Below are positions 1 through 64,000 of a DNA stretch of 64,000 nucleotides, piece by piece. The notes beneath the pieces were generated by a model. It did not search any database and was not told the origin of the DNA. It saw only the letters and a program-made list of their open reading frames with translations. The translations under genes were made by a program, and so were the position numbers. Positions within the stretch are counted from its first letter, which is position 1, and each line of letters begins with the position of its first letter. The DNA comes from Eubacteriales bacterium (lineage in GTDB: Bacteria > Bacillota > Clostridia > Oscillospirales > CAG-272). The stretch lies in NCBI GenBank assembly GCA_045588675.1, contig JAZNER010000016.1, positions 27,488 through 91,487 on the forward strand, written 5' to 3'.

Positions 1-898
1 AGGATCCGATCACCACCTGGTCGGGAACGATATTGCCAAGCTCCTTTGCAAGTTTCGTGTTTTCGGGAAGATGAGGGCACGCGACCGTTGACTCGATCTC
101 AGACAAATCTATCGTATAGGTTTCATCATACTGGGCATCGGCATCAGCAGCGTAGATCTTATATTCTCTCGCAACTCTCTCTCCGACATATTGAAGCGTT
201 ATATCGTCAACCTCAAAAATACCGTTCTTCGCTCCCGCTTCGATTGCCATATTAGCCATACAAAGACGGTCGTCGATAGTAAGGCATTTAAGTCCCTCGC
301 CCGAGAACTCCATTGAACGATAAAGAGCACCGTCAACACCAATTTTGCCTATAATGTGAAGAATGACATCCTTGCCCGATACGTGCGGCTTTAAGCTTCC
401 CACAAGGTTAAACTTAATAGCCGAGGGCACCTTAAACCAAGCCTTGCCCGTTGCCATTCCCGCCGCCATATCCGTGCTTCCGACTCCCGTAGAAAACGCG
501 CCGAGCGCACCGTATGTACATGTGTGGGAGTCAGCTCCGATTACAAGCTCTCCGGGTGCTACAAGTCCCTTTTCGGGGAGAAGCGCGTGCTCAATTCCCA
601 TCTCTCCCACATCATAATAATTAGAAATATCAAAGGATTTTGCGAAAAGTCTGCACTGCTTGCATTGTCCCGCCGCCTTTATATCCTTATTAGGTGCAAA
701 GTGGTCCATTACAAGTGCTATCTTGTTCTTGTCAAAGACCTCGCTAAATCCGTTATTGTTAAACTCATTGATGGCAACGGGAGAGGTGATGTCGTTTCCA
801 AGCACCAAATCAAGCTTTGCCATAATTAACTGACCCGCCTTTACAGATTCAAGACCTGCATGCGCCGCCAATATTTTTTGTGTCATCGTCATAGCCAT
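1..898 (-). CDS. leuC: 3-isopropylmalate dehydratase large subunit (runs off the left edge of the window)
   Basis: Not in the ORF track. The reverse complement from ATG at 898 reads [15 protein letters not shown]... and contains the aconitase-family motif [20 protein letters not shown]; it lies directly downstream of leuA. Confidence 0.93.
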
Positions 899-916
899 AA
901 TTTTTTCCTCACTAAA

Positions 917-2575
917 TTAGCCAATCATCTTATTAATTGCCGAAACAAGAGCCAAAATAGACGCGGCGATAATATCGTCGTGAACTCCTGCTCCCCAGCT
1001 CATCTTGCCGCTGTCGTCAACAATACTTACATAAGTCACAGCGCGCGAGGTTGAGCCCTGCTCAAGCGCGTGCTCGGTATAGGTAAGTCCCGAATAAGAT
1101 ATACCGAGATTTCGCTTGATGGCATTACTTACCGCGTCGAGTCGTCCGTTTCCGTCAGCTGAAATATCGCGCGCCTCGCCCATATATTCAACAGTTAAAA
1201 TCGCTTTGATCTGGTCTCCCTTGCGCACAAAATGATAGTCGTGCAGAGTAAGCGGTGCGCCTATGTTAACATATTCCTTATTGAAAATGTCAAGAACCTC
1301 ATCCGGTGTTAATTCCTTGTGCGCGTGATCCGAATATCCCTTTACGGTATATCCAACATGCTCGCGCATCTTAGGCGGCAAAACATAGCCGAAATTATGC
1401 TCAAGAAGATAGCCTATTCCACCCTTGCCCGATTGAGAATTGATACGGATAACATCGGTTTCATATTCTCTGCCGACATCCTTCGGGTCGATCGGCAAAT
1501 AAGGAACTGTCCAATAACGGCAGTCGTGCTCCTCTCTCCACTTCATTCCCTTTGCAATCGCATCCTGATGAGAGCCTGAAAAAGCTGCAAAAACAAGATG
1601 TCCCGAATACGGAGAACGGTCGCCGACCGTCATTCTTGTAACTCTTTCATAAAGCTCGCAAATTTCAGGCATATTTGAAAAATCAAGACCCGGCTCAACT
1701 CCCTGCGCAAACATATTCATAGCAACAGTGACAATGTCGGTGTTCCCCGTTCTCTCTCCGTTGCCGAACAGCGTTCCCTCTACTCTGTCGCCGCCTGCAA
1801 GAAGGCCCATTTCAGTGTCAGCTACCGCACAGCCTCGGTCGTTATGGGGGTGCAAGGAAATAAGCACATTTTCGCGATATTTTAAATTCTCGCTCATATA
1901 TTCAACCTGATTTGCGTAAACGTGAGGCATTGAAACCTCAACCGTTACGGGCAGATTGATAATTACCTTTTTGTCTTCGGTGGGCTTCCATACATCAAGC
2001 ACCGCGTTGCAGATCTCAAGCGCAAACTCGGGCTCTGTGCCTGTAAAGGATTCGGGAGAATACTCATATCTGTAATTAACTCCCATTTCTCGACTGTATT
2101 TTTCAAACAGCTTTGCTCCCTTTACCGCAATATCAATAATCTCTTGCTTATCCTTCTTGAAAACCTGCTCGCGCTGAGCTACAGAGGTTGAGTTATAAAG
2201 ATGCACTATAGCATTTTTAACACCCTTAAGGCTTTCAAATGTCTTTTTGATTATGTGCTCACGCGATTGTGTTAAAACCTGAACCGTGACATCGTCGGGA
2301 ATAAGCTTTTGGTCGATAAGCGTCCGCAAAAACTGATATTCCGTTTCGCTTGCGGCAGGAAATCCAACTTCAATTTCCTTAAACCCGATTTTTACGAGAA
2401 GCTTGAAAAATTCAAGCTTTTCTTCGAGGCTCATAGGTACGATCAGTGATTGATTTCCATCTCGTAAGTCAACCGAGCACCACACAGGTGGCTTTTCTAT
2501 GTAATTTTTGGCAGTCCATTTGGGACTTTCAATTGGGGCAGGAAAAAACTGTCTTGTGTATTTTGTAGCGTTCAT
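917..2575 (-). CDS. leuA: 2-isopropylmalate synthase
   Basis: WCSVDLRDGNQ, HPHNDRG and GNGERTGN motifs; ilv-leu operon context. Confidence 0.96.
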   Translation of the reverse strand: MNATKYTRQFFPAPIESPKWTAKNYIEKPPVWCSVDLRDGNQSLIVPMSLEEKLEFFKLLVKIGFKEIEVGFPAASETEYQFLRTLIDQKLIPDDVTVQVLTQSREHIIKKTFESLKGVKNAIVHLYNSTSVAQREQVFKKDKQEIIDIAVKGAKLFEKYSREMGVNYRYEYSPESFTGTEPEFALEICNAVLDVWKPTEDKKVIINLPVTVEVSMPHVYANQVEYMSENLKYRENVLISLHPHNDRGCAVADTEMGLLAGGDRVEGTLFGNGERTGNTDIVTVAMNMFAQGVEPGLDFSNMPEICELYERVTRMTVGDRSPYSGHLVFAAFSGSHQDAIAKGMKWREEHDCRYWTVPYLPIDPKDVGREYETDVIRINSQSGKGGIGYLLEHNFGYVLPPKMREHVGYTVKGYSDHAHKELTPDEVLDIFNKEYVNIGAPLTLHDYHFVRKGDQIKAILTVEYMGEARDISADGNGRLDAVSNAIKRNLGISYSGLTYTEHALEQGSTSRAVTYVSIVDDSGKMSWGAGVHDDIIAASILALVSAINKMIG

Positions 2576-2629
2576 TTATAATAATTCCTCTCTGTTGGAA
2601 TTTTCGTAGGGCAAACTAAAATTTAAATA

Positions 2630-4294
2630 TTACTTCATTACCGCGCCTGTATCTGCTCCGCTTACAAGGCGAGCGTAACGGGCAAGCCAGCCCGATTTGA
2701 TATTGGGCTCGGGTGCTATATATTTAGCACGGCGTTCTGCCAGCACTTCATCACTGACCTCAACGTTGATTGAAGCGGCGGGAATATCAATGTGTATAAT
2801 ATCACCCTCGCAAATAAGCGCTATATTTCCGCCGTCTGCGGCTTCCGGAGAAACGTGTCCTATCGATGCACCGCGTGACGCGCCTGAAAACCGTCCGTCA
2901 GTAATCAGCGCAACTGTTTTGTCAAGCTTCATACCCGCAAGTGCGCTTGTCGGGTTGAGCATTTCTCTCATTCCGGGACCACCCTTTGGTCCTTCATAGC
3001 GAATAACTACAACATCACCGCTGACGATCTTACCGCCGTAAATTGCTTCAATAGCCTCGTCCTCTGAGTTGAATACTCTTGCAGGACCCGAGTGCTTGAG
3101 CATTTCGGGAGCAACCGCGCTTCTCTTTACGACACAACCCTTCTCTGCAATATTACCCCAAAGGATTTGAATACCGCCTGTTTCGCTGTATGGATCTTCA
3201 ATCGGGCGAATTGCCTTTGTGCTCAATATGCGCGCGCCCTCAATATTTTCACCGAGAGTTTTGCCTGTAACAGTCTTGACGCTTGTATCAAGAAGTCCTC
3301 TCTTTGCAAGCTCTGCCTGTACCGCTCTGATGCCTCCTGCGGCATCAAGGTCCTGCATATGTGTGCTTCCTGCGGGGGCCAGGTGGCAAAGATTTGGCAC
3401 CCTTGCGCTCATTTCATTGAAGAGATTGAGATCAAGAGGAACACCCGCCTCGTTAGCAATAGCAAGCAGGTGAAGAACACTGTTAGAGCTGCATCCAAGT
3501 GCCATATCGCAAGCGAGAGCGTTTTTGATTGACTTTTCGTTAATAATATCTCTTGCGCAAACATTGTTGCGAACAAGCTCCATAATAGCCATGCCCGCAT
3601 GCTTGGCAAGCATAATTCTTTTGTTTGAAACGGCAGGGATAGTTCCGTTTCCGGGAAGTGCAATTCCCATTGATTCGCAAAGACAGTTCATTGAGTTTGC
3701 CGTATACATTCCCGCACAGGAGCCACAGCCGGGACAAGCGCCAGTTTCACACTCGGTAAGCTTACATTCGTCAATAATACCTGCCTTATATGCTCCAACA
3801 GCTTCAAAAAGCTTGGAAAGACTTACCTCCTCGCCGTCATACGAGCCTGCAAGCATAGGTCCTCCGGAGCAAACGACTGTCGGCACATTCATTCTTACCG
3901 CCGCCATTACCATTCCCGGAACAATTTTATCGCAGTTAGGAACGAGAACAAGACCGTCAAGCTGATGCGCCATTGTCATTGTTTCAACGCTGTCCGCGAT
4001 AAGCTCACGGGATGCGAGCGAATATTTCATTCCAATGTGTCCCATTGCTATTCCGTCACATACACCGATTGACGGAACAAGCACAGGTGTACCTCCCGCC
4101 ATTCTGATACCCGCCTTTACCGCATCGGCAATTTTATCAAGATGCGCGTGACCGGGCACGATCTCACTGTGCGCGCTGACTACGCCAATCAAGGGGCGAT
4201 CAAGCTCCTCCTTTGTGTAGCCCATAGCATAAAAAAGACTTCTGTTCGGCGCTCTGTGTGCGCCCTTTGTTACGTTATCTGAACGAAGTGCCAT
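2630..4294 (-). CDS. ilvD: Dihydroxy-acid dehydratase
   Basis: [25 protein letters not shown] and TDGRFSG motifs. Confidence 0.97.
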
Positions 4295-4381
4295 AATTAT
4301 ATTACCTCTTTCTTAGAAAACTTTTTTAAAAGCTTCCTGAAATCTTAAAAAACTTTTATCAGAATAGATTTTATGAGAAAT

Positions 4382-5017
4382 TTAAATCTTAATCTTTTTT
4401 CCTACCGCCGCAACAATTCTTACAATTGCGGGCGAAAGAACAAGATTTACAATAAATTCACCGACAAAATTAAGTCCCGCAAGACCCAAAATCACAAGAG
4501 CGAAGGCATTATCATACATACCAAACGCTTCCGGAAACATATCGGGTAATCCCTGCATTGTTTCAAAGAAAAACAAAAGCATTCCCAAAACAAATATTCC
4601 CGTATTAATCACAGGCGCGCTGACTGACGCGATAATTGTTGAAAGCATTGTTTTCTTTCCGCCAAACGCTTTGTCAAGCACCTTGTATATAAGTCCTGAG
4701 CCGAAGCCTGCCATAGTTGCCTTCAAAATACAAATGATTACAAACCAAACGGGATTTGCGCTCCATAAAAGGAATGAAAAGGCATCAACGCCCATAATAC
4801 CCATAATCATCGTTATAAGACCAAAGGTAAAGCCAAGCAACGCTCCCTCTTTCGCACCCAAAAGGATTGCTCCGATTACAATAGGCACTAAAACGAAGGA
4901 CATTGGCAACGGACCGATTTTTATTGTTGAGCCCACAAGCTGAAGCACGACAACAAGTGCCAAAAGCAGTGCCAATTGAACTAATTTTAACGTCTTTAGT
5001 TTTGCTGAAGTTTTCAT
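4382..5017 (-). CDS. ECF transporter substrate-binding S component (PanT-like family)
   Basis: 211 aa, about 6 hydrophobic helices; N-terminal ALLLAL..LQ and IPIVIGAILLG-like (VPIVIGAILLGAKEGALLGFTFG) pattern typical of ECF S components. Confidence 0.75.
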   Translation of the reverse strand: MKTSAKLKTLKLVQLALLLALVVVLQLVGSTIKIGPLPMSFVLVPIVIGAILLGAKEGALLGFTFGLITMIMGIMGVDAFSFLLWSANPVWFVIICILKATMAGFGSGLIYKVLDKAFGGKKTMLSTIIASVSAPVINTGIFVLGMLLFFFETMQGLPDMFPEAFGMYDNAFALVILGLAGLNFVGEFIVNLVLSPAIVRIVAAVGKKIKI

Positions 5018-5134
5018 TTTCTCTCTTTTCCTGAAAATTTATTTTATCGCATTAGCGTAATTTTCAAATTTATTTTTGATGGTATTTGTAACGAAAGGAC
5101 GCCCCTCTCGTACCTTGATCATAAAACATTTTTT

Positions 5135-5162
5135 GGTTTGGGGAGCCAAAGCTCCCCAAACC
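5135..5162. other. Perfect 12-bp stem-loop downstream of ilvC without a U-tract in the sense direction (candidate mRNA-stabilising hairpin)
   Basis: GGTTTGGGGAGC-CAAA-GCTCCCCAAACC; on the minus strand it is followed by AAAAAA, not U. Confidence 0.6.
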
Positions 5163-5212
5163 GATTAAAATTATAGTTTTAAGATAAAAATCTAAAGTAT
5201 TAGTCGAAGGGC

Positions 5213-6289
<1,077 letters not shown>

Positions 6290-6784
6290 TTATATGTTAT
6301 ACTCTACCTGTCCACGCTCCATAGCAATTGCACCCGAGCGGCAAGACTCAACTATTTTGAATTTCTGGATATCCTCTATAAAGCCGTCAAGTCTTTGAGG
6401 AGTATCTGTCAGCTCGGCGACAATACAATCGCCCGTTTTATCAATAATTTTTGCTCCGTATATCGAAATAAGGCTTGCAAGCTTTTCGTTATCCTTTTCC
6501 TCGGGAGCAAATTTTACAAGCAAAATCTCGTGAATTAAGCTGAATGTCGGCTCAACCGAGAATATAAGCTTTGTTTCAACGAGCTTGTTTGTCTGCTTCA
6601 TAATCTGACTGTACGAGCGCTCGTCGCCGCTTGTCATAATTGTAATTCGTGAAATCTTTTCGTCCTGTGTCGGTGAAACTGTAAGCGAATCGATATTGAA
6701 CCCTCTCTGAACAAAAAGCGAGGATATACGGGCCAGAACACCCGCATTATTTTCAACTAAAAGAACCATACACTGTTTTTTCAT
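6290..6784 (-). CDS. ilvN: Acetolactate synthase small (regulatory) subunit
   Basis: ACT domain LVENNAGVLARISSLF..RGFNIDSL; lies between ilvB and ilvC. Confidence 0.93.
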   Translation of the reverse strand: MKKQCMVLLVENNAGVLARISSLFVQRGFNIDSLTVSPTQDEKISRITIMTSGDERSYSQIMKQTNKLVETKLIFSVEPTFSLIHEILLVKFAPEEKDNEKLASLISIYGAKIIDKTGDCIVAELTDTPQRLDGFIEDIQKFKIVESCRSGAIAMERGQVEYNI

Positions 6785-6801
6785 CTCTGCAAGTCCTCCA
6801 A

Positions 6802-8460
6802 TCAGTTAAAAATAGTATCGTTTACGGTTTTGCCCGACGGTATCATTGGGAAAACCTTTTCGTCACGGTCAACTATACATTCAATCCAAACGGGACCGTC
6901 TGAATTCAAAGCTTCCTTCATAGCCGCTTCAAATTCTGCGGGGGTTTCACAACGGAAGCCCTTTCCGCCAAAGCCCTCGGCAACTGCCTTGTAGTTCGTC
7001 ACTCTGTCAGGCTCGCTTGACGAGAACCTTCCGCCATAGAAGCTTTCCTGCCATTGATGAACCATTCCAAGCGCAGAATTATTGAAAATAACCGAAATTA
7101 CGGGAAGCTTATATGTCACGGCTGTGCAAAGCTCGTTCATATTCATATGGAAAGATCCGTCGCCTGTAAAATGAACGACCTTTTTATCAGGATTTGAAAT
7201 CTGAGCACCAATTGCCGCGCCGTAGCCGTATCCCATAGTTCCAAGTCCGCCGCTTGTCAGGAAGTTACGGGACTTGGTATGGTGCAGGTACTGCGCCGCC
7301 CACATCTGATGCTGACCTACATCTGTTACATAGATGGCGTCTTCTCCCGCAAGAGCACAAGCAGTTTCGATTATAAAGTGGGGCTTGATTTCAGTTTCGC
7401 TGTCACAAGGCTTATAATCCTCTGCTTTCCAATGCTCAATATGCTCATGCCAAGCATCGTGCCGTGCAGGTCTGATATGTTTATCCATCTCTGTAAGAAC
7501 CGCCTTGACATCACCCACAATACTGTAATCAGCAATGACATTCTTGCTGATTTCGCTCGGGTCAATGTCAATATGAACAATTCTCGCGTGAGGAGCAAAC
7601 TTTTCACTGTTAAGGGCAACTCTGTCCGAAAAGCGAGTTCCTATTGCTATAAGCACGTCAGCTCTGCTTGCCGCACAGTTTGCGCTGTAATTTCCGTGCA
7701 TTCCCATAAGACCAAGGTTATTTTTCTCGCCAAATCCAAGCACCCCTGCCGCCATAAGCGTATGTGCCGCAGGAATATCTGCCTTTTCAATCAAAGCGCG
7801 AAGTTCTTCGCCCGCCTCTGAAATCTTAACTCCTCCGCCAAAGTAGATAAACGGTCTTTCGCTTCGGTTGATAAGCTCGGCTACCTCTTTTACATTACCC
7901 TTGATTTTAGTTGTCCTTACAACCTTAACCGCTTCACGAGGCTCATAATTTGTCTTTGCAGCAGTTACATCCTTTGGAATGTCAATAAGAACGGGACCGG
8001 GACGTCCGCTGCCCGCGATTTCAAACGCGCGGCGAACTGTGTCAGCCAGCTCTTCAACTCTGCGAACAACAAAATTGTGCTTTGTAATAGGCATCGTAAT
8101 GCCCGTAATATAAACCTCCTGAAAGCTATCGCAGCCAATCAAGGGGCTGGGTACGTTTCCTGTAATCGCAACCATAGGAACGCTGTCCATATAAGCAGTC
8201 GCAATTCCCGTTACCAGATTTGTAGCACCGGGACCGCTGGTCGCAATAACCACGCCCGTCTTGCCTGTTGCTCTCGCGTAGCCGTCAGCGGCGTGCGAAG
8301 CTCCCTGCTCGTGCGCTGTCATATAATGTGTGATTTTATCGCTGTATTTATATAACGCGTCATAAATGTTCAACACCGAGCCTCCCGGATAACCAAAGAC
8401 GGTATCAACTCCCTGCTCAAGTAAAACATTAACTAAAATTTCAGAACCGTTTAAAACCAT
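6802..8460 (-). CDS. ilvB: Acetolactate synthase large subunit
   Basis: FGYPGG, HEQGA, TSGPGATN, DVGQHQMWAAQ, SGGLGTMG and TPP-binding GDGS motifs. Confidence 0.97.
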   Translation of the reverse strand: MVLNGSEILVNVLLEQGVDTVFGYPGGSVLNIYDALYKYSDKITHYMTAHEQGASHAADGYARATGKTGVVIATSGPGATNLVTGIATAYMDSVPMVAITGNVPSPLIGCDSFQEVYITGITMPITKHNFVVRRVEELADTVRRAFEIAGSGRPGPVLIDIPKDVTAAKTNYEPREAVKVVRTTKIKGNVKEVAELINRSERPFIYFGGGVKISEAGEELRALIEKADIPAAHTLMAAGVLGFGEKNNLGLMGMHGNYSANCAASRADVLIAIGTRFSDRVALNSEKFAPHARIVHIDIDPSEISKNVIADYSIVGDVKAVLTEMDKHIRPARHDAWHEHIEHWKAEDYKPCDSETEIKPHFIIETACALAGEDAIYVTDVGQHQMWAAQYLHHTKSRNFLTSGGLGTMGYGYGAAIGAQISNPDKKVVHFTGDGSFHMNMNELCTAVTYKLPVISVIFNNSALGMVHQWQESFYGGRFSSSEPDRVTNYKAVAEGFGGKGFRCETPAEFEAAMKEALNSDGPVWIECIVDRDEKVFPMIPSGKTVNDTIFN

Positions 8461-8517
8461 TTTTACCTCCTTTTTCGGTCTTTTTATAGTATGATTAGTG
8501 CAAAATTTTTATAAAAA

Positions 8518-8790
8518 GCAAGAAAACCCTTGCCTCTTCTAAAAAAGAGACAAAGGTTCATAAAAAACTCTCTGCGGTACCACTCTTATTGTCGATATCG
8601 ACCACTCTGCTTTTACCTATCAGTAAAACTGTCCGTGATAACGGGGACTCTGCCGTTTGCTCCTACACAACCGTCCGGCCTTCGGGCAACTGCTCCGGAA
8701 TGAGCTTCATCTGCATACTGCACCGATTCGCATCACCCATCGGCTTTCTGGAGCATTTGCAAGATTACTGATTTCCTTCTTCGCATTTAA
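8518..8790 (-). ncRNA. T-box riboswitch, Leu (CUC) specifier, leader of the ilv-leu operon
   Basis: Minus strand: stem I GCGAAGAAGGAAATCAGTA...AGAAAG...GATGCGAA...GAAG-CTC-A-TTCC (CTC at 8702-8704); T-box AATAAGAGTGGTACCGC at 8574-8590; terminator AACCTTTGTCTCTT..AAGAGGCAAGGGTTTT. Confidence 0.92.
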
Positions 8791-8805
8791 AGAAATATTG
8801 TGCTT

Positions 8806-8834
8806 ATTATAACACAAAGTAAACCCTTTGTCAA
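8806..8834 (-). promoter_or_regulatory. Sigma-A promoter of the ilv-leu leader
   Basis: Minus strand TTGACA-17 nt-TATAAT with extended TG, immediately upstream of T-box stem I. Confidence 0.88.
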
Positions 8835-8931
8835 GAAAAAAACTAAAACTTTTTTCTTTTTTAATGAAATATGTGTTTTTTTACATATTTTTTGCAATTT
8901 TTATAAATCAATCCTGCAAAATTACCAAAGC

Positions 8932-9303
8932 TTAAAGCTCGGCAATTACCTCAACCTCAACCAAAACATTTTTGGGAAGCTGCTTTGCCGCTACGCAGGA
9001 GCGCGCGGGCTTGCCTGTGAAATACTTGCCGTAAACCTCATTAAAAGCTGCAAAATCTGCCATATCAGAGAGGAAGCAAGTGGTCTTGACCGCCCTTTCT
9101 ATGCTTGTTCCCGCTTCTGTGAGCACGGCGCAAAGATTCTTACAAACCTGCTCGGTCTGTCCCTCTATCGTATTCGCCTCAACCGCGCCGCTTTCGGGAT
9201 TGATAGCAATTTGTCCTGATGTGAAAACAAGATTACCTACCTTGACCGCCTGTGAATACGGGCCGATTGCGTCGGGCGCATTTTTTGTATAAACTTTTTC
9301 CAT
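8932..9303 (-). CDS. ridA: RidA (YjgF/UK114) enamine/imine deaminase
   Basis: APDAIGPYSQA, SGQI, PARSCV and VEVEVIA motifs; directly downstream of ilvA. Confidence 0.93.
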   Translation of the reverse strand: MEKVYTKNAPDAIGPYSQAVKVGNLVFTSGQIAINPESGAVEANTIEGQTEQVCKNLCAVLTEAGTSIERAVKTTCFLSDMADFAAFNEVYGKYFTGKPARSCVAAKQLPKNVLVEVEVIAEL

Positions 9304-9345
9304 TTGTATCTCCGTTCTGCCGTTTGGCGAGTGTATTCTTTTTTA

Positions 9346-10539
9346 TCAAACCAACTTAAATCCCGCGTGTGTCAGGGCTTGTGTAATATCCTTAATGTGT
9401 TCTTGATTTCTCGTTTCAAGGACGATTCTCAAATAGCAACCGTTAATATCCATAGTTTCACTTGCTCTTTCGTGATGCACCGAGGTAACATTTCCGCCGT
9501 GCGACGCGATAATCGTTGAAACCTCCTGAAGCTGACCGGGCTTATCCATAAGCTCGATACACAAGGTGCAGTTTCTTCCCGTCATCAAAAGACCTCTCTT
9601 GATTACACGCGAAAGAATTGTAACATCTATATTACCGCCAGAAACAACAGCAACGACCTTCTTATTTTTAATAGGAAGCTTATTGAACATAACTGCCGCC
9701 ACAGATACAGCTCCCGCGCCCTCGGCAATCAGCTTGTGCTGTTCGATAAGAGCCAAAATTGCCGATGATATCTCTCCCTCGCTGACGGTCACGATTTCGT
9801 CAACATACTTGGAGCACAAATCAAATGTATTCTCACCGGGCTCCTTGACCGCAATTCCGTCCGCGATAGTTGACACGCTCGCAAGTCTTTCTCTTTTGCC
9901 GTTTTTTATAGCGTTGAACATACTCGGAGCGCCTGCTGCCTGCACGCCGTAAACCTTGATATTCGGCTTCAACTGCTTTAGCGCATAGGCAACACCCGAA
10001 ATAAGACCGCCGCCACCGACAGGAACTACCACGGCGTCAACATCCTCAAGCTCCTCGATAATTTCAAGAGCAATCGTTCCCTGACCCGCAATAACATTGT
10101 CGTCATCAAACGGGTGAACAAAGGTGTATCCCTTCTCATCTCTCAATTCAAGCGCGCGGTTGTACGCGTCGTCATAAACGCCTTTAACCATAACGACCTC
10201 TGCGCCATAGCTCTTGGTTGCCTCTACCTTTGAGATAGGCGCGCCGTCGGGGAGGCAGATAACCGCTTTAATTCCGTATTTCTGCGCCGCAAGAGCAACT
10301 CCCTGCGCGTGATTTCCCGCAGAACACGCGATAACGCCCTTCGCCTTTTCATCATCGCTCAATTGAGAAATCATATATCCCGCTCCTCTGACCTTAAATG
10401 AGCCTGTCACTTGCAGGTTTTCAGGCTTTAAGTAAAGAGAACATTCTGGGTTGATTTTCGGCGAACGGATAAGCGCTGTTTTTCTCACCACATTGCGAAG
10501 CGCATACGCCGCGTGGTAAACTTTGTCAAGTGTAAGCAT
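9346..10539 (-). CDS. ilvA: Threonine ammonia-lyase with C-terminal ACT domain
   Basis: KPENLQVTGSFKVRG (PLP lysine), SAGNHAQG, VGGGGL, SGGNID, C-terminal DKPGQL ACT domain; Ile T-box leader. Confidence 0.95.
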   Translation of the reverse strand: MLTLDKVYHAAYALRNVVRKTALIRSPKINPECSLYLKPENLQVTGSFKVRGAGYMISQLSDDEKAKGVIACSAGNHAQGVALAAQKYGIKAVICLPDGAPISKVEATKSYGAEVVMVKGVYDDAYNRALELRDEKGYTFVHPFDDDNVIAGQGTIALEIIEELEDVDAVVVPVGGGGLISGVAYALKQLKPNIKVYGVQAAGAPSMFNAIKNGKRERLASVSTIADGIAVKEPGENTFDLCSKYVDEIVTVSEGEISSAILALIEQHKLIAEGAGAVSVAAVMFNKLPIKNKKVVAVVSGGNIDVTILSRVIKRGLLMTGRNCTLCIELMDKPGQLQEVSTIIASHGGNVTSVHHERASETMDINGCYLRIVLETRNQEHIKDITQALTHAGFKLV

Positions 10540-10579
10540 TGTTTAAATTGTCCTTTCTTGTTTGTTTTCGGGCAAAAAA

Positions 10580-10873
10580 CAAAAAATGCCCATCTCTCAA
10601 AGAGACGAAGGCATTTAAATAAACTCGCTCTGTTGAGGCAAGTAGTTATCATTATTGCTTCCGCGGTACCACTCTTTTTGTCAATACTGACCTCTCTGTC
10701 CGTACAGTCATACGGCTTCCTTTAACGCAGGATTACGCGCCAATCTACTTATACCTAAATCGGCACTTTGGGTGGCGAGCTCCGGGGTGATTTAACAATA
10801 AAAACAGCTTTGCCGTTTTCCACCGCACACGGCTCTCTGTAAAAGCGTCAGTATGTCGCTCCCCTTCTATGCT
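10580..10873 (-). ncRNA. T-box riboswitch, Ile (AUC) specifier, leader of ilvA-ridA
   Basis: Minus strand: GCATAGAAGGGG...AGAGAGC..GGTGGAA...TAA-ATC-A-CCCC (ATC at 10789-10791); T-box AAAAGAGTGGTACCGCGG at about 10661-10678; terminator AATGCCTTCGTCTCTTTGAGAGATGGGCATTTTTT. Confidence 0.9.
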
Positions 10874-10881
10874 ATAATATT

Positions 10882-10910
10882 ATAATACTCTTTTTTCAAG
10901 TTAAAGTCAA
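10882..10910 (-). promoter_or_regulatory. Sigma-A promoter of the ilvA leader
   Basis: Minus strand TTGACT-17 nt-TATTAT just upstream of T-box stem I. Confidence 0.7.
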
Positions 10911-11002
10911 TATCAAATTTGTAGAATTGATTTAAAATATGAAAGCATTTTTTGTCTATTTTGATAAACCTCGACAAAAACGCCAATATCAAGCGACATA
11001 AA

Positions 11003-11050
11003 TAAAAAAACAACCGATATTCTCACTCCGAAAAGGCTAATATCGGTTGT
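11003..11050 (-). terminator. Intrinsic terminator after the DUF1846-like gene
   Basis: ACAACCGATATT...AATATCGGTTGT stem, followed by a U-run on the minus strand. Confidence 0.75.
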
Positions 11051-11062
11051 ATTGATTAATAA

Positions 11063-12550
11063 TTATTTTGCGTGATAAAGCTTTTTAACCTGATAATAGG
11101 GGTTACAGGTTACATTAAGACCAAGCTTTTTAAAGGTTCTGGTATCGGTCATGGCAAGAATTACCGAGGAATGCACCTCGCAGCCCTTTAACTCGTCAAG
11201 CTTTGAAAGAGCTAATGCGGCTGTCTTTGAGGTCACCGCGCTGATCGCAAGCGCAATAAGAACTTCGTCTATATGAAGTCTTGGGTTTCTGTTGCCCAGG
11301 TGGTCAACCTTCAAATGCTGCACAGGCTCGATAATAGAGCGAGAGATCAAGTCAACGCTGTCGTCTATATTCGCAAGATGCTTAAGCGCGTTCAGAATAA
11401 GCGCAGAGCTTGCACCGAGAAGCGAGGAAGTCTTTCCTGTAATAATAGTTCCGTCCTCAAGCTGCACAGCCGCCGCCGGAACTCCCGTCGCATCTGCCTT
11501 TGCGGTTGCCGCCGCAACAACAGGTCTGTCAGCAATCGTAAGATTTGCTTGCTTCATAAGCAAATCAAGCTTTCTTACAACATCTGCTGTATTCATATTT
11601 TCCTTTTGCTCGCAAAGAGCCGTATAATATCTTCGAATGATCTCCTGATTTGACGCCTCGATTACCACCTTGTCATCAACTATACAGTTGCCAGCCATAT
11701 TCACTCCCATATCTGTCGGTGATTTATATGGAGATGAGCCGTATATTTTTTTGAACATTGCGTCAACTACGGGAAAAACCTCAACATCTCTGTTATAGTT
11801 TACGGCAGTTTCACCGTAAGCTTCAAGATGGAAGGGGTCAATCATATTGACGTCATTTAGGTCGGCAGTTGCCGCCTCGTACGCCATATTTACGGGGTGC
11901 TTCAAAGGAAGGTTCCATATCGGGAAGGTTTCAAACTTAGCATATCCCGATTTTACTCCGCGTTGATTTTCGTGATAGAGCTGCGACAGGCAGGTTGCCA
12001 TCTTTCCGCTTCCGGGACCGGGCGCGGTTACGATAATCAGCTGTCTTGTCGTTTCAATATATTCATTTTTGCCGTATCCGTCGTCACTGACTATTCCTTC
12101 AATATTATATGGATAGCCGGGAATTGTATAGTGGCGGTAAACCTTAACTCCAAGCGCTTCCAGCTTCTGTGCAAAGGTTTCAGCTGACGACTGTGACTCA
12201 TATCTTGTAAGCACCACACTGCCAACATAAAGACCTACGCTTCGGAAAGCATCAATAAGCCTTAAAACATCAAGGTCGTATGTTATACCAAGGTCGCCTC
12301 TGACCTTGTTCTTTTCAATATCCCCTGAATTGATTGCTATGACGATCTCAGCTTCATCCTTGAGCTGAAGAAGCATTTGAAGCTTACTGTCGGGCGCAAA
12401 GCCGGGCAAAACACGAGAGGCGTGGTAGTCGTCAAAAAGCTTTCCGCCAAATTCAAGATAAAGCTTTCCGCCAAACTGTGCTATCCTCTCTCTGATATGC
12501 TTTGATTGAAGAAACAGATATTTGTCATTATCAAACCCGATTTTACACAT
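11063..12550 (-). CDS. DUF1846 / UPF0371-like conserved protein
   Basis: LYLEFGGKLFDDYHASRVLPGF, P-loop-like APGPGSGK and KFETFPIWNLPLKHPVN, recognised family motifs. Confidence 0.85.
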   Translation of the reverse strand: MCKIGFDNDKYLFLQSKHIRERIAQFGGKLYLEFGGKLFDDYHASRVLPGFAPDSKLQMLLQLKDEAEIVIAINSGDIEKNKVRGDLGITYDLDVLRLIDAFRSVGLYVGSVVLTRYESQSSAETFAQKLEALGVKVYRHYTIPGYPYNIEGIVSDDGYGKNEYIETTRQLIIVTAPGPGSGKMATCLSQLYHENQRGVKSGYAKFETFPIWNLPLKHPVNMAYEAATADLNDVNMIDPFHLEAYGETAVNYNRDVEVFPVVDAMFKKIYGSSPYKSPTDMGVNMAGNCIVDDKVVIEASNQEIIRRYYTALCEQKENMNTADVVRKLDLLMKQANLTIADRPVVAAATAKADATGVPAAAVQLEDGTIITGKTSSLLGASSALILNALKHLANIDDSVDLISRSIIEPVQHLKVDHLGNRNPRLHIDEVLIALAISAVTSKTAALALSKLDELKGCEVHSSVILAMTDTRTFKKLGLNVTCNPYYQVKKLYHAK

Positions 12551-12615
12551 TACATAACGCCTTTCGATTTTTTATAATTATGATACCGTTTACGGTCGTC
12601 TTGCTGCCGAACAAA

Positions 12616-13692
12616 TTAAATGCCTATCTGGAAGGACATCTCGTAGAGCTGTTCTATCTTCGCCTGTCTGAATGCGCATTCCGACTTCATCTGGGCAATA
12701 GTGTCTGGGCTGAAATTATCAAGATCTCCGTCCTTAAGCTTATTTTTATACATACGGTCAAGCATAAGAGCATAGTTTATATCAACATTTGATATTTTGC
12801 CGTCCTTAACACACATAACAACATTGCTCTTACCCTCAAGCAAGCAGCTGACAGCTCCCGCTCCCATTTGAGTTGCGGTAAGTCTGTCGCGAAGTGTGGG
12901 CGAGCCGCCGCGAACTACGTGACCAAGACGGGCAAATTTCGTTTCAATTCCTGTTTCAGCCTGAAGCTTTTCCACAAAATACTCGCTGTATGTGTGGTCG
13001 TGATTGAGTGACATTCCTTCTGCGAAAACGCCAATCATTCCTCTCTTGCCAACATCTCTCGCACGCTTGAATTTTTCAATCGCATACTGCTCGTCAAAAG
13101 CAACCTCCGGAATAGCTATAACCACCGCTCCCGACGAAATGCCCGCATATAGAGCAATCATACCACAATCGCGGCCCATAACCTCAATAATGTTGCATCT
13201 TGCATGCGACTCACAGGTCTCACGCAATGAGCCAACGAGAGAAAGCACAGTATTCATAGCTGTATCAAAGCCTATCGTATATTCTGTAGCTGTTATGTCG
13301 TTATCAATAGTACAAGGAATTCCGATTGAAGGAATCCCATGATTTGTCAAATCAGTCGCTCCGCGGAACGTACCGTCACCGCCGAGGGCTATAACTGCAT
13401 CTATCTGATTTTCCTCACAGGTCTTTATAGCCTTTGCCATTCCTTCCTCTGTTTTAAATTCGGGACAGCGAGAGGAATAGAGCACAGTTCCTCCGTGCGT
13501 TATTATATTAGAAACGGAATGGGTATCAAGGGGCTTAACATTGCCGTTGATAAGGCCGTTATATCCCTCATAAATTCCAACTACCTCAATACCCTCGGAC
13601 AGAGCCTTTCTTATTGCCGCTCTTATCGCCGCGTTCATACCGGGCGCATCGCCTCCCGAGGTGAGTATTCCGATTTTTCTGAACTTTGCCAT
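12616..13692 (-). CDS. pfkA: ATP-dependent 6-phosphofructokinase
   Basis: LTSGGDAPGMNAAIR, GGDGT, TIDND, EVMGR and LGH..RGG motifs. Confidence 0.93.
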   Translation of the reverse strand: MAKFRKIGILTSGGDAPGMNAAIRAAIRKALSEGIEVVGIYEGYNGLINGNVKPLDTHSVSNIITHGGTVLYSSRCPEFKTEEGMAKAIKTCEENQIDAVIALGGDGTFRGATDLTNHGIPSIGIPCTIDNDITATEYTIGFDTAMNTVLSLVGSLRETCESHARCNIIEVMGRDCGMIALYAGISSGAVVIAIPEVAFDEQYAIEKFKRARDVGKRGMIGVFAEGMSLNHDHTYSEYFVEKLQAETGIETKFARLGHVVRGGSPTLRDRLTATQMGAGAVSCLLEGKSNVVMCVKDGKISNVDINYALMLDRMYKNKLKDGDLDNFSPDTIAQMKSECAFRQAKIEQLYEMSFQIGI

Positions 13693-13886
13693 GTTTTCCT
13701 CCGTATGCCATCAGGCACTAAACAAAAATTATATGCTACTTGTGTAAAATATTACATTTTAAAACACATATATATATTTTAATATATTTTTAGACTAAAA
13801 TCAATAGTTTATTAAAAATTTATCAATCACACATTCAACAAATTTTGACAACTACTGTTGATTAAAAAATGACAATTGCACAAAAT

Positions 13887-14438
13887 TCAACCGTTTTTAA
13901 CAATTTCCGAAAGCTTATGAGCAAGAAATTCAGCCGTTGCCCTCCTTATATAGTCGCGTCCGCGATTACATATGGAAAGCCTGAATGAATAACAAAAATC
14001 ACAAGATGCAACAGATACGAACACCGTACCGACAGGTGCATCCTCTCTCCCACCGTCAGGCCCTGCAAAGCCGGTTGCTGAAATTGCAAAATCTGTCTTG
14101 AAGGTCTCTCTTGCTCTTTGAGCCATTTCTGCCGCGACCTCAAAGCTTACCTCGCTCACTCTGTCAATTGTTTCGCGTCTTACTCCAAGATTATTTATTT
14201 TAACCTCGTTTGTATATGTAATCATACCGCCGCAAAAAACACTTGACGCTCCGCTGACATCAGTTATCAGCTTACCGATAAGCCCTCCAGTGCAGGATTC
14301 TGCAACTGATAACGTCTTGTTTTGGGCGGCAAGAAGCTTGACTAAACGAACAAAGCTGTCGCTTTGAAAGCAATTATTCTGCGCAGCTGTGATTTTCAGA
14401 ATTTCGTCACCCGAAACATTAGCGTTCAACAACTCCAT
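13887..14438 (-). CDS. CinA C-terminal domain / nicotinamide-nucleotide amidohydrolase (PncC-like)
   Basis: VAESCTGG, GASSVF and TGFAGPDGG..PVGTV motifs. Confidence 0.9.
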   Translation of the reverse strand: MELLNANVSGDEILKITAAQNNCFQSDSFVRLVKLLAAQNKTLSVAESCTGGLIGKLITDVSGASSVFCGGMITYTNEVKINNLGVRRETIDRVSEVSFEVAAEMAQRARETFKTDFAISATGFAGPDGGREDAPVGTVFVSVASCDFCYSFRLSICNRGRDYIRRATAEFLAHKLSEIVKNG

Positions 14439-14589
14439 AATGACTTACCTCTTACAATATAATCAACATATTAATTATACCACCCGGTACGCTCAAAGTA
14501 AAGAGCAAAAACGAAAAATTTAAAATTTATTATTGAAAAAGGTTGTAATTTGCTGTATAATTTTTATATGACATTAACGGAGGTTTTTT

Positions 14590-15465
14590 ATGAGCAAATG
14601 TAATCTTTGCCCAAGGGGCTGTCTTGCAGAGCGCGAGCTTGGCGAGCGCGGTCTTTGCGGGGTTGGAAGCCGGTTTAAAATATCTAAAATAATGCTGCAT
14701 CTTTGGGAAGAGCCCTGCATCTCAGGCCAAGGCGGTGCGGGCACTGTGTTTTTTGCAGGCTGTAATCTCCATTGTGTATATTGTCAGAACAAGGCTATCA
14801 GCAACGGCGGCTCGGGTCGTGAAATGAATGAAAATGAGCTTGAAAAAGAGATTTTTTCTCTTGCCCAGCGCGGCGCGGAATGCATTGAATTTGTTACTCC
14901 CACACACTATACTCTGTCACTTGCAAGGCTTCTTGAGAAAATCAAGCCGAAGCTCTCAATTCCTGTTGTCTGGAACAGCAGTGGCTACGAGAGCGTATCC
15001 TCTCTTTCTCTGCTTGACGGTCTTGTTGACATTTATCTCCCTGACTTTAAATATTGTTCGGGCGAGCTCGCCAAAAAATATTCCAACGCCGAAAATTACC
15101 CTGATATTGCCATTTCAGCGCTTCAGGAAATGAAAAGACAGGTTGGTCCGCCTCAATTTGACGCGGTGGGGATGGTGAAAAGCGGACTTATAGTGCGCCA
15201 TTTAGTGCTTCCATCTCACAGAAAAGATTCAATTGAGGCCTTAAAGCTTCTTGCCGAGCAGATAGGAGCGGAAAATATGAAGCTAAGCCTTATGAGCCAA
15301 TACACGCCCGATTTTTACACCGACGGAAAATTCAAAAACCTTGAGCGGCGAGTTACATCATTTGAATACAACAGTGTTATGTCGGCAGCTATTGACTTGG
15401 GATTTGACGGATATTTCCAGCAAATGTCCTCGGCAGACAAGAAATTTACGCCGAATTTTGAATAG
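14590..15465 (+). CDS. Radical SAM protein, PflX-like
   Basis: N-terminal CNLCPRGC, WEEPCISG, CNLHCVYCQN (CxxxCxxC), DIYLPDFKY and VRHLVLP. Confidence 0.88.
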   Translation: MSKCNLCPRGCLAERELGERGLCGVGSRFKISKIMLHLWEEPCISGQGGAGTVFFAGCNLHCVYCQNKAISNGGSGREMNENELEKEIFSLAQRGAECIEFVTPTHYTLSLARLLEKIKPKLSIPVVWNSSGYESVSSLSLLDGLVDIYLPDFKYCSGELAKKYSNAENYPDIAISALQEMKRQVGPPQFDAVGMVKSGLIVRHLVLPSHRKDSIEALKLLAEQIGAENMKLSLMSQYTPDFYTDGKFKNLERRVTSFEYNSVMSAAIDLGFDGYFQQMSSADKKFTPNFE

Positions 15466-15492
15466 CATTTAAAACAGCCGTTAAAATATACA

Positions 15493-15522
15493 AAAGCAAG
15501 GGTACATTCACCCTTGTTTTTT
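15493..15522 (+). terminator. Intrinsic terminator after the radical SAM gene
   Basis: GCAAGGGT-ACATTC-ACCCTTGT followed by a T-run. Confidence 0.7.
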
Positions 15523-15546
15523 TACACGAATTTATTAAAAAGGTAC

Positions 15547-15613
15547 TTGCAAAACGGTGCTGACAGTGATATAATATAAAACAGTTAACCGATTAACTGT
15601 TAATTGGTTAATT
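15547..15613 (+). promoter_or_regulatory. Sigma-A promoter plus palindromic operator for the MarR-ABC operon
   Basis: TTGCAA(15547)-17 nt-TATAAT(15570) with extended TG; directly downstream are overlapping palindromes CAGTTAA-CCGA-TTAACTG and TTAACCGATTAAC-T-GTTAATTGGTTAA. Confidence 0.8.
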
Positions 15614-15658
15614 ATTTTATGCGTGATGCGCACATTTTTCAAATCAAGGAGGACTTAA

Positions 15659-16150
15659 ATGGAAAGCAATAAATGCGACAAGTGCGAAATTATACACAAG
15701 CTTATTCAGACAAACAGACTTCACAGAACTATAATAGAGCGCTTCGCGACAAGCCTTGGCTTACACTCCTCAGGTCACAGAATGCTTATGCATCTTATTC
15801 ATTTTGATAAAATCCCCTCTCAGAAGGAGCTTGCCGAGCATTTCAAAATCAGCCCCGCGGCAGTTGCAACAACTCTGAAAAAGCTTGAAGCCGACGGATA
15901 TATAGAGCGGAGCAAATGCAGAGATATTCGCTTCAACGAAATCAGTATAACCGAGCGCGGACGCGCCGCCGCTATTGAAAGCGAAAAATATTTCAGACTT
16001 GTAGATATAACCGCTCTTGAAGATTTTTCACAGGAAGAGCTTGATTTGTTTGTAAGACTTCTTGAAAAAATGCAGACAAATCTCAAAAAAGCAGAATTGA
16101 ATTTTGATTCAGATAACGAAAAACCCTACGGAAAGGATAAAAAACAATGA
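15659..16150 (+). CDS. MarR-family transcriptional regulator
   Basis: SQKELAEHFKISPAAVATTLKKLEADGYIER..D.R...ISITERG winged-helix pattern. Confidence 0.93.
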   Translation: MESNKCDKCEIIHKLIQTNRLHRTIIERFATSLGLHSSGHRMLMHLIHFDKIPSQKELAEHFKISPAAVATTLKKLEADGYIERSKCRDIRFNEISITERGRAAAIESEKYFRLVDITALEDFSQEELDLFVRLLEKMQTNLKKAELNFDSDNEKPYGKDKKQ

Positions 16151-17901
16151 AAAAATGGTTGAAATATGTAAAGCCCTACTCGCTTTACTTTATTTTAGGA
16201 CCGCTTTGTATGATTGTTGAGGTAATAGGCGAGGTGCTTATGCCGACATACTTAGCAAAGGTAATCAACGCCGCAACAGCAAACGACCTGACTACACTCA
16301 AAAGCTTTGAGGCGATGGGTATGATGATAATCACCGCTCTTATGATGATGGCGGGCGGTATCGGCGGAGCGTATTTCGGGGGCAAGGCCTCTGTAAACTT
16401 CGCGGCAGATGTGAGAAACGACTTATTCCGCAAGGTGCAAGGCTTCAGCTTCTCAAACATAGACAAATTCTCAACGGGCTCGCTTGTAACAAGGCTTACA
16501 AACGATGTTCAGCAAATGCAGAACTTTGTCAATATGCTTCTCCGTATGTTCCTGCGCTCACCGGGTATGCTTATCGGTGCACTTATTATGGCGGTTAGAA
16601 TGAGTCCTTCTCTTTCTCTTGTCTTCGCTGTAACTATCCCCTTGATGATACTTGCAATTTCATTTATTATCGCGCGCGGACTTCCCCTGTTTGCAAAAAT
16701 GCAGACCAAGATTGACTCTCTCAACTCGACCGTACAGGAAAACATAACAAATGTGCGCGTTGTAAAATCCTTTGTCCGCGAAGACTTTGAAACAGAAAAG
16801 TTCTCTCGTGCAAACACAAACCTGAAAAATTCGGGAATGGCTGCTATGAAGAATATGATTTTTATGCAGCCCGTTCAGACCTTCTTTATGTATCTTACGA
16901 CTATTCTCGTAATTTGGTTCGGCAGTCAGCTCGTAATATCAAACATGGGTGAGATTGACGGCTTCAAGGTCGGCGACCTCTCGTCATTCATAACCTATGT
17001 ATCGCAAATTCTCTTCTCTCTTATGATGGTTACAATGATGCTTATGATTTCCTCGCGCGCTATGGCTTCGGCTAAACGAATTAAAGAGGTGCTTGGCGAG
17101 AAAATTGAGATTACAGACCTTGAAAATGTCAATCACGATATAAAAATCGAAAACGGCGAGATTGAATTTAAAAATGTCACCTATCGCTACTATAAAAACA
17201 GCGAAGAGCCTGTGCTTGACAAAATAAACCTGAAAATTCCCGCAAGCTCAACCGTCGGCATTATCGGCTCGACAGGCTGTGGAAAAACTACTCTCGTTTC
17301 GCTTATTCCCCGTCTTTATGACACAGATGATGGTGAGGTTTTGATTGACGGAGTTAATGTGCGCGACTACTCTCTCTACAATCTTCGCGAGGGTGTCGGT
17401 ATGGTTTTGCAAAAGAATGTTCTTTTCTCGGGAACGATTGAGGAAAATCTTCGTTGGGGCAACGAGCTTGCAAGTGACGAGGAGATTTTCGCGGCTGCCG
17501 ACCACGCTCAGGCTGACAAATTCGTCAAGAACTTTACCGCAGGCTATCAGACTGAGCTCGGTCAGGGCGGCGTCAATGTTTCGGGCGGACAAAAGCAGAG
17601 GCTTTGTATCGCTCGCGCGCTGTTGAAAAAGCCAAAAATCATTATTCTCGATGACTCAACAAGCGCAGTTGACACGGCAACCGAGGCTCAAATCAGAAAC
17701 ACCTTTAAGACTGAGCTTGCAAGCTCCACAAAAATCATTATTGCACAAAGGATTTCTTCTGTTCGCGATGCCGATATGATAGTTGTTATGGACGACGGAA
17801 AAATAACGGGAATAGGTACTCACGACGCTCTCATGGAAAGCAACACGGAGTATCAGGAAATATACAACTCACAAAACGATAAGAAGGAGGAGAAAAAATA
17901 A
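16147..17901 (+). CDS. ABC exporter, fused permease/ATPase (heterodimer subunit with degenerate site)
   Basis: TM domain, GSTGCGKT, SGGQKQR, degenerate Walker B ILDD. Confidence 0.93.
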   Translation: MKKWLKYVKPYSLYFILGPLCMIVEVIGEVLMPTYLAKVINAATANDLTTLKSFEAMGMMIITALMMMAGGIGGAYFGGKASVNFAADVRNDLFRKVQGFSFSNIDKFSTGSLVTRLTNDVQQMQNFVNMLLRMFLRSPGMLIGALIMAVRMSPSLSLVFAVTIPLMILAISFIIARGLPLFAKMQTKIDSLNSTVQENITNVRVVKSFVREDFETEKFSRANTNLKNSGMAAMKNMIFMQPVQTFFMYLTTILVIWFGSQLVISNMGEIDGFKVGDLSSFITYVSQILFSLMMVTMMLMISSRAMASAKRIKEVLGEKIEITDLENVNHDIKIENGEIEFKNVTYRYYKNSEEPVLDKINLKIPASSTVGIIGSTGCGKTTLVSLIPRLYDTDDGEVLIDGVNVRDYSLYNLREGVGMVLQKNVLFSGTIEENLRWGNELASDEEIFAAADHAQADKFVKNFTAGYQTELGQGGVNVSGGQKQRLCIARALLKKPKIIILDDSTSAVDTATEAQIRNTFKTELASSTKIIIAQRISSVRDADMIVVMDDGKITGIGTHDALMESNTEYQEIYNSQNDKKEEKK

Positions 17902-19937
17902 TGGCAAGAACTCTTAGCGAGCTTCAAAAGCAGTACAGCTCCTCTTCAAAAAACCCCGCAAAAATGGTCGGTCCCGGCCCAGCTGGCAGAGGACGCGGTC
18001 CCGGAGGAATGGGCGGAAAGCCGAAAAACACAAAGAAAACTATCGGCCGTCTTCTCGGTTATGTAGGCAAATACAAGTTTTTGCTGATAGTTGTATTCCT
18101 CTTTATGATTATCAATACTACCACCTCGCTATTGGGCGGTTATATGACAAGACCGATTATAAATAAGCTTTACGATTATACTATCGACTACAACGCAGAG
18201 CACGGAATTGAAGCTGATGTTCCCTCGCAGGATGGCGGGGCTGATGACAGGATGTCAGGCTTTATTTACGAGATTGCAGACAAAGCGATAGAGGGCTTCA
18301 AAAATACAGCTTCTCCGTTTATAAGCAAACTGATAGGAAGTCAAAACCAAAAGGTTTCAGATGTTCTGTCCTATATAGGCGCGGCGCTGATTATCCTTGC
18401 CAGTGTTTATCTTGTGACCATTCTCACAAACTACCTTCAGGCAAGAATTATGATAATGATTTCGCAAAGCTCTATTGAAAAACTGAGAAACGACCTGTTC
18501 TATAAAATGCAGAAGCTCCCCGTACGCTACTTTGACACCCACCCTACAGGTGAGGTCATGTCAAGATTTACAAACGATATTGACAACATTGATATTATGC
18601 TCAACAACTCGCTGACATCAATCGTTTCGGGTGTAATATCACTTATCGGAACATTCGTGTTTATGCTGACTACCCAATGGCAGCTGACATTGGTAACAGT
18701 ATTCTTTATCCCGATATTCATACTGGGCGGCGGAAAAATCGCGAAAAACTCACGAAAATACTATTCGGGACAGCAGGCGGCTCTTGGCGCGGCTAACGGA
18801 TATATTGAGGAAACAGTTACAGGACAAAAGGTTATTAAGGTCTTCAACCACGAGAGCACCTGCATTGAGGAGTTTGAAACGCTCAATGAGGATTTGAGAG
18901 ATAAGCAGTTCAAATCTCAATTTTTCGGCGGAATTATGGGTCCTGTTATGGGTAACACAAGCCAAATCAGCTACGCTGTGACTATCGGTGTCGGCGGAAT
19001 TTTAATGTGCCATAATATGCTTGATGCGGGCGGTCTTACACTTTTTGCAGGCTATTCAAAGCAATTCAGTATGCCGATAAACAATATTTCAATGCAGGCC
19101 GCGACTATCTTTTCGGCACTCGCGGGCGCAGAAAGAGTATTTGCGGTAATGGACGAAATGCCAGAGCTTCCCGACGCTGAAAATTCACAGGATATGCCAA
19201 AAATGCAAGGAGAAGTCGTTTTTGACAATGTAACCTTTGGCTACAATCCCGATAAGGTAATTCTCAAAAATCTCTCTCTTTATGCTCACCCCGGTCAGAA
19301 AATTGCCTTTGTCGGCTCTACGGGCGCGGGAAAGACCACCGTTACAAATCTTTTAAGCCGTTTTTATGATATATCCGAGGGTACGATTACTATTGACGGT
19401 GTAAATATCAAGGACATCAAACGAGATGTGCTTCGTTCAAATATAGCAATGGTTTTGCAGGACACTCATCTCTTTACGGGAACTGTTATGGAAAATATCC
19501 GTTACGGCAGACCCGATGCTACTGACGACGAGGTTATAGCGGCGGCGAAAACAGCAAGTGCGCACAGCTTTATTATGAGGCTTTCGGACGGCTATTCAAC
19601 TATGCTTGAAGGCGACGGAGCAAACCTGTCACAAGGACAGCGTCAGCTGCTCAATATTGCCCGTGCTGCTCTCTCAAAGGCTCCGATCCTTGTGCTCGAC
19701 GAGGCAACGAGCTCGGTTGACACGAGAACCGAGCGACACATTGAGCATGGTATGGACAGACTTATGAAAAGCCGTACGACCTTCGTAATCGCGCACCGTC
19801 TTTCAACAGTTCGCAACTCAAATGCCATTATGGTACTTGAAGCGGGAGAAATAATAGAGCGCGGAACTCACGAGCAGCTGCTCGAAATGCAAGGCAGGTA
19901 CTACGAGCTTTACACAGGCAAGCGCGAGCTCGACTAA
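17901..19937 (+). CDS. ABC exporter, fused permease/ATPase (consensus subunit)
   Basis: GSTGAGKT, LSQGQRQ, LDEATS and IAHRLST; 1-nt overlap with the partner gene. Confidence 0.93.
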   Translation: MARTLSELQKQYSSSSKNPAKMVGPGPAGRGRGPGGMGGKPKNTKKTIGRLLGYVGKYKFLLIVVFLFMIINTTTSLLGGYMTRPIINKLYDYTIDYNAEHGIEADVPSQDGGADDRMSGFIYEIADKAIEGFKNTASPFISKLIGSQNQKVSDVLSYIGAALIILASVYLVTILTNYLQARIMIMISQSSIEKLRNDLFYKMQKLPVRYFDTHPTGEVMSRFTNDIDNIDIMLNNSLTSIVSGVISLIGTFVFMLTTQWQLTLVTVFFIPIFILGGGKIAKNSRKYYSGQQAALGAANGYIEETVTGQKVIKVFNHESTCIEEFETLNEDLRDKQFKSQFFGGIMGPVMGNTSQISYAVTIGVGGILMCHNMLDAGGLTLFAGYSKQFSMPINNISMQAATIFSALAGAERVFAVMDEMPELPDAENSQDMPKMQGEVVFDNVTFGYNPDKVILKNLSLYAHPGQKIAFVGSTGAGKTTVTNLLSRFYDISEGTITIDGVNIKDIKRDVLRSNIAMVLQDTHLFTGTVMENIRYGRPDATDDEVIAAAKTASAHSFIMRLSDGYSTMLEGDGANLSQGQRQLLNIARAALSKAPILVLDEATSSVDTRTERHIEHGMDRLMKSRTTFVIAHRLSTVRNSNAIMVLEAGEIIERGTHEQLLEMQGRYYELYTGKRELD

Positions 19938-19964
19938 AACAAATTAACTAAAACAAAACAAGAT

Positions 19965-20003
19965 AAAACAGAGGGCGGATGCTTTGCATCCGCCCTCTGT
20001 TTT
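19965..20003. terminator. Bidirectional intrinsic terminator between the ABC operon and the vWA gene
   Basis: AAAACAGAGGGCGGATGC-TTT-GCATCCGCCCTCTGTTTT perfect inverted repeat. Confidence 0.9.
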
Positions 20004-20012
20004 GTCTGCTTT

Positions 20013-21665
20013 TTACCTTTTATTTTTAATTGATTTTTCAAGCAATTCCAAAAACTCCGTTTTTTCGGGATATTCCGAGAGGTCAAGTGACTGCAAATCT
20101 TCAATCACGCTCTCAATCGTGATGTCCCCGATATATTCACTGTTGTGCAAAAGCATAGTCGTTTGAATTACACAAAGCATAAATTTAACATCATCATTTG
20201 TGTCACCAAGCTCTCTTGCGCCGATTGAATATTCATTGAGCAGGCTTATCGGCTCACCGGGATTTTTATATCTTACGGCAAGCTTTATCCATTCTGTACC
20301 CTCTGCACTGTCATTCCACATATTAACGCCATCGTTAAATGTAATCTCATAGCAGACTGTCACCTGATGAGAAGCTCCGACCTCGCCCGCGTCCTTTGTA
20401 TCGTCCTCAAAATCCTCAGTGTCCAGAAGTCTGTTTTCATAGCCAATCAAGCGGTATGAGCTTACATAATCCTTATCAAAGGTAAGCTGCATTTTTACAT
20501 CCTCTGCAACCGTGTAAAGAGTGCCAAGCAGGTCTGTTCCCATAACTCTCTCTGCCTCGCTCTCACCGTCAATATAGTAATAAACGCCATTACCGTGGTC
20601 TGCAATCGCTTCCATATTGGCATCGCGGTAGTTGCCTGTGCCAAAGCCTAAAACTGACAGGTAAACGCCCTGACCTCTCTTTTGCTCAACATAATTCTGA
20701 AGCTCCTCTGCTGAGGAAATTCCAACATTGAGGTCGCCGTCAGACGCCATGATTATACGGTTATTTCCGCCCTCAATAAAATGCTTTTCGGCAATTCTGT
20801 ACGCCTCTGTAAGTCCTGCCTCGCCGTTAGTTGAACCTGACGCGTTAAGACTGTTGATAGCAGCCATAATCTTCTCTGATTTATTGCCCTCACAGCCATC
20901 AAGCACGACCTGCTCCCTGCCCGAATAGGTTACAATAGAAACTCTGTCCTTTTCGCTTAAGCTTCCAACAAGAGTTGAGAATGCCTTTTTGAGCAAGGGC
21001 AGCTTATCCTCAGAGCGCATAGAACCCGAAACATCTATCAGGAAAACAAGATTGTTGCCTTCGCTTACAGTTGCTTCCTCTGCCTTGAGGGTGAGGCGCA
21101 AAACATACGAGCTCTCGTTCCAGGGACACGCTACTATATCTGTTGTAACACCGAAAAGCTCGTTATCCCTGGGGCTTTGAACATCATATTTAAAATAGTT
21201 AATAAACTCCTCTGTTCTGAACGCCGAAGAGGAATTTGCAAGCTCGCGCCAGCGATATCCCTGATTTATCAGCTTTCGGAAATAGGTATATGAAGCCGTG
21301 TCAACATCCGCAGAAAAGGTAGAAATGTTGTTTTCAGCCGTGTTAATAAAGGGATTTTCTTTCCAAATCGGGAAATAAGGGGTATCGATATATATATCTG
21401 CCTCTGTCTTATTTTCGTCTTCGCTCGGAGCTTCAGGATATATTGCCTCATCGCTATCAGACTTTTCTGCCTCAGCATAAATATAATCTTTCAACCCTGC
21501 CTGAGAGCTGCCGCTTTGTGAGAAGCTCGGATTATTATAAATCCCGTTGCCGCCGTCGGCAATACCGCCTAACGACTCGTCCTTCGTTGCCGCGTTACAA
21601 GCTGCGAATGAAATCGCAAGCATAAAAACCAACAATAACGATAAAATTCTAACTGTTTTTTTCAT
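20013..21665 (-). CDS. vWA-domain lipoprotein (YfbK-like)
   Basis: Start reassigned to MKKTVRIL (ATG 21665); lipobox FAAC; STFSADVDTASY, MIDAS DVSGS, SDGDLNVG, YRLIGYENR and DDTKDAGE. Confidence 0.88.
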   Translation of the reverse strand: MKKTVRILSLLLVFMLAISFAACNAATKDESLGGIADGGNGIYNNPSFSQSGSSQAGLKDYIYAEAEKSDSDEAIYPEAPSEDENKTEADIYIDTPYFPIWKENPFINTAENNISTFSADVDTASYTYFRKLINQGYRWRELANSSSAFRTEEFINYFKYDVQSPRDNELFGVTTDIVACPWNESSYVLRLTLKAEEATVSEGNNLVFLIDVSGSMRSEDKLPLLKKAFSTLVGSLSEKDRVSIVTYSGREQVVLDGCEGNKSEKIMAAINSLNASGSTNGEAGLTEAYRIAEKHFIEGGNNRIIMASDGDLNVGISSAEELQNYVEQKRGQGVYLSVLGFGTGNYRDANMEAIADHGNGVYYYIDGESEAERVMGTDLLGTLYTVAEDVKMQLTFDKDYVSSYRLIGYENRLLDTEDFEDDTKDAGEVGASHQVTVCYEITFNDGVNMWNDSAEGTEWIKLAVRYKNPGEPISLLNEYSIGARELGDTNDDVKFMLCVIQTTMLLHNSEYIGDITIESVIEDLQSLDLSEYPEKTEFLELLEKSIKNKR

Positions 21666-21708
21666 TGTGTAACCATCCTTTCTATCGGTCATCCCGATAT
21701 TAAAAGCA

Positions 21709-22341
21709 TTATTGCAGAGCTTCAAGAAGTATCTGCACGAACTTTTCCTCGGGGATAATCTCTGCCTCGTAATCAAAAATCTCGCCCGAAATGTTGCCAT
21801 CTGTCTGTTTCAGATACGGAGAGGTCACTTTGCCGTCGCCGTAAAGCACCCAGACCTTGTAATTAAGTGTTGGAGAGGACACTCCCGTCTGCACACCGTT
21901 GCCCATTTCTTCCTTGAGCATCTCAATCTCGCTTGACTTAAGTCCTTGACTTACATAGTATCCGCTCTCCCCGATATTCTGCCAGACAATGTGTGCGCAG
22001 TCAGAGAAATACGGCAGCTCTTCACTTGAATTGACAAGCCTTCCGTCAAATAACCTTTGAGATTTATTTTCAAGGAAAAGCGCTTCAACCGATTGGATTT
22101 TAAACTCCTCTCGGTCGAGCGTGCCCTCTCCCTTGTTGCCGACGAAAAGATTTAATCTTGAAATAAGATTGCCACCTACCGTCAATGCGAACACAAGAGT
22201 AACGGCTGCCGCTATGAGCCAAGTCCTCGACAGACTTTTTCGTTTTGACCTGTACTCTATCGCCTCGGCAATTAACGCATCGTCAAGCTCGCCGATTTCG
22301 CGGAGCAGATATTCGGTTTTTTGCTTTTTTAAGTTTTTCAT
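21709..22341 (-). CDS. Putative single-TM anti-sigma factor
   Basis: IGELDDALIAEA N-terminus and one TM helix (WLIAAAVTLVFALTVG); overlaps the ECF sigma stop codon. Confidence 0.7.
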   Translation of the reverse strand: MKNLKKQKTEYLLREIGELDDALIAEAIEYRSKRKSLSRTWLIAAAVTLVFALTVGGNLISRLNLFVGNKGEGTLDREEFKIQSVEALFLENKSQRLFDGRLVNSSEELPYFSDCAHIVWQNIGESGYYVSQGLKSSEIEMLKEEMGNGVQTGVSSPTLNYKVWVLYGDGKVTSPYLKQTDGNISGEIFDYEAEIIPEEKFVQILLEALQ

Positions 22342-22889
22342 AATAAACCCTGCCCCTCTAAATATTTTTGCAAGCTCTGCCTTGTGCGGAAAAGAGTAGT
22401 TTTGATTTTTGCCTCTCCTATGCCCATCTGAAAAGCAATTTCTCCGATTGACTTTGAATAAAAGTAACGCAGAATAAACATTACTCTTTTTTCCTTATCA
22501 AGCGAATACAAAAAGCTGTTAAGAGCATCTTTCAGCCTGCCGTTTTCAAAATCAAAATCCGAGCTCTCTCGGTCGGGAATAATGTCGGACAATTCCATAG
22601 AGATATTGTCAATTCCGCCTCTTTTTTCGCTGTGCAGGCGTCTGTAGCGGTCAATCGAAATCCTACGGGTGATTTTGGAAAGAAATGCTCCGAGATAGGT
22701 CGGTCTTGCATCGGGCATAGCTCCCCAAGCGTCAAGATATGTGTCGTTGACACATTCCTCTGCGTCCTCGTGCGAGTAAAGCAAGGAATATGACAGTGAT
22801 GTAAGCATTCGGCCGTACTTTGTGTCTGATTCCCGAATGGCTCTCTCATCTCGCGCCCAATATAAATCAACTATTTTGGTGTCTTCCAT
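22338..22889 (-). CDS. ECF-family RNA polymerase sigma factor
   Basis: Likely start MEDTKIVDLY (ATG 22889); region 2 EDAEECVNDTY; region 4 FILRYFYSKSIGEIA..KTTLFRTR. Confidence 0.93.
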   Translation of the reverse strand: MEDTKIVDLYWARDERAIRESDTKYGRMLTSLSYSLLYSHEDAEECVNDTYLDAWGAMPDARPTYLGAFLSKITRRISIDRYRRLHSEKRGGIDNISMELSDIIPDRESSDFDFENGRLKDALNSFLYSLDKEKRVMFILRYFYSKSIGEIAFQMGIGEAKIKTTLFRTRQSLQKYLEGQGLL

Positions 22890-22952
22890 AGTCTTTACCT
22901 TTGTCGGTGAGCATCGCCGACCTCCTCTCTTACTTCGGCCTTCATACAATAT

Positions 22953-22978
22953 GTCGCAAAATTTTTTCAAAGGTTACA
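22953..22978 (-). promoter_or_regulatory. Candidate ECF-type autoregulatory promoter
   Basis: Minus strand TGTAACC-15 nt-CGAC, matching the general ECF AAC / CG pattern, about 65 nt upstream of the sigma start. Confidence 0.6.
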
Positions 22979-23103
22979 CATTTTTGGAAAAATTTTTGTT
23001 TTTTATGAAAGCTATATGAAAATGATACCATAAAACAAAATTTGTGTCAATATGTTCAGTTCTATTCATTCAATAAAACAGTGTACAGGAAAGCTGAGAT
23101 CAA

Positions 23104-23153
23104 ACAAAAAAACAAGGTCGGACAAGCATTTTTTCACTTATCCAACCTTGTTT
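23104..23153 (-). terminator. Intrinsic terminator after metG
   Basis: ACAAGGTCGGACAAG...CTTATCCAACCTTGT imperfect stem flanked by A/T runs. Confidence 0.7.
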
Positions 23154-23164
23154 TATTTTAAAAA

Positions 23165-25141
23165 TTATCTTACTCTTTCACCGAGAGGTGTATCTTTATC
23201 AAGGAATACGACGCGGACTGTTTCCTCACCCGACGCTAAAATCATACCGTTTGACTCAATACCGCATAGGGTCGCGGGCTTCAAGTTTGCAACGACAATA
23301 ATCTTCTTGCCAATCAAAGCCTCAGGCTCGTACCATTTCGCAATACCCGAAACGACCTGCCTTTGCTCATAGCCAAGGTCAACCTTAAGCTTTAAAAGCT
23401 TTTTAGCCTTCGGCACCTTTTCACATTCAAGGATTTTTGCGGTTCGAAGCTCAACTGACATAAAGTCCTCAATTCCTATAATAGCACAGTCCTCAGGCTT
23501 TTCGGGAACTTCGTTAGCCTTAGCTTCCGCCTCGGCCTTTTTTCTCTTTTCTTCCATTTCAGCTTCAAGCATAGAGAGCATCTTTGCCTCGTCAATTCTT
23601 GCGAAAAGCACCTTCGAATCGCAAACAGCTCTTCCCGCCTCTATTCCGGAGAATTTGTCGGCTGTGCCGATTGTATCAAACGCCGTCTTGTCTGTGCCGA
23701 GCTGAGATAAAATCTCCTCTGCTGTCGCAGGGATAAACGGCGTAAGCATTACAGCTCCCCAACGGATTGCTTCAAGCAAATTGTAAAGAACTGTGCCAAG
23801 TCGTGCCGACCGGCTCTCGTCCTTGGCAAGTGTCCAAGGAGTAGTTTCGTCAATGTATTTGTTTGCGCGGGAGAGCATTTCAAACACACATTCAAGCGCA
23901 TCTGCAATTCTCCAGGCATCCATATTCTTAATTACGCCGTCATAAGCCTTAACACAAGCGGAAATCAGCTCGTCATCGAGCACCTCTTTCTCCAGAGGAG
24001 CCTGAATTGTCTTGTCAAAATACTTCTTCTGCATATCAAGCGTACGCTTAACAAGGTTTCCGAGATTGTTTACAAGGTCTGTGTTAAATCTCTTGATTAC
24101 AGACTCATAGGTAATACTTCCGTCAGTTGCATACGGCATCTCGGCAAGAGCATAATAACGCACCCCGTCAACGCCGAAGCGGTCTGCAAGCTCGTCTGCA
24201 TAAATAACATTTCCGCGTGACTTTGACATTTTGTCAGCGCCGAAGTTAAACCAAGGATGGCCGAAAATCTGCTTGGGCAGGGGCAGGTCAAGCGCCATTA
24301 AGAATATAGGCCAATAAATCGTGTGGAAGCGTAAAATATCCTTTCCGATAATGTGCACATCACACGGCCAATATTTTTTGAAATGCTCGCTCTGCTCCTC
24401 AAATGATTTGTCGGGGTCGTAGCCAAGAGCCGTAATATAGTTTGTAAGCGCATCAAGCCAAACATAGATAACATGCTTACTGTCAAAATCAACGGGAATT
24501 CCCCACTTAAACGAGGTTCTCGAAACGCAAAGGTCCTGAAGTCCTGCCTTGAGGAAGTTGTTTACCATTTCCTTTTTTCTTGATTCGGGAGAAATAAAAT
24601 CAGGATTTTCCTCAATATGCTTTATAAGTCTGTCAACATATTTGGTCATTTTGAAGAAGTATGCTTCCTCACTTGCTCTCTGCACCTCGCGTCCGCAGTC
24701 AGGGCATTTGCCGCCCTCTGCCTGAGTGTCGGTAAAGAAGGACTCACAGGGAGTGCAGTACCAGCCCTCATATGTGCTCTTGTAAATATCGCCATTCTTA
24801 TAGAATTTTGTGAAGATTTTGCTGACAGCCTTCTCGTGATAGTCATCAGTCGTACGAATAAAATAATCGTAGCTTGAATTCATTTTATCCCAAACGCCCT
24901 TGATTTCCTCTGCAACGCCATCAACATACTGCTTGGGTGTAATGCCCGCGTCAAGCGCAAGATTTTCAATCTTCTGACCGTGCTCGTCTGTACCCGTGCA
25001 GAAGAATACATCATATCCGCGCGCTCTCTTATATCTCGCAATCGCATCAGTTGCTATAACCTCATATGTGTTTCCGAAGTGAGGCTTGCGCGAAGCGTAA
25101 GCAATCGCCGTTGTAATATAAAACTTCTCTTTGTTTGCCAT
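23165..25141 (-). CDS. metG: Methionyl-tRNA synthetase with C-terminal tRNA-binding domain
   Basis: HFGN (HIGH-like), GTDEHGQKI, Zn knuckle CTPC..CPDC, YVWLDAL, GKDILRFH, KMSKS and C-terminal OB domain. Confidence 0.97.
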   Translation of the reverse strand: MANKEKFYITTAIAYASRKPHFGNTYEVIATDAIARYKRARGYDVFFCTGTDEHGQKIENLALDAGITPKQYVDGVAEEIKGVWDKMNSSYDYFIRTTDDYHEKAVSKIFTKFYKNGDIYKSTYEGWYCTPCESFFTDTQAEGGKCPDCGREVQRASEEAYFFKMTKYVDRLIKHIEENPDFISPESRKKEMVNNFLKAGLQDLCVSRTSFKWGIPVDFDSKHVIYVWLDALTNYITALGYDPDKSFEEQSEHFKKYWPCDVHIIGKDILRFHTIYWPIFLMALDLPLPKQIFGHPWFNFGADKMSKSRGNVIYADELADRFGVDGVRYYALAEMPYATDGSITYESVIKRFNTDLVNNLGNLVKRTLDMQKKYFDKTIQAPLEKEVLDDELISACVKAYDGVIKNMDAWRIADALECVFEMLSRANKYIDETTPWTLAKDESRSARLGTVLYNLLEAIRWGAVMLTPFIPATAEEILSQLGTDKTAFDTIGTADKFSGIEAGRAVCDSKVLFARIDEAKMLSMLEAEMEEKRKKAEAEAKANEVPEKPEDCAIIGIEDFMSVELRTAKILECEKVPKAKKLLKLKVDLGYEQRQVVSGIAKWYEPEALIGKKIIVVANLKPATLCGIESNGMILASGEETVRVVFLDKDTPLGERVR

Positions 25142-25598
25142 TTCCTTTACCTTACGCGCCGAATGGGGCGCGCCTTTCTAAAAGTTGTCTTCATTATATT
25201 ATAAATATATAAAACCATTTTTCACACTCAAAGGCACCACTGGCCAAAGAATGATTTTCACATAAATATCGAATGTTTTAACCGACATTTATGACAAAAT
25301 AAGCAATACATAATTTATTATACCAAATTTTTCAATTTATTACAATAGGTATTTAAAATTTTTTTAAAATACCCTTAAATTATGCCAGAAACACAAGGAA
25401 AAAGTGACAAAATTTTGTCAATGTCGAGGCGGGCAAAAAATGGAAGTTTTTTGAAATATTGCATAAAATTAGGTGTTGAATGTTAATAAAATATCACAAT
25501 CCTATGATAATTTTTTATCAGTGGCATTTTTATAAAAAAATTTGTCAAAAAGCCCATAAATTTCGTACACAATTCACATTCTGTTTAAAATAAACCTA

Positions 25599-25627
25599 TT
25601 GCAATTTTGCAAAAAATTTGTTATAAT
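25599..25627 (+). promoter_or_regulatory. Sigma-A promoter of the microcompartment operon
   Basis: TTGCAA(25599)-17 nt-TATAAT(25622) with extended TG; about 125-nt leader before the kinase ATG. Confidence 0.8.
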
Positions 25628-25759
25628 TATTATTGAAGGATGTTTTTCCGTATTGCTTCAAATAATACCCAAAAGCGTCAAAACATTTCAACAAAACTTC
25701 GGCCCTCGACATCTGTGCAGATGCTTTGGAAGGTACGAGGAAAGGACAGGTCAATACAT

Positions 25760-26953
25760 ATGAAAATTCTGGTTATCAACGCCGGAAGCAGCTCGCTTAA
25801 GTATCAGCTTTTTGATATGGAGGACGGCTCGGTTTTAGCTAAAGGCCTATGTGAAAAAATAGGACTTAGCGGTGCTATTACTCACAAGCGCCCGGGAAAA
25901 GAAAACTACGAGGCTGATTACCCAATGCCTACTCACAATGAGGCAATTGCGCTCGTTTTGAAGCTTCTCACAGATCCCGAGCTTGGAGTGATTTCAAGCG
26001 TGGATGAAATTTCCGCAGTAGGACACAGATTTGCTCACGGAGGCAAGCTCAATAAGTCTTGCATTCTCGGTGACGAGGAAATCAACTACATCACATCCAT
26101 TATCCCAATCAACCCCCTACACGGCCCCCCTGCACTCAAGGGCGTTTCGGCTTGTAAATCATTGATGCCGAATATTCCTCATATCGGTGTATTTGACACC
26201 TCCTTCTATTCAGGATTCGAAAAGAAATCCTACATCTACCCTCTTCCCTACGAGTGGTATGAAAAATACGGTGTTCGCCGTTACGGCTTCCACGGAACAT
26301 CACACCGCTTTGTTTCAGCAAAGGCTTGTGAGTTCTTGGGCCTTGACTATAACAAATCAAAGATAGTATCCTGCCATATAGGCTCCGGCTCCTCAATCAC
26401 AGCTGTTGATTGCGGCCGTGCAGTCGACACCTCTATGGGCTTCACTCCTCAGGAGGGACTTCCTATGGGTACAAGATGCGGAACAATTGACCCCTCTATT
26501 ATCGCCTATGTTTGTGAGCAAAGCGGAATGAGCGTTGCAGAGGTTAACGATGCATTGAACAAGAAATCCGGACTTCTTGGAGTTTCGGGTGTTTCAAACG
26601 ATGCTCGAGATGTTTGGGCTGCCGCTGAAAAAGGAAATGAGCGCGCTAAGCTCGCTATGGACTTGCTTGTTCACAACGCGAAGAAGATCATCGGCTCTTA
26701 CGTTGCCGAAATGAACGGCATTGACGTTCTTATCTTCACAGCAGGTCTTGGAGAAAACGACAGGCTTGCCCGTCAATATATCGCCGACAACATGCAGTAT
26801 CTTGGCATTGAGCTTGACAAGGATGCAAACATGAACGGCCCCAGAGGCGAGAATATCGTTATCAGTACTCCTGACTCTCGTGTTAAGGTTGTAGTAATTC
26901 CGACAGACGAAGAATATATGATAGCGTCGGATACCTACGACATAGTTAAATAA
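25760..26953 (+). CDS. Acetate/propionate kinase (PduW/TdcD-like)
   Basis: Start MKILVINAGSSSLK at ATG 25760 after an AAAGGA RBS; GHRFAHGG, RRYGFHGTSH, DTSMGFTP, FTAGLGEN and PTDEE. Confidence 0.93.
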   Translation: MKILVINAGSSSLKYQLFDMEDGSVLAKGLCEKIGLSGAITHKRPGKENYEADYPMPTHNEAIALVLKLLTDPELGVISSVDEISAVGHRFAHGGKLNKSCILGDEEINYITSIIPINPLHGPPALKGVSACKSLMPNIPHIGVFDTSFYSGFEKKSYIYPLPYEWYEKYGVRRYGFHGTSHRFVSAKACEFLGLDYNKSKIVSCHIGSGSSITAVDCGRAVDTSMGFTPQEGLPMGTRCGTIDPSIIAYVCEQSGMSVAEVNDALNKKSGLLGVSGVSNDARDVWAAAEKGNERAKLAMDLLVHNAKKIIGSYVAEMNGIDVLIFTAGLGENDRLARQYIADNMQYLGIELDKDANMNGPRGENIVISTPDSRVKVVVIPTDEEYMIASDTYDIVK

Positions 26954-27010
26954 GCCAACAATTAAAGTTGTAATAAAAAATTGTATATATTTAAGAAAGG
27001 ATTTTTTAAA

Positions 27011-27832
27011 ATGGCACAATCACCTTTTGAAATCAAAAAAGAAATCTGCGACATTGGTAAAAGAATTTACGACCACGGATTCGTTGCAGCAAATGACGGA
27101 AACATTTCCGTAAAAGTAGGCCCTAACGAGTACTACTGCACACCTACAGGCGTATCAAAGGGATATATGACCCCTGATATGATCATCAAGGTTGACGCTA
27201 ACGGTAATAAGATCGAAGGTCGCCTTAATCCCTCATCTGAAATCAAGATGCACATGAGAGTTTATCAGGAGCGTCCCGACGTTAACGCTGTTGTTCACGC
27301 TCACCCCCCTGTTGCAACTGCTTTCACAGTAGCAGGAATTGAACTTGATCAGTACATTCTCCCCGAGGCTATTTTGACAATCGGTAATGTTCCTACCTGT
27401 GACTACGGTATGCCTTCCACAATGGAAATTCCCGATTCTCTTATGCCTTATATCCAGAAGCACGACGCTTTCCTTTTGAAGAACCACGGTGCGCTCACAG
27501 TTGGTAACACACTTATCCGCGCTTGCTTCACAATGGAAGAGGTTGAATTCAATGCAAAGATCAACCTTTACGCTCGTCAGATCGGCGTAGGCAAAAATGC
27601 TAATATTGAAGAGATTTCTTGCGTAGAGCTTGAAAGACTTATGGAGCTTCGTAAGAAGATGGGGCTTCCCGGTAAGCACCCCGGATGCAAAACTTGTCCT
27701 AACAACGGCACATCTAATTGCAAGTGCAAGACAGAAGGCGGCAGCTGCTCATGCGGCTCTCACTCTGCTCCCGCAGGTGACGACCTCGTATCTGACATTA
27801 CAAGAAAAGTTCTCGCCGCTCTCGGCAAGTAA
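27011..27832 (+). CDS. Class II aldolase (fuculose/rhamnulose-1-phosphate aldolase-like) with C-terminal encapsulation peptide
   Basis: DGNIS, TPTG, PSSEIKMH, VHAHPP and LKNHG Zn motifs; C-terminal amphipathic DDLVSDITRKVLAALGK. Confidence 0.9.
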   Translation: MAQSPFEIKKEICDIGKRIYDHGFVAANDGNISVKVGPNEYYCTPTGVSKGYMTPDMIIKVDANGNKIEGRLNPSSEIKMHMRVYQERPDVNAVVHAHPPVATAFTVAGIELDQYILPEAILTIGNVPTCDYGMPSTMEIPDSLMPYIQKHDAFLLKNHGALTVGNTLIRACFTMEEVEFNAKINLYARQIGVGKNANIEEISCVELERLMELRKKMGLPGKHPGCKTCPNNGTSNCKCKTEGGSCSCGSHSAPAGDDLVSDITRKVLAALGK

Positions 27833-27897
27833 TTTTTAAAAACAAAAAAGTATAATCTTTTGTTTCAGAAATTAATTGAAAAGGAGCGTCCATAAAA

Positions 27898-29358
27898 ATG
27901 GTAAATAACCTCACAGAGGCACAAATCAATGCGATAGTCGCAAAGGTCGTGTCCGAGATTAAATCCCCTGCCTCAGCACCTGTCAGTGCGAAGGCCTGGG
28001 ATGCCACACAATACCACGGACGCAAGCTTATCGGCATTTACGAAACAATGGAAGAAGCCATTGAGGTAGCAAATGCAGGATATAAGGCTGTCCGTTCAAT
28101 GTCTGTGGCAGACAGAGAAAAAATTATTACGGCAATCAGAAATCTCACCAGAGCTGAAGCTCAGAATATGGCGGAGATCGGTGTTGCTGAAACAAAAATG
28201 GGTCGTGTTGACCACAAGTATGCAAAGCATATGCTTGTTGCCGACAAAACACCCGGAACCGAGGATATAGTTGAAGAGGCAAGAACAGGCGATTATGGCC
28301 TTACTCTTACCGAAATGGCTCCCTTCGGGGTTGTAGGAGCGATCACTCCTTCAACAAACCCATCAGAAACTGTTATTTGTAACAGTATCGGTATGATTGC
28401 CGCAGGTAACGGCGTTGTATTCAACCCCCATCCCGGCGCAATCGCAACATCAAACTATGCAGTTGACCTTGTAAACCGCGCAGTTTACGCAGCGGGCGGT
28501 CCGAAGGTTTTGGTTGCGAGTGTTGTTAAGCCTACGCTTGATACCGCTAACGTTATGTATAAGCACCCATCAATCAAGCTTCTTGTTTGTACGGGTGGTC
28601 CCGGAGTTGTAAGAGCAGTTCTCTCCTCCGGCAAAAAGGCAATTGGCGCAGGTGCGGGCAACCCTCCTGTTATAGTTGACGACACCGCTGATATTCAAAA
28701 GGCGGCAAAGGACATTATTGACGGCTGTACCTTTGATAACAACCTTCCCTGCATTGCTGAAAAGGAAGTTTTCGTTTTCAACAATGTTGCGGACAGACTT
28801 ATTGCAGGTATGCTTAAAAACGGTTGTATCTTGCTTACCCGTGAGCAAGCAGATAAGCTTGCTAAGGTCGTTCTGGTTGAAAAAACCGACAAGAACGGCA
28901 AGGTAAAGAAGATCGTAAACCGTGATTGTGTCGGTCGCGACTGCTCTGTAATCCTTGAAAAGATCGGAATTAAGGTTGGACCTGAGATCCGTTGCGCTAT
29001 CGCAGAGGTTCCCTTTGAGCACGACTTTATTCAGGAAGAGCTTATGATGCCAATTCTCGGCATTGTGCGTGTAAAGGATATTGACGAGGCGATCACTCTG
29101 GCTGTCAAGGCCGAGCACGGAAACCGTCACACCGCGCACATGCACTCAAAGAACATTGACAACCTTACCGCCTTCGCGCGCGCAGTTGAAACAACGATCT
29201 TTGTAAAGAATGCTCCCTCTTACGCCGGTATCGGATTTGGGGGCGAGGGACACACAACATTTACGATTGCAGGTCCCACAGGAGAAGGAATTACCTCCGC
29301 CCGCAGCTTTACAAGACGCCGCCGTTGCGTAATGGTTGACAGCTTCAGAATTATTTGA
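27898..29358 (+). CDS. CoA-acylating (propion)aldehyde dehydrogenase, PduP/EutE family
   Basis: ITPSTNP, TGGPGVV, AGAGNPP, DNNLPCIAEKE and ELMMP; N-terminal encapsulation helix EAQINAIVAKVVSEI. Confidence 0.94.
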   Translation: MVNNLTEAQINAIVAKVVSEIKSPASAPVSAKAWDATQYHGRKLIGIYETMEEAIEVANAGYKAVRSMSVADREKIITAIRNLTRAEAQNMAEIGVAETKMGRVDHKYAKHMLVADKTPGTEDIVEEARTGDYGLTLTEMAPFGVVGAITPSTNPSETVICNSIGMIAAGNGVVFNPHPGAIATSNYAVDLVNRAVYAAGGPKVLVASVVKPTLDTANVMYKHPSIKLLVCTGGPGVVRAVLSSGKKAIGAGAGNPPVIVDDTADIQKAAKDIIDGCTFDNNLPCIAEKEVFVFNNVADRLIAGMLKNGCILLTREQADKLAKVVLVEKTDKNGKVKKIVNRDCVGRDCSVILEKIGIKVGPEIRCAIAEVPFEHDFIQEELMMPILGIVRVKDIDEAITLAVKAEHGNRHTAHMHSKNIDNLTAFARAVETTIFVKNAPSYAGIGFGGEGHTTFTIAGPTGEGITSARSFTRRRRCVMVDSFRII

Positions 29359-29387
29359 TAGCAATATTATGAAAGGAAAATAAACAA

Positions 29388-30608
29388 ATGGATATTTCTG
29401 CTTCTCAGATCGAAAGTATTGTAAGAAGTGTAATCAGTTCTATGGGCGCATCTGCCAATGTTTCAAGAGATGTTCCTAAGGTTGCACACGTTGCGATGCT
29501 TACCGGTCCAAAGAAAATTGAAGTTCAGGAGCTTCCTATCCCCGAGCTCGGCGATGATGATATCCTCGTTCGCGTTGAGGGTGCGGGTGTCTGCGGAACC
29601 GACGTGCACGAGTGGAAGATGGACCCATTCGGTCTTATTCCCGTAATCCTCGGTCACGAGGGCACAGGCGAGGTTGTGGCTCTTGGCAAAAACGTAAAGG
29701 TTGATACACAGGGTAAGCCCCTCAAGGTTGGTGACAAGATAGTTACATCTGTTACAAGCTGCGGTGAGTGCTACAACTGTCGTATGCATCCCGAAACATC
29801 TAACCTCTGCGACAATCAGGGCGTTTTTGGCCTTATCGGCGACAAGAGAGGTCAGGCTGAGGGCAACCGTGTAAACGGCTGGTTCGCTGACTATATGGTT
29901 ATTAAGGGTGGCTACGGAGTTACATATTTCCAGGTTAACGACCTTAACTTAAAGCAAAGAATGCTTCTTGAGCTTGCTTGCGTATGTGTTCACGCGCTTG
30001 AAAGAGCACAGTCAACAGGACTTCTTAACTTCGGCTCCAAGGTTCTTCTTCAGGGCTGCGGACCCGTTGGCCTTACGATGATCACAGTTCTTCGCGCAGC
30101 AGGTATCAATCACATTATCGCAGTTGACGGTAATGAGGATAGATTGAAGGTAGCCGAAAGAATGGGCGCTAAAACGACAATTTGCTTCCGCCGTCCCGAT
30201 GAGGACACTCTTGAAAAGAGAGTTAACAAGGTTAAGGCAGTATCAAACGGCGTTGGAGTTGATTTCGCGTTCCAATGCACAGGCGCACCTGTAGCAGCTG
30301 CTGATATTTACAGCTACATCCGCCGCGGTGGCGGTATGTGTGAAATGGGCTTCTTCGTAAACAACGGAGATTACCAGGTCAACCCACACATCGCTATGTG
30401 TAACAAGGAAATCAACATCGTTGGTTCTTGGGACTACTCGGCTCAGGATTACCCCAAGACAGTTGCATTCCTTCACCAGTGCGCAGAGATGAACATCCCG
30501 ATCGAGGAATTGATTACTCACTCCTTCCCCCTCGACAAAATGAACGAGGCTATGGAAACAAACGTAGCTCAAAAGGGTATCAAGATTTGTTATATCAATG
30601 ACAAATGA
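29388..30608 (+). CDS. Zn-dependent (MDR) alcohol dehydrogenase with N-terminal encapsulation peptide
   Basis: GVCGTD, GHE, structural Zn CGECYNC..C and GCGPVG; N-terminal ASQIESIVRSVISSM. Confidence 0.9.
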   Translation: MDISASQIESIVRSVISSMGASANVSRDVPKVAHVAMLTGPKKIEVQELPIPELGDDDILVRVEGAGVCGTDVHEWKMDPFGLIPVILGHEGTGEVVALGKNVKVDTQGKPLKVGDKIVTSVTSCGECYNCRMHPETSNLCDNQGVFGLIGDKRGQAEGNRVNGWFADYMVIKGGYGVTYFQVNDLNLKQRMLLELACVCVHALERAQSTGLLNFGSKVLLQGCGPVGLTMITVLRAAGINHIIAVDGNEDRLKVAERMGAKTTICFRRPDEDTLEKRVNKVKAVSNGVGVDFAFQCTGAPVAAADIYSYIRRGGGMCEMGFFVNNGDYQVNPHIAMCNKEINIVGSWDYSAQDYPKTVAFLHQCAEMNIPIEELITHSFPLDKMNEAMETNVAQKGIKICYINDK

Positions 30609-30623
30609 TGAGGAGTAGCAGTT

Positions 30624-30965
30624 ATGGCAGCACTCGGAATGATTGAGGTTTACGGCTACACTACCTCAATAGTAATCGCAGACTTGGTGGCTAAGGTCGC
30701 TGATGTCAAGGTTGTAGCAATTGACAAAAACAAACCTGCTAATGCAGAGCAATGTGCAGTGCCGCTTGTAATGGTTGTTAAATTCGAGGGCAATGCAGGC
30801 GCAGTTCAGTCGGCACTTGACGCGGGAGTTGAGGAAGCAAAGCGCAGAGGTCTTTATATTACCTCTAAGATGATTGCGGGACTTGACGACCAGGTTCAAT
30901 GGTTTGCAGACCTTTCTGCTACGGGCAAGGATAAGCTCAGAAATACAGACAAAAAGTCTAAATAA
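30624..30965 (+). CDS. BMC-H shell protein, divergent
   Basis: ALGMIEV..D..AK.ADV..V.FEG..GAV..A BMC pattern, with a loop insertion and basic tail. Confidence 0.85.
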   Translation: MAALGMIEVYGYTTSIVIADLVAKVADVKVVAIDKNKPANAEQCAVPLVMVVKFEGNAGAVQSALDAGVEEAKRRGLYITSKMIAGLDDQVQWFADLSATGKDKLRNTDKKSK

Positions 30966-31007
30966 TTAAGTTAAAAAAATTGTAATATAAAAAGGAGATT
31001 CAAGACA

Positions 31008-31283
31008 ATGAATGAAGCACTTGGAATGGTAGAAACAAGAGGACTCGTAGCTGCAATCGAGGCAGCAGATGCTATGGTTAAGGCTGCTAACGTACAGCTT
31101 ATCGGCTCTGAGAAGATCGGTAGCGGACTTGTAAGCGTTATGGTTCGCGGTGATGTTGGCGCGGTTAAGGCTGCTGTTGAGGCAGGCGGAGCTGCAGCTT
31201 CCCGTCTTGGCGAAGTTATCGCTACACACGTTATTCCCCGTCCTCACACCGACGTTAACAAGCTTCTCCCCACACTCGGTTAA
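31008..31283 (+). CDS. BMC-H major shell protein (PduA/EutM-like), copy 1
   Basis: [23 protein letters not shown] pore, [10 protein letters not shown] and HVIPRPH. Confidence 0.97.
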
Positions 31284-31420
31284 TTTAAAGCCGAACAAAT
31301 CAAAAGACTTTGGCAGGGTGGGAATTTCAGGCTCGGTTACATATAAAATCGAATTTCTCTCATATCAATTGATAGAAGCCATAATTCCCTCCGCCCGAGT
31401 ACCGAAATGGAGATCAAAAA

Positions 31421-31705
31421 ATGGAAAAAGCAATTGCACTGCTTGAAGTTCAAGCTATGGTAACAGCGATAGTCGGTCTTGACGCTATGGTGAAAGCCGC
31501 AAACGTAAAGCTGATTCACGTTGAAAAGCGCTTGGGCGGAAGACTTGTGACAGTTGTTGTTGAGGGTACTGTTTCGGCAGTTACCGCCGCTCTTGAAGCG
31601 GGAGTCGAAGCCGCACAGGCTGTCGGAAATGTTATGTGTCAAGAGGTTATTGCACGTCCACATCCCGACATAGTAAAATTTATTAAAACAGACGAGGGTG
31701 TTTAA
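31421..31705 (+). CDS. BMC-H shell protein
   Basis: [36 protein letters not shown]. Confidence 0.93.
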   Translation: MEKAIALLEVQAMVTAIVGLDAMVKAANVKLIHVEKRLGGRLVTVVVEGTVSAVTAALEAGVEAAQAVGNVMCQEVIARPHPDIVKFIKTDEGV

Positions 31706-31796
31706 TTCAAAGCTCCCCCGCTGAAATAAAAGTCTCCCAAGCTTAATTTGGGAAAAGAATAAGAAAAATTTTAAATCCAAAAAGGAGAAAATTATT

Positions 31797-32072
31797 ATGA
31801 ATGAAGCACTTGGAATGGTAGAAACAAGAGGTCTTGTAGCTGCAATCGAAGCAGCAGATGCTATGGTTAAGGCTGCTAACGTACAGCTTATCGGCTCTGA
31901 GAAGATCGGTAGCGGACTTGTAAGCGTTATGGTTCGCGGCGATGTTGGCGCAGTTAAGGCTGCTGTTGAAGCAGGCGGAGCTGCAGCTTCCAGCCTCGGC
32001 GAAGTTGTTGCTACACACGTTATCCCCAGACCCCACACAGACGTTAACAAGCTTCTCCCTTCTCTCAGCTAA
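31797..32072 (+). CDS. BMC-H major shell protein (PduA/EutM-like), copy 2
   Basis: Same motifs as copy 1; 87/91 aa identical to 31008..31283. Confidence 0.97.
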
Positions 32073-32118
32073 TCTGAAAATTAGCAGAGATAGCACGACA
32101 AGCTTAAAAATGTCAGCT

Positions 32119-32148
32119 GTGTCTTGCCCGATTTTTCGGGCAAGACAC
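32119..32148 (+). other. Perfect 13-bp intercistronic stem-loop after BMC-H copy 2, no U-tract
   Basis: GTGTCTTGCCCGA-TTTT-TCGGGCAAGACAC followed by CAACAAAAAG. Confidence 0.75.
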
Positions 32149-32247
32149 CAACAAAAAGAATTTTTATATTAAGGCATTCAAGATATATGTTTGAGTTTCT
32201 TAATATAAAAATTGTTATTTAAATTGAAAGGAGCTTAAAGCTTAAAT

Positions 32248-32907
32248 ATGAATATTTCAACAGCAGATATTGAAAGCATCGTAAAAAAGATAGTTTCAGA
32301 AATGACAACCGATGCTCCTAAAAGCAACTCCCTTGAAATTCCTGTTGGTATATCAAACAGACATATTCACTTAACGCGTGAGGATCTGGACACTCTTTTC
32401 GGCAAAGGATATGAGCTTACACATCTGAAGGATTTGTCACAGCCCGGTCAGTATGCTTGCAAGGAAACTCTCACAATATTAGGCCCTTCAATGCGCGCCA
32501 TTGAAGGTGTCAGAGTTCTCGGTCCTCTCCGTCGCGCAAGTCAGGTAGAAATTTCGGTGACAGATTCTTATGTATTGAAGGTTAAGCCCCCTGTTCGCGA
32601 ATCAGGCAGTCTTAGCGGCTCCGCACCGATCACTATTGTCGGTCCTCGCGGAGTAGTTACCTTGAAAGAAGGCTGTATTATAGCTAACCGCCACATTCAT
32701 ATGAGCCCTGATGACGCTGTTCGCTTCGGAGTGAAGGACGGCGACTACATAAATGTTGACGCTATGTCAGGTACAAAGAGAACAAGATGGTTTGACGTTC
32801 AAATCAGAGTTAACAAGGACTTCAGACTTGAAATGCACGTTGATACTGATGATGCCAATGCGGTAGGCTTCAAAAATGGCAGCACAGTTACTGTTGCAAA
32901 AGACTAA
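32248..32907 (+). CDS. pduL: Phosphate propanoyltransferase (PTAC) with N-terminal encapsulation peptide
   Basis: ISNRHIHL, LSQPGQY, VRVLGP, RHIHM and MHVDTDDANA; N-terminal TADIESIVKKIVSEM. Confidence 0.95.
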   Translation: MNISTADIESIVKKIVSEMTTDAPKSNSLEIPVGISNRHIHLTREDLDTLFGKGYELTHLKDLSQPGQYACKETLTILGPSMRAIEGVRVLGPLRRASQVEISVTDSYVLKVKPPVRESGSLSGSAPITIVGPRGVVTLKEGCIIANRHIHMSPDDAVRFGVKDGDYINVDAMSGTKRTRWFDVQIRVNKDFRLEMHVDTDDANAVGFKNGSTVTVAKD

Positions 32908-32936
32908 TATTAGATTAAAATAAGAGGTACATTTTT

Positions 32937-33200
32937 ATGTTAAAGGGTAAAGTTGTAGGAACAATAGTATCAACAAACAAGCTTGAGAAGCTTGTAGGCT
33001 ATAAGTTCCTTGAAATTCAAATCATTGAAAACCGCGAGCTTACCGATAAATATATCGTAGCGGTTGACCGCACCGTGAGCGCAGGTATCGGAGAAGAGGT
33101 ACTTGTAACAACAGGAAGCGGTGCAAGAGTTGCAGTCGGCGACCAGAATTCTCCGATTGATGCAGTAGTAGTAGGAATTGTAGATAAAAAAGTTAACTGA
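32937..33200 (+). CDS. BMC-P vertex protein (EutN/CcmL/PduN family)
   Basis: GKVVGTIVSTNK, VAVD..AGIGEEVL..GSGAR and PIDAVVVGIVD. Confidence 0.95.
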   Translation: MLKGKVVGTIVSTNKLEKLVGYKFLEIQIIENRELTDKYIVAVDRTVSAGIGEEVLVTTGSGARVAVGDQNSPIDAVVVGIVDKKVN

Positions 33201-33278
33201 TTTGTTTAGTTAAAATTATCACTCTACATAAATATTTTTATCCCCACAGAAAGGAAGCACTTTTGTGCGAATAGAGCA

Positions 33279-34604
33279 ATGCCACAGATAGACTTAAAAT
33301 CAATTATGCAAAACAACGGTATTGTCGGCGCGGGCGGTGCAGGATTTCCCTCTTACGGAAAGCTTGCCGACGGAGCTGACTTGCTTGTAATAAACTGTGC
33401 CGAATGTGAGCCGCTTATGTACACTGACTATATGCTTATGCGTGAGGAAATGTCCAAAATCGTTGAAGGCTGTCAGATAATAATGGCCCAAACAGGAATT
33501 AAGCACTCGTACATATCGATCAAAGAGCACAGAGCTCATATGCTCGGTTACACCGAAGGCCAGATCCTTGGCGAGAATGTAAGCGTTAAGCTGCTCCCCA
33601 ATGTTTACCCTATGGGTGACGAGATCAACTTGATTTACGAAACCACGGGACGCGTTGTAAAGCCGGGTAATCTTCCTATTACCGCAGGTGTTATAGTTTA
33701 CAACGGCGAAACTGTTTATAATATTCGCGCAGCTGTCAAGGAAGGCAAGCCTGTTGTGGAAAAGTGGGTAACGATTGGCGGTGATCTGCCCGAAAGATAT
33801 ATGGTTAAAGCTCCTATTGGAATGCGTGTATCTGAAATTTTCGATATGCTTGGAGTAAAGGTACGACCTGACCAAGCTATGATAGACGGCGGTCCTGCTA
33901 TGGGTAAAATCAAAGATCCCGAAACCGCTACTATTACCAAAACAACAAAATCACTTCTTATAATTCCCAAAACCGCTCGTTGTATTCAGAACAAGCAGGT
34001 GGCTATGGACGATATGATGCGCCGAGCGGCTTCCGCTTGCTGCGGTTGTATCAGATGTACTGAAATGTGTCCGAGAAACCTTCTGGGTTATCCGCTTGAG
34101 CCTCACAAAATGATAAGAGCTGCTCTCAACAATGCTGTCGTTGATTATCCTGAGCTTATCAAAACCGCTTCGCTTTGCTGTTCCTGCGGTGTTTGCGCTG
34201 AGGTTTGCTGTCAGGAAATCTCGCCTAAGGATGTAATTCTGAACCTCAAAGGAATTCTTGCTAAAAACAAGCTCAGATTTGCTGCGGGAAACGAGGATTA
34301 CAGCGTAAACTCTGACCGCCAGTATAGAATGATTCAATCAACCAAATGGGAAGAAATACTTGGTGTGCGCAAATATGATGTTGTGCCTAAATACATTCAG
34401 AACAGTCTTAAAGCTACGAGAGTTGAAATCGCTATGTCATCTCACATAGGCGCGCCTTCACTTCCCACCGTTAAAGTCGGTGATATTGTAACCGAAGGAC
34501 AAATGATTGCAGAATGCGGCGCAGGTCTTTCTGTTCCTCAGTTCGCTTCAATCGGCGGCAAAGTCGTATCGGTTGACCCATCAAAGATTGTTATAGAAGC
34601 ATAA
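33279..34604 (+). CDS. pduS: PduS-like Fe-S flavoprotein (RnfC-related)
   Basis: GIVGAGGAGFP, NCAECEP, YPMGDE, GGPAMG, CCGCIRCTEMCP, CCSCGVC and HIGAP. Confidence 0.88.
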   Translation: MPQIDLKSIMQNNGIVGAGGAGFPSYGKLADGADLLVINCAECEPLMYTDYMLMREEMSKIVEGCQIIMAQTGIKHSYISIKEHRAHMLGYTEGQILGENVSVKLLPNVYPMGDEINLIYETTGRVVKPGNLPITAGVIVYNGETVYNIRAAVKEGKPVVEKWVTIGGDLPERYMVKAPIGMRVSEIFDMLGVKVRPDQAMIDGGPAMGKIKDPETATITKTTKSLLIIPKTARCIQNKQVAMDDMMRRAASACCGCIRCTEMCPRNLLGYPLEPHKMIRAALNNAVVDYPELIKTASLCCSCGVCAEVCCQEISPKDVILNLKGILAKNKLRFAAGNEDYSVNSDRQYRMIQSTKWEEILGVRKYDVVPKYIQNSLKATRVEIAMSSHIGAPSLPTVKVGDIVTEGQMIAECGAGLSVPQFASIGGKVVSVDPSKIVIEA

Positions 34605-34640
34605 CAGTCAATCAGTTAAGAAAGGTATTGGATTTACATA

Positions 34641-35186
34641 ATGTATCAAGCAATTGGTGTAATTGAACTTAAAAGCATAGCAAAGGGTATTGAAGCAACA
34701 GATGCGGCTCTCAAAAGCGCAGGAATCAGCTTGATTTCGGCTCGTCCCGCCTGTCCCGGTAAGTTTGAAATGATTATCACAGGTACTATTTCAAATGTTA
34801 CAAGCGCGGTTGAACACGTTAAGAGCCGTTTTGAAGACAAGCTTGTTGACGTTTCTATTATGGGACGCATTGACCCTCAAGTTATCACCTCTCTCTTTGG
34901 CACTCAGCCCGCCGAGAAAAAGGGCAGCCTTGGAATTATCGAAACATATTCTGCGGCAAGTATTATTAAAGCGGCTGATATAGCTGTTAAAACTGCTAAA
35001 GTATCAATTTTTGAGCTTCGCACCTCTCGCGGTATGGGCGGTAAGGGTATCGCTCTCGTTACAGGTGATGTCGGTGATGTTACCGCGGCTGTTGAAGCAG
35101 GCGCAGCTCACGCTAAGGATGCAGGCGTATTCTACAATTCGTCTGTAATTCCTGCTCCTCACTCTCTTCTCTGGGAGCAAATCTGA
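34641..35186 (+). CDS. pduT: BMC-T tandem shell protein, PduT-like
   Basis: Two BMC domains, CPGK pore cysteine motif, GMGGKG; follows pduS. Confidence 0.9.
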   Translation: MYQAIGVIELKSIAKGIEATDAALKSAGISLISARPACPGKFEMIITGTISNVTSAVEHVKSRFEDKLVDVSIMGRIDPQVITSLFGTQPAEKKGSLGIIETYSAASIIKAADIAVKTAKVSIFELRTSRGMGGKGIALVTGDVGDVTAAVEAGAAHAKDAGVFYNSSVIPAPHSLLWEQI

Positions 35187-35229
35187 TTTGAGATGATTTT
35201 GAGATAATTAATTATTTGGAGATAATAAA

Positions 35230-37761
35230 ATGGGCAATATTAAATTTGTAATAAATAAAAGTCCAAGAATTTCAAGGCTTATTGACCATCTCTATGCCAA
35301 TACGCCCGAAATTGAGGCTGACAGAGCCGAGCTTATAACCGAAAGTTACAAGCATACAGAGCATCTGCCGACTATTAAAAGACGCTCTGCCGCATTCCGT
35401 CACATTCTTGAAAATATCCCGATAGTTATTCGTCCTGAAGAGCTTATTGTTGGTAGTAACTCTATCAAGCCTCGCAGTTGCCAGATCTTCCCCGAGTATT
35501 CTTACGAATGGCTTGAGCTTGAATATGACACTCTCGCAACCCGTGAGGCTGACCCCTTCTATATCTCTCCCTCGACTGTTGACAGACTTAAGAAGGCAAC
35601 TCCTTACTGGAAGGGCAAGACCGTTAGTGATTTGGCTGCCCAAAGCATGGACAAGAAGGTTCTTGATGTTTTCATGAACCACGGTATGTTTACCGTTGGA
35701 AACTATTTTTATAACGGAATAGGCCACATAAATGTTGATTATGCAAAGGTTATAAATAAAGGTCTTGAAGGTATAATCGAAGAAGCAAAATCCGCTCTTT
35801 CAAAGCTTTATATCGGAAATGGCGATTACTTGCGCCGCAAGCATTTTCTTGAGGCAGTAATTGAAAGCTGTGAGGGCGTTATCACATATGCAAAGCGTTA
35901 TTCCGCGCTTGCACTCAAGGAAGCGGGAGAATGTACAGACAGTGTTCGCCGCGCAGAGCTTTTGAAAATTTCAGAGATCTGCGACAGAGTTCCCGCAAAG
36001 CCTGCAAGAAGCTTCTATGAGGCTTGCCAGAGCTTCTGGTTCGTTCAACAGCTTATTCAGTGCGAGTCAAACGGTCACTCGATTTCTCCCGGACGCTTTG
36101 ACCAATATATGTATCCCCTTTTCAAGAAAGACCTTGACAACGGTACAATAACTCACGAGCTTGCACAGGAATATATCGACTGTATCTGGGTTAAGCTCAA
36201 CGACCTCACTAAAGTAAGAGATTTAGCTTCCGCAGAAGGCTTTGCAGGCTACGGCTTGTTCCAGAACCTTATCGTAGGCGGTCAGAACGAGGAAGGAATT
36301 GATGTTACAAACGACCTTTCCTATATGTGTCTTGAGGCTACAATGCATGTTCGCCTTCCCCAGCCCTCTCTTTCAATCCGCGTATGGAACGGTTCGCCTC
36401 ACGATTTGCTTATTAAGGCAGCGGCTCTTACACGCGAAGGCTTTGGAGTTCCCGCTTACTATAACGACGAGGTTATTATTCCCTCAATTATGGCACGCGG
36501 CCTTACACTTGAAGACGCGCGCGATTACTGCATTATCGGTTGCGTAGAGCCTCAAAAGGGCGGCAAAACAGACGGTTGGCACGACGCGGCATTCTTCAAT
36601 ATGTGCCGTCCGCTCGAGCTTGTATTCTCAAACGGATATGATAAGGGCAAGCTTATCGGTCTTCAGACAGGCGATGTCGAGAAAATGACAAGCTTTGAAG
36701 AATTCTATGATGCTTACAAGCGTCAGCAATTTAACATGATAGAAATGATGGTTAACGCCGACAACGCCGTTGACTATGCACACTCGGTACGCGCTCCTCT
36801 CCCCTTTGAGTCTTGCCTCTGTGATGACTGTATTTCAAAGGGCAAGAGTCTTCAGGAAGGCGGTGCACATTATAATTTCACAGGTCCGCAGGGATTTGGA
36901 ATTGCTAATATGACCGATGCACTGTTAGCTGTTAAAACTCTTGTATTTGAAACAAAGCAAGTTACAATGAAGGAGATGAAGGAAGCTGTTGCTAACAACT
37001 TCGGCAAGGGTATTATGCCCAAAAAGGCAATTGAGCTTACTGCAGAGGTAGCTCGCCAGCTTGACAAGAACGGTGTTGATGTAAACGAGGCTATTATAAA
37101 AAGCATTTATGAGAATATAACAAATGCAGAAAGTATTCCTGCTGACAAAAAGGCAAGATATGGCGAGATACTCGATTTGATCAACGCTCTTCCCAAGTAC
37201 GGCAACGATATCCCTGAGGTTGATGCCTTTGCACGTGAGGTTGGAAACACATATACAAAGTCATTTGACAAATTCACTAACCCTCGCGGCGGTATATATC
37301 AGGCAGGACTTTATCCCGTATCTGCAAACGTTCCGCTCGGTTACCAGACAGGAGCTACTCCCGACGGCAGACTTGCTTACACACCTATTGCAGACGGCGT
37401 AGGCCCTGCATCGGGACGAGATGTAAAGGGTCCGACAGCAACCGCTAACTCTGTTGCCCGTCTTGACCACGGAATTGCATCAAACGGAACACTCTTTAAT
37501 CAGAAGTTCCACCCGTCAGCTCTTGCAGGTATGGCAAGCCTTGAAAAATTCGTGGCTTACCTTCGCGGATATTTTGACCAGAAGGGTATGCACGTTCAGT
37601 ACAATGTAGTTTCAAAGGAAACCTTGCTTGACGCCCAAAAGAACCCCGAAAAATACAAAACTCTTGTGGTAAGAGTTGCAGGATACAGCGCACTCTTTAC
37701 AACACTTTCCCGCTCACTCCAGGACGATATTATCAATCGTACCGAGCAGTCGGGGCTTTAA
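35230..37761 (+). CDS. Glycyl radical enzyme, most likely B12-independent 1,2-propanediol dehydratase
   Basis: ESNGHSISPGRFDQY, Cys loop IIGCVEP and glycyl loop RVAGYS; located in a BMC locus with aldolase, PduP and PduL. Confidence 0.87.
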   Translation: MGNIKFVINKSPRISRLIDHLYANTPEIEADRAELITESYKHTEHLPTIKRRSAAFRHILENIPIVIRPEELIVGSNSIKPRSCQIFPEYSYEWLELEYDTLATREADPFYISPSTVDRLKKATPYWKGKTVSDLAAQSMDKKVLDVFMNHGMFTVGNYFYNGIGHINVDYAKVINKGLEGIIEEAKSALSKLYIGNGDYLRRKHFLEAVIESCEGVITYAKRYSALALKEAGECTDSVRRAELLKISEICDRVPAKPARSFYEACQSFWFVQQLIQCESNGHSISPGRFDQYMYPLFKKDLDNGTITHELAQEYIDCIWVKLNDLTKVRDLASAEGFAGYGLFQNLIVGGQNEEGIDVTNDLSYMCLEATMHVRLPQPSLSIRVWNGSPHDLLIKAAALTREGFGVPAYYNDEVIIPSIMARGLTLEDARDYCIIGCVEPQKGGKTDGWHDAAFFNMCRPLELVFSNGYDKGKLIGLQTGDVEKMTSFEEFYDAYKRQQFNMIEMMVNADNAVDYAHSVRAPLPFESCLCDDCISKGKSLQEGGAHYNFTGPQGFGIANMTDALLAVKTLVFETKQVTMKEMKEAVANNFGKGIMPKKAIELTAEVARQLDKNGVDVNEAIIKSIYENITNAESIPADKKARYGEILDLINALPKYGNDIPEVDAFAREVGNTYTKSFDKFTNPRGGIYQAGLYPVSANVPLGYQTGATPDGRLAYTPIADGVGPASGRDVKGPTATANSVARLDHGIASNGTLFNQKFHPSALAGMASLEKFVAYLRGYFDQKGMHVQYNVVSKETLLDAQKNPEKYKTLVVRVAGYSALFTTLSRSLQDDIINRTEQSGL

Positions 37762-37774
37762 GGTAAAAATGGCT

Positions 37775-37806
37775 TGTCAGGGAGCTTTTAAATAAGTTCC
37801 CTGACA
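37775..37806 (+). other. Stem-loop between the GRE and activase genes, no U-tract
   Basis: TGTCAGGGAGCTT-TTAAAT-AAGTTCCCTGACA (one G-U pair), followed by GCCCTCAAAAG. Confidence 0.7.
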
Positions 37807-37920
37807 GCCCTCAAAAGCTTTGAAAATTATTTCACCCATTTTATATGCTTAAATTGACTTAATTTAATCGTATAAAATTGGTGAACAGGTAAAAATCGTT
37901 ACGAAATCAGGAGTAATAAA

Positions 37921-38718
37921 GTGAATTCAAATATATACGAGCAAACAGGTCGAATTTTCGACATACAAAGATATTCTATACATGACGGACCTGGAATAAG
38001 GACTATCGTGTTCCTTAAAGGATGCCTGCTCCGTTGCAAATGGTGCTGTAACCCCGAATCGCAGGAATACAAAATACAGGATATGACTCTTGCGGGCAAA
38101 ACCAAAATTGTCGGCAGAGATGTTACTGTCGGCGAGGTTATAGACGAGATCATGGCAGACAGAATTTACTATAGGAGAAGCGGTGGGGGCATCACACTGT
38201 CGGGCGGCGAATGTATGACACAGCCCGATTTTGCCGAAGCGCTTTTGAGAGCGGTACACGAGCACGGCTTTAACACCGCAATTGAAACAACCGCTTGCGC
38301 AAGCCGTGAAGTTGTAGATCGACTTCTTCCCCACGTTGACCACTTCCTTATGGACATAAAGCATATGAATTCAGCAAAGCACCAACAGTTCACGACTCAA
38401 CCGAATGAATTGATATTGGAAAACGCTAAATACATAGCTGAGAACGCAAATCATCTGATTATCAGAGTTCCCGTAGTGCCAACCTTTAATGACACTCCCG
38501 AGGAAATCTCGGCAATTGCTCGCTTTGCAGACGCGCTCCCCAATGTGCGAGAGCTTCACCTGCTTCCCTACCACCGTTTAGGTCAGGACAAGTATGCGGG
38601 AATAGGCAGACGCTATGAGCTTGACGGCATAACGCCCCCTACAACCGAGCATATGCAAGAGCTTTTGCGTGTGGCGGAAAGTGTATCAACAAAGCTGTCA
38701 GTTCAAATCGGCGGTTAA
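37921..38718 (+). CDS. Glycyl-radical enzyme activating enzyme (radical SAM, no ferredoxin insert)
   Basis: HDGPGIRT.VFLKGC, CLLRCKWC, SGGE and LLPYH; GTG start with AGGAG RBS. Confidence 0.95.
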   Translation: MNSNIYEQTGRIFDIQRYSIHDGPGIRTIVFLKGCLLRCKWCCNPESQEYKIQDMTLAGKTKIVGRDVTVGEVIDEIMADRIYYRRSGGGITLSGGECMTQPDFAEALLRAVHEHGFNTAIETTACASREVVDRLLPHVDHFLMDIKHMNSAKHQQFTTQPNELILENAKYIAENANHLIIRVPVVPTFNDTPEEISAIARFADALPNVRELHLLPYHRLGQDKYAGIGRRYELDGITPPTTEHMQELLRVAESVSTKLSVQIGG

Positions 38719-38802
38719 TCTAACAATTTAGAATTTTTAATTTTCTTTAAATAACACTCAACTCAAACATTTTTTTAGCGCTTTGGCGCACGGAGAATTA
38801 TT

Positions 38803-39174
38803 ATGGCAAACAAATTAGATATGCAAGATAAAATGCGAATTGTGCAAGAGTTGGTCCCGGGACGGCAAATCACTCTTGCTCACATAATCGCCAACCCCGA
38901 CCCCATACTTTATCAGAAACTCGGTCTTGACCCTCGCCTTGACTATGAAAAGGCGGCTATCGGCGTGCTTACCGTAAGCCCCGCCGAAACAGCGGTTATT
39001 ACAGCCGATATTGCTCTCAAATCCTCAGGCGCTGACCTTGGATTTGTAGATAGATTTTCAGGCACGCTTATAATTACAGGCAAGGTTGCAGAGGTTGAGG
39101 CTTCATTTACCGCTATCACCGAGTATTTTGGCAAAACTCTCAATTTCTCGGTTTGTGAAATGACAAGAACCTAA
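38803..39174 (+). CDS. Circularly permuted BMC-H shell protein, EutS/PduU family
   Basis: RIVQELVPGRQITLAHIIANP, AIGVLTVSPAETA, GFVDRFSG and C-terminal TRT. Confidence 0.93.
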   Translation: MANKLDMQDKMRIVQELVPGRQITLAHIIANPDPILYQKLGLDPRLDYEKAAIGVLTVSPAETAVITADIALKSSGADLGFVDRFSGTLIITGKVAEVEASFTAITEYFGKTLNFSVCEMTRT

Positions 39175-39176
39175 AA

Positions 39177-39605
39177 ATGAAAAAGCTGATCTTAATGGGG
39201 CGTGTTGCGGCGGGTAAGACCACGCTGACACAAGCTTTAAAGGGTGAGCAGATTCATTACTGCAAAACCCAATATATAAACTATACAGACACGATTATCG
39301 ATACACCCGGTGAGTACACTGAGGTTCACACCTTGGCAGCCGCTTTGGCAGTTTATTCTTACGAGGCTGATGTTATCGGACTTGTGGTAAGCTCGAATGA
39401 GCCATTTTGCGTATTCCCGCCAAACTGCACTCACCACGTCAACCGAGATGTAATAGGTATTATTACAGGTATCGACAAGCCTGACGGTAATGTCCAAAAG
39501 GCTGAGCGTTGGCTGCGCAACTGCGGCTGCAAAAGGTTATTTTATGTAAGCTCCTATACAAGAGAGGGACTTGATAAAATAATTGACTATTTAAATCAGG
39601 AATAA
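39177..39605 (+). CDS. EutP/PduV family small P-loop protein
   Basis: GRVAAGKTTL, KTQ, IDTPGEY and VIGIITGID; follows EutS/PduU. Confidence 0.93.
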   Translation: MKKLILMGRVAAGKTTLTQALKGEQIHYCKTQYINYTDTIIDTPGEYTEVHTLAAALAVYSYEADVIGLVVSSNEPFCVFPPNCTHHVNRDVIGIITGIDKPDGNVQKAERWLRNCGCKRLFYVSSYTREGLDKIIDYLNQE

Positions 39606-39621
39606 AAGGAGATACAAGGAT

Positions 39622-40413
39622 ATGTCCTCGACAAAAATTATTTGCTTTGCCAATAACAAGGGCGGCAGTGGAAAATCTACTACCTGCGCAAATATTGGCT
39701 ATGCTATGAGCACACTCGGCAAAAAAGTTCTTCTTATCGACTCCGATATGCAGATGAACCTGACTCTCTCGTATTTTGACGACGAGCAGTCGCTTGAAAT
39801 GGCAAAGAGCGGTAAAAATCTCTATACAGGTATTATTGAGCAGAAGGATCTTAGCGAGTACATAGTTCCCACAGCATATGAAAACCTTGATTTAATTCCT
39901 TCCTCAACTCTTATGAGCGGAATTGAATTTCAGCTTTTCTCAAAATGGCAGAGAGAGTTTATTCTCCGTCAGGGGCTCAAGAATATCAAGGAATCGGGCA
40001 AATATGATTTTATCCTGATCGACTCTCCCCCGACACTCGGCTGCTGGGTAATGAATATTATGTGTGCGGCTGATTATTTAATAATTCCCGTTGAGGCGTC
40101 GCCCTGGGGACTTTTCGGACTTGCGAATATGTTTGAATTCTACGAGCAGGTTAAGCTCATTTCTCCTACGATTGAGCTTCTCGGTATTGCCGTTACAAAG
40201 GCAAGCGAGCGCAAAAATTATTTTAAGCAGACAATCGAAACCTTGTCAAGCCTTGATAATGTAAGGCTGTTTAATACAATAATCAGAATTGACAGCACGG
40301 TTGAATGGTCGCAGGACAACAGTAAGCCTGTTATGGCTTACAAGCGAACCAGCCGCGCGGCTCAGGAATATATGGAAATGGCACAGGAGGTTATGAATTA
40401 TGCCGATAGGTAA
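39622..40413 (+). CDS. ParA/MinD-family ATPase (orphan, BMC-operon-encoded)
   Basis: Deviant Walker A KGGSGKST, Walker A' LLIDSDMQMN, Walker B DFILIDSPP; no N-terminal HTH. Confidence 0.92.
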   Translation: MSSTKIICFANNKGGSGKSTTCANIGYAMSTLGKKVLLIDSDMQMNLTLSYFDDEQSLEMAKSGKNLYTGIIEQKDLSEYIVPTAYENLDLIPSSTLMSGIEFQLFSKWQREFILRQGLKNIKESGKYDFILIDSPPTLGCWVMNIMCAADYLIIPVEASPWGLFGLANMFEFYEQVKLISPTIELLGIAVTKASERKNYFKQTIETLSSLDNVRLFNTIIRIDSTVEWSQDNSKPVMAYKRTSRAAQEYMEMAQEVMNYADR

Positions 40414-40780
40414 GGACAGTATCCAAAAAAGAGTAGCAAAAACAGTTGAAGTAAAGGAAAACATTGCACCGGAGCTTGTTGCAACTACTGCTGCGGCGCC
40501 TGCACCTAAAAAGCCCGCGCCAAAGAAAACAGCAGCAAAGTCAACAGCACAGACAAAGTCAACGAAGGCAACTGCAACAAAGAAATCACCCGCCAGCACA
40601 AAAGAAGCGCCTAAAGCTACTAAAAAGGCTGTGGAAAAGCCCGCTGAGGCTAAGCGTGTCGAAACAACAGTTCTTGCAAATGTTGCTCCCGAAACAGTTG
40701 CCGCAGTAATCGGCCACAAGGAAGGCGAAAAGCAGGACAAGGTCAGCATTGGCGGAAAGCTTCCCGTTCACTTGCTTTAA
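40400..40780 (+). CDS. Small Lys/Ala/Thr/Pro-rich disordered protein, candidate ParA partner
   Basis: Strong AGGAGG RBS inside parA, 14-nt overlap; basic N-terminus, low-complexity middle, C-terminal IGGKLPVHLL; followed by a terminator. Confidence 0.75.
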   Translation: MPIGKDSIQKRVAKTVEVKENIAPELVATTAAAPAPKKPAPKKTAAKSTAQTKSTKATATKKSPASTKEAPKATKKAVEKPAEAKRVETTVLANVAPETVAAVIGHKEGEKQDKVSIGGKLPVHLL

Positions 40781-40806
40781 TTCTACTTTAATTCTATACG
40801 AACGCA

Positions 40807-40846
40807 AAAAATCAACCGAGGCCTAAACAAGCTTCGGTTGATTTTT
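40807..40846. terminator. Bidirectional terminator ending the BMC operon
   Basis: AAAAATCAACCGAGGC-CTAAACAA-GCTTCGGTTGATTTTT. Confidence 0.88.
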
Positions 40847-40906
40847 ATATTACTGTTGTTTGTTATATTTTAAATCTTAACTGTTTTTTTATTTAACCGT
40901 TTCATA

Positions 40907-42346
40907 TCAATTTTTCTCTGCGGTGTCGCTCCCACTTAAAAACAAGGCGTCATTTCCTTCTTCTATTTCGGAAATTTTGCCGGTATCGGGCGGTATTAAG
41001 GAATTGCATTTGCCAAATGCATCCTTCCCTATTTTCGTCACTCCGCCAAGCGAAACTCTTTCAAGCGCAGAGCAACCGTAAAAGACAGAAGCCTTGATTT
41101 CACTTACCTTTTGAGGTATATCAATTTCCTTAAGCGATGAGCAGAGGTAAAATGCTTGCATACCTATGCTTTCCAGATGCTCTCCCAAAACAACCTTCTC
41201 TAAGCTGTCACAGCCGAAGAACGCGTCGTCGCCGAGTTCTTTTATCTCGCATAGCAAATCAATCTCTTTAAGTGAGCGACAAGAATAAAAGGCTCTTCTT
41301 CCAATAGACTTGACCGTTTCGGGCAAGTTGATCTCGGTGATATATTTACAGGATGAAAATGCTCTGTCCGCAATACTCTCACAGCCGTCTGTAATATTGA
41401 TTTGCCTTAGAGAGCTTGGCACAAACTCGTCATTGTAATCAGGGCTTTGCGCACCGAAAATATATCCCAAATATTGATTTTGCTCAGTGCCACCGCCGAC
41501 AAAAGACAAGGTAATATTGTTCAGCGACGAGCAATTCAAGAGCGCTCCGTTGGCGATTTCCTTTGCCCCGTCAAGCTTTACAGAGTAAAGCGAGGAGCAA
41601 TACGCGAAGGCGTAATCAAGAATTTTTCCGCCAAGCCCACCAAAGCTTACACAAACCAAATCAAAGCACTCGAAAAACGCAAACTGACCGATTTTGTCTA
41701 TATTTCCTTCAAAGCAGATTGCCGAAAGCATCTTACAGCCTGAGAAGGCGTTGTCTGCGATTTCACGGCAGTCTTGACCGATTATGACCATATCAAGACT
41801 TGACGGAATGTGAACGGCGTTCTCGTCATACCTCTGGGCGCCAAATATATAGCCAAATCCGTGCTCACCCTCGCCGTCACCGACAAAGGGCAGGCGCAGA
41901 GTAGCCAATCCGTCACTGTCTTCAAATGCCGATTTTTCGATTTTTTCTATGCCGTCAGGGATACTGACTGCTCTAATGTTCTTATTTGAAAAGGTATTTG
42001 TGCCGATTATCGCAACTTTTCTGCCGTCAATCTCGCTCGGCACAACGACAATTGTTTCGTTGCCTGTAAAATCAGTTATTCTGACCTTGCCGTCAATAAT
42101 TTCGTACTCAAAGCTTGACGCCTGTGTGACCTCACTCTCTAAAAAGGCAAGCGACATATTTTCAAAATATTCATTATATCTGTCGGCAAGCAGACTTCCC
42201 TCTCCCAAATCCTCAGCAGGAGTAAAGCTGTCAAGCTCTTCTTCTTTTTCGCTCTGCACTGTGTTGTCCTGTGGCTTTGCAATACAAGCCGACAATAATA
42301 TCATCAACACTGCCAGAAATCCTGATAAAATTATTTTAAGCCTCAT
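40907..42346 (-). CDS. BspA-type leucine-rich-repeat lipoprotein
   Basis: Start MRLKIILS (ATG 42346, GAAGGA RBS), lipobox LSAC; repeated IG..AF.GC.SL..I.L units; two LPFVG..GYIFGA insert modules. Confidence 0.85.
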   Translation of the reverse strand: MRLKIILSGFLAVLMILLSACIAKPQDNTVQSEKEEELDSFTPAEDLGEGSLLADRYNEYFENMSLAFLESEVTQASSFEYEIIDGKVRITDFTGNETIVVVPSEIDGRKVAIIGTNTFSNKNIRAVSIPDGIEKIEKSAFEDSDGLATLRLPFVGDGEGEHGFGYIFGAQRYDENAVHIPSSLDMVIIGQDCREIADNAFSGCKMLSAICFEGNIDKIGQFAFFECFDLVCVSFGGLGGKILDYAFAYCSSLYSVKLDGAKEIANGALLNCSSLNNITLSFVGGGTEQNQYLGYIFGAQSPDYNDEFVPSSLRQINITDGCESIADRAFSSCKYITEINLPETVKSIGRRAFYSCRSLKEIDLLCEIKELGDDAFFGCDSLEKVVLGEHLESIGMQAFYLCSSLKEIDIPQKVSEIKASVFYGCSALERVSLGGVTKIGKDAFGKCNSLIPPDTGKISEIEEGNDALFLSGSDTAEKN

Positions 42347-42854
42347 TTGTTTTTCCTTCATTTGTTGTTTCTTGGTTTTTCGTTTGCTCATTAAGTGCCT
42401 CAGCTCTAGCGCCGTGATAAGCTATCATAATAAGCATAGGTATCGCTTGTACAACAAGCCACACTGCTACAACATCAAACAGTGTCTTAATCTCCTCGCC
42501 CTCTTCCTCTAAATCAATCAGCGTCTTATTCATAGCATAGGGCATAAGACAGATATATGTGAACACAGCTAATACGATCAAAGCAATTACTTGCTCTTTA
42601 TGGAAAATGCCCGAGCTTTGCTTTTCAGCGTAAATGCAAGACAGAGCAATAGCAAGTACGATTGCGGGAACGAGCGCAGAGCCGTATCTCAAAACCCATT
42701 TAAGATTTTCCATACTGCCAAGCTCATCAAGCTTCAGAAAGAGCTCTTCAACAAAAAAGCCTCTCAGATAAAGCATAAAGCTCATTATAGCGCACAAAAG
42801 CGCCGATACGGCAATTAACCGCCAGAAGTTAAATGTTTCTTTTTTATGCATCAT
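42336..42854 (-). CDS. Hypothetical membrane protein (about 4 TM)
   Basis: Four hydrophobic segments; overlaps the LRR gene start. Confidence 0.65.
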   Translation of the reverse strand: MMHKKETFNFWRLIAVSALLCAIMSFMLYLRGFFVEELFLKLDELGSMENLKWVLRYGSALVPAIVLAIALSCIYAEKQSSGIFHKEQVIALIVLAVFTYICLMPYAMNKTLIDLEEEGEEIKTLFDVVAVWLVVQAIPMLIMIAYHGARAEALNEQTKNQETTNEGKTNEA

Positions 42855-42956
42855 TATATTTAAAAAATCCTTTGCAACTTTATTGAATTCCCTTGACCTT
42901 TTGGCGAAATATTGCTATAATATAACTACTAAGACAATTTGGAAGAGGTGATTTAA

Positions 42957-43169
42957 ATGCAACAGAAAAAAACAAGCCCCGAGAAAAAACTCAAGCCAAG
43001 CAACTGTGAAAGCTGTGAGTTTTTCGATTATGACGATGAATGGGGCGAATATGTCTGCTCTGTATCTCTTGACGAGGACGAAATGATCGACTTCCTCGGC
43101 AGAAATACAAGCCGTTGCCCATATTACCGCTTTTACGACGAATACAAGAGCGTACAGAAGCAAAATTAG
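42957..43169 (+). CDS. Small Cys-containing acidic protein (DUF6472-like)
   Basis: CESC..YDDE..YVC..LDEDEM..CPYYR.YDEYK pattern; GAGGTG RBS; TTGACC..TATAAT upstream. Confidence 0.7.
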   Translation: MQQKKTSPEKKLKPSNCESCEFFDYDDEWGEYVCSVSLDEDEMIDFLGRNTSRCPYYRFYDEYKSVQKQN

Positions 43170-43589
43170 TTAAATCAAGCTGCTGCCGTCAAATGCCTCA
43201 GGCAAAAGCTCGGATAGCTTTTTAACCTTTGGCTCTTTACCGTCAAATAAAACTATTTCAAAGTCCTTCTTACAGAATTCTGCCATAAACTGTCGGCAAA
43301 TTCCGCAAGGGGGACAATATTTTTGAAGCTCTTTCTCACTTTCCTCGCCCACTATTGCAATTGCCTCAAAATCCTTTTTTCCCTGCATTAATGCAGAAGA
43401 AAATGCCACTCTCTCTGCGCAAATTGTCGCGCCGTAAGAGGAATTTTCAACATTTGCACCAACAAATATCTCTCCGTCAGAGCACAAAAGTGCCGCCCCT
43501 ACACAAAATTTTGAGTAGGGCGAATATGCAAGAGAACGGGCGTTTTCAGCCTTTTCAATCAACAAATCAATAGTTTTTTTATTAATCAT
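43170..43589 (-). CDS. cdd: Cytidine deaminase
   Basis: AYSPYSKF.VGAA, GANVEN, CAER, PCGICRQ and ELLP. Confidence 0.96.
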   Translation of the reverse strand: MINKKTIDLLIEKAENARSLAYSPYSKFCVGAALLCSDGEIFVGANVENSSYGATICAERVAFSSALMQGKKDFEAIAIVGEESEKELQKYCPPCGICRQFMAEFCKKDFEIVLFDGKEPKVKKLSELLPEAFDGSSLI

Positions 43590-43619
43590 TTTTTTATCCT
43601 CGAAAAATAGAATATACGA

Positions 43620-44216
43620 TTAATTATTTTTTACATTTGAGCCTTCAAGGAAATAAGCCGCCTCGGTGTCTGCACAATTGAGGAAAAATCCAAGAGGATA
43701 CATTTCAAGCGCCTTTCCTACATTTCCTGGGTCCTCATTTCCTGAAAATCCCATATGGTAACGAATTGCAAACGCCTCGTCGCGCGTCAATCTCATATAT
43801 CCCGAAGCAATATATACCGATTTCTCTCCATGACCGTAAGGAAGCGAATCCTCAATTGTATAGTAAGGCACAGATTCCCATCTGCCCTCTGCATTCTTTT
43901 GATTTCTAAAGCTTACCTTGTAGAAATTTATCTTGCAGATGTCGTGAAGAAGCGCCGCGATTGCTATACTTTCTTCGCTATATTCAATCCCATAGGTTTC
44001 TTTAATTCTCGGGCGCTTCATTATGTCGCAAAGGCAATCGTAAACATTGAGTGTATGCTCGACCAAGCCGCCCTCGTACGCGCCGTGAAACCTTGTGCTT
44101 GCAGGTGCGGTAAAAAAGTCGCTTCCCTCAGAGCAAAGGTAGTTGAGTAGATTATCTGCTCCTTCTCTTTTAATTTTAGACCTGTAAATTTCAATAAATC
44201 TTTCCTTGTAAGTCAT
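43620..44216 (-). CDS. HD-domain hydrolase
   Basis: Start MTYKERF (AAGGAG RBS); DFFTAPAS..HG..GGLVEH, LLHDICK, GHGEKS and IRYHMG. Confidence 0.85.
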   Translation of the reverse strand: MTYKERFIEIYRSKIKREGADNLLNYLCSEGSDFFTAPASTRFHGAYEGGLVEHTLNVYDCLCDIMKRPRIKETYGIEYSEESIAIAALLHDICKINFYKVSFRNQKNAEGRWESVPYYTIEDSLPYGHGEKSVYIASGYMRLTRDEAFAIRYHMGFSGNEDPGNVGKALEMYPLGFFLNCADTEAAYFLEGSNVKNN

Positions 44217-44332
44217 TTTAAACTCCTTTACGCATATTTTGGCGCAAAAATAATACTTCTTCATTATATATTTTATCAAATAAGCGTCTGTTTGTCAAGC
44301 CTACCGCCGCAAATAACTCTATGTTAAAGCCC

Positions 44333-47047
44333 TTAATAGCCTTGCTTTCCAAAGAGCAATCTCCAAATCACCTTGCGAATAAAATCCGCAGGAAAAACAA
44401 GCAATGCATAAACAAATGTAAACATAAGCTCTGATGCTTTAAGCGGCGCAGTTCGGAGCACTGCCCCTCCAAGATAAACAAAAACAATCTGAATAATCAA
44501 GACCGCTGCCATTATAAATATAAAGGTGCGGTTTTTTGTTATGTTTGAGAAAAGATTAAGCCTATCGGTGCGCGCATTAAAGCAATTAAAGACCGATGCA
44601 AAGATAAAGAGCGCAAAAAACGCGGTCAGCAAATAAATGTTGTCGGGTGCAAAACGAAAGTGAGAAATTATTTCAGGGACCTTTAAAAACGCTATACAAA
44701 GTGCAATTGTAAATCCACCTTGCAGCAAAATCTCTGACACCATATATTTGTTTAATATTGACTCATCTCTGCGCTTTGGCTTTTCTGCCATACAGGACAT
44801 AAGCGCGCCCTCGCCCGCAAAGGCAAGCCCGCCAAGAGTATCCATAATTATATTTATCCAAAGCATCTGAACGACCGTCACAGGCGAGTCCACGCCTAAA
44901 AACGGACAAATCATAGAAACTCCGACCGCGCAAAAATTCATTGTCAATTGAAGAGAAATGAATTTTCTTATGCTTTTGAAAATGTTTCTTCCGTATAAGA
45001 CCGCCTTGACGATTGACGAGAGATTGTTATCAAGAATAATTATATCTCCCGCATCCTTCGCCACCTGAGTACCGCCGCCCATTGAAAAGCCGACATCTGC
45101 CCGCTTGAGCGCAGGCGCGTCGTTAATTCCGTCACCCGTCATTCCGACAACCAAATCAAGCTCCTGTGAGATGCGCACAAGCCTGCTTTTATCGGTTGGT
45201 AATGCTCTTGCAACAACGCCTATTCGGCTCAAGTTCTCCTTGATTTGTATATCTGACATTCGTGCCAGCTCTTCTCCGCTCAGAGATATATCAACTCCGC
45301 CGCCGATTATCCCGCACTTTTTTGCTATATACGTGGCGGTTTCCTTGTTATCCCCCGTAATCATAACGACGTGAATTCCTGCTCGTTGTAGCGCGGCAAC
45401 CGAACCGGCGGCCTCGGGTCTGATTTTATCCTCTAATGTAAGCATACACAAAAGCGTAAATGTGCCAAGACGAGATAGCTCAAGGCTGTCAGAGGTTGTG
45501 TTTTCCGCCTCCGCGACAATTAAAATTCTCTTGCCTTGACTTGTAAGGCTTCTGCAAAGCACCTCAAATTGAGATTTAATAAAATTCCGCTTGTGCCCAT
45601 ACTCGTTGGCAAAAAAGCTTATATAAGGCAAAATCTTTTCGGGTGCGCCCTTTACAAAAATCCGTTTTTTGCCGGAGCGGTTTATTTTAACACAGGAGTA
45701 TTTATTCTCGCTATCAAAGGGTTGCTTTGATACAATTTCAAAGTCCGACGGAATTTTTTCGCTTGCGATTATTGAGCTTAAAATCGCCTTATCGGTTGAA
45801 TTTCCGCCCACCGCTATTAACCTTCCATTGTCATCACAGCTGATTTCACTCGTTGTATTTGCGACAGCATTCAAAGCATAATCAGCAAAAATCGCCTTGC
45901 TTTTCGTAAGCTCAAGTGCATTCTGAAATTCGCGTCCGTCGCCAAGATAAATGCTTCCGACCTCAAGCTTACCCTCAGTCAAGGTTCCTGTTTTATCGGT
46001 AAACAAAATATTCATACTTCCAGCCGCCTCAATTCCGACAGGCTTTACTACAAGAACATTATCCTTGACCATTCTTTTAATGTTAGACGAAAGCACGACC
46101 GCTATCATCATAGGCAAGCCCTCGGGCACGGCAACTACAATTACCGTAAGCCCAAGCGTCAGGGCGTGGAAGAGGCGAGAAAATAAAAAGTCAAAGCTTG
46201 TAAGCTTATACTTGATTATTTCAATATCAAAGGCACTGTCAACCACGAATGTATTGAAAAGATATGCAAGCGCAATCAAAATTGCCGCAATATAACCGAA
46301 AATGCTTATTTGCTTGGCGAGCTTCTGAAGTCTTATGCGAAGGGGACTTTCTCTGGTCTCGCTTTGTATCTCCCGTGAAATTCCGCCAAGAAAGGTTTGG
46401 TCGCCGACGCTTTTCACTTCAAGCAGACCGTTTCCCGAAAGTATAATACAGCCTCGCAAGCAAAAATAAGGGGACGACGGAGTGAAATCTTCTCCGTCAT
46501 CATTTTCTCTTACTCTTTTATATATCTCCCTGCTCTCTCCCGTCATAGCCGATTGGTCAACGCAAAGCTCACCTCGTATCAGAACGGCGTCGGCGGGAAC
46601 TTGCTCTCCCGCTCCAACACTTACAACATCACCGACGACTATCTCGCCAATGTCAAGCTCGCGCAGCTCTCCGTCGCGATATACTCTGCACCTTGTGTCA
46701 ACACTCTGCTCCGACAGACGCTCGAAAGCCTCTGCCGAGCTATATTCGGACAGAGTTGAAATAAGTGTCGCTAAAAAAACAGAAATTGCAATTCCGCCCG
46801 TTTCAAACCAATCTGCCTCTCGGAACATAAACAAAATGTTTATTAAAAGTGCGGCTATGAGAATTCTGATTACAGGATCACCGAGATTTGATATGAACTG
46901 CCCCAAAAAGCTTTTTCTCTTTTTTCTTGTCATTATATTTTTGCCATAAGCGTCAGCAGACGCGCGCGCCTCTTTCGTGCTAAGCCCCAAAAGACTTGTC
47001 TTACTTTCATTATTGCTCTTTTTTTGTACGCTGATTATATCTACCAC
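44333..47047 (-). CDS. Calcium-translocating P-type ATPase
   Basis: TGES, VPEGLP, DKTGT, KGAPE, TGD and GDGINDAPAL motifs. Confidence 0.93.
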   Translation of the reverse strand: MVDIISVQKKSNNESKTSLLGLSTKEARASADAYGKNIMTRKKRKSFLGQFISNLGDPVIRILIAALLINILFMFREADWFETGGIAISVFLATLISTLSEYSSAEAFERLSEQSVDTRCRVYRDGELRELDIGEIVVGDVVSVGAGEQVPADAVLIRGELCVDQSAMTGESREIYKRVRENDDGEDFTPSSPYFCLRGCIILSGNGLLEVKSVGDQTFLGGISREIQSETRESPLRIRLQKLAKQISIFGYIAAILIALAYLFNTFVVDSAFDIEIIKYKLTSFDFLFSRLFHALTLGLTVIVVAVPEGLPMMIAVVLSSNIKRMVKDNVLVVKPVGIEAAGSMNILFTDKTGTLTEGKLEVGSIYLGDGREFQNALELTKSKAIFADYALNAVANTTSEISCDDNGRLIAVGGNSTDKAILSSIIASEKIPSDFEIVSKQPFDSENKYSCVKINRSGKKRIFVKGAPEKILPYISFFANEYGHKRNFIKSQFEVLCRSLTSQGKRILIVAEAENTTSDSLELSRLGTFTLLCMLTLEDKIRPEAAGSVAALQRAGIHVVMITGDNKETATYIAKKCGIIGGGVDISLSGEELARMSDIQIKENLSRIGVVARALPTDKSRLVRISQELDLVVGMTGDGINDAPALKRADVGFSMGGGTQVAKDAGDIIILDNNLSSIVKAVLYGRNIFKSIRKFISLQLTMNFCAVGVSMICPFLGVDSPVTVVQMLWINIIMDTLGGLAFAGEGALMSCMAEKPKRRDESILNKYMVSEILLQGGFTIALCIAFLKVPEIISHFRFAPDNIYLLTAFFALFIFASVFNCFNARTDRLNLFSNITKNRTFIFIMAAVLIIQIVFVYLGGAVLRTAPLKASELMFTFVYALLVFPADFIRKVIWRLLFGKQGY

Positions 47048-47101
47048 TCCTCTTTTTTCCTTTGGATAAATATATGCAGCACAACTGTCTTTTTAATACA
47101 T

Positions 47102-47131
47102 AAAAAGCAGACGAAAAAATTCGTCTGCTTT
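47102..47131 (-). terminator. Intrinsic terminator after citrate synthase
   Basis: AAAGCAGACGAA-AAAA-TTCGTCTGCTTT. Confidence 0.8.
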
Positions 47132-47166
47132 GATTTTTAGTATTCAATTGGAAAAAGGACTATGTC

Positions 47167-48555
47167 TTAAAATCTCTCGTCCATTGCAATATAGTCCCGC
47201 GGCTTTGTGATACACTTGTAGCCAGGACGGATTATGCGGTTAGAGGTGCAATATTCCTCCATTCTGTGAGCACACCAGCCCGCAACTCTTGCAATAGCAA
47301 AGAGAGGCGTGTACATTTCAACAGGTATGTCAAGCATACGGTAAACAAGTCCTGAATAGAGGTCAACATTGGCGCACATAGCCTTGTCAATTCCCTTATA
47401 TGCCTTAAACAGCTCAGGCGTAATTCTTTCGATTTTTTCAAGCAGCTCAAAGTCATCACCAAATCCCTTATCATACGCCAGCTTCTTTGCATATCTTTTG
47501 AGCATAACGGCACGAGGATCGCTCTTGGTGTAAATGGCGTGTCCCATACCATAAATAAGTCCCGAGCCGTCATTTGCCTCGCCGTTGAGTATTTTAAGCA
47601 GGAAGGCTGCAACCTCGTCCTCATTTTGAATGTCACTGACATTTGCCTTGATGCAATCGAACATCTCCTGAACCTTGATATTAGCTCCGCCGTGTCTTGG
47701 CCCTTTAAGCGCTCCGATTGCCGCGCTTATAGCTGAATATGTATCCGAGCCCGAGCTTGAAAGCACTCGGCAGGTAAAGGTCGAGCAGTTACCTCCTCCG
47801 TGCTCGGCGTGAACTACAAGACAGAGGTCAAGAAGTCTTGCCTCCTCCTCGGTGTAGGATTTATCAGGGCGCAATACGCGAAGGAAATTCTCGGCAGTTG
47901 AAAGCTTTTCTGAAGGGTTGTGCAAATTCAGGCTCTTATCATTAAAGGCGTTTTCATAAACCGCATAGGACTGTGCCGCAATAATCGGCAAGCGTGAAAG
48001 CAGCTCCATGCTCTGATGAAGCATATTTTCAAGTCCTGTATCATCGGGATTGTCGTCATAAGCATAAAGCGACAAAACCGCGCTCGCCATTTTATTCATA
48101 ATTGACTTGCTCGGAGCCTTCATAATAATGTCTTCGGTAAATCTTGTCGGCAAGCGTCTGTACGCTGATAAAACATCATTGAACTCGACCAATTCCTCTT
48201 GTGTCGGGAGATGCCCGAAGAAAAGCAGAAACGCACATTCCTCAAAGCCATATCTTCCCTCTTTAACGAAATTGGTTATAAGGTTCGTTATTTCATAGCC
48301 TCTATATTCAAGCTTACCTTCAACGGCAGTTTTTTCACCCTCGTTGATAATATATCCGTGCGCGTTGCCAATTCTCGTAACACCTGCTGTAACGCCCGAG
48401 CCGTCCGCCTCGCGCAAGCCTCGTTTAACTCTATATCCATCAAAGGCTTCCTTCGGTATTACATAAGCAGACTTGGCATCATTAAACATAGTCTGAAACT
48501 CTCTGTCAAGGTCTGCATCTCTGTCGCTTGAATGATTTTTGGAATACAACTGCAT
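47167..48555 (-). CDS. gltA: Citrate synthase (Si-type family)
   Basis: GKLEYRGY, HAEHGGGN, GPRHGGAN, GMGHAIY..DPR, NVDLYSG and RIIRP; start MQLY after GGAGG. Confidence 0.9.
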   Translation of the reverse strand: MQLYSKNHSSDRDADLDREFQTMFNDAKSAYVIPKEAFDGYRVKRGLREADGSGVTAGVTRIGNAHGYIINEGEKTAVEGKLEYRGYEITNLITNFVKEGRYGFEECAFLLFFGHLPTQEELVEFNDVLSAYRRLPTRFTEDIIMKAPSKSIMNKMASAVLSLYAYDDNPDDTGLENMLHQSMELLSRLPIIAAQSYAVYENAFNDKSLNLHNPSEKLSTAENFLRVLRPDKSYTEEEARLLDLCLVVHAEHGGGNCSTFTCRVLSSSGSDTYSAISAAIGALKGPRHGGANIKVQEMFDCIKANVSDIQNEDEVAAFLLKILNGEANDGSGLIYGMGHAIYTKSDPRAVMLKRYAKKLAYDKGFGDDFELLEKIERITPELFKAYKGIDKAMCANVDLYSGLVYRMLDIPVEMYTPLFAIARVAGWCAHRMEEYCTSNRIIRPGYKCITKPRDYIAMDERF

Positions 48556-48727
48556 TCTTCTCTCCTCCAATCCTAACAATGCTAAATAATACTCACATTA
48601 TATCACTATTTGCCCCCTTTCGCAATTAACAAATTGTAAACTTTCATATTTTTGTCGAAAAAGTTGCATTTTTACAGTAAAAATGCAAGAATTTACAGCT
48701 TTAAATTCATTTACTTTACTTTGATAG

Positions 48728-48764
48728 AAAAAATCCTTCCAAATTTATTTTGGAAGGACTTTTT
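48728..48764 (-). terminator. Intrinsic terminator after the CDF transporter
   Basis: AAAAATCCTTCCAAA-TTTAT-TTTGGAAGGACTTTT. Confidence 0.7.
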
Positions 48765-49936
48765 TATTTGCGGTCGATATTAACGACAGCGCAAAAGGTA
48801 GGATTATGTGCGCTCACCTTTTCCTGAACTATTTTTTTAAGCTCCCCATCAGAATATTTCACCTCATACGGAGCGCAAACATCAAAAATCAAATTGCTAT
48901 GTGTAATTCCGCGAACAAATCTGAAATCGTGGATATCCATTCTCTCGTCAATGCTCTGCACCAAGGACAAGGTCATCTCCCTCATAGCTTTGACCTCCTC
49001 GTCGTCAGTAACTATCGGGTCCATATGGATATTTGAATGTATTCCAAGCTCGTCTGTAATTCTTCGCTCAATCAAATCTATCATATCGTGTAGCTCAAAA
49101 ATATCCTTCGAGCCGTCAACCTCAATATGAAGATTTACAATTGCCATTCCGGGTCCGTACGAATGGACAACCATATCGTGTATTCCAAGCGCGTCTGAAA
49201 ATTCACCTACAATATCCCGAACTCCCTGCACGATTTCAGGGTCAGCCTGCTCTCCGAGAATTGAATTTTTCGTTTCATTCAATATCTTAATGCCGGCGAT
49301 AAATATAATTATCGCAACCGCTACGCCCATATAGGCGTCTATATCGATTGCCGTAAACTTGTAAAGGAGCATAGCCGCTAAAACCGCCGCGGTTGCCGCC
49401 GCGTCAGACAGACTGTCTGCGGCAGTTGCCCTCATAACCGTTGAATTGATTTTATCTGCAAGCTTTCTGTTAAAAAAGCAAAGCCAAAGCTTGACAACTA
49501 TTGAAACAGATAAAACAATAATCATTATCCACGAAAACTCGGTATGCTTTTCCTTGTCAAAAATCTTCGCAACCGAATCGCTAAGTAAATTCCAGCCGAT
49601 AAGCAGAATGAAAAAGGAAACTATCATTGACGCAACATATTCAATTCGAGCGTGTCCAAAGGGATGGTCACGGTCTGCCGGCTTTGCCGCCATCTTAAAG
49701 CTTATCAGCGAAATAATTTGTGAGCCCGCATCCGACAAATTGTTAATTCCGTCTGCCTGCATTGAGATAGAACCAAAAATCAATCCGACGATGAATTTCC
49801 CAAACGCCAAAATCAAATTGAAAACAATACCCGTGATGCTTCCAAGCGTGCCGTAAGCGCGCCTGACTGCTGGCGACTTTATATCATCCTTGTTTTTTAT
49901 AAAAAGCTTACATAAAAGCTCTGTCAAATCAAACAC
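48764..49936 (-). CDS. Cation diffusion facilitator transporter
   Basis: ADGINNLSD, PADRDHPFGHARIEY, DSLSD, HDMVVHSYG and IHMDP. Confidence 0.92.
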   Translation of the reverse strand: MFDLTELLCKLFIKNKDDIKSPAVRRAYGTLGSITGIVFNLILAFGKFIVGLIFGSISMQADGINNLSDAGSQIISLISFKMAAKPADRDHPFGHARIEYVASMIVSFFILLIGWNLLSDSVAKIFDKEKHTEFSWIMIIVLSVSIVVKLWLCFFNRKLADKINSTVMRATAADSLSDAAATAAVLAAMLLYKFTAIDIDAYMGVAVAIIIFIAGIKILNETKNSILGEQADPEIVQGVRDIVGEFSDALGIHDMVVHSYGPGMAIVNLHIEVDGSKDIFELHDMIDLIERRITDELGIHSNIHMDPIVTDDEEVKAMREMTLSLVQSIDERMDIHDFRFVRGITHSNLIFDVCAPYEVKYSDGELKKIVQEKVSAHNPTFCAVVNIDRK

Positions 49937-49951
49937 CTCTTACTTCAGTAA

Positions 49952-51502
49952 TTATTCTTCTTCAATTCCCCAATATTTTTTATCAAGACTGCGGAACTGT
50001 ATCGCCTCCGCAATATGCTCTATGCGTATAAGCTCACTCTTGTCAATATCCGCAATGGTCCGTGCAACTCTCATTATTCGGTCATATCCGCGGGCAGACA
50101 AGCCAAGAGCATCATATGCGCAATGAAGCAAGTCCTTGGCAGAGTCGTCAGCTATACAATATTTTCTGATGCCTGCAGAATCAAGCATAGCGTTATTTAT
50201 ATATTTGTCGTTGCCCATACGCTCTCTTGCAAATTCGCGCGAAGCAATAACTCTTGCGCGTATCTCAGCCGAGCTCTCGCTCTTTATACTGTTGTCCGAC
50301 AGCTCGTTGTAGCTGAGCGACGGAAGCTCGATCTGAATGTCAATTCTATCAAGCATAGGACCGCTTATTCTTGAAATATAACGCTTTACATCAATGCTCT
50401 TGCAGGTGCATTTTCTCGTGGGGTGTCCAAAATAACCGCAACGGCAAGGGTTCATAGCGCCGACAAGCATAAAGCTGCACGGAAAGGTTACTCTTCCGCT
50501 TGCCCTTGTGATTGTTACCCTTCTGTCTTCAAGAGGCTGTCGCAGAGCATCTGTTACCTGCTTTGGAAATTCGGGAAGCTCGTCAAGGAAAAGCACTCCG
50601 TTATTTGCAAGCGAAACCTCGCCCGGCATTGGGTTTACCCCACCACCGACAAGGCTTACCGCGCTCATTGTATGGTGCGGAGAACGGAACGGGCGTACAG
50701 ATAAAATCGACATTCCGTCAGGAAGAGTTCCCGCAACCGAGTGTATCTTTGTGGTTTCAATTGCCTCAGCGAAGGAAAGCGGGGGAAGGATTGTCGGCAA
50801 ACGCTTTGCAAGCATAGATTTTCCCGTTCCAGGAGGCCCTATCAGAAGTATATTGTGCCCTCCCGTTGCTGCAATCTCCATCGCGCGCTTTGCCTGAGAC
50901 TGACCCTTGACATCTGCAAAGTCTATACTGTAATCTGACGCTGAGGCATCGAAATTATCACTGTTGTAATTTATAGGAGAAAGCAATTCGCTTCCATTTA
51001 AATGCGCAACTAACTGTTTCATATTTTCAACAGAATAAACGGCAATTCCCTTAACTGCCGCCGCTTCTCCCGCATTTTCCGCAGGAGCGTAAAATTCACG
51101 GAAGCCCGCATCGCGCGCCGCAACACACATAGAAAGAGCTCCGCGTATTCCGCGCAAATTTCCCGACAAGGAAAGCTCACCGATAAAGCATTTATCCGAA
51201 ATGTCAATGTCGGGACGGACAATGCCCGCACACCTCATAATACCAAGCAAAATAGCCACATCATATGCCGAGCCCTCTTTTTTTCTGTCGGCAGGTGCAA
51301 GATTAACTATAAAGGACATTTCAGGAAAACGATAGCCGCTGTTTATGCAGGCAGTTCTAACTCTTTCCTTTGCCTCTTTGACAGCCATATCGGGAAGACC
51401 GACAAGCTCAAAGTTAGGCAAGCGGGGCTGAGCATCTGCTTCAACCGTAACTATATATCCGTCAATACCAAAAATACCCGCGCTATATACAGAGGATAAC
51501 AT
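49952..51502 (-). CDS. comM: YifB/ComM-family Mg-chelatase-like AAA+ ATPase
   Basis: VNLAPAD, IGELSLSG, GPPGTGKS, RPFRSPHH, LFLDELPEF, NPCRCG and LSARGYDR. Confidence 0.92.
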   Translation of the reverse strand: MLSSVYSAGIFGIDGYIVTVEADAQPRLPNFELVGLPDMAVKEAKERVRTACINSGYRFPEMSFIVNLAPADRKKEGSAYDVAILLGIMRCAGIVRPDIDISDKCFIGELSLSGNLRGIRGALSMCVAARDAGFREFYAPAENAGEAAAVKGIAVYSVENMKQLVAHLNGSELLSPINYNSDNFDASASDYSIDFADVKGQSQAKRAMEIAATGGHNILLIGPPGTGKSMLAKRLPTILPPLSFAEAIETTKIHSVAGTLPDGMSILSVRPFRSPHHTMSAVSLVGGGVNPMPGEVSLANNGVLFLDELPEFPKQVTDALRQPLEDRRVTITRASGRVTFPCSFMLVGAMNPCRCGYFGHPTRKCTCKSIDVKRYISRISGPMLDRIDIQIELPSLSYNELSDNSIKSESSAEIRARVIASREFARERMGNDKYINNAMLDSAGIRKYCIADDSAKDLLHCAYDALGLSARGYDRIMRVARTIADIDKSELIRIEHIAEAIQFRSLDKKYWGIEEE

Positions 51503-51695
51503 TTCTAAAGGTCCTTTCTGAAACTAATTACATTCAATGCTAATTAATTGTACTTAACTATATTATAGCATAAAGAGAAAACAATTACAAGTAAAAAGAT
51601 TAGATTTTACATCAAACAGAAGACAAATCAAACAAAATATGAATAAATTGCCTGAAATATTTACAAACAAAGAGGGATAAGTATGCTCAAACCTA

Positions 51696-51724
51696 TTGAC
51701 ATTTTAAAAAATTTGAGGTATAAT
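51696..51724 (+). promoter_or_regulatory. Consensus sigma-A promoter of the LRR lipoprotein gene
   Basis: TTGACA-17 nt-TATAAT. Confidence 0.85.
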
Positions 51725-51767
51725 TTAATGTGTTAAATTATGTATGCTACCATTTCGGAGGTATTTA

Positions 51768-52562
51768 ATGAAAAAGTCAGCAATTATTATCACTGTTCTT
51801 TTGTCGCTCCTTCTCGTATCCTGCGCAGGCGGAGAAAAAAGCGACTTAACATCAATTAACGACTATATAGCACCGTCTTATACTGAAAAAATTGCAACAG
51901 GTACTCTGACATTTGCGGAGAATGTCGGTGATACCGCTATAATTACAGATTATGTTGGTCTTTACACTGACCACGAGGTAACCGTGCCTGAAAAAATTGC
52001 AGACCGTGAGGTAACCGTAATTGGTAAAGAAGCGTTCTACTTCTGCACCTCCGCGACAAAAATCAATCTTCCCGCGACAGTTACAAAAATTGAGGATTTC
52101 GCGTTTGCAGGCTGTACTTCGCTTGAAACTATCACGATTCCCGCAACTGTTACAAGCATTGGTAAGGGCGCATTCAATGCGTGCACATCACTTAAAACAG
52201 TAATTTTTGAGGGAGAAGCAGTTGTATCTATCGGCGACTTCGCATTCAACGACTGCTCTTCACTCGAAACTATCAATATTCCCGAAGGTGTAAAGTCTAT
52301 CGGTAACGGCGCATTTAAGAATTGCAAAGCTTTACAGAGCTTCAAAGCTCCCGAAACGCTTGAAACAATCGGCGGCTTGTCTTTTGACGGCTGCGAGGCA
52401 CTTAATACCGACGGAGCACTTACACTTACCGCATCAATTACATCAATTGGTGATTTTGCTTTCGTAGGCATAAACAAAGAGTACATAATCGCCCCCGAAG
52501 GCTCATATGCCGCCGAATATGTAGAGGCTATGAAGGCAACCGAGGAAACTGAAGCAGAATAA
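51768..52562 (+). CDS. BspA-type leucine-rich-repeat lipoprotein
   Basis: Start MKKSAII after GGAGG, lipobox LVSC; repeats such as IG..AF..CTSL.TI.IP. Confidence 0.88.
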   Translation: MKKSAIIITVLLSLLLVSCAGGEKSDLTSINDYIAPSYTEKIATGTLTFAENVGDTAIITDYVGLYTDHEVTVPEKIADREVTVIGKEAFYFCTSATKINLPATVTKIEDFAFAGCTSLETITIPATVTSIGKGAFNACTSLKTVIFEGEAVVSIGDFAFNDCSSLETINIPEGVKSIGNGAFKNCKALQSFKAPETLETIGGLSFDGCEALNTDGALTLTASITSIGDFAFVGINKEYIIAPEGSYAAEYVEAMKATEETEAE

Positions 52563-52576
52563 ATAATTATTCAAGC

Positions 52577-52609
52577 AAAAAAGACGAACATTAAATGTTC
52601 GTCTTTTTT
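52577..52609. terminator. Bidirectional terminator
   Basis: AAAAAAGACGAACAT-TAA-ATGTTCGTCTTTTTT between convergent genes. Confidence 0.85.
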
Positions 52610-52610
52610 A

Positions 52611-53633
52611 TTATATTTCAATATTCTCGCTTTGCATTTTGTGCTCTACCGCCAAGACAAGCGCCATCTCGGCTGATAAAATTGAATCTGATGAAATTGT
52701 ACACCCTGCCGCTCTCTCGTGTCCCCCGCCGCCGTAAAGCGCGCAAATCTCGGACACATCAAAGTCACAGGACGAGCGCATTGAAACGCGGAAGCGATTT
52801 TCTTCACTGAACTGTTTGATAACCGCCGCGACCTGAACGCCCTTTACACATCTTGCAACGTCAATCAAGGTTTCAAGATGCTCGTCCTCTGCGCCGTACT
52901 GCTTTTTGAGGTCGTATGGAAATGTAATAATTGCCACCTTGCCGTCAAGATGAAAATTCATTCGTTCAAATCCCGCGTGCTCAACCTGCATTTGCTTCAA
53001 GGTCTTTATTCCAAAAAGCTTGTGGTTGATATCGGCAGATTTCACTCCGCTATCAATCAGCCTTGCCGCCAAGTCGTGTGTTGCAGGTGAAACATTACTG
53101 TATCTGAAGCAACCCGTATCCGAGCTTACAGCGGTGTAAATCAGCTCGTTGGTTCTTTGCGGTATCTTAGCATTCAGCAGCTCCGCGCATCTCTCAATCA
53201 AGCTATACAAGACCTCGCCGCAAGACGACGCGTCGGGTAGAATATAATTATCGGCATAGGCAGTTCCCTTTCCGTGATGGTCAATCATCAAATCGATTTT
53301 GTCACGGTAAAGCTCATAAAGTGAGCCAAGCTGGGCAGGGGACGCCGTATCGACCGACACGACAATTTCAGGGACAAAATCCTCAGGCAAGGCATCCGTC
53401 GCGACGCTTTCCTGCGCGTCCTCAGATATAAACCTCAATCTGTCGGGCACCTCGTCTGCCGACACGCAAAAGGCCCGCTTACCCAAAGACACAAGAAAAC
53501 TGCGGAGCGCAAATGCAGAACCCGTTGCATCTCCGTCGGGATGTACGTGAAAAAGGATTAAATAATTATTTTTGACAGTCAGCAGCTCTGCTGCCTCGTC
53601 AAGAGCTAATGCCCTGTATCCCTGCTCTTCCAT
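52611..53633 (-). CDS. nrnA: DHH/DHHA1 oligoribonuclease-pAp phosphatase (NrnA-like)
   Basis: HVHPDGDA, IDHH, DTGCF, VSMRS and GGGGHERAAG; the usual rbfA neighbour. Confidence 0.9.
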   Translation of the reverse strand: MEEQGYRALALDEAAELLTVKNNYLILFHVHPDGDATGSAFALRSFLVSLGKRAFCVSADEVPDRLRFISEDAQESVATDALPEDFVPEIVVSVDTASPAQLGSLYELYRDKIDLMIDHHGKGTAYADNYILPDASSCGEVLYSLIERCAELLNAKIPQRTNELIYTAVSSDTGCFRYSNVSPATHDLAARLIDSGVKSADINHKLFGIKTLKQMQVEHAGFERMNFHLDGKVAIITFPYDLKKQYGAEDEHLETLIDVARCVKGVQVAAVIKQFSEENRFRVSMRSSCDFDVSEICALYGGGGHERAAGCTISSDSILSAEMALVLAVEHKMQSENIEI

Positions 53634-53635
53634 TT

Positions 53636-54022
53636 TTAAATTTCTCCGTCCTCGCCCGTATTCTCCTCGTCGCTGTCGGGGTCTGTAATCGTTATGCCTT
53701 CAAGTATCTTTGAAATTTTTGCGCCGTATTCAATAGAACCGTCCTCAACAAATGTAATTTCGGGAGTTATGCGCAAATTCATTCTCTTGGCTATCTGACC
53801 TCTTATAAAGCCCGAAGAAGATGCAAGTCCCTTCTTAATTTCTTTCTTATCACCGGTCAGTGCAGAATAATACACCTTGGCGTATTTGAGGTCGGGCGTT
53901 ACATTTGCCGAGGTTACGCTAATAAAGGAGTTTGCAACGCGCGGGTCCTTAACATCTCGCAATATCATTGCAATTTCCTTTTGAAATTCATCATTTATTC
54001 TTCCTTATCTGTATTTAGCCAT
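53636..54022 (-). pseudogene. rbfA: Ribosome-binding factor A with in-frame TAA at codon 6 (nonsense allele or sequence error)
   Basis: GGGAGG RBS then ATG 54022: MAKYR*GRINDEFQKEIAMILRDVKDPR..DLKYAKVY..LRITPEITF..D; TAA at 54005-54007. Confidence 0.85.
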
Positions 54023-54097
54023 TTTGCCCTCCCGTCGCATAGCGACTGTATTATTATTGTCTTATTATTGTACCTTTTATTCCGGATAATTATATGT

Positions 54098-55036
54098 TTA
54101 TTCTGGATAATTATATTTAAAGATTTCTCTTTCGGTTTCGGATAAATATCTGCCGCTCTCCTTGACACCCGTCAAGCCCTCATCAGCGTAAAAAGGAACA
54201 ATCTCACCGCTGATTTCATTCTCGTTCTGCACAAGCACCATTCCTATCCGCTTGTGACGCGCAACCTCAAGAAGAAAATTCATAGCCAATATAGCATCAT
54301 TTTGTACAGGCTCAAAGGAAAAGCTTATCGAATATCCTTCCCTTTCCCATTCGACTAAAATTTTTAAGCTATTCTCACGCGCAAATGTCCTTGCACTCAT
54401 AGCAAGCGCAAATAAAGCAGCGCAGAAAAACGGGCCCGAATAAACATTGCCGACACCAAGGTCATATCTTTCACTGCTCGCATTAATCGCATTGCAATCA
54501 ACGCTTATCTCTGCAAAGCTTGCCGCGCTTTGAATAGCCGCAAGAACTGTTTTTCTCTCAGGCTGACCCTCCTGCAATCTTGAATTATACAACGGCAATA
54601 AATTCCCGACGAAAGCGCTTATATAATCGTAGGCATATTCCTCTTCAGCCTTATCGCGACAGGCGTCATTTGCCCGAGCCAAAAACGTTTGCGAGCCTGA
54701 CATATTATCCCATATGTTATTTTTCAAAACATTCGCCACGCTGACAATAGGCAAATCAAAAATTACACATACTGCCATATATGAAGAATATGAGAAAAAT
54801 CGCAAAACAAGCGCAGGTAGCTCTTGTCCGTTGAATTTGGCAACAACAAAGAGGTTTTCAGAGCCAAATTCCTGCCTCTCAAGCAAAAAATCACTCTCAA
54901 TATCGTCAAGTCCTGCAATTTCCCTTAAATCTTTTCCAATAAATGCCTCTCGGTTATCCGCCTTACACGCAAGAACCTTCCAGCAGCTTGCTTCATCAAG
55001 CGTAAACAGATAGGCACGTTCCTTTATCTTCTGCAT
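54098..55036 (-). CDS. Hypothetical protein
   Basis: 312-aa ORF with AGGA RBS and TTGACA..TATAAT upstream; no motif recognised. Confidence 0.6.
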   Translation of the reverse strand: MQKIKERAYLFTLDEASCWKVLACKADNREAFIGKDLREIAGLDDIESDFLLERQEFGSENLFVVAKFNGQELPALVLRFFSYSSYMAVCVIFDLPIVSVANVLKNNIWDNMSGSQTFLARANDACRDKAEEEYAYDYISAFVGNLLPLYNSRLQEGQPERKTVLAAIQSAASFAEISVDCNAINASSERYDLGVGNVYSGPFFCAALFALAMSARTFARENSLKILVEWEREGYSISFSFEPVQNDAILAMNFLLEVARHKRIGMVLVQNENEISGEIVPFYADEGLTGVKESGRYLSETEREIFKYNYPE

Positions 55037-55104
55037 AACAAAATCCTAAAATAAACTGTAATATTATTATAGACGATTTTCGCTCTTTTGTCAAGTTGCA
55101 AATG

Positions 55105-55734
55105 CTATATGCTAAAATCAATTTGACTGTTTTTCAGCTCGTAAAGATAATTTTCCTGCCTGTGCGCGTCAATCTTCGAATATTTACCCGATTTACCTAT
55201 TGTAATCATATGACCGACATGCCTATACCCAAAAATTGAAGGCGGAAGGTGGGTAATCAGGTCATCAATATTTTTAATTACAAAAAAGCCATCCCATACT
55301 CGCCTGTTGCTCTTTCCCCAAATTACGCGCGGAGAGCCGAATCCAAATCCGAAAATCTTGTCTTGTATATCACTGCGGACATAACGGCAGTATTCATAGC
55401 ACAACAGCGCCACTCCCGCTCCGTGACTGTACCCCACAGAAACTATTTCCTTAACCGATTTGTCTGATATTTCATTTACAAGATAAGGCAAAATATCAAG
55501 CCAAACCGCGAGGAAGCCCTCGTGACAGTAAAGTCGTTTATTATCTTGCGGATATTTGACCGCGCGGTAGTTAAAATTGCTTTTCCAATCAACAGCTCCG
55601 TTGCTCTTTTCAAAGAAAATATACAGCGTGCTATGATCTCTAAAAAACGAAAAGCTTGCTCCGTTTTCGGTATGGGTGTAGCTTTGATTTAAGCACTGTT
55701 CAAACATATCGTAAAGAAATTGACTGAAACCCAT
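55105..55734 (-). CDS. Lipase class 3-like alpha/beta hydrolase
   Basis: HEGF, nucleophile elbow GYSHG, FGSPRV, DLITHLPP..GYRHVG. Confidence 0.85.
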   Translation of the reverse strand: MGFSQFLYDMFEQCLNQSYTHTENGASFSFFRDHSTLYIFFEKSNGAVDWKSNFNYRAVKYPQDNKRLYCHEGFLAVWLDILPYLVNEISDKSVKEIVSVGYSHGAGVALLCYEYCRYVRSDIQDKIFGFGFGSPRVIWGKSNRRVWDGFFVIKNIDDLITHLPPSIFGYRHVGHMITIGKSGKYSKIDAHRQENYLYELKNSQIDFSI

Positions 55735-55840
55735 AAAATCCCCCCAGACAAAATTGTGACTGTTACATTCTATGAGCTATCCTTGATTTTTGCGCTTGGA
55801 AAAGAACTGCTGTATAAAGTGTGGAGTGCTCTATACAGCA

Positions 55841-55878
55841 AACACCGCCTCAACCGAAATCGGTTGAGGCGGTGTTTA
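55841..55878 (-). terminator. Terminator-like hairpin at the end of the sugar cluster
   Basis: AAACACCGCCTCAACCGA-AA-TCGGTTGAGGCGGTGTTT perfect inverted repeat. Confidence 0.8.
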
Positions 55879-55965
55879 TTTTTAATTCAATAACATTTGT
55901 ATTGCGGCGTTGTCGCGGCACAAATGTTATTATTAAATTAATTGGTTTCTGCTTGCAAATCCAAA

Positions 55966-57270
55966 TTAAATCACGTAACAGCGAATTCCTTTGATCCTGC
56001 AGAAGTTCTTCAATTCTTCCACATAATCTCCGTAGCCTACCATCCAGTGATGTCCTATACCATTCGCCATGATCTCCTCGTTGATGTCCTCGACATTCTT
56101 GTCGAAACGTATCTTTACGGGGTTACCGGGGAATTCCATGCCACACGGAATAGCCTCGCCCCTCATTATCGCCATACGGAATTGGTCGCCGTGTCCGCAG
56201 ATGTTAACGGCGGTAACTGTACCGGATTTCATAAGGAAGCGGCTGCACACGCCTGTTTCAGCAAGACGAACAGGTGCCAGCTCAATATCTCCCTCTGCAA
56301 TCGAAAATCCTGAAGATCCGCAGTGTGCGAACAAAATCGTATTTGCTTTCTCGTCAAGGTAAAGAAGGTCGGTATTGTTGACAGGCTTTTCACTAAGCTC
56401 ATACAACAGCTTCATAGTAAGGGCATTTGTCACATCTCCCTCGCAGGAAGCAACTACGCCCTCCTCTGCAAGAATAGAATATCCAAGGCACACCTTGCCC
56501 ATATATGTCGTATAACACTTTACAGACAACGCCTCAAGCGCATATTCGTCTGCTAATGCGCGCATAGCTCCGTAATACTTCATAGATTCAAGCATATCGG
56601 CTTTGGAGGACAAAACCTTACAGGGCCTCAGCATATCCTTCTTTTCTTCAAGAAGTGCTGCGGCAGCCTCGTCAGACATAGCAGCAACCTTTTCAGTCAT
56701 TTCCTTCTCGTCAAGGTTGACAACTCTCGCACCAAGCTTCTGCTTGATTGAAAATTCGTCGTAAGCAATTTCGGTCATTCCCTTTACACGTCCGCCGATA
56801 GCTCCGATTCTCACCTTGCCCATGCAATTTGCCAGTGAGTAGGCAGTCGCTATCTGCTTAGTCTTTCTTGCGCATTTTTCATCATCGGCGTCACCGTAAA
56901 CGAACTCATAGGTTTTTCCAATGTCGGTAAATACCGCGCCGATCTGATGAGCGCAACACAAAGATCCGGTATCAAACGCAGGGAATGCGCGCAGAATTAC
57001 CGGCTTATCAATATATGAGAGCAGGTCCAACAAATGATGATCCTCGCTCCAGGTAGCAATACATATCAAAAGCACGTCCGCATCCATCTGCTTCAATACG
57101 TCTGCCGCTTTTTTAACAGTTTCCAAGTCGTGCATGACAACGCCTGCATTGCTGCAGTCCACGCCCATTCCGACCAAAGTGTCCACCGTTTGATTTAACA
57201 AATTCTCGGCATTGTCAAAGCCCACCTCAAAAGGACAGGCAAGACCTACCGCCGCAATATTTGCTTTCAT
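55966..57270 (-). CDS. L-fucose/L-arabinose isomerase-like protein
   Basis: ALSVKC, ASCEGD, FAHCG, G.VT and C-terminal GHHW..YGD pattern of FucI-related proteins. Confidence 0.75.
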   Translation of the reverse strand: MKANIAAVGLACPFEVGFDNAENLLNQTVDTLVGMGVDCSNAGVVMHDLETVKKAADVLKQMDADVLLICIATWSEDHHLLDLLSYIDKPVILRAFPAFDTGSLCCAHQIGAVFTDIGKTYEFVYGDADDEKCARKTKQIATAYSLANCMGKVRIGAIGGRVKGMTEIAYDEFSIKQKLGARVVNLDEKEMTEKVAAMSDEAAAALLEEKKDMLRPCKVLSSKADMLESMKYYGAMRALADEYALEALSVKCYTTYMGKVCLGYSILAEEGVVASCEGDVTNALTMKLLYELSEKPVNNTDLLYLDEKANTILFAHCGSSGFSIAEGDIELAPVRLAETGVCSRFLMKSGTVTAVNICGHGDQFRMAIMRGEAIPCGMEFPGNPVKIRFDKNVEDINEEIMANGIGHHWMVGYGDYVEELKNFCRIKGIRCYVI

Positions 57271-57378
57271 TCGATCGTTCTCCTTTCATTCTACCCGGTA
57301 TAGCTTCCAGGTCTCTTTATGCTCCGCACTCTCTTTAAGTGCGGTGGGGTTCTCTTTCTTACGGTTTAACGGGGCGAA

Positions 57379-58095
57379 TTAAGGAAGCACGCGGTAAGGC
57401 ACTACGCGGAACGCATCATTTGCCATACGGAAGCCCTCAGCATATTCTACGCCGCACTGAATACCTCTGTATCTTGACTGAGTATAATACTGCTCGAGGA
57501 AGTTCTTACCCGTCAGCGAATCCTTATAATTAGCCTGCATCCACTCCACTTGGCTCTTGTGCTCGCTGCACATCGCCATCTTTGTTTCTATTGTATCGGT
57601 AATATCAACATAATCGGTAGGAATGAAGCCAAGACCGTTTGCGGGCTCGAAGTAAGCAATTATCGGAATCTTATCGTGTGGGGCATTTCTCGTCTGGATC
57701 TTTGCGATAGGAATCATCACGGCAATATCGTTGATGATCTTGCTCGTCAATTCGTGGTCGGGATTGTAATCCTCGGGATTGTGTGTCAAAATAACATCTG
57801 CCTTGCAGTATCTTACAAGATCTATAAAGGCAAGTCTTGCATTCTTATCCTCATAGAACATTTCATCGTCATAGTCAAGACAAATGTACTCTGCACCGAT
57901 ATGAGCCGCTGCTCTTCTTGCCTCTTCCTTACGAATGGCAGCGATCTCATCCATAGGTAGTGTTGCAGAGCCGATATTTCCGTTAGTTGCCGTTGCCGTA
58001 AACACCTTGTGTCCCTGTTTTGCATATTTTGCCAGAGTTCCGCCACAATTGATTTCAACGTCGTCGGGATGTGCTCCGATTGCCAGAATATTCAT
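57379..58095 (-). CDS. PIG-L/LmbE family deacetylase
   Basis: IGAHPDDVE..GGTLA, R..EA, THNPEDYNPDH and HKSQ. Confidence 0.92.
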   Translation of the reverse strand: MNILAIGAHPDDVEINCGGTLAKYAKQGHKVFTATATNGNIGSATLPMDEIAAIRKEEARRAAAHIGAEYICLDYDDEMFYEDKNARLAFIDLVRYCKADVILTHNPEDYNPDHELTSKIINDIAVMIPIAKIQTRNAPHDKIPIIAYFEPANGLGFIPTDYVDITDTIETKMAMCSEHKSQVEWMQANYKDSLTGKNFLEQYYTQSRYRGIQCGVEYAEGFRMANDAFRVVPYRVLP

Positions 58096-58153
58096 AATAG
58101 TTTCTCCTTTTTTACTTAAAAATATATTGGATTTTAATATTATAATTCTATCA

Positions 58154-58816
58154 TTATAATTCGTTTGTTAACAAAAATTCTGCCGGAACGTCCTCGTCAA
58201 TATCCGAAAATCTTCCGGTAGGCTCATAGAAGCAGTTGTCGTTGACATCGTCGTTACACATCGACACCTCGCCAACGAGCACCTTTCCCTTACCCTCTTC
58301 GCCCCAGAAGCTGTGATACAGACCCTGCTGCATAGTGATGCTCTGTCCGGGCTCAAGGCGAAGCACTGTTCCTGCCGGCACTGTGTACTTGCGCGAATCC
58401 GAATAAACGGTAACATCAGATGTGCGATCCAGTTCGTTATCCACACTGTTGTACACCTGAACCATCAGGTTTCCGCCTCCGCGATTGATAATGTCCTCCA
58501 TCTTGCTCCAATGGAAGTGCATCGGTGTTACCTGTCCTTCCTCAACGACCATGATTTTTTCGGCGTAAGGCTTTGCATACTTTCCAAAGCAACCATTGCG
58601 AATAGTCATCAGGAAAAGACCCTTTTTATGAAAATCTCCGCTGCCAAAGTCGGTGACATCCCATCCGATCTGACAGTCCTTCATCTCTGCATATTCATCA
58701 GAACGGTTTTTCCATTGCTCAATCGTCCAATATGCAAATGGCGGCAGCTTAAATCCCTTTTCCTCGATGAAGCTTCTGTTTTCTTGAATCAGCTGATTCA
58801 GCTCACTTCTTTTCAC
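58154..58816 (-). CDS. D-lyxose/D-mannose family cupin sugar isomerase
   Basis: MKRSE.N, LPPFAYW, GWDVTDFG, YAEK, PMHFHWSKMEDIINRGGG, YHSFW and GEVS..NDD..DN. Confidence 0.9.
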   Translation of the reverse strand: MKRSELNQLIQENRSFIEEKGFKLPPFAYWTIEQWKNRSDEYAEMKDCQIGWDVTDFGSGDFHKKGLFLMTIRNGCFGKYAKPYAEKIMVVEEGQVTPMHFHWSKMEDIINRGGGNLMVQVYNSVDNELDRTSDVTVYSDSRKYTVPAGTVLRLEPGQSITMQQGLYHSFWGEEGKGKVLVGEVSMCNDDVNDNCFYEPTGRFSDIDEDVPAEFLLTNEL

Positions 58817-58992
58817 TACAAATTCCCCCTATTATTTTTTCAAGCGTGATCTTTGAGTACGGATTTACAAGCTCCACACTCTCCCGGACATATAAAATTA
58901 TCAGTGCATATAAAGCCCAAGCTTTTATCACGCGTATTGTTTTCTTTTGTACAAAACGGGGGCGCAGATAGCCGCGCCCCCAATGAACCCTA

Positions 58993-60795
58993 TTATTTCA
59001 TGTAGAAAATTACACAGGTGCAGAAGCTTCCGTCTTCCGAAATAATTTCGTAATCTCCGAAGTTAGCAGGAATAGCAACACACTGCAAACGCTCGATGCT
59101 GGTTGACAGCTCGGGGTTCGACTTGCTGCGAATGGTAACGTTATGACCAACGGTCAATGTTACGATCTGAAGGTGCTCGCCTGAGGTAGTATATTCTCCA
59201 CGATTATCAAAATAGATTCTTTCGATATCGAAAGGCATTTCGGGAAGGCTGGAGAACTTATCCATCCAATATTCTTTTGTCCAGGTTGTTACCTCTGCTC
59301 TTGCACGCAGGTGATCCTTAACATAGTTCTCACGACGCCAGTGCTCGTTGTCAAATGCATGGTTCAAGTGCATCTTCAAGGGCTTGCCTGTCATTGTCTT
59401 CTTATTGTCATCCCAAGAGTTACGTGCAAAGTCATACTGGAAGAATGAATATTCAGTTCCCGCGATAGAGGGGCTGGTATCCATTTCAAGTACCATCTGG
59501 TTACCACCGTGACCGTGTGTAGTTCCGGGGGGAATCAGATACAAATCACCCACATTGGATTTCCAGTTGCAGATGTATTCTTTCCAGTCCTCGATAGGAA
59601 GAAGGTTGTTGGATTCGTAGCACTTGTTCTCAAATGCTTCGAGGTCGCAGTTTTCCTTAAAGCCCATCCAAGTGTTCGCGCCCTCGTAAGCCTCAGCTAT
59701 GTAGTATGTTTCGTATCTTCCGAGAGGCTCGTTGAAGTGGCTCTTTACGTAACGGCTGCTGGGGTGGTTGTGAATAGGCATTGAGATACGCTCAGCGGGC
59801 TGCTTGTCCGGGAAGTATCCGTCGTCAAGCCAAATATCAAGAGGCCAGAGGTCAGGATAATTTGTGGACATATACTCACCTGTAACCTCTTTGTTGTGCT
59901 TGAGAAGGTTGATGAGCGGGAAATTGAGCATCTTTTCTGCGCCGAAGTCAATTACTACAGACATTTCGGGACCGGACATCTTGTTCCATGCAGAAATCTC
60001 AAGACCCTTGATATCCCAAAGGTCCTTATGACGGTAAGCACCCCAAGGACCGGGCTGGAAGATCTGTACCTGCTTGATAGGATACTTAACAGCTGTTGCT
60101 ACGATTTCATCGTATCCGGCCTTAGTAACCAACTTCAAGTCCTCAAGATCATACGCTTCAAGGTAGAAGTTCATCTGACCGAACATATATTTCTTATGAC
60201 GCCACAAGAGATAGAAGTCATTGTAGTGGTATTCCTTCCAGTTGTACCACTCGGGAGCCTCGGTGTAACCGAAGGGGATAAGCTCACCCTCCCACATCTT
60301 AAGCTCAAGGCGCTGCATTGTGGTATCAAAATAGAATACTACCTCATAAGCATCGCGCAACTCGGGAGTTGCAGAGCCCGCGCCGTAAACTACGGTAGGC
60401 TTATCAGCTTTTGCAAGCTTCGCGCTCATGCTCTTAACAGCATCCTTATCCTGAATGTCAGAGATCACGCCCTCACCGTTAACGTAGCCGAAGCCGGGGT
60501 CATCGGTTATGTAGGGCTGCTTGTACTCTGCAAGTGCCTCCTTGGATATGTACAAGGTGCTTGCGTCAACAAAGTCGCAAGCGACACCGCGCTTTTCCAA
60601 TTCCTTTGCAACGAAGCCGACGATTGCCTGATAATCGACACCGTACCAGCCGTCGAAAGCTACGGTCTTCGCGTTCTGAATCTTGTCAGCAAGGAACTTA
60701 ACAACTTTGTCTGTTCCGAACACTGCTGAATCTTTTGTTGCCTGACTTACCTTAATGACGTTTTCGGCATTATGCTTGTCTTCATATAATGGCAT
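58993..60795 (-). CDS. Class I mannose-6-phosphate-isomerase-like cupin protein with large N-terminal extension
   Basis: PGPWG, PIHNHP, ETYY, GDLYLIPPGTTHG and VLEM cupin metal motifs; about 240-aa extra N-terminal region. Confidence 0.65.
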   Translation of the reverse strand: MPLYEDKHNAENVIKVSQATKDSAVFGTDKVVKFLADKIQNAKTVAFDGWYGVDYQAIVGFVAKELEKRGVACDFVDASTLYISKEALAEYKQPYITDDPGFGYVNGEGVISDIQDKDAVKSMSAKLAKADKPTVVYGAGSATPELRDAYEVVFYFDTTMQRLELKMWEGELIPFGYTEAPEWYNWKEYHYNDFYLLWRHKKYMFGQMNFYLEAYDLEDLKLVTKAGYDEIVATAVKYPIKQVQIFQPGPWGAYRHKDLWDIKGLEISAWNKMSGPEMSVVIDFGAEKMLNFPLINLLKHNKEVTGEYMSTNYPDLWPLDIWLDDGYFPDKQPAERISMPIHNHPSSRYVKSHFNEPLGRYETYYIAEAYEGANTWMGFKENCDLEAFENKCYESNNLLPIEDWKEYICNWKSNVGDLYLIPPGTTHGHGGNQMVLEMDTSPSIAGTEYSFFQYDFARNSWDDNKKTMTGKPLKMHLNHAFDNEHWRRENYVKDHLRARAEVTTWTKEYWMDKFSSLPEMPFDIERIYFDNRGEYTTSGEHLQIVTLTVGHNVTIRSKSNPELSTSIERLQCVAIPANFGDYEIISEDGSFCTCVIFYMK

Positions 60796-60933
60796 TTTAA
60801 TTTCCTCCTATATATAAAAATTTATATAATTCATTATACCTTTTTGCCGCGATTTTGAAAATGAACATTCTTCCCTAATTATTGCACTATTTTCCTGCGC
60901 GAGATAAAAAGTCATTTAAAATACAGATTCTTC

Positions 60934-60962
60934 TTGCAAAATCGTGTTTTTTGTGTTATAAT
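60934..60962 (+). promoter_or_regulatory. Sigma-A promoter of the AraC regulator
   Basis: TTGCAA-17 nt-TATAAT with extended TG. Confidence 0.8.
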
Positions 60963-60989
60963 AGTATGCGTGAGAAGGAGGTGGGCATT

Positions 60990-61805
60990 TTGTTAGTTAA
61001 TTACAATATGGAAAAGCTAAAGAGCATCATGCAGGATCTGTGCGCGGTGACCGGCATCAATTTCGAAATTCTGGATGCCAATTTTCATTTTCTCTACCGT
61101 TGTAAAAACGAGTCGCCGTTCTGCAAAGCCATACAAAACACATCAATAGGTGCGAACAAATGCCTCTGCTCCGACACCAGCATTTTAGAGGAATGTAAGC
61201 AAAGCCGTTCCTTTCAATCCCATATCTGTCACGCGGGACTCACCGATGCCGCAACGCCTATCATAAAAAACGACGTCATCGTGGGATACATCATTACAGG
61301 GCCTATCCGCACCGTTTTTACACCTGATGAGATCCGCGAAAAGCTTTCATGGATGAGCGAAAATATTTCGCAGCTCCTCGAATTTTATGAGGATATCCCC
61401 TCTTTTTCAAATGATCGCATAGACAGCCTGAGCAATCTTCTCTCGCACATTCTCTTCGAGAATGCCATTGAGATAGATTACAGTGATTTTATTTCCTTTG
61501 CAACCACATATATCAAGGACAACCTGAGCAACGATCTGAGCATCCCCAATCTTTGCGCCACACTTCACGTTTCCAAAAACGTTCTCTACAAAAGCTTTCA
61601 CGAAAACCGTGGCTGTACCGTCACCGAATATATCAACCGACAGCGCATCAAGCAGGCACAAAAGCTTTTGCGCGAAACCGACACTCCGATATATCACATC
61701 GCCGCCTCAGTCGGACTTTCGAACTATACCTATTTTTGCAGATTGTTCAAGAAGATAACCGGACTTTCTCCTATCGTTTACCGCAATAACATATCAATAA
61801 CATAA
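60990..61805 (+). CDS. AraC-family regulator with N-terminal PocR-type sensor domain
   Basis: TTG start after AGGAGG; FC..I....C..SD, CHAGL..AATPI..VGYI..G PocR pattern; C-terminal double HTH (IA.SVG.SNYTYF.RLFKK.TG.SP..YR). Confidence 0.9.
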   Translation: MLVNYNMEKLKSIMQDLCAVTGINFEILDANFHFLYRCKNESPFCKAIQNTSIGANKCLCSDTSILEECKQSRSFQSHICHAGLTDAATPIIKNDVIVGYIITGPIRTVFTPDEIREKLSWMSENISQLLEFYEDIPSFSNDRIDSLSNLLSHILFENAIEIDYSDFISFATTYIKDNLSNDLSIPNLCATLHVSKNVLYKSFHENRGCTVTEYINRQRIKQAQKLLRETDTPIYHIAASVGLSNYTYFCRLFKKITGLSPIVYRNNISIT

Positions 61806-61860
61806 GCATTAAAAAGCAAAACAACCTACAATTTAAATTGCTGATTTTTGCCAAAAGCGG

Positions 61861-61889
61861 TTGACATGATGCCGAAAATTTGCTAATAT
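61861..61889 (+). promoter_or_regulatory. Sigma-A promoter upstream of the PfkB kinase
   Basis: TTGACA-17 nt-TAATAT with extended TG. Confidence 0.7.
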
Positions 61890-62103
61890 TAAATAACGAT
61901 TACAATTTTTAAAAACATTTCAAGCATTTCAATTCCACTTTGTTTTTCCTTGCTTTAATTTAACAATAACAAGGAAAGAATTTCATCTTTGTAAAAATTT
62001 TAAAAAATTATAAAAATTTATTATGGCTTACTTATCAACAACTAAGGGCACTGCCCTCAAAACCCCAAATGCGATAAGCGGTCAGAAGGAGAGGACAACT
62101 AAT

Positions 62104-63069
62104 ATGAGTCAAAAAACAGGTATTGCCGTAGCAGGAACTGTTCTCGTTGATAAATTGAACGAGATAAGTGCCTATCCCGCATCGGGCGAGTTAACAAAAA
62201 TATTATCGGTGTCCCGCGCTGTTGGCGGATGTGTTCCCAACGTAGGCATCGATATAAAGAGAGTCGATCCCACTATACCCGTCAAGGCGGTAGGAAAGAT
62301 AGGAAAAGATTCTGAGGGCGATTTTCTCGTAAGCACTCTTGAAGAAAACGGCGTTGACGCGTCGCTTCTCGCGCGCGGAGAAGAACCCACCAGCTTTACA
62401 GACGTTATGAGCATAGTGGGAGGTCAGAGAACCTTCTTTACATACCCCGGTGCTTGTGCGGATTTTGGAGTAGCAGATGTCGATTTTGAAAATCTTGATG
62501 TCAAGATGCTTCACCTCGGATATTTTCTGCTTCTTGACAAGGTAGATGCGGGAGAGGGCGAGCTGATACTGAAAAAGGCAAAGGAGCGCGGAATAAAAAC
62601 CTCCATCGACCTCGTCAGCGAGAACAGCAACCGCTATCATATAGTCAAGGATTGCTTAAAATATACCGACAACGTGATAATCAACGAGCTTGAAGCGGGA
62701 ATGATCGCGGGCATTGAGCCAAAACACGAAAATCTCGAAAAAATTGCACGCGCCATCAAAGATATGGGCGTTTCCGAGCGAGTTATAATCCATATGCCCG
62801 AAACAGGCGTTTGTCTTTCCGACAACGGCTTCTTTGAGCTTCCCTCATGGGAGCTGCCCCGTGGCTTTATCAAGGGTAAGACGGGCGCGGGCGACGCGTT
62901 CTGCGCAGGCGCACTTATTGGTATTTACCGCGGTCTTGACGAAATGGGAATACTTACTCTCGCGTCAAAGGCGGCAACTGCATCTCTTGCAGCTCCTGAT
63001 GCTATCGGCGGAATGATGAGTGAAGATAAGATCGACGAGATGCTCAGAGAAATGAATATCGATTTTTAA
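62104..63069 (+). CDS. PfkB/ribokinase-family carbohydrate kinase
   Basis: Start MSQKTG after AGGAG; GGCVPN, GKIGKDSEG, NELEA and TGAGDAFCAG anion hole. Confidence 0.92.
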   Translation: MSQKTGIAVAGTVLVDKLNEISAYPASGELTKILSVSRAVGGCVPNVGIDIKRVDPTIPVKAVGKIGKDSEGDFLVSTLEENGVDASLLARGEEPTSFTDVMSIVGGQRTFFTYPGACADFGVADVDFENLDVKMLHLGYFLLLDKVDAGEGELILKKAKERGIKTSIDLVSENSNRYHIVKDCLKYTDNVIINELEAGMIAGIEPKHENLEKIARAIKDMGVSERVIIHMPETGVCLSDNGFFELPSWELPRGFIKGKTGAGDAFCAGALIGIYRGLDEMGILTLASKAATASLAAPDAIGGMMSEDKIDEMLREMNIDF

Positions 63070-63199
63070 TAGCAGTGAAAAAATTGCTTTAAAAATTAAA
63101 TTATGTATTAAAAATCCAATATTGGACACATAAAGACAGTTGTAAAAGAAAGATAGCTTCTTCAGTCGTGCTGAAAAGCGTGACAGATAAAACAGCAAT

Positions 63200-63236
63200 G
63201 GGAGGAAACCATTTCAATGAATGGTTTCCTCCCATT
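63200..63236. terminator. Terminator hairpin between the convergent kinase and rubredoxin genes
   Basis: GGGAGGAAACCATT-TCAATG-AATGGTTTCCTCCC. Confidence 0.75.
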
Positions 63237-63322
63237 TTGTCGTATATTCTCGTGAAATTTTTCAAAAAATCGGTCTGTGCACGACCAAAGCTTAAAGTCT
63301 GCTCTTTAAAAGGTGCGTTTAA

Positions 63323-63478
63323 TTACTCTTCCTTCTCAAAAGCATCCTTGCCAAGTCCGCAAACAGGACATTCAAAGTCTTCGGGAACTTCTTCCCAAGG
63401 CGTGCCGGGGGCGATATCGTTGTCGGGATCACCAAGAGCAGGATCGTATTCATAACCACAGGGACAAACGTATTTCAT
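63323..63478 (-). CDS. Rubredoxin (51 aa)
   Basis: Below the ORF-track cutoff: [51 protein letters not shown], with AAAGGA RBS. Confidence 0.93.
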
Positions 63479-63706
63479 AGTGTTAATTCCTTTCATCATA
63501 ATGTAATTTTAGTATTGCCAGTTATGGCGGTTTTTATTTCAATTTTTGTGGAGAATAGCGGAATTGCACCACCAAAAGTCAGCCGCTCGGCTTCTCCGTG
63601 CAGGGCGGCAACGCTTTCTGCCGCCCAAATGAATTTATGTTGCCGCCACGGCGGGAGCCGCTTGGGGAACTTTTTGAAAAAGTTCCCCGCTCGCATCCCT
63701 AAAATC

Positions 63707-64000
63707 TTATTTACCGAAGTATCTGTCGTGAAGACCCTTGAGAGCCTTGCCGTGTCTTGCTTCATCTCTTGCCATCTCGTGAACGGTGTCGTGGATAGCG
63801 TCAAGTCCGTTCTTCTTTGCGCAAGCTGCAAGATCAAACTTGCCCTGTGTTGCGCCGAATTCGCAATCAACTCTCCATGCGAGGTTGTCTTTTGTTGTAG
63901 CCTTCATATTGGGCTCGAGATCTGCGCCGAGAAGCTCTGCAAACTTTGCAGCGTGCTCTGCTTCCTCGTATGCTGCCTTTTCCCAATAAAGACCTATCTC
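63707..64000 (-). CDS. Reverse rubrerythrin / NADH peroxidase, C-terminal part (5' end outside the window)
   Basis: [14 protein letters not shown] and [18 protein letters not shown] di-iron motifs; upstream of rubredoxin. Confidence 0.88.

Follow-up and report, generated by a model that had tools for sequence, protein, structure and literature searches.

A ParA-family ATPase and a small basic partner closing a glycyl-radical microcompartment operon in Clostridia: a candidate McdAB-like positioning pair

Background

How catabolic microcompartments get spaced and inherited is the question touched by the locus described here, in which an orphan ParA/MinD-family ATPase and a small basic protein stand at the end of an operon for a glycyl-radical (GRM) microcompartment. 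The locus lies in a window of 64,000 nucleotides (contig JAZNER010000016.1, positions 27,488 to 91,487 of the forward strand) from a Eubacteriales bacterium of the Clostridia; the host is an uncultured gut commensal. An original prediction, made from this DNA, held that the two proteins distribute the GRM microcompartments as McdA and McdB do for carboxysomes. McdB is encoded downstream of mcdA and binds McdA through its basic N-terminus (PMC12139897). It is marked by biased low complexity and by an aromatic residue within the last four to five positions; in the putative examples from GRM and PDU loci this residue is Tyr or Phe (PMC8359340, PMC11321042). Reviews mention McdAB-like genes near some non-carboxysome BMC operons as still to be studied (PMC11407121, PMC13052382, PMC12139897). 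PduV was proposed in 2010 to affect the positioning of the PDU microcompartment (as cited in PMC8262871), and a 2026 study reports that Salmonella Pdu organelles are moved by neither carboxysomal McdAB nor the host ParA/MinD (PMC12866334). A positioning pair at GRM organelles is an idea already in print, as a putative one on bioinformatic grounds only.

Results and Discussion

The pair at the end of the GRM operon

The open reading frames, Pfam matches and hairpin folding show that the pair forms the last two genes of a GRM operon at 25640-40780, followed by a strong terminator. The upstream part of this operon (25640..39174, + strand; Pfam and NCBIfam) is of the glycyl-radical, aldolase type and provides the context and the presumed cargo. 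By Pfam, the operon opens with acetate kinase, class II aldolase, AldDH, Zn-ADH and four BMC-H genes, continues with a PduL-type PTAC, BMC-P, a PduS-like protein and BMC-T, and ends with the glycyl radical enzyme (GRE), its activase, a EutS/PduU-like BMC protein, PduV/EutP, ParA and the partner; TIGR01774 is the only NCBIfam subfamily model that the GRE passes. The PduV/EutP-family small GTPase (39177..39605, +; PF10662 E 9e-50; TIGR02528 141.6 bits against a cut-off of 138.35), which the original prediction had missed, is encoded directly upstream of ParA and belongs to a different NTPase family. The ParA/MinD-family ATPase of 263 aa (39622..40413, +) has AAGGAG before its ATG, and its gene overlaps that of the 126-aa partner (40400..40780, +) by 14 nt (40400-40413). 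The partner has a ribosome-binding site of its own, AGGAGG, inside the ParA coding sequence (40385..40390, +), with a spacer of 9 nt to the ATG at 40400. The operon ends in an intrinsic terminator hairpin (40807..40846, +) with a 16-bp stem and a folding energy of -22.5 kcal/mol (z -7.58), which none of 200 shuffles equals in stability and which a consensus terminator scan missed. Beyond it, and faced by it, lies a convergent LRR gene (40907-42391).

The neighbourhood of the pair is chromosomal, with housekeeping genes for MetRS, an ECF sigma factor, citrate synthase and a P-type ATPase, and a profile search of the genome finds no ParB near the pair, the ParB_N matches being on contigs 7, 44 and 6 and not on contig 16, that of the window. 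The arrangement that had been claimed, namely an ATPase with KGGSGKST and no HTH, an overlapping partner with its own AGGAGG, and surroundings free of ParB, phage and plasmid genes, is confirmed.

A separate clade of ParA ATPases

The ATPase starts with MSSTKIICFANNKGGSGKST and has an acidic C-terminus (...AAQEYMEMAQEVMNYADR). Its Pfam matches are limited to AAA_31 (E 1.6e-53) and CbiA (1.4e-17), with no other domain and therefore no HTH domain. The deviant Walker A motif KGGSGKST carries the signature Lys13, and K13 and K18 are invariant in 29 of 29 sequences; throughout the clade the catalytic residues K13, K18, D40, D42, N46 and D134 do not vary, nor does R197, which MAFFT pairs with an Arg invariant in 26 of 26 Soj sequences. 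The ParA fold, the catalytic residues and this Arg are what the protein has in common with Soj. As a clade, however, it stands apart from Soj: identity is 53-100% within the clade and at most 38% to the next best matches, Soj included, the tree separates it from 26 Soj sequences with a support of 100/99, and the protein is only 32% identical to the Soj of its own genome. Among solved structures, a PDB profile search places ParA/Soj types closest (8RAY 3.3e-32, HpSoj 1.5e-25), far ahead of the solved McdA-like protein (6e-15), which sets the pair's ATPase apart from McdA; similarity to archaeal MinD is weak (9.4e-14), and TIGR01968 covers residues 5-45 only. PADLOC returns only weak P-loop matches. 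A 357-aa ParA resembling a fusion (P0132) was rejected, as it has an internal duplication and is probably an assembly artefact.

Such an ATPase could also belong to a module for DNA partition of the ParA/ParB type, or to a nucleoid-related one, that in this family only rides at the tail of the BMC operon and has as its cargo DNA, such as a part of the chromosome or a mobile element. The match to the PHROG family 'ParA-like partition protein' (1e-59) favours this reading, while the plasmid and phage searches give best matches of 39.6% and 34.5% identity and no record above 40%, the flanks are those of a chromosome, and a canonical rsmG-soj-spo0J is present elsewhere in the same genome. By these comparisons the ATPase does not nest in Soj or among plasmid and phage ParAs, an outcome that would have told against the original prediction.

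The partner family and its two conserved ends

The partner (MPIGKDSIQKRVAK...GGKLPVHLL, 126 aa, pI 10.0) has a biased composition, with K 23, A 23, T 14 and P 11 of 126 residues, and no Pfam family scores above the cut-off. It is divided into conserved ends and a variable middle, in agreement with the basic N-terminal peptide, low-complexity linker and C-terminal tag of the original prediction. The N-terminal peptide MPIGKDSIQKRVAK (residues 1-14, net +3; 40400..40441, +, from the alignment) is the presumed ParA-activating arm. Its consensus MPIGKDSIxKRVAK is nearly invariant in a 25-sequence alignment of partners, R11 is invariant yet spelled by four different codons, and codons 6-14 have a dN/dS of 0.10. 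Related peptides (MAVGKASLKR, MSIGKSSINR, MPIGKNAIKR) are encoded downstream of ParA orthologues in other families. A pattern search with the peptide in five genomes recovered only the window gene and missed known positives, and hence is uninformative on genome G199. The linker (residues 37-84, net +11; 40508..40651, +) is K/A/T/P-rich and varies in length and sequence in the same alignment, and the composition of the protein fits the biased low complexity, and would suit the disorder, of McdB-type proteins.

The last 42 residues (40652..40777, +) form an ungapped alignment block that ends in the motif LPVHLL (40760-40777), for which the family form is [LM]-P-x-[Y/F/H]-L-[LM]. All 62 orthologues have P at position -5 and L at -2, with four to five codons used for each, and the last 40 codons have a dN/dS of 0.19. 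At -3, 32 of the 62 have Tyr, 17 have Phe and 13 have His, the minority state, which is also that of the window protein. On the whole, the family has 477 matches at E<=0.01 and 82 clusters among 1.84 billion representatives, 75 of the 82 clusters ending in [LMIV]Px[FYHW]L[LMI]. The partner is a real gene family under purifying selection at both end motifs. A PDB profile search with the family gives a best E of 0.27, a sequence search of Pfam, NCBIfam and the PDB turned up no McdB model for the partner, and the ESM Atlas holds only unnamed Bacillota clusters for it.

Linkage to BMC genes

Searching with the partner yielded 65 loci, and at 63 of them ParA is directly upstream; at the remaining two the sequence is truncated 7 and 134 nt ahead of the partner. 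ParA has PduV as its neighbour at 60 of the 65, BMC genes are present at 58 and GRE or activase at 57, these shortfalls being caused by short upstream flanks. Co-occurrence was then counted in samples of the own family, the class and the phylum that were not seeded by the pair. For the own family, the ParA clade occurs in 15 of 121 genomes and a BMC domain in 24 of 121; all 15 carriers are BMC-positive, and none of 97 BMC-negative genomes carries the clade. At the level of the class, five of 399 genomes have the clade, the baseline being 138 of the 399 with BMC genes, and all five are BMC-positive and belong to the 86 of 400 genomes with a close GRE orthologue. The phylum sample of 401 genomes contains the clade in none besides the own genome. 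Our counts therefore agree with the expectation that the ParA clade keeps company with BMC genes, since in both the family sample and the class sample it is confined to BMC-bearing genomes, and they support the conclusion that the pair is genetically tied to the GRM microcompartment. On the other hand, the pair is missing in the family from nine of the 24 genomes that are BMC-positive, and in the class from 81 of the 86 that are GRE-positive, and is therefore dispensable for the organelle.

Such a patchy distribution (15 of 121 family genomes) could also suggest that the pair positions some other protein cargo, such as division, motility or secretion machinery, and that the link to BMC genes reflects the shared ancestry of a few gut lineages. 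The pair is indeed unlinked from BMC genes in the f70 genomes and in G233, and the C-terminal motif of the partner loosely resembles the FtsZ C-terminal peptide. However, the embedding of the pair in the operon is kept across at least ten genera of the own family, and its co-occurrence with BMC genes is seen in four separate families. Mimicry of FtsZ by the LPxYLL end was dropped, as the FtsZ of the genome ends in ...KSDWLDNLGYGNVKKR and offers no P-x-F-L motif to mimic. We consider this reading the least probable of those weighed here, and a very improbable one.

Relatives off the BMC locus and partners with ParB_N

Outside the own family, the pair mostly does not lie inside a BMC locus, and both this and the ParB_N-bearing relatives below escaped the original prediction. 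G233 and the f70 genomes checked (G330 and G798) have BMC genes on other contigs, and the surroundings of the pair, to a distance of about 10 kb, contain none. Two pair-bearing f70 genomes, 76% and 62% complete, yielded no BMC domain gene, and in two genomes a clade ParA stands alone beside rimP, where the partner was not found. In the Soj-rooted ParA tree the off-locus forms nest among the in-operon forms, with the root on a very long branch. Forcing the in-operon forms together costs 1.67 lnL (p-AU 0.0485, for a group named after the tree was seen), and because of the long root branch and this small cost the tree does not decide between an in-operon and an off-locus ancestry.

In three other families, too, the orthologous ParA is followed by a protein with both end motifs, the middle of which is unrelated. 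The f70 partners, encoded after a ParA of the same clade, contain a ParB N-terminal domain (PF02195 E 1.7e-11; Noc 7NFU 1.4e-10) framed by the same two end motifs, which points to a DNA-partition ancestry. Homology between the C-terminal block of the window partner and this f70 domain is not supported, since hhalign paired the first 10 residues only (E 0.0013, probability 18%). The ParB_N of f70, with its CTPase fold, speaks for DNA as the cargo, as do the [IL]-G-[KR]-D shared by the N-peptide and the genome's own Spo0J N-terminus and the pairs outside BMC loci in other lineages. Against DNA as the cargo, Pfam and PDB profile searches find no HTH or RHH DNA-binding domain in any partner, the f70 forms possess the ParB_N part only, and the clade never occurs in a BMC-negative genome of the family and class samples. 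Taken with the evidence from the ATPase, we regard a DNA-partition module as improbable. A further possibility, with chances well short of even, is that the partner is a ParB-derived metabolosome adaptor, in which a ParB-like N-peptide and a C-terminal shell-docking tag would be retained while the middle is free to change, being the ParB N-domain in f70, a histone-H1-like linker in the window and almost nothing in forms of 87-103 aa.

Comparison with known positioning and partition systems

Compared with the alpha-type McdAB of the Halothiobacillus neapolitanus carboxysomes, the pair is alike in having a signature-lysine ParA-family ATPase encoded inside the BMC operon, a small, basic-N-terminal, low-complexity protein without evident fold immediately downstream, and a short C-terminal motif with an aromatic near its end (PMC8359340, PMC12139897, PMC11321042). 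It differs in its cargo, a catabolic glycyl-radical metabolosome of Clostridia. Unlike carboxysomal McdB with its invariant C-terminal tryptophan, the partner has Tyr, Phe or His at -3 in a fixed end and, as had been predicted, no tryptophan, either in the window protein or in any of 62 orthologues. The further claim that a missing aromatic separates it from McdB-like proteins is not supported, as most of the 62 orthologues carry the published Tyr or Phe at -3 and the His of the window protein is the minority state. The putative McdA/McdB-like genes reported at GRM and PDU loci (MacCready 2021, Basalla 2024; bioinformatic only) share with the pair the kind of locus (GRM), the logic of the gene pair and the C-terminal Tyr/Phe. 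The pair in the window very probably belongs to this published putative GRM group. The supposed novelty of the partner is accordingly weakened, since McdB-like proteins with a C-terminal Tyr/Phe at GRM/PDU loci are published (PMC8359340, PMC11321042). The available parts of the same two accounts do not present the end motifs, the limits of the ParA clade, the ParB_N-bearing relatives or the off-locus arrangement.

Likeness to ParB resides in the N-terminal [IL]-G-[KR]-D, which resembles the ParB activating peptide, whose Lys/Arg is needed for ATPase stimulation (PMC11229316), and in the ParB N-domain kept by the f70 partners. Unlike in Soj/Spo0J, neither an HTH nor a dimerisation domain was found in the partner, and the DNA-patch motif of the ATPase is altered. 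The window partner has neither ParB_N nor HTH, and its f70 relatives have ParB_N only, whereas a ParB is defined by the CTPase fold together with an HTH. The type Ib plasmid systems ParF/ParG and delta/omega likewise combine a small HTH-less ParA with a small partner whose flexible basic N-tail activates the ATPase (PMC11229316); in contrast, no RHH or other DNA-binding domain was found in the pair's partner, and the pair is chromosomal and sits in an operon.

A possible mechanism

We give about an even chance to the reading that the pair is an McdAB-like two-protein positioning system dedicated to the GRM microcompartment. The ATP-bound ParA dimer would bind to a surface, for which the nucleoid is the likeliest candidate. 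The partner may dock on the exterior of the microcompartment by its [LM]-P-x-[Y/F/H]-L-[LM] end and reach ParA across the long basic linker, where its peptide M-P-I-G-K-D-S-I-x-K-R would, like a ParB activating peptide, stimulate the ParA ATPase. Local depletion of ParA would then keep the organelles apart and share them between daughter cells. A complex prediction of two ParA, two ATP, two Mg and partner residues 1-45 gave a score of 0.00 and a mark of 0.32 without controls, and is evidence neither way.

The surface is the step at which this scheme meets its main competitor. Two of the four residues of the DNA-binding patch of HpSoj lie in the Soj motif I-P-R-N-V-R/K-L (PMC6393308). In the alignment of the ParA clade with Soj, the clade has I-R-I-D-S-T-V-E-W in place of this motif, and binding to the nucleoid is therefore not assured. 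The pair might then be linked to the BMC without nucleoid-based positioning, the partner being a scaffold, an anti-aggregation or condensate factor or a PduV-linked tether, and ParA regulating assembly or using another surface. Besides the changed motif, this would suit the place of PduV directly upstream of ParA, the PduV of one lineage with a Lys-rich tail ending KLDAWLL that resembles the partner end, and a linker of net +11 with histone-H1-like composition. A search for further PduV with a Lys-rich ...DAWLL tail gave the query itself and one weak match only. Two relatives of the partner would also suit a role of this kind, one through a precomputed match to PF07382 and the other through the name HU-beta that its source gives it. 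However, ParA/MinD positioning systems have as their hallmark an intact ParA ATPase together with an invariant partner peptide of the activating type, the clade-specific basic residues K193, K198, K202, K241, K242 and R222 could rebuild a DNA-binding patch, and nothing in our results points to encapsulation or scaffolding. A BMC role without the nucleoid appears unlikely, if less so than a DNA-partition module. As for the claim that the pair distributes GRM microcompartments, the orphan ParA, the conserved partner and the GRM link stand, and the binding to ParA, to DNA and to the shell is putative.

Conclusions

What our analysis adds to the published idea is that ParB_N is framed by the end motifs in other families, that the pair lies off the BMC locus there, and that most GRM-bearing genomes do without the pair. 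The locus offers a compact test case, with one ParA clade, a small partner whose two end motifs can be mutated or transplanted, and natural variants of the middle. A short portable shell-docking tag with a matching ParA would help to disperse engineered microcompartments in heterologous hosts. Should the partner prove to be a ParB-derived metabolosome adaptor, the pair would be the first ParA system that is specific to a metabolosome and has a defined cargo tag, and the partner family would show an evolutionary route from the ParB of DNA partition to the McdB-type adaptors of organelles.

Gene structure of the pair and its operon

The operon, which belongs to a glycyl-radical microcompartment (GRM), occupies 25640-40780 with all genes on a single strand of the window. 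It opens with acetate kinase, class II aldolase, aldehyde dehydrogenase and Zn-alcohol dehydrogenase, followed by four BMC-H, a PduL-type phosphotransacylase and BMC-P, and then by a PduS-like flavoprotein, BMC-T, the glycyl radical enzyme (GRE) and its activase. The end is formed by an EutS/PduU-like shell protein, a PduV/EutP GTPase, the ParA-type ATPase (39622-40413) as the penultimate gene and the 126-aa ORF (40400-40780), here called the partner, as the last one. The two genes overlap by 14 nt, the partner's ATG has AGGAGG 9 nt upstream, and a terminator hairpin with a 16-bp stem (40807-40846; -22.5 kcal/mol, z -7.6, equalled in stability by 0 of 200 shuffles) closes the operon. The surrounding genes are of the ordinary chromosomal kind (MetRS, ECF sigma factor, cytidine deaminase, P-type ATPase and citrate synthase). 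In the window genome (1.9 Mb, 97% complete), the ParB_N-domain genes lie on contigs other than the window's, and a canonical rsmG-soj-spo0J set is found elsewhere, whose Soj shares 32% identity with the operon ParA. The observation behind the original prediction, with the overlapping genes, the partner's own AGGAGG, the terminator and no nearby ParB, is right in every checked detail.

Several cargo enzymes (25640-32907) carry an N-terminal stretch before the Pfam domain, the match starting at residue 42 in acetate kinase, 49 in the aldehyde dehydrogenase, 55 in the Zn-alcohol dehydrogenase, 32 in the phosphotransacylase and 21 in the aldolase; these extensions could be encapsulation peptides. 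A BspA-type leucine-rich-repeat lipoprotein-like gene (40907-42391, minus strand) is convergent with the operon terminator, and several related loci, e.g. L001, L002, L003, L006 and L011, likewise have LRR homologues some kb downstream.

A small and sharply defined partner family

The partner gene is real, and its family is small and sharply defined. At E<=0.01 it has 477 relatives, all alike in length, and its profile matches only 82 clusters among 1.84 billion cluster representatives; it is assigned to no Pfam, NCBIfam, PHROG or PDB sequence family, and the ESM Atlas yields nothing but unnamed Bacillota clusters. Aligning 25 members brings out four parts. The N-terminus, MPIGKDSIxKRVAK, is nearly invariant, and a further short stretch, IAPELVATTAAAP, is conserved as well. 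The linker is rich in K, A, T and P and varies in both length and sequence, and the C-terminal block, some 40 residues without gaps, ends [LM]-P-x-[Y/F/H]-L-[LM]. All 62 orthologues from public genomes keep Pro at -5 and Leu at -2 and lack tryptophan; at position -3, 32 of them have Tyr, 17 Phe and 13 His. The invariant residues are encoded by several synonymous codons (four for Arg11, five for Leu-2), and dN/dS comes to 0.10 over codons 6-14 and to 0.19 over the final 40 (1047 and 1178 of 1953 pairs, respectively, with usable dS). The protein has a pI of 10.0, and its linker a net charge of +11.

Within the partner, NIAPELVAT (residues 21-29) is nearly repeated as NVAPETVAA (residues 94-102), the two regions being noted at 40463-40501 and 40670-40708. 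The usual FtsZ C-terminal peptide is of the P-x-F-L type; the FtsZ of the window genome (L113:403-1434, contig 50) ends ...KSDWLDNLGYGNVKKR, without a peptide of this type.

Association with microcompartments

With the partner as seed, a search that is biased by design gives 65 loci, all from uncultured Clostridia of animal gut assemblies, as judged by record titles. ParA lies directly upstream in 63 of them, and the remaining two are cut off 7 and 134 nt short of it. Of the 65 loci, 60 contain PduV, 58 bacterial microcompartment (BMC) genes and 57 GRE or activase, the loci missing these genes being those with short upstream flanks. Because of the bias, unseeded genome samples were used. Among 121 genomes of the window genome's own family, 24 have a BMC domain and 15 the ParA clade (10 of 97 genera); all 15 are BMC-positive, the clade is found in 0 of 97 BMC-negative genomes, and it is absent from nine BMC-positive ones. 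Among 399 scored genomes of the class, 138 have a BMC domain and five the ParA clade, again all BMC-positive, and these five are among the 86 of 400 genomes having a close GRE orthologue. On the point of co-occurrence the original prediction is not refuted; the counts show association and no probability, as the sampled genomes are related and not independent. Since most genomes having the GRM-type organelle do not have the pair, the pair is an accessory of this organelle.

A distinct ParA clade

In the class sample of 399 genomes, an orthologue of the ParA with 59-67% identity occurs in four genomes besides the window's, all other matches having at most 38% identity, and in the phylum sample of 401 genomes there is no match at E<=1e-60 except the window's own. 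In a tree of 29 clade ParAs and 26 Soj-like proteins the two groups split with 100/99 support and a very long branch, and the best plasmid and phage matches have 39.6% and 34.5% identity. The ATPase therefore does not nest within Soj or plasmid ParA, a placement that would have counted against the prediction. The nearest solved structures are of ParA/Soj types (8RAY, 3.3e-32; HpSoj, 1.5e-25); a cyanobacterial McdA-like protein of solved structure scores 6e-15, and an archaeal MinD 9e-14. A ParA-query search of the window genome gives three ParA-like matches only, with no MinD-like gene among them. A DNA-partition module hitch-hiking at the locus is quite improbable. One 357-aa ParA entry, P0132, considered as a fusion, instead has about 95 residues duplicated internally, which is probably an artefact of assembly.

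Catalytic residues are invariant in the clade, and so is R197, whose aligned Soj Arg is invariant in 26 of 26. Where Soj has the motif I-P-R-N-V-R/K-L, from which, in HpSoj, two of the DNA-binding patch's four lysines come (PMC6393308), the clade has I-R-I-D-S-T-V-E-W, and it has basic residues of its own at 193, 198, 202, 222, 241 and 242. With R197 kept, the Soj motif changed and these residues instead, DNA binding is plausible, in a remodelled form. A role tied to the BMC but different from nucleoid-based positioning, which the changed motif would favour, is in our view rather unlikely.

Relatives in other families

In G395, a genome of another family, the synteny is the same as in the window, and the partner has 87 aa, MPIGKNAIKRV...GGEMPYYLL, with a single similar repeat copy ahead of a Lys-rich stretch. 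The PduV/EutP GTPase beside its ParA (L071:965-1483; the same gene at L101:7006-7524) has a Lys-rich tail of about 30 residues ending KLDAWLL, similar to the C-terminal motif of the partner; when such tails were sought, only the protein itself and one weak match came up.

In family f70, ParA is present in all 12 genomes and a downstream partner in 10, starting MSIGKSSI[NS]RA and ending [LM]-P-x-[Y/F]-L-L; in the other two ParA stands alone beside rimP, with no partner found. Where checked, the middle of these partners is a ParB N-terminal domain, lying between the two end motifs and having GHKRFYAA instead of the GxxRxxA box: the G330 partner matches PF02195 at E 1.7e-11, and a profile of nine partners matches Noc 7NFU at 1.4e-10. 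No HTH is found in the partners with ParB_N (L072:2277-2789, L104-L111). The G795 partner (L112:1923-3404) is far longer, starting MSIGKSSISRAGK, with A/K/P/D-rich repeats (ADVPA..KKAD, KAAAPVKKAPPA), then a ParB_N-like stretch and the end EELPTFLL. BMC genes are found in 10 of the 12 f70 genomes and not in two, which are 76% and 62% complete.

In G233, the gene after ParA encodes 103 aa, MAVGKASLKR...KELPVYLL, and a Fe-alcohol dehydrogenase gene comes next, with no BMC genes within about 10 kb of the pair. This dehydrogenase (L099:8292-9509, same strand as the pair) does not reach the lactaldehyde reductase and EutG cut-offs, and sugar ABC transporter-like ORFs follow. In G199, G233, G330 and G798, the four genomes whose BMC regions were retrieved, the BMC locus is of the same GRM type with a different gene order, on contigs other than the pair's. 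A cargo other than the microcompartment, which such off-locus pairs would allow and the BMC-positive genomes would not favour, is highly improbable.

In profile comparison, only the first ten residues of the window and f70 partner families align. As the relatives share their ends and differ in their middles, it is two short end motifs, as read from these sequences, and not a domain, that accompany the ParA clade. The N-terminal peptide and the Spo0J N-terminus of the window genome share [IL]-G-[KR]-D, and ParA activation is ascribed to Lys/Arg residues of the ParB N-terminus (PMC11229316); together these suggest an adaptor of ParB ancestry.

Proposed mechanism and published background

An McdAB-like mechanism is the most likely reading, held with about as much doubt as belief. 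Its steps come from established ParA/MinD biology and the McdB papers: the N-terminal peptide would bind and activate ParA, ParA-ATP would sit on the nucleoid, the C-terminal aromatic motif may dock to the shell, and the pair would space the organelles. The original McdAB-like proposal is supported in part. Gene structure, selection, clade limits and co-occurrence are established here; the mechanism is carried over from the known systems. The general idea, McdAB-like genes at GRM loci, is already in print. MacCready et al. 2021 (PMC8359340) place McdA- and/or McdB-like sequences in or beside four non-carboxysome BMC types, with Tyr among the last four residues of the McdB-like ones; Basalla et al. 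2024 (PMC11321042) name PDU and GRM, with Tyr or Phe among the last five residues, and find the carboxysomal Trp partly replaceable by Tyr or Phe. ParA is already among the ancillary BMC-locus families of Axen et al. 2014 (PMC4207490), and reviews from 2021, 2024 and 2025, like a preprint from 2025, call such systems unstudied (PMC8262871, PMC11407121, PMC13052382, PMC12139897). A literature search joining McdB, ParB and 'glycyl radical' gives nothing outside the same group of McdAB papers. The published examples, given in figures, may include this partner family; within searchable texts, the end-motif pair, the ParA clade limits, the accessory distribution, the ParB_N-bearing relatives and the off-locus relatives seem new. 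The locus belongs to a kind so far merely predicted, unsurprising to a specialist, yet it gives exceptionally clear access to the question of how such organelles come to be spaced.
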